Shown here: piece by piece, positions 1 through 19,254 of the stretch | Numbering within the stretch: position 1 is the first letter of the stretch | How the letters are laid out: every line of letters begins with the position of its first letter | Virus record (IMG/VR): IMGVR_UViG_3300023371_000071 | Strand: one strand, 5' to 3' | Source of the DNA: a virus | Taxonomy: Duplodnaviria; Heunggongvirae; Uroviricota; Caudoviricetes | Length of the DNA stretch: 19,254 nt | Made by a program: the position numbers and the translations under genes | The notes under the pieces: generated by a model | Told to the model about the DNA's origin: nothing | What the model saw: the letters and a program-made list of their open reading frames with translations, nothing else | The model's database searches: none

Positions 1-96
1 TTCGATGATGAAGAGCGCAACCGCAACGCATGGGAACAGGGCAAGGCGTTCACTCCCGAAACTATCTTCGCCACTCTCTCTGCACTCACTCGCTGA
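1..96 (+). CDS. 3' end of a hypothetical protein (truncated by window edge)
   Basis: Frame 1 open from base 1 (FDDEERNRNAWEQGKAFTPETIFATLSALTR), TGA at 94-96 inside a 13-bp hairpin; next RBS follows. Confidence 0.7.
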   Translation, partial: FDDEERNRNAWEQGKAFTPETIFATLSALTR

Positions 97-125
97 GTGC
101 AGAGAGCAACAAGAAAGAGAGGTAA

Positions 126-365
126 ATGACTATGGGATTCAGTTATAATAGTTATAATAGTGATAACTCTGGATGCGCGACTGTGATTGCGGCGCTGATT
201 GTGCTGGCGCTGGTCATCTTCGCTGGGCCATGGGTTGTGCAGATGGGATACAATGCAGTAAAGCTGGACTTCAACCTGCCTGACCTGAACTACTGGCAGT
301 TCTTCTGGGCTACCAATGCATTGCAGGTTATCTTCAAGACCAATGTTTCCAGTAAGAGCAAGTGA
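126..365 (+). CDS. small membrane protein, hypothetical (start may be ATG 132)
   Basis: AAGAAAGAGAGGT RBS; hydrophobic VIAALIVLALVIFAGPWVV; terminator follows. Confidence 0.8.
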   Translation: MTMGFSYNSYNSDNSGCATVIAALIVLALVIFAGPWVVQMGYNAVKLDFNLPDLNYWQFFWATNALQVIFKTNVSSKSK

Positions 366-370
366 TAAAT

Positions 371-408
371 GAAATGCAGGATGACTCCACACATCCTGCA
401 TTTCTTTT
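371..408 (+). terminator. intrinsic terminator
   Basis: 13-bp stem GAAATGCAGGATG/CATCCTGCATTTC then TTTT. Confidence 0.8.
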
Positions 409-417
409 CCCTCTGGC

Positions 418-464
418 CGGCTGGTGCACGGGCGCCAAGTCTGTGCACCAGCCGTATTCCCGCA
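418..464. repeat. GC-rich hairpin + TTCCCGC element, copy a
   Basis: Stem 418-429/443-454, CGGGCG at the loop, TATTCCCGCA tail. Confidence 0.65.
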
Positions 465-504
465 CGCATAGGCCATGCATAATTATTCATCGACAATGCA
501 TAAA

Positions 505-770
505 CATACAAAAACAAGCCCCATCCCAAAACAGAGCCACTCTCGTCTTCGCTTGCGCGGGCGGAATTTCACCGCCGTGGATGTATGGGGTGGAGTGATC
601 GCGTAGGCTAGGGGGACGATTTGAACGTCTCTTCTACTTGCGTAGCGTGCTAACCGAGCTGACACTACCCGTTCGCCGCGATCTGGAAGCTCTTGATACC
701 TGCGAGAGTTTTGCCACCGAGTAATCGCGAATCCTCAGTGCCCGTAGTGGTTGTGCTTCCCTCAACCTCT
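505..770 (-). ncRNA. putative structured ncRNA containing a tRNA-like (D-arm/T-arm) module at 607-674; ends approximate
   Basis: Own consensus promoter at 777-805 (-), no RBS-led ORF, several hairpins, U8-A9, 4-bp D stem, TTCAAAT T loop, closing helix 597-603/677-683, weak GU-rich stem and T-rich tract near 505-538. Confidence 0.65.
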
Positions 771-776
771 GATAGT

Positions 777-805
777 ATTATACTACAAGAGGGATCAAAT
801 GTCAA
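777..805 (-). promoter_or_regulatory. sigma70/sigmaA promoter (leftward)
   Basis: Minus strand TTGACA(805-800)-17-TATAAT(782-777), A-tract upstream. Confidence 0.85.
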
Positions 806-850
806 TACCTTTTTGCAGAAAAAGAAAAAAAAGTTTTTTTCAAAAACCTA

Positions 851-879
851 TTGACATTCCTGCCCACCTATGCTATAAT
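851..879 (+). promoter_or_regulatory. sigmaA promoter P1
   Basis: TTGACA-17-TATAAT, TATG extended -10, A/T UP-like tract. Confidence 0.9.
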
Positions 880-915
880 AGTCTCAGTTGGTGAGGGAAA
901 CACCGACAAGACAAA

Positions 916-1506
916 ATGACAAAGGTGGTAATCACAATGAATGCACTGGAACTGATGGATCTCTACTACGACCGCATGTGCGCTTGCACTTCCACTTCTG
1001 GACGCAACAACAACTTCAAAAAGATGCTTGCTCTGTGGGAAGAAAATGAAGTTGTTCGTGCGGTTTGGACTTTTGTCAAGGATGCCTATTTCATCGTTGA
1101 TCGGTTTGTCAAGGGCGTTGTTGACAAGGTAAAGTCTTTCTTTAAGCCGACCGCAAACGTGGTTTACTCCTGCGACAAGGTAGAGGGCAATCAGCTTGTG
1201 TATCTCCTGCGGCTGCTTAATGAAGAGGGCAATCTGGTTTGGTCAAAGGTCGGCACGACCACCCGAACCATTGAAGAACGCATGAGCGAACACCTGCGCT
1301 ACTATCGCAAGTATGGTATCAAAACGATCGAAGTTACTAAAGTTTGGGATTGCGGAGAAGTTGACGCAGAAGGTTTGGAAAGTTTCCTGCGTTCCAAGTA
1401 CATCCGCAAGCATCCGAACACTTTCCAGAAAAATGATCGTTTCTATCAAGTTGAGTTTGATCTGGAACAGGCTGAAAAGTGGGTTGACTTCTATCTGAAC
1501 GATTGA
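916..1506 (+). CDS. GIY-YIG superfamily nuclease-like protein
   Basis: C-terminal VYLLRL...KVGTT.RTIEERMSEH...E..LR pattern matches the GIY-YIG core (Y, G, R, H, E). Confidence 0.65.
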   Translation: MTKVVITMNALELMDLYYDRMCACTSTSGRNNNFKKMLALWEENEVVRAVWTFVKDAYFIVDRFVKGVVDKVKSFFKPTANVVYSCDKVEGNQLVYLLRLLNEEGNLVWSKVGTTTRTIEERMSEHLRYYRKYGIKTIEVTKVWDCGEVDAEGLESFLRSKYIRKHPNTFQKNDRFYQVEFDLEQAEKWVDFYLND

Positions 1507-1537
1507 AAAAAAAGTTTGTCAAGGGCGTAAAAACCCC

Positions 1538-1566
1538 TTGACAAACAGCCCAAGATGCTGTATAAT
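1538..1566 (+). promoter_or_regulatory. sigmaA promoter P2
   Basis: TTGACA-17-TATAAT; -35 lies in right arm of a 12-bp inverted repeat 1514-1525/1535-1546. Confidence 0.9.
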
Positions 1567-1591
1567 AGTTAATGTAAAGGAGGTCAAGAAC

Positions 1592-1996
1592 ATGGCTAAG
1601 GAACTTCAGTATCCTACCCCTGAGTGGTTGGACGCCATGGTCGATAAGACTGGTTGCTCACTGGAAGAAGCCGAAATGGCATGGTGGGACAAGCAGATCG
1701 ACAAGGGCAACCCTACCCCATGGGACTTGCCACCCGAGCAAGAGAAGGAAGCACGCAAGGCGAACCGACCCAAGGCTCACAAGGTGGTTGACCCTGCAGG
1801 CAAGACCCGAACCCGAGAACGCAAGCCCAACGAGGACAAGCGACTATTGGTGGACTGCCTGCACGACGCATTGAAGGACTTTGACAACTGCGAGGTTGTC
1901 AACCCCGAGCGTCAAGTGGACTTTGTGCTGAACGGCGTTTCCTATTCGGTTACGCTGACCGCCCACCGACCCCCCAAGGACAAGGGGAAGGGCTGA
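1592..1996 (+). CDS. hypothetical protein, family B (paralogue of 8404-8877)
   Basis: AAGGAGGT RBS before ATG 1592; shared RERKPNE.KR.L, VNPER and YSVTLT.HR.PK motifs. Confidence 0.85.
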   Translation: MAKELQYPTPEWLDAMVDKTGCSLEEAEMAWWDKQIDKGNPTPWDLPPEQEKEARKANRPKAHKVVDPAGKTRTRERKPNEDKRLLVDCLHDALKDFDNCEVVNPERQVDFVLNGVSYSVTLTAHRPPKDKGKG

Positions 1997-2047
1997 TACC
2001 CTTCCCCAAGCCCCGAAAAAAAACTTGAAAAAAGTTTCAAAAAGGGC

Positions 2048-2076
2048 TTGACAAACCGACCGACCTGTGGTATACT
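2048..2076 (+). promoter_or_regulatory. sigmaA promoter P3
   Basis: TTGACA-17-TATACT, TGTG extended -10. Confidence 0.85.
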
Positions 2077-2147
2077 TAAGATGTTCCAAGGGAAGGAACA
2101 AAACAAAACGACAGCGCCAAGAGCGCGGAAAGAAAGAGGTAATCGCT

Positions 2148-2516
2148 ATGACTACTATCAATGTGAAGAATGAGAAGCTGACCTACGTGACCGCCCTGAC
2201 CTACGCCATTGAGAACGGCAACCTGCCCACCGAGATCGCGGAAAAGCTGATTGCCCTGCGTACTCAGCAGGAGAAGCGTAACAGCGGTGAGAAGAAGCCG
2301 ACCAAGGTTCAGGAAGCCAACGTTGGCATCAAGCAGGTTATCCTGACTGCCCTTGAGGGTCAGGAAGCCAAGACCGTAAGCGAGATTCAGACCCTTGCTC
2401 CCGAGCTGGGCGAGCTGAGCAATCAGAAGGTTGCAAGCCTTGTCCGTCAGCTTGTGGAAGAGGGCAAGCTGACCCGAATCGAGGAGAAGCGCAAGGCGTA
2501 TTTCCGCCTTGCCTGA
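2148..2516 (+). CDS. winged-helix domain protein, family A copy 1
   Basis: AGAAAGAGGT RBS; C-terminal TVSEI..LSNQKVASLVRQLVEEGKLTRIEEKRKAYF helix-turn-helix plus beta-wing pattern. Confidence 0.8.
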   Translation: MTTINVKNEKLTYVTALTYAIENGNLPTEIAEKLIALRTQQEKRNSGEKKPTKVQEANVGIKQVILTALEGQEAKTVSEIQTLAPELGELSNQKVASLVRQLVEEGKLTRIEEKRKAYFRLA

Positions 2517-2563
2517 CCCTCGCGGGGTGGTGAAAAAAACTTTCACCACCCCGAAAAAACCCC

Positions 2564-2592
2564 TTGACAACCTGCCTATCCTGTGCTATAAT
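2564..2592 (+). promoter_or_regulatory. sigmaA promoter P4
   Basis: TTGACA-17-TATAAT, TGTG extended -10. Confidence 0.9.
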
Positions 2593-2637
2593 AGTATCAA
2601 CGAAAGGGCAAGAGCCCGAACAACGAGGAGGATCCCC

Positions 2638-2895
2638 ATGAAGAACACCATCGCTGCCACCCTGATCGCCAACTACGGTTTCGAAGCCCAGTCCAACTGC
2701 CTGTTCACTGGCAAGGGCTCTTGGCTGGCCTCTCACGAGACCGTCAAGGTCACCTTCCACGGTGACATGGTCACCATCGACCACTACCGCTTCTTCTGGG
2801 ATGGCGGTGATGTGGAGTGGGAACGCTCCACGGTGGTCACCTGCCACCTCTCCCGACTGTGGGAGAACCTCCCCGAGTGGGTGCTCAGAGCCTGA
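2638..2895 (+). CDS. hypothetical protein (85 aa)
   Basis: GAGGAGG RBS before ATG 2638; the longer ORF call runs through promoter P4. Confidence 0.8.
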   Translation: MKNTIAATLIANYGFEAQSNCLFTGKGSWLASHETVKVTFHGDMVTIDHYRFFWDGGDVEWERSTVVTCHLSRLWENLPEWVLRA

Positions 2896-2911
2896 GCCCC
2901 ACTCTTTTTTT
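2875..2911 (+). terminator. intrinsic terminator overlapping stop codon
   Basis: GAGTGGG-T-GCTCAG/CTGAGC-CCCACTC then T7. Confidence 0.8.
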
Positions 2912-2917
2912 ATTCGC

Positions 2918-2965
2918 CGGCGCGTGGGCGGGCGCTGCGCTTGCCCACTCGCCGAATTTCCGCGA
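2918..2965. repeat. GC-rich hairpin + TTTCCGC element, copy b
   Basis: Stem CGGCG.GTGGGC/GCCCAC.CGCCG, CGGGCG at the loop, AATTTCCGCGA tail. Confidence 0.65.
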
Positions 2966-3013
2966 GGAGCACCAGCCAGCAAAAAATAATTTGAAAAACT
3001 TGCAAAAAAGGTA

Positions 3014-3042
3014 TTGACAAATCATCCCGAATCTGCTATAAT
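3014..3042 (+). promoter_or_regulatory. sigmaA promoter P5
   Basis: TTGACA-17-TATAAT. Confidence 0.9.
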
Positions 3043-3092
3043 TAAACCATCGAAAGGGAACACAGAGTCCCAACAGAAAGGAAGTTACTACT

Positions 3093-3344
3093 ATGATGAC
3101 TGCCAAAGAAGCTAAGACCATGACCACCAACTACCTGACCGCCGAAGCTGACAAGCACCTGCAGAAGATTGAAGACACCATTCAGATCTATGCCAGCAAG
3201 GGCAACACCTCCATGTATTACAGCAATGGTCTCAGCGGTGCCGACCCTCGCATCCAGTCCAAGGTATACAACACTATGGTTGAAGCAGGTTACAAGGTTC
3301 GTTGGTGTGAATCCAGCCTGCACATCAGCTGGGCAGATGCCTAA
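3093..3344 (+). CDS. small hypothetical protein, family C (TAxE...A.KG...GYKV...ISW)
   Basis: AAAGGAAG RBS; motif shared with 17301-17645, 18427-18840 and repeats in 13187-14878. Confidence 0.8.
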   Translation: MMTAKEAKTMTTNYLTAEADKHLQKIEDTIQIYASKGNTSMYYSNGLSGADPRIQSKVYNTMVEAGYKVRWCESSLHISWADA

Positions 3345-3363
3345 AAAAAGTTGCTCAGAGGGG

Positions 3364-3392
3364 TTGACAAATCCCTCTGAGCATGGTATAAT
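3364..3392 (+). promoter_or_regulatory. sigmaA promoter P6
   Basis: TTGACA-17-TATAAT; -35 in loop of inverted repeat 3352-3362/3373-3383. Confidence 0.9.
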
Positions 3393-3429
3393 AAGTACAT
3401 CAAAAGGAACAAGAAAGGAAGTAACTACA

Positions 3430-3768
3430 ATGACTAAGAAGATTTCTCTGAATGACTGGACCTACATCGGCAAGTACAATCCTGCGGCCAAGTGGCTTCG
3501 TCCCCTCTGCTCCTACTCTCTGACCGAAGCTGGTGCCTATTCTGCAGATGGCAACCCCGACTATCGCCGCGATTGCAAGATTAGCTGGCCTGTGTATCTG
3601 CTCCTGTTCCTGCCTGTGCATCTACTTCAGTTGCTGGTGTGCCTGTGGGATGGCGGCTTGAAAGAATTTGAAATTGCAAGTCGCCACATTGGGCATGATT
3701 ACATCACTGCACATGGCGACAACAGCGGACGCTATCAGATGGCAAAAGAAATTTGGGAAAAGGCTTGA
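3430..3768 (+). CDS. hypothetical protein with one hydrophobic segment (112 aa)
   Basis: AAAGGAAGT RBS before ATG 3430; WPVYLLLFLPVHLLQLLVCLW; its TGA lies within the TTGACA of P7. Confidence 0.8.
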   Translation: MTKKISLNDWTYIGKYNPAAKWLRPLCSYSLTEAGAYSADGNPDYRRDCKISWPVYLLLFLPVHLLQLLVCLWDGGLKEFEIASRHIGHDYITAHGDNSGRYQMAKEIWEKA

Positions 3769-3793
3769 CAAAGCCTTTCCCCTGTGGTATAAT
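3765..3793 (+). promoter_or_regulatory. sigmaA promoter P7
   Basis: TTGACA-17-TATAAT, TGTG; inverted repeat AAAGGCTT-GACA-AAGCCTTT. Confidence 0.9.
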
Positions 3794-3821
3794 AAATGTA
3801 TCAAATGAAGGAGTGATAAAC

Positions 3822-3995
3822 ATGGGTATCATGATCGGTGCTATTGTTGCAAGTCAGACCGCTATGAGAGTGGCGGCAATGAATGCCATGAAAAAAAATC
3901 TGGAAAATCAGAAAAAAGCTGTTGACAAACAGCCCAAAGTGTGCTATACTAATAATGTCGAAAGGGACAACAGAAAGGAAGGTAAACAAAAATGA
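3822..3995 (+). CDS. short ORF (57 aa) whose second half reads through promoter P8
   Basis: AAGGAG RBS before ATG 3822, downstream of P7; stop overlaps next start (ATGA). Confidence 0.5.
   Translation: MGIMIGAIVASQTAMRVAAMNAMKKNLENQKKAVDKQPKVCYTNNVERDNRKEGKQK
3922..3950 (+). promoter_or_regulatory. sigmaA promoter P8
   Basis: TTGACA-17-TATACT, TGTG; inverted repeat GCTGTT-GACA-AACAGC. Confidence 0.85.
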
Positions 3996-4306
3996 TGAAG
4001 ATCGAAATGACCAAACACGCTATGGTAGACCGCATTGACCGCTGTGTGTACATTGCACAGAAGATTGGCTTCGGTGACAAGATTGTGTGCGAAGGTTTCC
4101 GCAGAGACAAGGGCACTCGGCAGTGCCTGTCCGAAACTGGTGTGCTGATTGTCAAGATGCCGGAAAGCGAAACCATGGTGACTGCTTACATTCCCACTCT
4201 TGAACAGGCTGGCATGATTTACAAGTCCGCAGGCTTGCACATGCCGAACTGGATGGCACAGAAAATCAAGAAGAATCAGAAGTATGCAAAGGGCTGTCCT
4301 GTGTGA
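3992..4306 (+). CDS. hypothetical protein (104 aa)
   Basis: AAAGGAAGGT RBS, own promoter, stop inside a 14-bp hairpin 4285-4318. Confidence 0.85.
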   Translation: MMKIEMTKHAMVDRIDRCVYIAQKIGFGDKIVCEGFRRDKGTRQCLSETGVLIVKMPESETMVTAYIPTLEQAGMIYKSAGLHMPNWMAQKIKKNQKYAKGCPV

Positions 4307-4341
4307 CAGCCCTTTGCAAGAAAAAAATTTTCAAAAAGGTA

Positions 4342-4370
4342 TTGACAACCTGCCGAACCTATGGTATAAT
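4342..4370 (+). promoter_or_regulatory. sigmaA promoter P9
   Basis: TTGACA-17-TATAAT, TATG extended -10. Confidence 0.9.
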
Positions 4371-4402
4371 AAGTACAACGAAAGACGAAAGGAAGTAACA
4401 CA

Positions 4403-4876
4403 ATGAACACTCTGCTTCTCACCTTCATCCTGCTGAACATCGCCAATGTTATCATTCAGACCGTCAAGAGCATTGCAACCATCAAATGCGGAAAAGGGGT
4501 CGCCGCGATTGTTAACGCTGTTGCCTTCGGACTCTACACTGTGGTCACTGTCTACATGATGTGCGATTTGCCTCTTGCCACCAAGGCGCTGATTGTCGCA
4601 GGCTGTAACCTTGTGGGTGTGTATGTGGTCAAGTATTTTGAAGAAAAGGCAAGAAAAGACAAACTCTGGAAAGTCGAAGTCACCATTCCTGCCGAACAAG
4701 CAGAACAGATGATTGAAGATTGCAAATACTATGGATTCACTTACAACTATGTGAACATCGAAAAGTATTTCTTGTTTAACTTCTATTGTCCCACTCAGCA
4801 GGACAGTCTGAATGTTAAGAAACTGTTACAGAGCTATGATGCAAAATACTTTGTGACTGAAAGCAAAAATTTGTGA
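4403..4876 (+). CDS. membrane protein resembling UPF0316 (DUF5698/DUF2179) family
   Basis: Three hydrophobic segments (IANVIIQTVKSIATI; AAIVNAVAFGLYTV; AGCNLVGVYV) plus a soluble alpha/beta C-terminal domain. Confidence 0.6.
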   Translation: MNTLLLTFILLNIANVIIQTVKSIATIKCGKGVAAIVNAVAFGLYTVVTVYMMCDLPLATKALIVAGCNLVGVYVVKYFEEKARKDKLWKVEVTIPAEQAEQMIEDCKYYGFTYNYVNIEKYFLFNFYCPTQQDSLNVKKLLQSYDAKYFVTESKNL

Positions 4877-4884
4877 GAAAGGGG

Positions 4885-4913
4885 TTGACAACCCCTCTCA
4901 CATGTGGTATAAT
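4885..4913 (+). promoter_or_regulatory. sigmaA promoter P10
   Basis: TTGACA-17-TATAAT, TGTG; -35 centred in inverted repeat 4872-4902. Confidence 0.9.
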
Positions 4914-4943
4914 AAGTACATCAAAAGGAAAGAGGTAATGAAC

Positions 4944-5216
4944 ATGAGAGCAACTGGTATTGTAAGAAGAGTCGATGAACTGGGTCGCATTGTTATCCCC
5001 AAGGAAATCCGCAGGAACCTGAACATCAAAGAGGGCGATCCCCTTGAGATGTATCTGGACAAGGAATACGGGCTTGTGATGAAGCCCTACCATGAAGAGC
5101 ATCTGAGCTTTGACCGCCTGCAGTCTGAGTGGGAAAGCCTGAGCACCGCAAAGCGGCAGGAACTGATCTGCGAAATGGTGAACCACCTCGATGACCCCAT
5201 CCGCTGTGAAGAGTGA
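4944..5216 (+). CDS. AbrB/SpoVT-family DNA-binding domain protein (N-terminal domain only)
   Basis: MRATGIVRRVDELGRIVIPKEIRRNLNIKEGDPLEMY matches the SpoVT/AbrB swapped-hairpin signature; AGAGGT RBS 7 nt before ATG 4944. Confidence 0.9.
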   Translation: MRATGIVRRVDELGRIVIPKEIRRNLNIKEGDPLEMYLDKEYGLVMKPYHEEHLSFDRLQSEWESLSTAKRQELICEMVNHLDDPIRCEE

Positions 5217-5236
5217 CCGCAAGGTCACTCTTTTTT
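5211..5236 (+). terminator. intrinsic terminator
   Basis: GAGTGACC-GCAA-GGTCACTC then T run. Confidence 0.85.
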
Positions 5237-5276
5237 CGCCCGCGCGCCCACGAGCGTGGGCGCCGGTTTTCCCGCG
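5237..5276. repeat. GC-rich hairpin + TTTCCCGC element, copy c
   Basis: Stem 5244-5251/5256-5263, TTTTCCCGCG tail; CGGGCG present on the opposite strand at 5237-5242. Confidence 0.55.
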
Positions 5277-5285
5277 TATCCTTCC

Positions 5286-5314
5286 ATTATACCATTTTTC
5301 GAGCAATTTGTCAA
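5286..5314 (-). promoter_or_regulatory. sigmaA promoter (leftward, antisense to AbrB-like gene)
   Basis: Minus strand TTGACA(5314-5309)-17-TATAAT(5291-5286) with TG extension. Confidence 0.8.
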
Positions 5315-5362
5315 TAGGCAAACTGCACAAACTTTTTCCCGAAACTTTGTGCAATCTGTCAA

Positions 5363-5391
5363 TAGACATTTGGGGTCTGATACTGTATAAT
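5363..5391 (+). promoter_or_regulatory. sigmaA promoter P11
   Basis: TAGACA-17-TATAAT followed by the AGATAATGTC start context seen at P14. Confidence 0.75.
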
Positions 5392-5472
5392 AGATAATGT
5401 CAGGAGGGCACTGAGGTGATGCCGAGTGAAGCTGGTCGACAAAACTTCTTCAAAAAAAGTTTTGAAAAACCC

Positions 5473-5501
5473 TTGACAAAGCCGCCAAGATGTGATATAC
5501 T
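5473..5501 (+). promoter_or_regulatory. sigmaA promoter P12
   Basis: TTGACA-17-TATACT, TGTG. Confidence 0.85.
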
Positions 5502-5593
5502 GATAGTGTCAAGAGGGCAAGGAACTGCAAGAGGAACCCTTCGGCGCTGAAGCGCACAGGATAAAAACTCAAAAAAAAAGTTTCAAAAACCCC

Positions 5594-5622
5594 TTGACAA
5601 ACACCGCAAGGTGTGGTACAAT
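5594..5622 (+). promoter_or_regulatory. sigmaA promoter P13
   Basis: TTGACA-17-TACAAT, TGTG. Confidence 0.85.
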
Positions 5623-5703
5623 AAGGATGTCGAAAGGGCAAGGCGCCAGCCCCACTCGACAGTCACTAACACCAATCGACAAGAAAGAAAGAGGTAATGA
5701 ATC

Positions 5704-6057
5704 ATGGAAAAGATGACTTATGTGAAGGCTCTGGAAGTTGCTCTGAACTGCGAAGCTCTGTCTGCCGAAGTGCGTGAGAAGCTGTCTGCTCTGCGTGACC
5801 AGCAGGTCAAGCGTAACTCTGCGGAGAAGAAGCCCACCAAGACCCAGCAGGCGAATGAGGGCGTGAAGTCCCATGTGCTGGAAGTGCTGGCTTCCTGCGC
5901 CCAGCCTGTGACTGTGTCTGAACTGATGCAGGCTGATGAAGAGCTGTCCCAGCTCTCCAATCAGAAGGTCGCTTCGCTGGTTCGCCAGCTGGTGGAAGCT
6001 GGCAAGGTTCAGCGACTGGAAGAGAAGCGCAAGGCTTACTTCACTCTGGTGAAGTGA
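5704..6057 (+). CDS. winged-helix domain protein, family A copy 2
   Basis: AGAAAGAGGT RBS; KKPTK.Q.ANEG.K and LSNQKVASLVRQLVEAGK...EEKRKAYF motifs. Confidence 0.85.
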   Translation: MEKMTYVKALEVALNCEALSAEVREKLSALRDQQVKRNSAEKKPTKTQQANEGVKSHVLEVLASCAQPVTVSELMQADEELSQLSNQKVASLVRQLVEAGKVQRLEEKRKAYFTLVK

Positions 6058-6117
6058 CCTTGCGGGGCAGGGGTAAAACCCTGCCCCATCTTCCCGAAAA
6101 AAAGTTTCAAAAAGGTA

Positions 6118-6146
6118 TTGACAAACAGCCCAACATCTGCTATAAT
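6118..6146 (+). promoter_or_regulatory. sigmaA promoter P14
   Basis: TTGACA-17-TATAAT. Confidence 0.9.
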
Positions 6147-6190
6147 AGATAATGTCGAAAGGCAATAGAACAAGAAAGAGGTAATGCAAA

Positions 6191-6847
6191 ATGAATCGCC
6201 ACTTCTACATTCTGATGGATACTGAAACTGCCAACGGTCTGGATTGCCCCATCAACTACAATACCGCATGGTCTGTAATTGACCAGCACGGCAACACCTA
6301 CGAAAACTTCAATTTCATCAACCGCGACATTTTCTTTGACCGTCCCGAACTCATGCAGTCCGCATACTACGCCCACAAGATTCCGCAGTATCTTGAACAG
6401 ATTGAACGCGGCGAAATCAAGGTTGCAACGTGGTACGAAATCCGCAAGGCGTTCCGCGACTGTTGCGAAAAGTACAACATCAAGGCAGTTATCGCCCACA
6501 ATGCCCGATTCGACTATCGCTCCTGCACGATGACCCAGCGTTACGAAACCTGCTCCAAGTATCGCTACTTCTTCCCGAAGGGCGTTGAAATTTGGGACAC
6601 GCTGGCAATGGCTCGTGATGTGGTCGCCCCGATGCCCACTTACCGCAAGTGGTGCGAAACCAACGGTTTCACCTTGAAGAACGGACAGCCCCGACTGACC
6701 GCCGAAATCCTGTTCCGCTTCATCTCCAAGGACATTGACTTTGTGGAAGAACACAAGGCAATGGAAGATGTGAACATCGAAAAGGAAATCTTTTGGTACT
6801 GCATCCGCAAGCACAAGGCAATGCGTCGAAAGGCTTTCAAGGACTGA
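6191..6847 (+). CDS. DEDDh (DnaQ/RNase T-like) 3'-5' exonuclease
   Basis: Exo I MDTETA, Exo II AHNARFD, WDTLAMA, Exo III HKAMEDV. Confidence 0.9.
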   Translation: MNRHFYILMDTETANGLDCPINYNTAWSVIDQHGNTYENFNFINRDIFFDRPELMQSAYYAHKIPQYLEQIERGEIKVATWYEIRKAFRDCCEKYNIKAVIAHNARFDYRSCTMTQRYETCSKYRYFFPKGVEIWDTLAMARDVVAPMPTYRKWCETNGFTLKNGQPRLTAEILFRFISKDIDFVEEHKAMEDVNIEKEIFWYCIRKHKAMRRKAFKD

Positions 6848-6855
6848 AAAAGTCC

Positions 6856-6884
6856 TTGACAGCCGCCCCAAAGTGTGATATAAT
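6856..6884 (+). promoter_or_regulatory. sigmaA promoter P15
   Basis: TTGACA-17-TATAAT, TGTG; inverted repeat TCAAGGACT/AGTCCTTGA spans upstream stop and -35. Confidence 0.9.
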
Positions 6885-6909
6885 AAGTACATCAAAAGGA
6901 AAGAGGTAA

Positions 6910-7152
6910 TTGACCATGACTCAGTTTCAGTATGAAGTAAATGTTTACGAAGAAGACCACGTCCTGTCCTGCAAGACCAACAATCCCCGCACCGCCTGCC
7001 AGTTTATGCTGGATCATGCCGACTGCTATCTTGATGTCATCAACGGTTTTACTGGTGAAGTGCTCGCTGTGATGAACCATGAGAATGCTTACTGTCAAGA
7101 GGATTTCGGGCTGATGCTTCTCGGCTATATGACCGAAACAATTTGGGGCTGA
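6910..7152 (+). CDS. hypothetical acidic protein (start TTG 6910 or ATG 6916)
   Basis: AGAGGT RBS, own promoter, terminator follows. Confidence 0.8.
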   Translation: MTMTQFQYEVNVYEEDHVLSCKTNNPRTACQFMLDHADCYLDVINGFTGEVLAVMNHENAYCQEDFGLMLLGYMTETIWG

Positions 7153-7178
7153 CCCTTCGGGGTTGGCTCTTTTCTTTT
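7146..7178 (+). terminator. intrinsic terminator
   Basis: GGGCTGACCC-TTCG-GGGTTGGCTC (UUCG loop) then TTTTCTTTT. Confidence 0.85.
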
Positions 7179-7181
7179 GAG

Positions 7182-7218
7182 CCGGTCGTGCGCGGGCCAC
7201 ACGACCGGTTTTTCCGCA
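7182..7218. repeat. GC-rich hairpin + TTTCCGC element, copy d
   Basis: Stem CCGGTCGTG/CACGACCGG, CGGGC loop, TTTTTCCGCA tail. Confidence 0.65.
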
Positions 7219-7267
7219 ATGGGCAGATCTACCAAGAAATTCGCTGAAAATTTGTGCATTTTGCCAA

Positions 7268-7296
7268 TAGACATTTTATCCCGAAAGTGGTATACT
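7268..7296 (+). promoter_or_regulatory. sigmaA promoter P16
   Basis: TAGACA-17-TATACT with TG; context homologous to P11. Confidence 0.75.
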
Positions 7297-7388
7297 AATA
7301 ATGTCAGGAGGGGAGGCCAAGAAACCGAGAGGCGGCCGACTCTCAGGAAGTAGAGGAAGAAAACTTGAAAAAAAGTTTCCGAAACCTC

Positions 7389-7417
7389 TTGACAAACCAC
7401 TGACCCTGTGGTATAAT
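7389..7417 (+). promoter_or_regulatory. sigmaA promoter P17
   Basis: TTGACA-17-TATAAT, TGTG. Confidence 0.9.
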
Positions 7418-7421
7418 AAGG

Positions 7422-7518
7422 GTGTCAGGTGAGGGAAGCAACTGACAGTCGCTTAGCCAAGGTAGCCTGCGGAGTGGGTGCGCAACACTCCATGGTTAGA
7501 CCCTGTGCAAGCGAAGCG
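7422..7518 (+). ncRNA. putative ~95-nt structured RNA between P17 and P18
   Basis: No RBS-led ORF; stems TGTCAG/CTGACA, CGCTT/AAGCG, TAGCCA/TGGTTA, GGAGTG/CACTCC. Confidence 0.45.
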
Positions 7519-7540
7519 AAAAAAAAGTTTGCGAAACCCC

Positions 7541-7569
7541 TTGACAAACAACTGAATAGGTGCTATAAT
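7541..7569 (+). promoter_or_regulatory. sigmaA promoter P18
   Basis: TTGACA-17-TATAAT with TG. Confidence 0.9.
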
Positions 7570-7614
7570 AAGAGTGTCCTAAGGGACAAGACAAAAAGAA
7601 AGAGGTAATGAATC

Positions 7615-8022
7615 ATGATGAAGTTCACTAAGAAGGTTGCTCTGGAAGTCGCTATCAATGCTATCGAGAACTCCACCCTGCCCAACTGGTCTTTCACTGA
7701 GGGCGAGGAAACCCTGACCATCTCCAAAGCGGAAGCCATCGAGAAGCTCCAGAAGATGATTGAGCAGTTGGAGGCTAAGTCCAACGCTCCCAAGAAGCCC
7801 ACTAAGGTGCAGGAAGCCAACGAGGGTGTCAAGGACATCATCAAGGCTGTGCTGGAAGGTCAGTCCCCCATGACTGTCTCCGAAATCATGACCCACTCTG
7901 CGGAACTGAGTGCCCTGTCCAACCAGAAGGTCGCCTCTCTGGTGCGCCAGATGGTCGAGGCTGGCGTGCTGGTTCGCACTGAGGAAAAGCGCAAGGCTTT
8001 CTTCGCCCTCGCTCAGGGCTGA
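7615..8022 (+). CDS. winged-helix domain protein, family A copy 3
   Basis: AGAAAGAGGT RBS; KKPTKVQEANEGVK and LSNQKVASLVRQMVEAG..EEKRKAFF motifs. Confidence 0.85.
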   Translation: MMKFTKKVALEVAINAIENSTLPNWSFTEGEETLTISKAEAIEKLQKMIEQLEAKSNAPKKPTKVQEANEGVKDIIKAVLEGQSPMTVSEIMTHSAELSALSNQKVASLVRQMVEAGVLVRTEEKRKAFFALAQG

Positions 8023-8026
8023 GCCT

Positions 8027-8052
8027 GAGACCCCGAAAGGGGTCTCTTTTTC
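8027..8052 (+). terminator. intrinsic terminator
   Basis: GAGACCCC-GAAA-GGGGTCTC then T run. Confidence 0.9.
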
Positions 8053-8057
8053 TTGGG

Positions 8058-8094
8058 CTGCTCGCGGACGGGCGCCGCGAGCAGTTTTCCGCGA
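8058..8094. repeat. GC-rich hairpin + TTTCCGC element, copy e
   Basis: Perfect 10-bp stem CTGCTCGCGG/CCGCGAGCAG, loop ACGGGCG, TTTTCCGCGA tail. Confidence 0.7.
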
Positions 8095-8143
8095 TACACT
8101 AGACCCACCGAAAAATTTTCTTGAAAAATCGGCATTTTAGGGG

Positions 8144-8172
8144 TTGACAGATTATCCCGAATCTGATATAAT
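8144..8172 (+). promoter_or_regulatory. sigmaA promoter P19
   Basis: TTGACA-17-TATAAT with TG; spacer nearly identical to P5. Confidence 0.9.
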
Positions 8173-8199
8173 AGAACCATCGAAAGGAGCTGATCTGAA

Positions 8200-8340
8200 A
8201 TGTTCACCTGTCCTGCACTCTGTATCCTTGGTCTGGTTCTCTCTATGTGGGGATTCATCTGGGGTATCTTCTTCCAGGAATTCCTGTGGCTGTGTGTAGC
8301 TGGTTTTGCGCTGGGCTGGATGTTTTCTAAAGATTGTTGA
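8200..8340 (+). CDS. 46-aa membrane micro-protein (not in ORF track)
   Basis: AAAGGAG RBS; MFTCPALCILGLVLSMWGFIWGIFFQEFLWLCVAGFALGWMFSKDC; fills the P19-P20 interval. Confidence 0.75.
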   Translation: MFTCPALCILGLVLSMWGFIWGIFFQEFLWLCVAGFALGWMFSKDC

Positions 8341-8349
8341 AATTAGGGG

Positions 8350-8378
8350 TTGACAAACTGCCCCAACTGTGTTATAAT
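8350..8378 (+). promoter_or_regulatory. sigmaA promoter P20
   Basis: TTGACA-17-TATAAT, TGTG. Confidence 0.9.
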
Positions 8379-8403
8379 AATAATGTCGAAAGGAGCTGAT
8401 AGC

Positions 8404-8877
8404 ATGGAGTTCAAGGAAGCTATCAAGGCTTACGCTAAAATGATGGGCGTAAGCGAATCGGAAGCGAAGCAGGATGCCGAAGCTACCATCAAAATGTGGA
8501 TGACCACCGAAGGCATGACAAGGGAATTTGCGGAAGCCAGCTGGATTGAAGAGCAGGAAGATGCAGACCCCGAATTGCTGAAACAGATGGAAAAGCAGGC
8601 GAAGGAATCTGGCGCAACAAAGGTCAAGGCAAAGCGTGCCCCGAATTACAGTCTGGAAGGACAGAAAAAGCGGGAACGCAAGCCCAACGAAGAAAAGCGT
8701 TCACTGATTGAACAAATCGCCAATGCAATGGAAAGTTTTCATCACATGGATGAAGAAATTCCTGCTTCTGGTGTGGATTTGGTCGAAATTGTGAATCCTG
8801 AACGAGAAATCACCTTCAAAATTGGTGAAAATTGCTACAGTGTGACCCTTACCTGCCATCGCAAGCCGAAAAAATGA
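8404..8877 (+). CDS. hypothetical protein, family B (paralogue of 1592-1996)
   Basis: AAAGGAG RBS before ATG 8404; RERKPNEEKRSL, VNPERE, YSVTLTCHRKPKK. Confidence 0.85.
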   Translation: MEFKEAIKAYAKMMGVSESEAKQDAEATIKMWMTTEGMTREFAEASWIEEQEDADPELLKQMEKQAKESGATKVKAKRAPNYSLEGQKKRERKPNEEKRSLIEQIANAMESFHHMDEEIPASGVDLVEIVNPEREITFKIGENCYSVTLTCHRKPKK

Positions 8878-8880
8878 CAA

Positions 8881-8906
8881 AATGGGCGAGAAATCGCCCA
8901 TTTTTT
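8881..8906 (+). terminator. intrinsic terminator
   Basis: TGGGCGA-GAAA-TCGCCCA then T6. Confidence 0.85.
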
Positions 8907-8972
8907 GCTGTTTTTGTCCGGTTTTGTGCGGTTTTACTAGAAAAATCGCATAATTTTTGTTGATTTTGCCTA

Positions 8973-9001
8973 TTGACAAATGCGGCGGGCTGTGGTATAA
9001 T
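8973..9001 (+). promoter_or_regulatory. sigmaA promoter P21 (no downstream ORF)
   Basis: TTGACA-17-TATAAT, TGTG. Confidence 0.85.
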
Positions 9002-9023
9002 AATAGAGGGGAGTTGAGCGGGC

Positions 9024-9055
9024 CGGTCGCGGGCGATCCGGACCGAATTTCCCGA
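9024..9055. repeat. GC-rich hairpin + TTTCCCG element, copy f
   Basis: CGGTC/GACCG stem, CGGGCG in loop, AATTTCCCGA tail. Confidence 0.5.
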
Positions 9056-9286
9056 TCGGACCTGTATATGCAAATTTTTCTCTTGAATGCAACTATATGC
9101 AACTAATTACCTTGAATCCCGAAACCCCGGTCGGGCCCCGCCGATCGGATAACCGATCGGCTATCATATGCGCTCGTGCGCGGTGAAAGCGATTCCTCCA
9201 GCGCCTCACAAATCAATTCTCTCTGCCCCTCAGCGTAGATCGAACATACCCCGCGCGTTCTCTGGAACATGCATATGCTGCGGAAT

Positions 9287-9315
9287 TTGACAAATTGAAT
9301 TAAATATGATATAAT
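9287..9315 (+). promoter_or_regulatory. sigmaA promoter P22
   Basis: TTGACA-17-TATAAT, TATG. Confidence 0.85.
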
Positions 9316-9347
9316 ATTTAAAAAAGGCACCTCCGCCGACCGGGAAA

Positions 9348-9376
9348 TTGACAACATAATTTTTTTATGATATAAT
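9348..9376 (+). promoter_or_regulatory. sigmaA promoter P23
   Basis: TTGACA-17-TATAAT, TATG. Confidence 0.85.
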
Positions 9377-9429
9377 AAAAGTAGAAGGATATAGGCCGAC
9401 CGGAAAGTCGGCAACAAGAGGAAGGAGAT

Positions 9430-9458
9430 TTGACAAATAAACAAATATATGATATAAT
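9430..9458 (+). promoter_or_regulatory. sigmaA promoter P24
   Basis: TTGACA-17-TATAAT, TATG. Confidence 0.85.
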
Positions 9459-9674
9459 ACGGTGGGGCATATTTTTACCGATCGGTAATAGATCAAGAGG
9501 AGCAAGAGTAAAGAATAGCAAGTGGACGGGCTGGCATATGCGGCATAATATATTGAACTTAATTACGGACACGAGGACGGATAAATGAGTAGAGTAGTCT
9601 AGGCCCGATCGGGCCACCCCACTTCCAGAATTTTCCCAGTTTTTACAATTTTATCTATCCTCATCTTCTCTCCC

Positions 9675-9713
9675 TTGATTTTTATAAAAAAATTTGCTAT
9701 AATATATATGTAA
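9675..9713 (+). promoter_or_regulatory. class II promoter
   Basis: TTGATT-17-TATAAT then ATATATGTAA, as at 12239, 15691 and 18040. Confidence 0.8.
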
Positions 9714-9794
9714 AGAATGAGGGAATCGCTTCGCTCTTCCCTCTATCCAATCCTGGGGTCGCTCCCCAGTGAATATCGAAAGGAGACTCCTTAC

Positions 9795-10400
9795 ATGAAT
9801 ACTTACGAGAATGAAATGATGGCTATGCTTCGTCAGGGTATGTCTATGGACGAGGTTATGAACAAGATGCGCACTCAGCTGGCCAATGCACAGGCCCAGA
9901 TCAAGGCTGAAGAGGAAGCTAAGCGTAAGCAGGCTGAAGCTAAGCGCAAGGCCGATAATGAGACCAAGGCTCAGACTCTGGTTGATCTTTGCAACCGTGC
10001 AATGGAGAATAAGCTGACCGCAGCCGATGTCGCTTATGTGCAGCAGCTCTATGCTACTCAGAAGTATCCTGAGCATGCTCGCATGTTCGCTCAGATGTTT
10101 GATGCCAATGAAGTGGATTCCACTATCAAGATGGCAGTTGGCACTATGAGCGCTCTGACTCCTCTGGTCCATCTGGCTGGTGCCAAGGATTGGGATGAAG
10201 TTCTTGATGAACTTGATGCCAAGGAAATCAAGAATGCTCACGCTCAAGCCAATGCAAAAGTGGATGAAGATCTGAAGGAAATGCAGGACCTCTTCGGGCT
10301 TCTCTTTGGCCAGGCAAAGCCTGTCCAGAAGCCCGCTCAGCCTACTCCCAAGTCTGACGACACCATTCTGCGCGACTTCGTAAATTCCATCAATAAGTGA
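9795..10400 (+). CDS. hypothetical coiled-coil protein (201 aa)
   Basis: AAAGGAG RBS before ATG 9795; A/E/K/Q-rich helical N-terminus. Confidence 0.85.
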   Translation: MNTYENEMMAMLRQGMSMDEVMNKMRTQLANAQAQIKAEEEAKRKQAEAKRKADNETKAQTLVDLCNRAMENKLTAADVAYVQQLYATQKYPEHARMFAQMFDANEVDSTIKMAVGTMSALTPLVHLAGAKDWDEVLDELDAKEIKNAHAQANAKVDEDLKEMQDLFGLLFGQAKPVQKPAQPTPKSDDTILRDFVNSINK

Positions 10401-10431
10401 AAGAAGGGCTAACGCCCTTCTTTCTTTTTTT
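10399..10431 (+). terminator. intrinsic terminator between convergent genes
   Basis: GAAAGAAGGGC-TAAC-GCCCTTCTTTC then T run. Confidence 0.85.
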
Positions 10432-10435
10432 ATAT

Positions 10436-10467
10436 AAATAAGAAAAAGGGAGGCTAATGCCTCCCTT
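10436..10467 (-). terminator. intrinsic terminator (leftward)
   Basis: AAGGGAGGC/GCCTCCCTT stem 10446-10467, T-rich tail on minus strand. Confidence 0.8.
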
Positions 10468-10927
10468 ATACCTTGCGCTTACCATATTTCTTGGCTTTCT
10501 CTTTTCCTTCATTCACAAGTTCTTGCAATCTTGCTGCTCCATCAGATTCATAATTTGCAAGATTCTCTTCACTCTCTCGAATAAGAGCCATCAATTTCTT
10601 CTCACCCTGTGCAAATAGAGCTTCAACAGTCGCTCTCTCAGTTACAACAGTAGAAGTCTGCTTTGCAGCCTCCTCTTTCTTATTGCCACGAATCGCAGTA
10701 CCATATACAATACTATAATGCAGTGGCTTCAAGTCATCTACAGACTTCAGATTAGGAGTAACCTGACCAATTATCATACCACCATTAATCAGTCTACGAT
10801 CTTCACCAATCATCCACATAATATCATTGCGCGCTCTTCCCTGTTCACTAATCTCAAACAGAAACTCTCTCTTCGGGATTACATAAACTTCCTTACCTCT
10901 ATAAGCACCAAGACAATCATATGCCAT
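10466..10927 (-). CDS. hypothetical protein (153 aa)
   Basis: AAGGAGGA RBS on minus strand; terminator downstream. Confidence 0.85.
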   Translation of the reverse strand: MAYDCLGAYRGKEVYVIPKREFLFEISEQGRARNDIMWMIGEDRRLINGGMIIGQVTPNLKSVDDLKPLHYSIVYGTAIRGNKKEEAAKQTSTVVTERATVEALFAQGEKKLMALIRESEENLANYESDGAARLQELVNEGKEKAKKYGKRKV

Positions 10928-10953
10928 AACTCATTTTCCTCCTTAAATTTGAG

Positions 10954-11010
10954 TTTTGAAATCATTTTTTCATTTGTTCCTCGCACCATGCGATTTTGAA
11001 ATCATTTTTT
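10954..11010. repeat. 17-bp direct repeat TTTTGAAATCATTTTTT x2
   Basis: Copies at 10954-10970 and 10994-11010. Confidence 0.85.
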
Positions 11011-11049
11011 GAAAACATTGCCCCACTTATATACGAGGCGGGCGTATAA

Positions 11050-11092
11050 GGTATGGTATACCTCGGAGCGAAGCGGAGAGGTATACCATACC
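11050..11092. repeat. perfect 15-bp inverted repeat
   Basis: GGTATGGTATACCTC / GAGGTATACCATACC around loop GGAGCGAAGCGGA. Confidence 0.9.
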
Positions 11093-11127
11093 GCCTATTT
11101 TATTCTATTCTATAGGTTACTATTTTT

Positions 11128-11154
11128 TGTACAAAACTCAGAAATTTTTGTACA
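11128..11154. repeat. TGTACA-N15-TGTACA site (left copy)
   Basis: Inverted near-copy of 11848-11874. Confidence 0.75.
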
Positions 11155-11175
11155 TTTCATCTAAAATCCGATCGG

Positions 11176-11769
11176 TCACTCGGGCAACACATTAGATACT
11201 TTGGTAATCACAATATTCGTCTTATCATATTCTACTTGCTGCAATTCATATGTAATCAATCCTAATCTCCGCAAGATATCAAGGATATCATTGATTACAA
11301 CATTATTAGAAGTAGTTGATGTTGCTAAGCCAATGCGATTCTTTAACTCTTTATGAGTTACAACAAATGATGTTTCACCATTGCCTAAATAACGATTCAA
11401 GAGATAGACAAATAGGTTTACAGTATTGCGGTTTAAAGAGTTTACAAGCTGTCTCAAAGTAGTAAATGGAACCAACATTGCAGAAGATGCTTGCAACTCT
11501 TTTAAGATATATACTTTTCTATCGTCATCTTCTTCTAATAGACCCATTTTTACCAATTGTTTTACATATTTAGATGCGCTACGACGATCCATTCCAGTTT
11601 CATTACCAATATTTACAAATGTAGCAACTTTATATGAAACGCTTCTTGCATCTTGACTATCCCAATCAGATTTACATTGAAACCATGCATAAACTAAATC
11701 ACAATAATTTCTATCTGCCATAATCCCAGCTTCCTTCGGAACTTGTCTTGAATTCTTCTAAATGTTCAA
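11176..11769 (-). CDS. tandem winged-helix DNA-binding protein, replication-initiator-like; starts at TTG 11769 if TAG 11760-11758 is read through, otherwise ATG 11721
   Basis: GMDRRSASKYVKQLVKMGLL and THKELKNRIGL...ILDILRRLGLI helix-turn-helix patterns; GGAGGAGGTG RBS before in-frame TTG. Confidence 0.7.
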
Positions 11770-11847
11770 TGGTTTTCACCTCCTCCCACGAGATATGAAA
11801 ACCAAATATAGATAATTGTACAACCTTGACCAAACATCATAGATTCG

Positions 11848-11874
11848 TGTACAAAATTTTCTAAGCGTTGTACA
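11848..11874. repeat. TGTACA-N15-TGTACA site (right copy), third TGTACA at 11817
   Basis: Reverse complement matches 11128-11154 at 23 of 27 positions by manual alignment. Confidence 0.75.
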
Positions 11875-11945
11875 TTTTTAGGAATTTTCTCTACTATTCC
11901 CAAGTCTTTAGATTTTTTCCTAAAAATTTTTACCAAAAATAACTA

Positions 11946-11969
11946 AGGGCTGTGCACGAACACAGCCCT
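11946..11969 (-). terminator. probable terminator (leftward)
   Basis: AGGGCTGTG/CACAGCCCT stem; TAGTTATTTTT follows on minus strand. Confidence 0.65.
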
Positions 11970-11974
11970 CAAAC

Positions 11975-12163
11975 TTAAGCCTTCTTGTTCTCGTCGAGGA
12001 CTGCCTGAAGGTCACGTTCAAACTTGGGAGTCACAGTAAAGATCCAACACAGAAACTCTGGCTTGCTAGGATTCGGCATAGTACCAGCAGGGACATTACC
12101 CATTTCAACCAACTTCATTGCAATCTTACGAGTATAAATAATCTTATTAGTAGTATCAGCCAT
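11975..12163 (-). CDS. small protein resembling DUF5659 family
   Basis: IYTRKIAMKLVEMG....PNPSKP...WIF...PKF pattern; GAGGA RBS; own class II promoter. Confidence 0.6.
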   Translation of the reverse strand: MADTTNKIIYTRKIAMKLVEMGNVPAGTMPNPSKPEFLCWIFTVTPKFERDLQAVLDENKKA

Positions 12164-12238
12164 AATATATTCCTCTTTTCCGGCTGCTTCGCAGCTCGCT
12201 TATATTTGTTAAAGTTCGAACTCTTCGCTCAACCTTTA

Positions 12239-12277
12239 TTACATATATATTATAGCAAAAATTTTTACAAAAGTCAA
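12239..12277 (-). promoter_or_regulatory. class II promoter (leftward)
   Basis: Minus strand TTGACT-17-TATAAT-ATATATGTAA with TG. Confidence 0.85.
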
Positions 12278-12298
12278 CTGGTTCGGTCTAGTTTTCGA

Positions 12299-12327
12299 TT
12301 GACTTTTCAAAAAAAATATGATACAAT
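12299..12327 (+). promoter_or_regulatory. promoter for folD operon (divergent from previous)
   Basis: TTGACT-17-TACAAT, TATG. Confidence 0.8.
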
Positions 12328-12353
12328 AAAAGAAAAAGGAGCTAATTATTGAT

Positions 12354-13187
12354 ATGACCCCCAAGATTATTGATGGCAAAGCAATTGCGGCAAGAGTTGA
12401 ACAAGAGTGTAAACACACTATCGAAGCATTCAACCTCCAGCCTAAACTTGTTGTAATTACTACCGACGAAGCTGACGCTGCCTCTAAAGTATACATGCGG
12501 AATAAGCATCGTGCAGCTGAACGTGTCGGTATCCTATATGAAGAAATTATTCTTAATAAATATGCGGACATGACAATTATGCTATCTACTATTCGTCAGC
12601 TTAACGCTGATCCTACGGTACATGGCATTATCGTACAGCTGCCATTACCAGCTCGTTTCGATGTGCCGACTATTCAAGCTGAAATTGATCCTGATAAAGA
12701 CGTTGATGGGTTCCATCCCGACTCAGCATTTGACCCTTGTACGCCCGATGCTGTGATGCATATGCTTCTGGATGACGAAAAAATGACTCTTGACGGAAAA
12801 CACGCCGTTGTCATTGGCCGTTCCAATATCGTTGGAAAACCTCTCGCTCGTCTCCTTCTCCAAGAGAATGCGACTGTTTCCGTCTGTCATTCTCATACTG
12901 ATTCAATTTTACTTGAGCAGCTTTGCAAGAGCGCTGATTACGTGTTCTGCGCCGCAGGCGTCCCGGGGCTCGTGAGACCCGAAATGTTGGCGTACGGCAC
13001 AGTGCTCGTCGACATTTCTATCAATAGAGATATTGAAGGAAAGTTGTGCGGCGATGCCCATCCGGATTGTTATCCACTATGTTCTGCATATACTCCCGTT
13101 CCTGGCGGTGTTGGACCACTTACCGTATCCCGTCTCATGTGGCACACCGTTACCTCTGCACTAATGGCAAGAAAGGATGAAACTTAA
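12354..13187 (+). CDS. folD: bifunctional methylenetetrahydrofolate dehydrogenase/cyclohydrolase
   Basis: IIDGKAIA, YxxxK, HGIIVQLPLP, KDVDGFHP, PCTP, VVIGRSNIVGKP, TPVPGGVGPLTV. Confidence 0.95.
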   Translation: MTPKIIDGKAIAARVEQECKHTIEAFNLQPKLVVITTDEADAASKVYMRNKHRAAERVGILYEEIILNKYADMTIMLSTIRQLNADPTVHGIIVQLPLPARFDVPTIQAEIDPDKDVDGFHPDSAFDPCTPDAVMHMLLDDEKMTLDGKHAVVIGRSNIVGKPLARLLLQENATVSVCHSHTDSILLEQLCKSADYVFCAAGVPGLVRPEMLAYGTVLVDISINRDIEGKLCGDAHPDCYPLCSAYTPVPGGVGPLTVSRLMWHTVTSALMARKDET

Positions 13188-14878
13188 TGGCAACCACTCG
13201 TACTGAAACAGATATTAAACTGTATACAAACGAAGAGTTGCAAGATATTCAAGATAATTCACATTCTGGTTCAGCAACAGATTCAAAAGGTAATATTCAA
13301 GCAGTTCTTTCTGCGATTATTACCTACACTAAAGCTGCGGCTGAAGCTAATCGTAATTATGTAGATATTTTGTGGTCTTCTATTAAAACAGGTAATTATA
13401 CCGATAAAATCCTTGGTTGGATTGAAATGAAACCCGAAAACTCATTGGATGAACACAAATATGGTATTGCAGACACCCGCTGGGCTGTCGATATTGGTGG
13501 TCGTATTACTGAAAGCGGATGTAGATGGATTTTTGTGTATAACCGCGACTCTGAAGAACCTTGCGGAATTCGTATTTCTTGGTGGGAAGAAAATGAAGAT
13601 GAGACTGATCCAATTGAAGAAGCTTGGACCAACAATCCTTACATCATTCTTCCTAAGAATAAATATGCGTTTCCCACTGCTTCTGAAGTAAATACTATTA
13701 TTGTACAACCAAATGCAATGCAAGTTAATAAGGACTTTATTAACAATATTTTTAGCACAATCAATTATCATATTCAAAATGCTGCAAAAAATAGTAATAA
13801 CAATGTTCGAATTCCTTGGGAGACATTTGGTAATTCTGCGGAAGTGCAAAAAATGTTTGTTGTTACATCAAGAGATATAACAATAGTAGAATCAGAAAGT
13901 CTATCTGCGCTCGGTGGTTGTTTTAGCTATGGAGAACGCTCTGATGGTCATTATCCAAGAGCAACAAATCGTGCATTTACCGTTGATGACTTTGATCCAC
14001 TGGAGATGGGCTTCTTTAATGATGCTACCTATTTGGAAGATAATTATACTGCCTTTGCACCTGCAACCAGTTTTACATTGTATCAAATTTTAACAGAAAT
14101 TTTAGGATATGGTGTAAGCTATTCTGCTAGTGTTGATCTTCAGAATGGTCAAGCTTTTTGTATGGGTCTGTTAATCACTTGGGATAAAGAAAATTCCTAT
14201 GCAACAAATACAAGCAATGCTAATTATCTTGCAAATGAAATTTTTGCTGATGAATCTCAGCAATATAGAGATTCTTTAACTTCAGTACTATCTTGGCCTG
14301 ATGGTACTGTACCAACTTTGGAACATTATATTGCAGCAAATAAAAAGAATAATACCTCTTGGCTAAAAACTTTTGTTGATTTAACAGTTAGTAAAATGAA
14401 TACTGCTTTTGCTAAAGGAGATCGTGCAATTCATATTCTATGGTCAGAAGTCAGTTCTTCTTATGCCGATGAAGTAAAACGAGCTTGGCAAAATGGTTCA
14501 TGTGAATATGACGGTTATATTGAAGCAGCTGTACCAAGAGGAAGAGATCTTGGAGTTGGAACTCAAACTTCTGTGGCTAGTGCTTTTAATCAAATTATGG
14601 ACGCAGAACATTATTCTGCTGGTTCTACCAATCCTCCAACTTATGCTTATGGATATATCCGCTATAAAAAAGATGGTGACACCAGTGGTGGAGGTAGTGC
14701 TAATTCTACAGCCATTGAAGATATTACTCACCCTGATTCCATTGGCTTAGCTATTACCCTGTATGGATATGTAGCAAGTTCTCCACAATCTGGTAATACT
14801 GCTGATGCTCAAACTGCTGATGCTATTCGTGATATTCAGCGGATTTGGTTAGCAAAAGAGGCCCCTAAAGCAAAGTAA
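13187..14878 (+). CDS. hypothetical protein (563 aa) with two or three expanded family C-like repeats
   Basis: Long ORF coupled to folD (TAATG); repeats end GIRISWWEE, LLITWDKE, LAITLYG. Confidence 0.8.
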   Translation: MATTRTETDIKLYTNEELQDIQDNSHSGSATDSKGNIQAVLSAIITYTKAAAEANRNYVDILWSSIKTGNYTDKILGWIEMKPENSLDEHKYGIADTRWAVDIGGRITESGCRWIFVYNRDSEEPCGIRISWWEENEDETDPIEEAWTNNPYIILPKNKYAFPTASEVNTIIVQPNAMQVNKDFINNIFSTINYHIQNAAKNSNNNVRIPWETFGNSAEVQKMFVVTSRDITIVESESLSALGGCFSYGERSDGHYPRATNRAFTVDDFDPLEMGFFNDATYLEDNYTAFAPATSFTLYQILTEILGYGVSYSASVDLQNGQAFCMGLLITWDKENSYATNTSNANYLANEIFADESQQYRDSLTSVLSWPDGTVPTLEHYIAANKKNNTSWLKTFVDLTVSKMNTAFAKGDRAIHILWSEVSSSYADEVKRAWQNGSCEYDGYIEAAVPRGRDLGVGTQTSVASAFNQIMDAEHYSAGSTNPPTYAYGYIRYKKDGDTSGGGSANSTAIEDITHPDSIGLAITLYGYVASSPQSGNTADAQTADAIRDIQRIWLAKEAPKAK

Positions 14879-14890
14879 GGAGGATCTTAA

Positions 14891-15694
14891 ATGAAATATT
14901 GTACTTCATATTTCCAGAGTGAACCTGTTCGTCAAAAGATTGATGAATTACGCTTTTCTACCGCTGCCATGAATGACGCACTCGGCTATGCCGAGCGTCA
15001 TTCAGACAAGCGGGTTATTATTGAATTTCTAGATTTACACGCAGATCATATTCCTACGATTGAAAAACTGCATAAGCTGCATCAAGAACAACCCAATATC
15101 TACTATGATTTCTATAATTTACATGATCTTGTAGAATATTCTCGCGCATTTGAACGTCAAGTAGATTATATTATGTACCATCAGCCCGCATTAACTTGGG
15201 GACTTGTGCAAATCTTACTTTATTACAAAGTTTGTGATATTGTTATTAGTGAACCTCTTACCTTTAACATGAATGAACTTGAAAAGAATGTGCATCCTTA
15301 TGCTCGTATTCGTATTCGTCCTTACATTGCAAAACCAGAAATTGCAAGAGGGATTGAAACAGATTCTGGTATCCACCATTTCTGGGTACTACCCCAGCAT
15401 ATGCACTTTTATGAACCATATGTTGATGTAATTGATTTGCTTGATGATAATATTGTGCGCGAAACAGCTTTGGTAAGTACTTATACATCTAATAAAGAGT
15501 TCTCTGCGCGACTGGATACTCTTATTGAAGGTGTAGAGTGCGGTATTGGTGCATCTTTTATCGACGATAAATTTGTACAGCGTCGTCTCACTTGCGGACA
15601 AAGCTGTTTAAAAAACAGCAATTATTGCCATTACTGTGATCAATATGTAAAAATGTATGATGTAATTGCCGCACAACGTAAATCTTCTAATTGA
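14891..15694 (+). CDS. peptidase U32-like / Cys-cluster protein
   Basis: AAGGAGGA RBS; FWVLPQHMHFYEPYVDVIDL resembles the F.RPEDL..Y..Y.D motif; C-terminal CGQSC-x5-CHYC. Confidence 0.5.
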   Translation: MKYCTSYFQSEPVRQKIDELRFSTAAMNDALGYAERHSDKRVIIEFLDLHADHIPTIEKLHKLHQEQPNIYYDFYNLHDLVEYSRAFERQVDYIMYHQPALTWGLVQILLYYKVCDIVISEPLTFNMNELEKNVHPYARIRIRPYIAKPEIARGIETDSGIHHFWVLPQHMHFYEPYVDVIDLLDDNIVRETALVSTYTSNKEFSARLDTLIEGVECGIGASFIDDKFVQRRLTCGQSCLKNSNYCHYCDQYVKMYDVIAAQRKSSN

Positions 15695-15729
15695 TTTTTT
15701 TCAAAAAATATTATATAATATATATGTAA
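15691..15729 (+). promoter_or_regulatory. class II promoter
   Basis: TTGATT-17-TATAAT-ATATATGTAA. Confidence 0.8.
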
Positions 15730-15775
15730 GATTGAGAGAGGGAATAAAACCTCACTCGGAAAGGAGAAGTCGAAG

Positions 15776-16012
15776 ATGTTCCGAACATTTTGTGAAGCTA
15801 TGGAACAAGAGCCAGCACTGACTCTCACCATGCTTGAAGAATTTGGTCATACTACTACTCGCACTGGTAAACTGAATCGTGCGGCAGCTCGTATCCGCCA
15901 AGACCTTGAAATGTACGGAGATTTCAGTCTTGAAGATGCTCTCGTAGCTTGCGATCTCGATCAGCTTACGGAAGCTGAAATCAAGTATCTGGAAGGACGA
16001 TTGAACTCATGA
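15776..16012 (+). CDS. hypothetical protein (78 aa)
   Basis: AAAGGAG RBS; ATGA overlap with next gene. Confidence 0.8.
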   Translation: MFRTFCEAMEQEPALTLTMLEEFGHTTTRTGKLNRAAARIRQDLEMYGDFSLEDALVACDLDQLTEAEIKYLEGRLNS

Positions 16013-17274
16013 ATAACTATAAGCTAAATCTCACTCGCACTGAGTTTTCTCGACTCATGCGAGGCTACTCCAATCAGTCTAACAAAACCGTTGATCGACA
16101 GCTTTGGAAGCGACTGAAGGGTGCGGCAATTGAGCCTAATACCCTCGGCTATGAGGTCACATATGATCGTGAGACCAAGATCGCTTGCATTGCCGTTCAT
16201 TCTCGAAGAACCTGTGGGGATCTACGGTTTACAACCAAACTTTATCCAACTCTGAAAGAGTTCATTAACTACATCTTCTTCGAGAATCATATGGGACGAC
16301 CGATTGATGTTTCTGTTCAGGGTACCAGTTCTGCGGCTTATCAAGCTAAAGACTATTCTCTGAAAACTGATTATATGAGTAGTTCTACTCATAATACTCC
16401 TCTAAGTAATATTGCACAGGCTATCTCCAATGTGGGTAGCACCGCAAAGACTGCGGGAGATGCCATCCAGACTTTGACTATCAACGCTAATGATTTCTAT
16501 GAGAGCGTTAAGGGATCTAAGATCAGTGATCTGGCTGATCTTACTGTACAGCCTTGGAGCTATGATCTTGATAGTAGTTCTGGAGTCCATAACTGGGGTA
16601 CCATTGCTATCAGTTCTGATGTTGACTCTCTGCGCACTGAGCTTGATGGCATTAAAAAACAAATTGACAAACTGAACGAAGAGAATAAGAAGGAGAAGAA
16701 GTCTATGTTTAATTTTGATTTTGGTAAGGTTACTTCTGATGCTGTCCGCGTTTCCATGTACGGTGTTGCTGTGAAGAATGTGGATGGTCGCTATGTTTCC
16801 TACGATAAGACCTCTCACTCCGTAATGGATGTTGAGATTCTGAATATGCCGGCCGGCGATTTCTTGTACAAGATGCCTGTGGCTATCAAGGACGTGAAGG
16901 CTGGCGACGTGGTTATCCACAACCGTGTGCCGATGTTCGTGGTTGAGACTCATGAGTCTACCATGAAGGTCATCGACATCCGCGAGGGTACCGAGAAGGA
17001 GATCTATCTGACTAAGTCTCCTTTCGGCTTCAATTTCGCTACCAAGGTTGTTTCCCTGATGGATATGACTGGCACCAAGGCCGACGAGAGCAATCCTTTC
17101 GGTGCTATGCTGCCTTTCATGCTGATGGGTGACAACAAGGACTTTGACCCCATGATGCTGATGCTGATGAATGGCGGCAAGTTTGATATGAGCAATCCCA
17201 TGATGATGTACTTCCTGATGAAGGACACCAATCATAAGGATCTGCTGCCCCTGCTGATGATGGCGAAGGCTTAA
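16009..17274 (+). CDS. hypothetical protein (421 aa) with probable internal start at 16705 and Met-rich C-terminus
   Basis: Long ORF; AAGGAG 9 nt before in-frame ATG 16705. Confidence 0.8.
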   Translation: MNNYKLNLTRTEFSRLMRGYSNQSNKTVDRQLWKRLKGAAIEPNTLGYEVTYDRETKIACIAVHSRRTCGDLRFTTKLYPTLKEFINYIFFENHMGRPIDVSVQGTSSAAYQAKDYSLKTDYMSSSTHNTPLSNIAQAISNVGSTAKTAGDAIQTLTINANDFYESVKGSKISDLADLTVQPWSYDLDSSSGVHNWGTIAISSDVDSLRTELDGIKKQIDKLNEENKKEKKSMFNFDFGKVTSDAVRVSMYGVAVKNVDGRYVSYDKTSHSVMDVEILNMPAGDFLYKMPVAIKDVKAGDVVIHNRVPMFVVETHESTMKVIDIREGTEKEIYLTKSPFGFNFATKVVSLMDMTGTKADESNPFGAMLPFMLMGDNKDFDPMMLMLMNGGKFDMSNPMMMYFLMKDTNHKDLLPLLMMAKA

Positions 17275-17300
17275 TGCCTTCGCCTAAGGCGGTGTGATTC

Positions 17301-17645
17301 ATGGAAGATAGGTATATTTTTATTAATGACCTGCGCAAAGCAACTCAAGAAGTTCTCAAGAGAAAAGAAGATGAGCAGAAAAAGTTGCGGCAGGCGCATA
17401 TAATGGATCTATCTCGCAGTATGCGGGAATGTGTAAATGAATATATGGCTACTTCTGCGGCGAAAGGCAGTTACAAAGTAGCTATTAATATGGAAACTGC
17501 ACTAAAGACTCCGTGTGATACAGATGAAGAGCGTCAAATGCGACTTAAAGTTCTTGGTGATACTGCCACTGAACTTCATAGCCGCGGTTTTAAGGTACGC
17601 TTTGATAATCATTTGAATATTACAATTTCGTGGGAGGAAGAATAA
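17301..17645 (+). CDS. hypothetical protein, family C-like
   Basis: TSAAKGSYKVAI...LHSRGFKVRF...ITISWEEE. Confidence 0.75.
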   Translation: MEDRYIFINDLRKATQEVLKRKEDEQKKLRQAHIMDLSRSMRECVNEYMATSAAKGSYKVAINMETALKTPCDTDEERQMRLKVLGDTATELHSRGFKVRFDNHLNITISWEEE

Positions 17646-17646
17646 T

Positions 17647-18003
17647 ATGCTTGGTTCTGTATGTGAAGTTGTAATGCTGCCCACCAATGGTCTTGATGAT
17701 ATTATCAAAACTGTAAATGAGAAGTATTCTCTTCAAGAGGGCGACCCTGAGTGGTTTGATCCCGACGAGTTTTGGTATCTGTTCTGGTGCGAACAGGAAT
17801 TTGGTACCGATTGCTATATGAAAATTGATGTATCTGAACGAGCCATTGAGGATGAAAAGGACTGGCTCATTGAATATGAGGGTCGAGAAGATACTCAGGA
17901 ATATGAAATCTATATCACCAAGGCCCGTATCCGAGTTCTTGAATACATTCGAGCGAACATCCCTGTAATGATTGATACGGTAATTATGCCTCTTTCCTAT
18001 TGA
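17647..18003 (+). CDS. hypothetical acidic protein (118 aa)
   Basis: GGGAGG RBS within upstream gene end; hairpin follows stop. Confidence 0.8.
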   Translation: MLGSVCEVVMLPTNGLDDIIKTVNEKYSLQEGDPEWFDPDEFWYLFWCEQEFGTDCYMKIDVSERAIEDEKDWLIEYEGREDTQEYEIYITKARIRVLEYIRANIPVMIDTVIMPLSY

Positions 18004-18006
18004 CAC

Positions 18007-18048
18007 AAAGAGAGCCCACTGGACACAGTGAGGCTCTCTTTGATTTTT
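18007..18048 (+). terminator. terminator hairpin merged with the next -35
   Basis: AAAGAGAGCC-CACTG-GACA-CAGTG-A-GGCTCTCTTT then GATTTTTTT. Confidence 0.7.
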
Positions 18049-18078
18049 TTGAAAAATTTTGATATAATATATATGTAA
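18040..18078 (+). promoter_or_regulatory. class II promoter
   Basis: TTGATT-17-TATAAT-ATATATGTAA with TG. Confidence 0.85.
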
Positions 18079-18104
18079 GGTTGAGAGAGAAAGGAAATGA
18101 TAAG

Positions 18105-18413
18105 ATGACTGTTGAACGCATGGCGGTTGTTGATTGTTATGAGTTGGAAGATGCTGTGAAACTTCAGTTCGGACTTGGTGAAGAATTTGATATTCTGCGT
18201 GCCTGCTTCGAAATGGCTGAGAATGGTTCCTATCAGGATTTGTGCATTGACGAGCTGTCTGTGGAAAATGCTCGCAAGACTGTTGAGCGTTATGAAGAGT
18301 GGAACTATCTGCCTCATGAGATTGAATATGCTCGTCAGTTAATGCTGACGCTGACCTATCTTCATGACGTGTTTCCCGACGAAGAAACTATTCTTGTACA
18401 TGTAAGTTGGTAA
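18105..18413 (+). CDS. hypothetical acidic protein (102 aa)
   Basis: AAAGGA RBS before ATG 18105; possible distant paralogue of 17647-18003. Confidence 0.8.
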   Translation: MTVERMAVVDCYELEDAVKLQFGLGEEFDILRACFEMAENGSYQDLCIDELSVENARKTVERYEEWNYLPHEIEYARQLMLTLTYLHDVFPDEETILVHVSW

Positions 18414-18426
18414 GGAGGTAGATATT

Positions 18427-18840
18427 ATGATTCATCCCAATGAAGCTGTGCGAATGATGATGTCTGCGCATGATGCAGACCTGAAACTGGCTCGTGAAAA
18501 GTATGTTCCTTACTGGATGGACCAGCTGAACAAGCGTATTATCAGCGCTGCCGAACATGGCTATGGCAATGTAACTCTTGAGCTTCGCTGGGCTGAACGA
18601 CTTGGTGCTGCCCATGCTCCCAGCCGTCGTGTTCAGAAATATACTGAAAGAATTCTGGATGAAGAGCTGACTCGAGATACTGGTTACTATGTCGTTAAAA
18701 AATCCGAAAATGATGACCATTATGCTCGTTATGAGGTATGGTGGTATTCTGAGGAATATGATGCCTATAAAGCAGAAAGAGAGGCAACTATTAATGGCAT
18801 CGAAGAAGAAGAAGATTACCCTCTCCCGCCTCTTAGCTGA
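18427..18840 (+). CDS. hypothetical protein, family C-like
   Basis: AAGGAGGT RBS; IISAAEHGYGNVTLEL...TGYYVV...YEVWW. Confidence 0.85.
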   Translation: MIHPNEAVRMMMSAHDADLKLAREKYVPYWMDQLNKRIISAAEHGYGNVTLELRWAERLGAAHAPSRRVQKYTERILDEELTRDTGYYVVKKSENDDHYARYEVWWYSEEYDAYKAEREATINGIEEEEDYPLPPLS

Positions 18841-18976
18841 AGACGGCTGGGAGCTAGCTTACTCCTCTAATAAATATCAGTATTACCTGTATCACCCTGC
18901 TCCGGGTATTTGGGGCGAAATCCGCAAGATCAAGAGAAGCATCGTTATTAACTACCTTGATAATAAGAAAGGATAG
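18794..18976 (+). CDS. small hypothetical protein (60 aa), ends TAG-TGA
   Basis: GAGAGG RBS before ATG 18794; MASKKKKITLSRLLAEDGWELAY...; fills the gap to the next gene. Confidence 0.6.
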   Translation: MASKKKKITLSRLLAEDGWELAYSSNKYQYYLYHPAPGIWGEIRKIKRSIVINYLDNKKG

Positions 18977-18983
18977 TGATATT

Positions 18984-19254
18984 ATGGCAGTCGCAAAATC
19001 TTATGAGCGTTATCCTATTGTTTCTGACGTGTTCCTCAAGGAAGGTCGTAAGTATGTGAAGGTTCGTGAAACTTGCGGCCGTTGCGGCGGTTCTGGTATC
19101 TGGGCTTGGGGTCCGTATGGCGGTACTTGCTTTGCTTGTCAGGGTGCTGGCTATCGTACTCTGGAAGTTCGCTGGTATACTGACAAGGAACGTGCGGCTC
19201 AGGATCGTCAGGCTGAAAAACGTGCTGAGGCTCGTGTCCAGCGTCAGCTTGAGC
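18984..19254 (+). CDS. zinc-finger (CxxCxGxG x2) protein, 5' part only
   Basis: AAAGGA RBS; CGRCGGSG and CFACQGAG motifs; open to window end. Confidence 0.8.
   Translation, partial: MAVAKSYERYPIVSDVFLKEGRKYVKVRETCGRCGGSGIWAWGPYGGTCFACQGAGYRTLEVRWYTDKERAAQDRQAEKRAEARVQRQLE

Follow-up and report, generated by a model that had tools for sequence, protein, structure and literature searches.

The window analyzed in this study is a stretch of 19,254 nucleotides from a 168.7-kb gut phage genome (Caudoviricetes; IMG/VR record IMGVR_UViG_3300023371_000071), and it carries gene blocks of a GC-rich early module. The original prediction described six GC-rich hairpins with a T-rich tail at the ends of these blocks. 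A covariance model, R1, was trained on 66 hairpins from other phages, the window sequence being excluded, and a search of both strands of the whole genome returned seven matches, the next-best match having an E value of 2.7. These were the six predicted copies (a to f) and a further copy, g, located 1.45 kb upstream of the window; all seven were on the gene strand and within the early module. Recovery of all six by a model that had not seen the window established that they are real and belong to one family. The features are as follows, in window coordinates:

-1486 to -1444 (+): copy g, upstream of the window; R1 match, E 5e-11
371-408 (+): canonical terminator before copy a
418-464 (+): copy a, hairpin 418-454 (37 nt) and tail 455-464; fold -32.7 kcal/mol; 13 nt past the terminator stem 371-404; R1 match 412-464, E 2e-5
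2880-2911 (+): canonical terminator before copy b
2918-2964 (+): copy b, hairpin 2918-2954 (37 nt) and tail; fold -30.2 kcal/mol; R1 match 2912-2964, E 5e-4
2955-3042 (+): spacer and block-initial promoter after copy b; 59 nt from hairpin to -35
5211-5236 (+): canonical terminator before copy c; contains the stop codon of an AbrB-like gene
5240-5276 (+): copy c, hairpin 5240-5266 (27 nt, one bulged C) and tail 5267-5276; fold -21.2 kcal/mol; R1 match 5234-5275, E 6e-5
5286-5314 (-): minus-strand consensus promoter facing copy c, on a 37-nt insertion in the cassette
7145-7179 (+): canonical terminator before copy d
7182-7218 (+): copy d, hairpin 7182-7208 (27 nt) and tail; five T right after the stem; R1 match 7176-7218, E 8e-11
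7209-7296 (+): spacer and block-initial promoter after copy d; 59 nt from hairpin to -35
8027-8054 (+): canonical terminator before copy e
8058-8094 (+): copy e, hairpin 8058-8084 (27 nt) and tail; fold -19.1 kcal/mol; R1 match 8052-8094, E 7e-9
8085-8172 (+): spacer and block-initial promoter after copy e; 59 nt from hairpin to -35
8879-8910 (+): terminator closing the last block; a promoter at 8973-9001 lies between it and copy f
9019-9055 (+): copy f, the module-exit copy, hairpin 9019-9045 (27 nt, 7 of 9 pairs) and tail; R1 match 9013-9055, E 1.5e-7

The elements lie at the borders of gene blocks, as had been proposed, at spacings of 0.9-2.5 kb with genes in between. A canonical terminator (5-7 T in 8) lies ahead of each of copies a to e, its stem ending 9-17 nt before the copy starts; this upholds the claim that the copies are distinct from the terminators themselves. 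Copy f departs from that description, as it is preceded by a promoter rather than a terminator and has two mismatched pairs; taken alone, its fold is no better than that of shuffled sequences. It adjoins a palindrome-rich non-coding junction. The early module as a whole contained 13 GC hairpins (at least 8 pairs, at least 75% GC) compared to about 0.9 in local shuffles.

The same element was found by R1 at 188 places in 36 related loci, always on the gene strand (188/188), and in five whole related genomes it was confined to one 10-14 kb cluster each. The scan suggested with the original prediction, covering the genome and its relatives, thus came out in its favor. The family spans a broad clade of uncultivated phages from gut and rumen that have genomes of 120-200 kb and recode TAG. 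A module-exit copy of the same type as copy f closes the module in four of the related loci (L035, L051, L001 and L056). Stem sequences differ from copy to copy, and the claim that they nevertheless stay paired was supported by 34 double compensatory changes among relatives' copies with conserved flanks; all nine stem pairs (9/9) had changed on both sides, in a set that had been chosen for pairing. The counterpart of copy b in L014, the nearest relative of the window phage, follows the same gene and has different stem sequences.

The stems (8-16 bp) are almost all G+C, the loops are mostly 7-11 nt, and folding energies range from -13 to -33 kcal/mol. The hairpins are flanked by a T-rich stretch and then GG on the 5' side and by A/T-rich sequence on the 3' side. 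Total hairpin length is near-fixed at 27 nt, the flanks are conserved across diverged phages, and the loop has the asymmetric consensus ACGG (C in 82%, G in 89%). The loop motif originally described, CGGGC(G), is a local form of this family-wide consensus, but the opposite-strand CGGGC reported for copy c is outer stem and flank, not loop. Likewise, the (A/T)TTTCC(C)GC tail is present, yet it is not a free-standing motif and instead opens a longer conserved cassette.

The original prediction also raised the possibility that the hairpins are recombination sites, at which gene blocks would be swapped or excised. The window phage and L014 differ in gene order, yet a hairpin stays with the last gene of its block, and the composite terminator/promoter cassettes documented in T4-type phages, the promoter-early stem-loops (PeSLs), have been linked to shuffling (Arbiol et al. 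2010, PMC2839356; Comeau et al. 2014, PMC4122927). However, only 1% of homology breakpoints among relatives fell within 40 nt of a hairpin compared to 4% at random, whereas 42% fell at ordinary module promoters compared to 19% at random. Furthermore, 539 of 539 flank pairs kept a hairpin-length insert, with no empty sites, and a search of the 88%-complete record turned up no gene for a Y1 transposase, integrase or resolvase. Given the scarcity of breakpoints at the hairpins and the negative recombinase search, the recombination-site idea is unsupported, and we consider it very improbable. The flanks also lack the RYYYAAC/GTTRRRY cores of integron attC sites, and no tyrosine recombinase was found; the consensus has no GTAG, and the RAYT domain (PF01797) of REP/BIME systems is absent. 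The view that the elements are neither attC nor REP therefore held.

The tail of each hairpin starts a conserved spacer of about 90 nt ending in the promoter of the next block. Hairpin and -35 box are 59 nt apart after copies b, d and e, and in most relatives the hairpin lies 50-99 nt ahead of the next -35; in alignment, tail, spacer and promoter form a single conserved cassette. Each element is most likely the hairpin that opens a self-contained boundary cassette, about 120 nt long and predicted to consist of the GC hairpin, a short A/T run, the conserved spacer and a block-initial sigma-A-type promoter. Copy g, which stands ahead of the first early promoter with no terminator before it, fits a hairpin that is part of a promoter cassette. 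Operator-like boxes lie in the promoter regions of the blocks, some of which also hold RNA genes on the opposite strand.

Since the hairpins stand at the front of these cassettes, the plainer reading of a secondary terminator or insulator is the most likely one, and our leading but tentative interpretation is that each is a putative back-up intrinsic terminator or insulator within a PeSL-like promoter cassette. The family itself, its confinement to the early module, the fixed orientation, the kept pairing, and the location behind terminators and a set distance ahead of promoters are all directly supported. Each early gene block ends in its own canonical terminator, and the cassette opening the next block supplies another, very stable hairpin with 4-5 A/T residues behind it. 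According to the proposed mechanism, host RNA polymerase reading through the first terminator would transcribe this hairpin, and the RNA stem together with a weak A/U hybrid may then release the polymerase, so that the promoter region of the next block is kept free of incoming transcription. Transcription termination at the hairpin is suggested by its stable, GC-rich stem on the transcribed strand, as in intrinsic terminators.

The sequence after the stem is less typical. The U tract of an intrinsic terminator usually has at least 5 U in 8, directly after the stem, and a short T run (3-5 T in 8) predicts modest termination. In favor of termination, the third, fourth and fifth nucleotides after the stem were T in 60/66, 66/66 and 55/66 copies, respectively, whatever follows, but the hairpins have only 3-5 T in 8, often behind two A, which counts against the terminator reading. 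The copies were not picked up by a simple terminator scan. In all copies but c (0 nt) and g (2 nt), the stem is followed by an A/T-only run of 4-5 nt. In a test of strand by wobble pairs, counts of G.T versus A.C were 39 versus 13 overall, but the excess lay in the innermost, doubtful pair and in other sequence contexts; the core stem pairs gave 4 versus 3 and the window-type class 7 versus 8. Two further structures were considered and rejected. An outer helix joining the GG ahead of the stem to the CC in the tail was paired in 53% compared to 49% in shuffles, no better than in slid registers, and a loop-tail pseudoknot, sought by eye, had at most 4 pairs without consistent covariation and a 3-5-nt linker too short for a 9-13-bp stem.

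The back-up terminator or insulator reading also has to contend with the strong terminator already ahead of five copies. Additionally, a plain terminator leaves unexplained the promoters that fire straight into the hairpin, seen at about one third of the relatives' copies and at copy f, and the antisense promoters at its base. About 40% of the relatives' copies have a consensus antisense promoter starting at the hairpin base; in 47 of 74 cases, the minus-strand -10 box is 7-8 nt away from the stem. These promoters could indicate that the hairpin is the 5'-terminal stem of short antisense RNAs, with the promoter-less copies here as leftovers; copy c retains such a promoter. We regard this as improbable, as six of the seven copies in this genome lack the promoter and the one at copy c is displaced outward by about 12 nt, on an insertion. 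Promoter-less hairpins are also common among relatives, and between the window phage and L014, both of which lack the antisense promoter at nearly all copies, the hairpins are still kept with changed stems. Retention of the hairpin where this promoter is almost always gone shows that it is kept for its own sake, which narrows down the role of the whole cassette. The strong antisense promoter of the relatives, facing a sense promoter at short range, is reminiscent of the convergent-promoter control of helD and pps in B. subtilis (Sudzinova et al. 2026, PMC12802891), although no GC hairpin separates the promoters there and, in the window, the arrangement occurs at copy c only. CRISPR repeats form arrays of identical units, and a solitary-repeat RNA anti-CRISPR is a promoter-driven unit that matches a host repeat; here, the stems differ between copies, the 0.9-2.5 kb between them contain genes, and six of the seven copies have no adjacent antisense-side promoter pointing at them.

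The conserved ACGG loop and near-fixed 27-nt length, unneeded for simple termination, likewise weigh against the back-up terminator reading and, together with the conserved flanks, lend themselves to another explanation. The hairpin may be recognized, either as RNA or as DNA, by a factor of the phage or the host that controls polymerase passage across block borders and so times the early blocks; candidates for such a factor are the module's winged-helix paralogs or a terminator/antiterminator-type regulator. This is unlikely, though the most plausible of the alternatives. The loops in the window lineage vary from 4 to 13 nt, the motif is partly paired in some copies, and common ancestry of the copies could account for the conservation. 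A more specific form, which seems rather improbable, is that the hairpin would be the docking site of a dedicated phage factor that lets host RNA polymerase through or halts it at each border, and that in relatives the promoters aimed into it may act as roadblocks.

Another possibility is that the hairpin acts as folded DNA, i.e., as a cruciform or single-stranded hairpin forming a topological or melting barrier near the AT-rich promoters or, as originally proposed, a genome-entry pause or a protein-loading site. Perfect GC inverted repeats amid AT-rich sequence are consistent with this, as are the copies at module entry (g) and exit (f), the latter beside the palindrome-rich junction. In contrast, the orientation is tied strictly to the direction of transcription, although promoter linkage could also account for this, and an unpaired center of 7-11 GC-rich bases makes cruciform extrusion costly. 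Altogether, a role as folded DNA appears improbable. N4-type hairpin promoters, which have a 5-7-bp stem and a 3-nt loop and are used by a phage single-subunit RNA polymerase, were rejected on stem and loop size; PF00940, searched for a T7-like polymerase, had no match in the genome, and control genomes gave none either.

Among known systems, the PeSLs are similar in layout, and sequence similarity to them is not expected. Both are short, conserved units that pair a stem-loop with a near-consensus early promoter of the host type and recur among the small early genes of a large lytic phage, with stem sequences that vary among lineages. Here, however, the hairpins are 27-37 nt long, nearly all GC, and have a conserved loop; they follow a separate canonical terminator, stand about 60 nt before the promoter (a 59-nt spacer) and occur at block borders only. 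The association of PeSLs with breakpoints is found here at the ordinary module promoters and not at the hairpins, with Firmicutes as hosts. In tandem intrinsic terminators such as E. coli rrnB T1-T2, two hairpin-and-U signals stand in series after strongly transcribed units, and the second catches read-through. The elements resemble them as a second hairpin signal in series that would catch read-through, but differ in the weak U run, the conserved loop, the fixed length, and in being inherited with the downstream promoter cassette and not with the upstream gene.

Literature searches on tandem terminators and on the early regions of recoded phages turned up no account of the element, and the window had no match, as DNA or protein, in public phage records. 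No Rfam family came near its gathering score; the sole overlap with copy a was a minus-strand match of 19 bits against a gathering score of 39 (E 0.51). The element is an apparently undescribed control signal, strongly conserved in the host-takeover region. Should it prove to be a compact, strong insulator, it would be a candidate part for engineering in Firmicutes. Control by a factor would make it a new way of timing phage early genes, and a docking site of the kind outlined above would be a new kind of border-control device, and not a passive terminator, that times phage early transcription.

The window corresponds to the reverse strand of positions 53197-72450 in a single virus record of 168,738 bases, the completeness of which was estimated at 88% by CheckV. 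Positions 1 to approximately 9500, together with some 1300 bases upstream, form a distinct module with a G+C content of 44-56%, versus 32-42% in the surroundings. The module carries small genes, several of them paralogous, and roughly 25 promoters that match TTGACA-17-TATAAT fully or nearly so, all on one strand. An early region for host takeover is laid out in this way. Genes of the lower-GC half are preceded at 9690-9716, 15706-15735 and 18055-18088 by another conserved motif that resembles a promoter, in which ATATATGTAAG comes after a -10 box; it may be a promoter of the middle class.

A simple search for hairpins (at least 8 pairs, at least 75% G+C) returned 13 in the module, versus about 0.9 expected from local shuffles. 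Relatives were gathered through the module's winged-helix paralog family, and a covariance model was made from the ungapped alignment of 66 distinct 27-nt GC hairpins from these relatives only, which kept the test independent of the window. Searched against the whole genome on both strands, the model gave seven matches with E-values from 5e-11 to 5e-4, the next having an E-value of 2.7. All six copies of the original prediction (a to f) were recovered and are thus real, and a seventh (g) was added.

Hairpin copies matched by the covariance model (window coordinates; gene strand, that of the early genes)
412-464, gene strand, copy a
2912-2964, gene strand, copy b
5234-5275, gene strand, copy c
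7176-7218, gene strand, copy d
8052-8094, gene strand, copy e
9013-9055, gene strand, copy f
-1486 to -1444 (minus strand of locus L009, 1445-1487), gene strand, copy g

All seven copies lie inside the module, on the gene strand. Copies a and b exceed the usual family length of 27 nt by 10 nt, and the CGGGC once placed on the opposite strand in the loop of copy c was found outside the loop. Copy f, a family member by the model, has two mismatched pairs and is preceded not by a terminator but by a promoter, the only same-strand promoter upstream of a hairpin in the window. Copy g stands 1.45 kb upstream of the window, directly before the first early promoter, and no T-run terminator was found in front of it.

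In 36 related loci the model identified 188 copies, every one on the early-gene strand. The hits in each of five whole related records (172-192 kb) formed one 10-14-kb cluster on one strand. The family consensus starts with a T-rich 5' flank whose last bases are GG. Next come a stem of 8-11 pairs, nearly all of them G/C, and a loop of 7-11 nt in which ACGG is conserved (C 82%, G 89%); on the 3' side, two A/T positions lead into a TTT that hardly varies. Changes on both sides were seen in 9 of 9 stem pairs, a figure that overstates the case because the set was picked for pairing. The less circular set of flank-defined copies also bore out the claimed covariation, with 34 compensatory double changes, 36 substitutions that give wobble pairs, 20 mismatch repairs and 32 breaks.

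Entry-type (g-like) and exit-type (f-like) copies also bound the module in relatives, where the entry-type copy at the left end has flanks similar to those of g. Copy f is followed by a non-coding junction (9000-9700) that contains CATATGC repeats, recurrent palindromes of the CCGATCGG type and another three consensus promoters, and a junction of this kind also follows the exit-type copy in related loci L035, L051, L001 and L056. Additionally, many related contigs end within the early module, and in related record G002, assigned to the direct-terminal-repeat class, the cluster of hairpins runs across both ends of the record. Either the repeated cassettes cause assemblies to break, or the genome ends are close by.

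The tail described originally is no motif in its own right: together with the spacer and the promoter it aligns as a single conserved cassette, present also in the nearest relative, L014. The distance from hairpin to next -35 box is exactly 59 nt in copies b, d and e, and copy c is the cassette plus a 37-nt insertion bearing an antisense promoter (5314 to 5286), the only one in the window. The repeated unit is therefore hairpin-spacer-promoter, placed behind terminator-ended blocks. In relatives, an opposite-strand consensus promoter often lies on the hairpin's 3' side with its -10 box 7-8 nt from the stem, so that transcription is predicted to start at the hairpin base, and in about one third of copies a promoter on the same strand stops 2-4 nt short of the stem. 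That the hairpins are leftover 5' stems of antisense RNAs is quite improbable and conflicts with the conservation of hairpins that lack the promoter.

The post-hairpin promoters (3014-3042 for b, 5340-5391 for c, 7245-7296 for d and 8144-8172 for e) constitute their own class, with a conserved CCCGAA-containing spacer between -35 and -10. Those of c and d are preceded by a TTTGTGCA box, in relatives often a palindrome, that resembles the operator of a regulator. On the minus strand of 505-805, a consensus promoter (805 to 777) is followed by about 260 nt that hold no convincing ORF and end at a terminator (538 to 517). They resemble a gene for a non-coding RNA, converging with the block that ends at copy a, and L014 has a minus promoter at the equivalent place. 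At 5392-5700 and 7297-7610, just 60-110 nt, devoid of ORFs, separate consensus promoters from the next promoter; these stretches, with which two blocks open, are candidate units for small RNAs.

As originally proposed, copies a-e follow a canonical terminator distinct from the element; they begin 9-17 nt past its stem. These terminators, which are the gene blocks' own and unrelated to the repeated hairpin unit, fold at -9 to -19.5 kcal/mol and have 5-7 T among the 8 bases that follow. For the elements, folding energies are -13 to -33 kcal/mol and the 8 bases afterwards hold only 3-5 T, usually as a 4-5-nt A/T-only run followed by C or G. With slightly less than even confidence, we read the hairpin as a back-up intrinsic terminator or insulator that is part of the promoter cassette. 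An extremely stable stem adjoins a weak A/U stretch that is kept whatever lies beyond, and the hairpin sits between one block's end and the next block's control region, which has operator-like boxes and, after copy a, the putative convergent RNA gene. This reading is also favored by copy g, at the module entrance without another terminator, by retention of the hairpin with changed stems and no antisense promoter in this phage and L014, and by the composite terminator/promoter cassettes (promoter-early stem-loop, PeSL) documented in T4-type phages. A modular origin would account for the redundancy as well, each gene block bringing its own terminator and each promoter cassette its own upstream stop.

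The terminator reading is weakened by a short U run, often behind two A residues, by a conserved loop and fixed length that termination does not need, and by the hairpin-aimed promoters of relatives, which a plain terminator leaves unexplained. Two further points count against it: the strict co-orientation of hairpins and genes is a trivial consequence of promoter linkage, and the wobble-pair bias, a test for the strand on which folding matters, vanishes in the core stem. Recognition of the hairpin by a putative factor would account for loop and length, but we consider it unlikely. A role at the DNA level, as a cruciform, entry pause or loading site, is rather improbable, and the GC-rich unpaired centers make cruciform extrusion unlikely.

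Recombination sites, also suggested originally, are the explanation to which we give least credence. Among breakpoints, taken as the ends of blocks in which relatives are at least 85% identical, 4 of 415 lay within 40 nt of a hairpin versus 4% at random, no hairpin-less empty sites were found among relatives, and no recombinase gene was found in the 88%-complete record. Across related loci L001-L066, 42% of high-identity block ends lay within 40 nt of ordinary early promoters versus 19% at random; judged from sequence, PeSL-like shuffling is at promoters, not at GC hairpins.

The element lacks the defining features of attC sites and REP elements, as had been stated, and also those of N4-type hairpin promoters; it fits no Rfam family, and a limited literature search found no description of it. 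Among known systems, its closest functional parallel is a PeSL cassette joined to a tandem terminator. What this phage contributes is a hairpin variant without the antisense promoter.

Follow-up and report, generated by a model that had tools for sequence, protein, structure and literature searches.

A conserved single-copy non-coding junction with clustered CCGRYCGG boxes at the early gene border of large gut phages

At the border between the early and the later genes of a large gut phage lies a gene-free stretch of 0.7 kb, here called the junction, which is a real, conserved, single-copy non-coding control region. What is new, as judged by sequence comparison, is that this single-copy junction is conserved as three modules (A, C and D) in more than 20 related contigs. 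We predict that it is an operator array at the early-to-middle switch, a reading to which we give slightly less than an even chance. The clade consists of gut phages of approximately 165–195 kb that read TAG as glutamine in their later genes and use the standard code in the early module. A timing switch must act at the border of these two programmes, and the junction is the best conserved non-coding locus there. It offers defined sites (CCG-RY-CGG, YATATGC and an invariant core of 35 nt) together with candidate binders, all of which can be used for dissecting how uncultivated phages time gene expression or start replication. The concept itself, a promoter–operator or origin-like region, is already familiar and involves no new principle.

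Genomic setting and related loci

The window, that is, the whole stretch of 19,254 nt analysed here, is the minus strand of positions 53197–72450 of a 168,738-bp IMG/VR record (linear, 88% complete), and all coordinates are given in window orientation. TAG-rich late genes run leftward from approximately −5500. The gene for TerL (−7248 to −5506), which the portal gene adjoins, lies on the other strand relative to the junction and approximately 14.5 kb from it, and its nearest relatives belong to large Firmicute siphoviruses, namely the Enterococcus phages VRE9_4, H1 and EF1, Geobacillus E3, SPbeta (YonF) and Lactococcus 949. A back-to-back promoter pair approximately 20 bp apart (window −3239 to −3164; L123 3164–3239) marks the divergence of late (leftward) and early (rightward) transcription, and coincides with the global GC-skew extreme. 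The early module is made up of small rightward genes to the right of −3200, each preceded by a perfect sigma-A promoter. Its last gene ahead of the junction is p175, which encodes 164 aa (8383–8877, plus strand) and holds the same place in 7 close relatives; an intrinsic terminator (8879–8904, plus strand) closes the early gene array. On the other side of the junction, a 201-aa coiled-coil gene (9795–10400, plus strand) is the sole gene between the tandem promoters and a terminator at approximately 10405–10430. The 201-aa protein has no family match, and a pattern search for it gave no viral relatives. The p175 protein likewise matched no known family; it has 396 homologs at E ≤ 1e-10, from gut metagenomes and in many cases on contigs of 125–190 kb, and its gene can conveniently serve as a marker of this phage clade.

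More than 20 related loci were collected by way of the neighbouring tandem winged-helix gene, FolD, the module D pattern and homologs of the 164-aa gene, and three near-complete genomes of 165–193 kb are among them. The junction was found in every related locus that reaches that far, always with a single shared architecture. For the close-relative alignment eight loci were used, in which the p175 homolog is 78–94% identical to that of the window. Cultured phages gave no match to the junction, either by blastn or by the exact double-box pattern, and phAss-1, a TerL relative cut open by PhageTerm, is without a homologous junction. The absence of any credible ORF from the junction, claimed in a preliminary description of this DNA, holds under table 11 and also with TAG read as Gln, a check that was repeated because the phage reads TAG as glutamine; gene callers leave the same gap empty in 6 of the 7 close relatives showing it.

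Boxes, promoters and conserved modules

Both strands were scanned for CCGAYCGG, and the matches start at 9052, 9127 (opposite orientation), 9141, 9153, 9336, 9396, 9478 and 9605, with an outlier at 11168. This bears out the earlier count of eight boxes in approximately 560 bp plus one at 11168; dinucleotide shuffles of the window average 0.47 matches and never exceed 5. The whole record (168,738 bp) contains about 13–14 CCGRYCGG sites, 8 of them within 9052–9612, and a genome-wide count of the octamer, which the preliminary description had proposed as a check, places 5 of the 6 copies of CCGATCGG in the junction. The box is also the top enriched 6-, 7- and 8-mer of the junction. In the relative G001, 5 of the 7 CCRATCGG sites of the genome fall within 610 bp at the equivalent place. 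Box type differs by lineage: the window has CCGRYCGG, several lineages have GCGATCGC or CCGATCGC, and G001 has CCAATCGG, all five clustered variants of which are on one strand, the transcribed sense strand. The isolated box (11168–11175) abuts the stop codon of the tandem winged-helix gene and is kept only in the closest relative, L091.

Four promoters, starting at 8973, 9287, 9348 and 9430, match TTGACA-17-TATAAT at 12 of 12 positions, and each carries a TG extension. The leftmost, P21 (8973–9001, plus strand), has a perfect sigma-A consensus and is present in 8/8 close relatives. A variant box had been noted 22 nt past its −10; the distance is correct, but the element is the left arm of the hairpin at 9020–9044 and not a box. 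A palindrome, GCATATGC, lies immediately 5′ of P22 (9271–9278) and has a second copy at 9534–9541. The P22 unit (9287–9343, plus strand) consists of the promoter (9287–9315) and a box (9336–9343) that is kept in 5/8 close relatives and ends 4 nt ahead of the −35 of P23, an arrangement also seen in L007. In the P23 unit (9348–9412, plus strand) the promoter (9348–9376) is followed by a box (9396–9403), kept in 7/8 close relatives, that doubles as the left arm of a small hairpin (9395–9412). Module C (9430–9485, plus strand) combines P24 (9430–9458), a GGGG leader and the box at 9478–9485, and is found in 8/8 close relatives and in nine distant lineages. Measured from the last −10 base, the boxes of P22, P23 and P24 begin at 21, 20 and 20 nt, in agreement with the 20–21 nt reported before. 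In a survey of the window together with 13 related loci, a box occurs within 45 nt of 17 of the 115 sigma-A-like promoters, and in 15 of these 17 cases it begins 19–24 nt past the −10. The promoter-proximal boxes correspond to about +13 to +21, inside the open-complex footprint.

Among the eight close relatives the boxes at 9052, 9478 and 9605 are retained in 8/8, those at 9141 and 9396 in 7/8, the one at 9336 in 5/8 and the one at 9127 in 3/8. The outer CCG/CGG triplets are unchanged in every retained orthologous box of these relatives, the central pair switches among AT, AC and GT by transitions only, and the asymmetric form flips its orientation at one orthologous site. Invariant outer triplets, a variable centre and the orientation flip together fit two symmetric CCGR half-sites read on DNA.

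The promoter signature had been described as different on either side of the junction, and the class change indeed falls exactly at this stretch. Plus-strand sites of the TTGACA class number 18 and extend from −908 to 9430; those of the TTGATT class, which has a conserved ATATATGTAA start region, number 21, of which 20 lie at or to the right of 9675. The first of these (9675–9713, plus strand) reads TTGATT-N14-TGnTATAAT followed by ATATATGTAA. The TTGATT class is very uniform, with an A-rich spacer of 14 nt, and further sites are found at 15691–15729, 18040–18078 and out to approximately 66780 in window coordinates. Its ATATATGTAA start region is similar to the YATATGC(AA) motifs found in the junction.

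Module A begins with a GC hairpin (9019–9045, plus strand) supported by compensatory changes: RNAalifold on eight distant lineages gives 11 pairs, two of them with both sides changed, and the same holds in close relatives. The core that follows (9046–9125) contains GAATTTC, the first box (9052–9059), two copies of TATATGC (9065–9071 and 9094–9100) and the CCCGAAAC motif (9110–9125). Across relatives the module consists of the hairpin, GAATTTC, the box, YATATGC motifs, a TTTC-N-GAAA element and CCCGAAA, in an order kept in eight distant lineages, and it includes an invariant core of approximately 35 nt. The best-conserved part of the whole junction, 9065–9125, is not a box, and within it positions 9080–9099 are 99–100% identical in the eight close relatives. 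To the right of the core are the poorly conserved box in opposite orientation (9127–9134, minus strand) and a further element (9141–9171) made up of a box pair (9141–9148 and 9153–9160) and a CATATGC (9165–9171). The pair is kept in 6–7 of the 8 close relatives, with a spacing of 14 there versus 12 in the window.

Module D (9565–9625) comprises three ACGRNN repeats, CTAG, a 14-bp palindrome and a C-rich flank. The palindrome (9602–9615) is, as described before, a widened form of the last box. CTAG-N2-CCGATCGG is invariant in an alignment of eight lineages (A2), and the module is kept in 8/8 close relatives with variation limited to the central pair. The window and its close relatives have module D ahead of the 201-aa gene. 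Most lineages instead have it at a convergence point, past this gene and the terminator that follows it, which leaves the gene between modules C and D. Around the module D palindrome the plus strand flips sharply from purine-rich to pyrimidine-rich (9486–9600 versus 9616–9675; L008 7195–7370), and these two arms pair no better than shuffled sequence.

The long conserved elements of the junction are unique in the genome. RNAalifold on distant and close relatives finds no conserved fold beyond the module A hairpin, folding of the P24 unit gives z values of 0 and −0.5 for the window and L008, an Rfam scan of 8300–10300 at E ≤ 1 returns chance-level matches only, and no tRNAs were found. As unique elements that, one hairpin excepted, are without a conserved RNA fold, they point to sites that act at the DNA level.

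Several readings of the motifs themselves were rejected. Because CGATCG shows no genome-wide avoidance (24 observed versus 19 expected), we dropped the reading of CGRYCG, CATATG and GTATAC as type II restriction sites. ParB/parS or Noc binding was rejected as well, with no ParB_N in the record and no enrichment of NBS-like half-sites. The motif search gave no DnaA, Spo0A or LexA-type boxes of note, and a literature search for the octamer gave nothing relevant. Near modules A and D, the relatives G002 (L146 13800–14860, minus strand), L096, L098 and L108 carry extra repeated palindromes, which are GTATAC units, including one perfect 16-bp palindrome, that are absent from the window. Given that the palindromes beside the boxes differ between relatives and window, different lineages appear to have exchanged one set of short palindromes for another in this region.

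A predicted operator array and its candidate binders

We infer that the CCG-RY-CGG palindromes and YATATGC motifs would be operators for a phage-encoded dimeric DNA-binding protein, for which the small winged-helix family encoded just 5′ of the junction is the best candidate. Bound to boxes that are centred near +17 of the tandem sigma-A promoters and end 4 nt short of the following −35, such a protein might repress or activate, and would most simply shut off or tune promoters predicted to read only into the 201-aa gene. The boxes of modules A and D may then be auxiliary sites for cooperative binding or looping.

The winged-helix family (110–135 aa) is present in every relative by tblastn, with window copies at 2148, 5704 and 7615. 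The copy of 117 aa (5704–6057, plus strand) is a candidate box binder, and a second paralog of 135 aa (7615–8022, plus strand) is nearest to the junction, one gene away. In L098, L108, L101 and L090 a copy ends 40–75 nt 5′ of module A. An alignment of 15 members (A4) has an invariant S-N-Q-K recognition helix and a basic KPTK arm. The AF2 model of the protein at 5704 (pLDDT 89.6) has Foldseek matches to ArsR/SmtB, MarR and PerR winged helices at modest E values of 3e-3 to 2e-2, and searches of the family profiles against PDB by sequence gave spurious or weak matches only. Alignment and model are suggestive of this family as the best candidate for binding the boxes, and adjacency is weak evidence because the module is crowded with paralogs.

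An operator array was one of three readings offered by the preliminary description, and it fits the fixed and conserved spacing, the selection on the outer triplets and the neighbouring winged-helix genes. It is further favoured by the concentration of 8 of 13 genome sites in 560 bp, with similar clustering in G001, by the narrow placement of 15 of the 17 promoter-proximal boxes, by half-sites of the CCGR type, by elements that are genome-unique and DNA-level, by an adjoining protein family with an invariant recognition helix and a modelled fold like that of the ArsR/MarR/PerR repressors, and by the change of promoter class exactly at the junction. However, 8 bp is a short palindrome for a dimer of winged-helix proteins, the boxes of modules A and D are away from promoters, and the five CCAATCGG variants of G001 share one direction, which is unexpected for a symmetric dimer. 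Moreover, the most conserved part (9065–9125) is outside the boxes, so the boxes alone cannot explain the constraint.

Phage early promoter/operator switches include lambda OR/OL with CI and Cro, phi29 A2c/A2b/A3 with p4 and p6, and the SPO1 early promoters with TF1. Like these, the junction has short repeated palindromes within the RNA polymerase footprint of strong tandem host-type promoters at a boundary between temporal classes, and genes for small DNA-binding proteins adjoin it. Unlike in these systems, the boxes are 3′ of the −10 (about +13 to +21) and not between or over the hexamers, the additional conserved motifs and the 35-nt invariant core have no counterpart, and the binder is a candidate only. 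In what was examined of the phage there are no signs of lysogeny, in contrast to phages with lambda-type switches.

Competing explanations

A transcription-activated or transcription-primed replication origin, also among the readings of the preliminary description, is in our judgement rather unlikely. Early promoters would then fire into a gene-free, AT-rich and repeat-laden stretch that has the boxes and YATATGC motifs as its initiator sites. A precedent is the Lactococcus Ceduovirus c2, whose ori, flanked by the early promoters PE1 and PE2, gives a non-coding transcript, PE1-T; the ori is located between divergent early and late blocks, and PE1-T needs its structure to function (PMC7150918). 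As in the Ceduovirus ori (c2, bIL67 and 923 types), a non-coding stretch of a Firmicute-type phage is bounded by early promoters that follow one another, match the consensus and drive gene-free transcription units. An origin would also suit a single-copy locus with several types of repeated motif that is better conserved than many flanking genes and has a purine-rich transcript region past P24. Unlike the c2 ori, it is found at the early/middle border, 12 kb from the divergence point (window −3200), and in contrast to PE1-T its transcript has no conserved structure beyond one hairpin, as also reflected in the folding z values near zero. In G000, G001 and G002 the cumulative GC skew reaches its global minimum where the early module starts and the late genes diverge, and then stays flat in a plateau with the junction at its far end; the junction is thus on the plateau at the minimum, but the extreme itself is 12 kb further left, at the module's opposite end, and since skew tracks gene direction the plateau is weak evidence for an origin. 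DnaA boxes were not found, and the sole initiator-like protein nearby, the tandem winged-helix protein (11176–11721), is flanked by TGTACA repeats and not by boxes. There is a slim chance that the boxes work at the RNA level, where short transcripts would carry them in their 5′ leaders for pairing, for processing or for recognition by an RNA-binding protein. Such a role would account for the fixed leader position, for the conserved GGGG with which the module C transcript begins, for the sense-strand placement of every CCAATCGG variant in G001 and for the restriction of central changes to transitions. However, the conserved helices do not involve the boxes, CCAAUCGG is incapable of self-pairing, one box is in opposite orientation with a flip at an orthologous site, and in most relatives module D lies past an intrinsic terminator, in a convergent gap.

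The remaining explanation, whose terminus and packaging parts were also raised in the preliminary description, is that the junction is a long-terminal-repeat boundary, a packaging site or a T5-like injection stop, so that the early module would enter first and the junction be its inner end; we consider this improbable. More specific still, and with even less in its favour, is the proposal that the early module would enter first or be terminally repeated and that the junction would mark its inner boundary, as a Gram-positive, TAG-recoded T5-like counterpart in which CCGRYCGG replaces DnaA boxes. In T5, the iss is a large untranslated stretch that closes the pre-early module on its inner side, has many repeats and palindromes and is better conserved than neighbouring genes; it is located inside a proven 10-kb terminal repeat and provided with paired DnaA boxes (Davison, 10.1101/866236). 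The architecture of the junction, a large conserved untranslated region of repeats and palindromes after the first-expressed genes, is strikingly similar. It differs in being full of promoters and without DnaA boxes (no TTWTNCACA between −4000 and 13000), and the TerL is of the SPbeta YonF/Enterococcus-phage kind. We examined 24 sequencing runs as Logan contigs, for which depths are contig depths and not read starts. In X7 the contig depth is 11–16 over 538–10393 versus 4.9–5.9 over 11518–19166, a difference of about threefold, with the same trend in X9, which would favour a terminus; one X7 contig spans 6881–10393 unbroken, however, which puts the step at approximately 10.1 kb or beyond, and in X11 the step is to the left of 8261 (5502–8170 versus 8261–18081). 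Over the samples, contigs of the early module are deeper than those of the genes on its right by a factor of about 1.8 to more than 4, and the position of the step varies by sample. A ratio that varies between samples, instead of being 2, fits co-occurring strains that share the early module, which is probably what the step reflects, and amplification or terminal redundancy may contribute. Contigs of several samples pass straight through the junction, and the step is outside 9020–9620. The left end of the module has no matching boundary, just the 20-bp gap between the divergent promoters, and three G001-type assemblies end at differing places. TerL, approximately 14.5 kb away on the other strand, is not in the adjacent position expected for a pac or cos site. 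The terminus and packaging part of the earlier inference has no support in these data. A joint of 9006 to 9675, with sides of 34 nt, probably stems from cross-matching of promoter repeats, and the low cover of the RNA run X24 over the junction is uninformative.

The tandem winged-helix gene (11176–11721, minus strand) has PHROG matches of the ScpB-, Rep- and DnaD-like kinds. It is flanked by phased TTTTTGTACA repeats (window 11100–11160 and 11810–11880), which are conserved in relatives (L090 and G002), with four copies in G002 (L146 13490–13560). Distinct from the boxes, these repeats could serve either for autoregulation or as an origin of the iteron type. An in-frame TAG lengthens the gene and its L008 homolog contains four TAG codons, which places the gene in the recoded programme.
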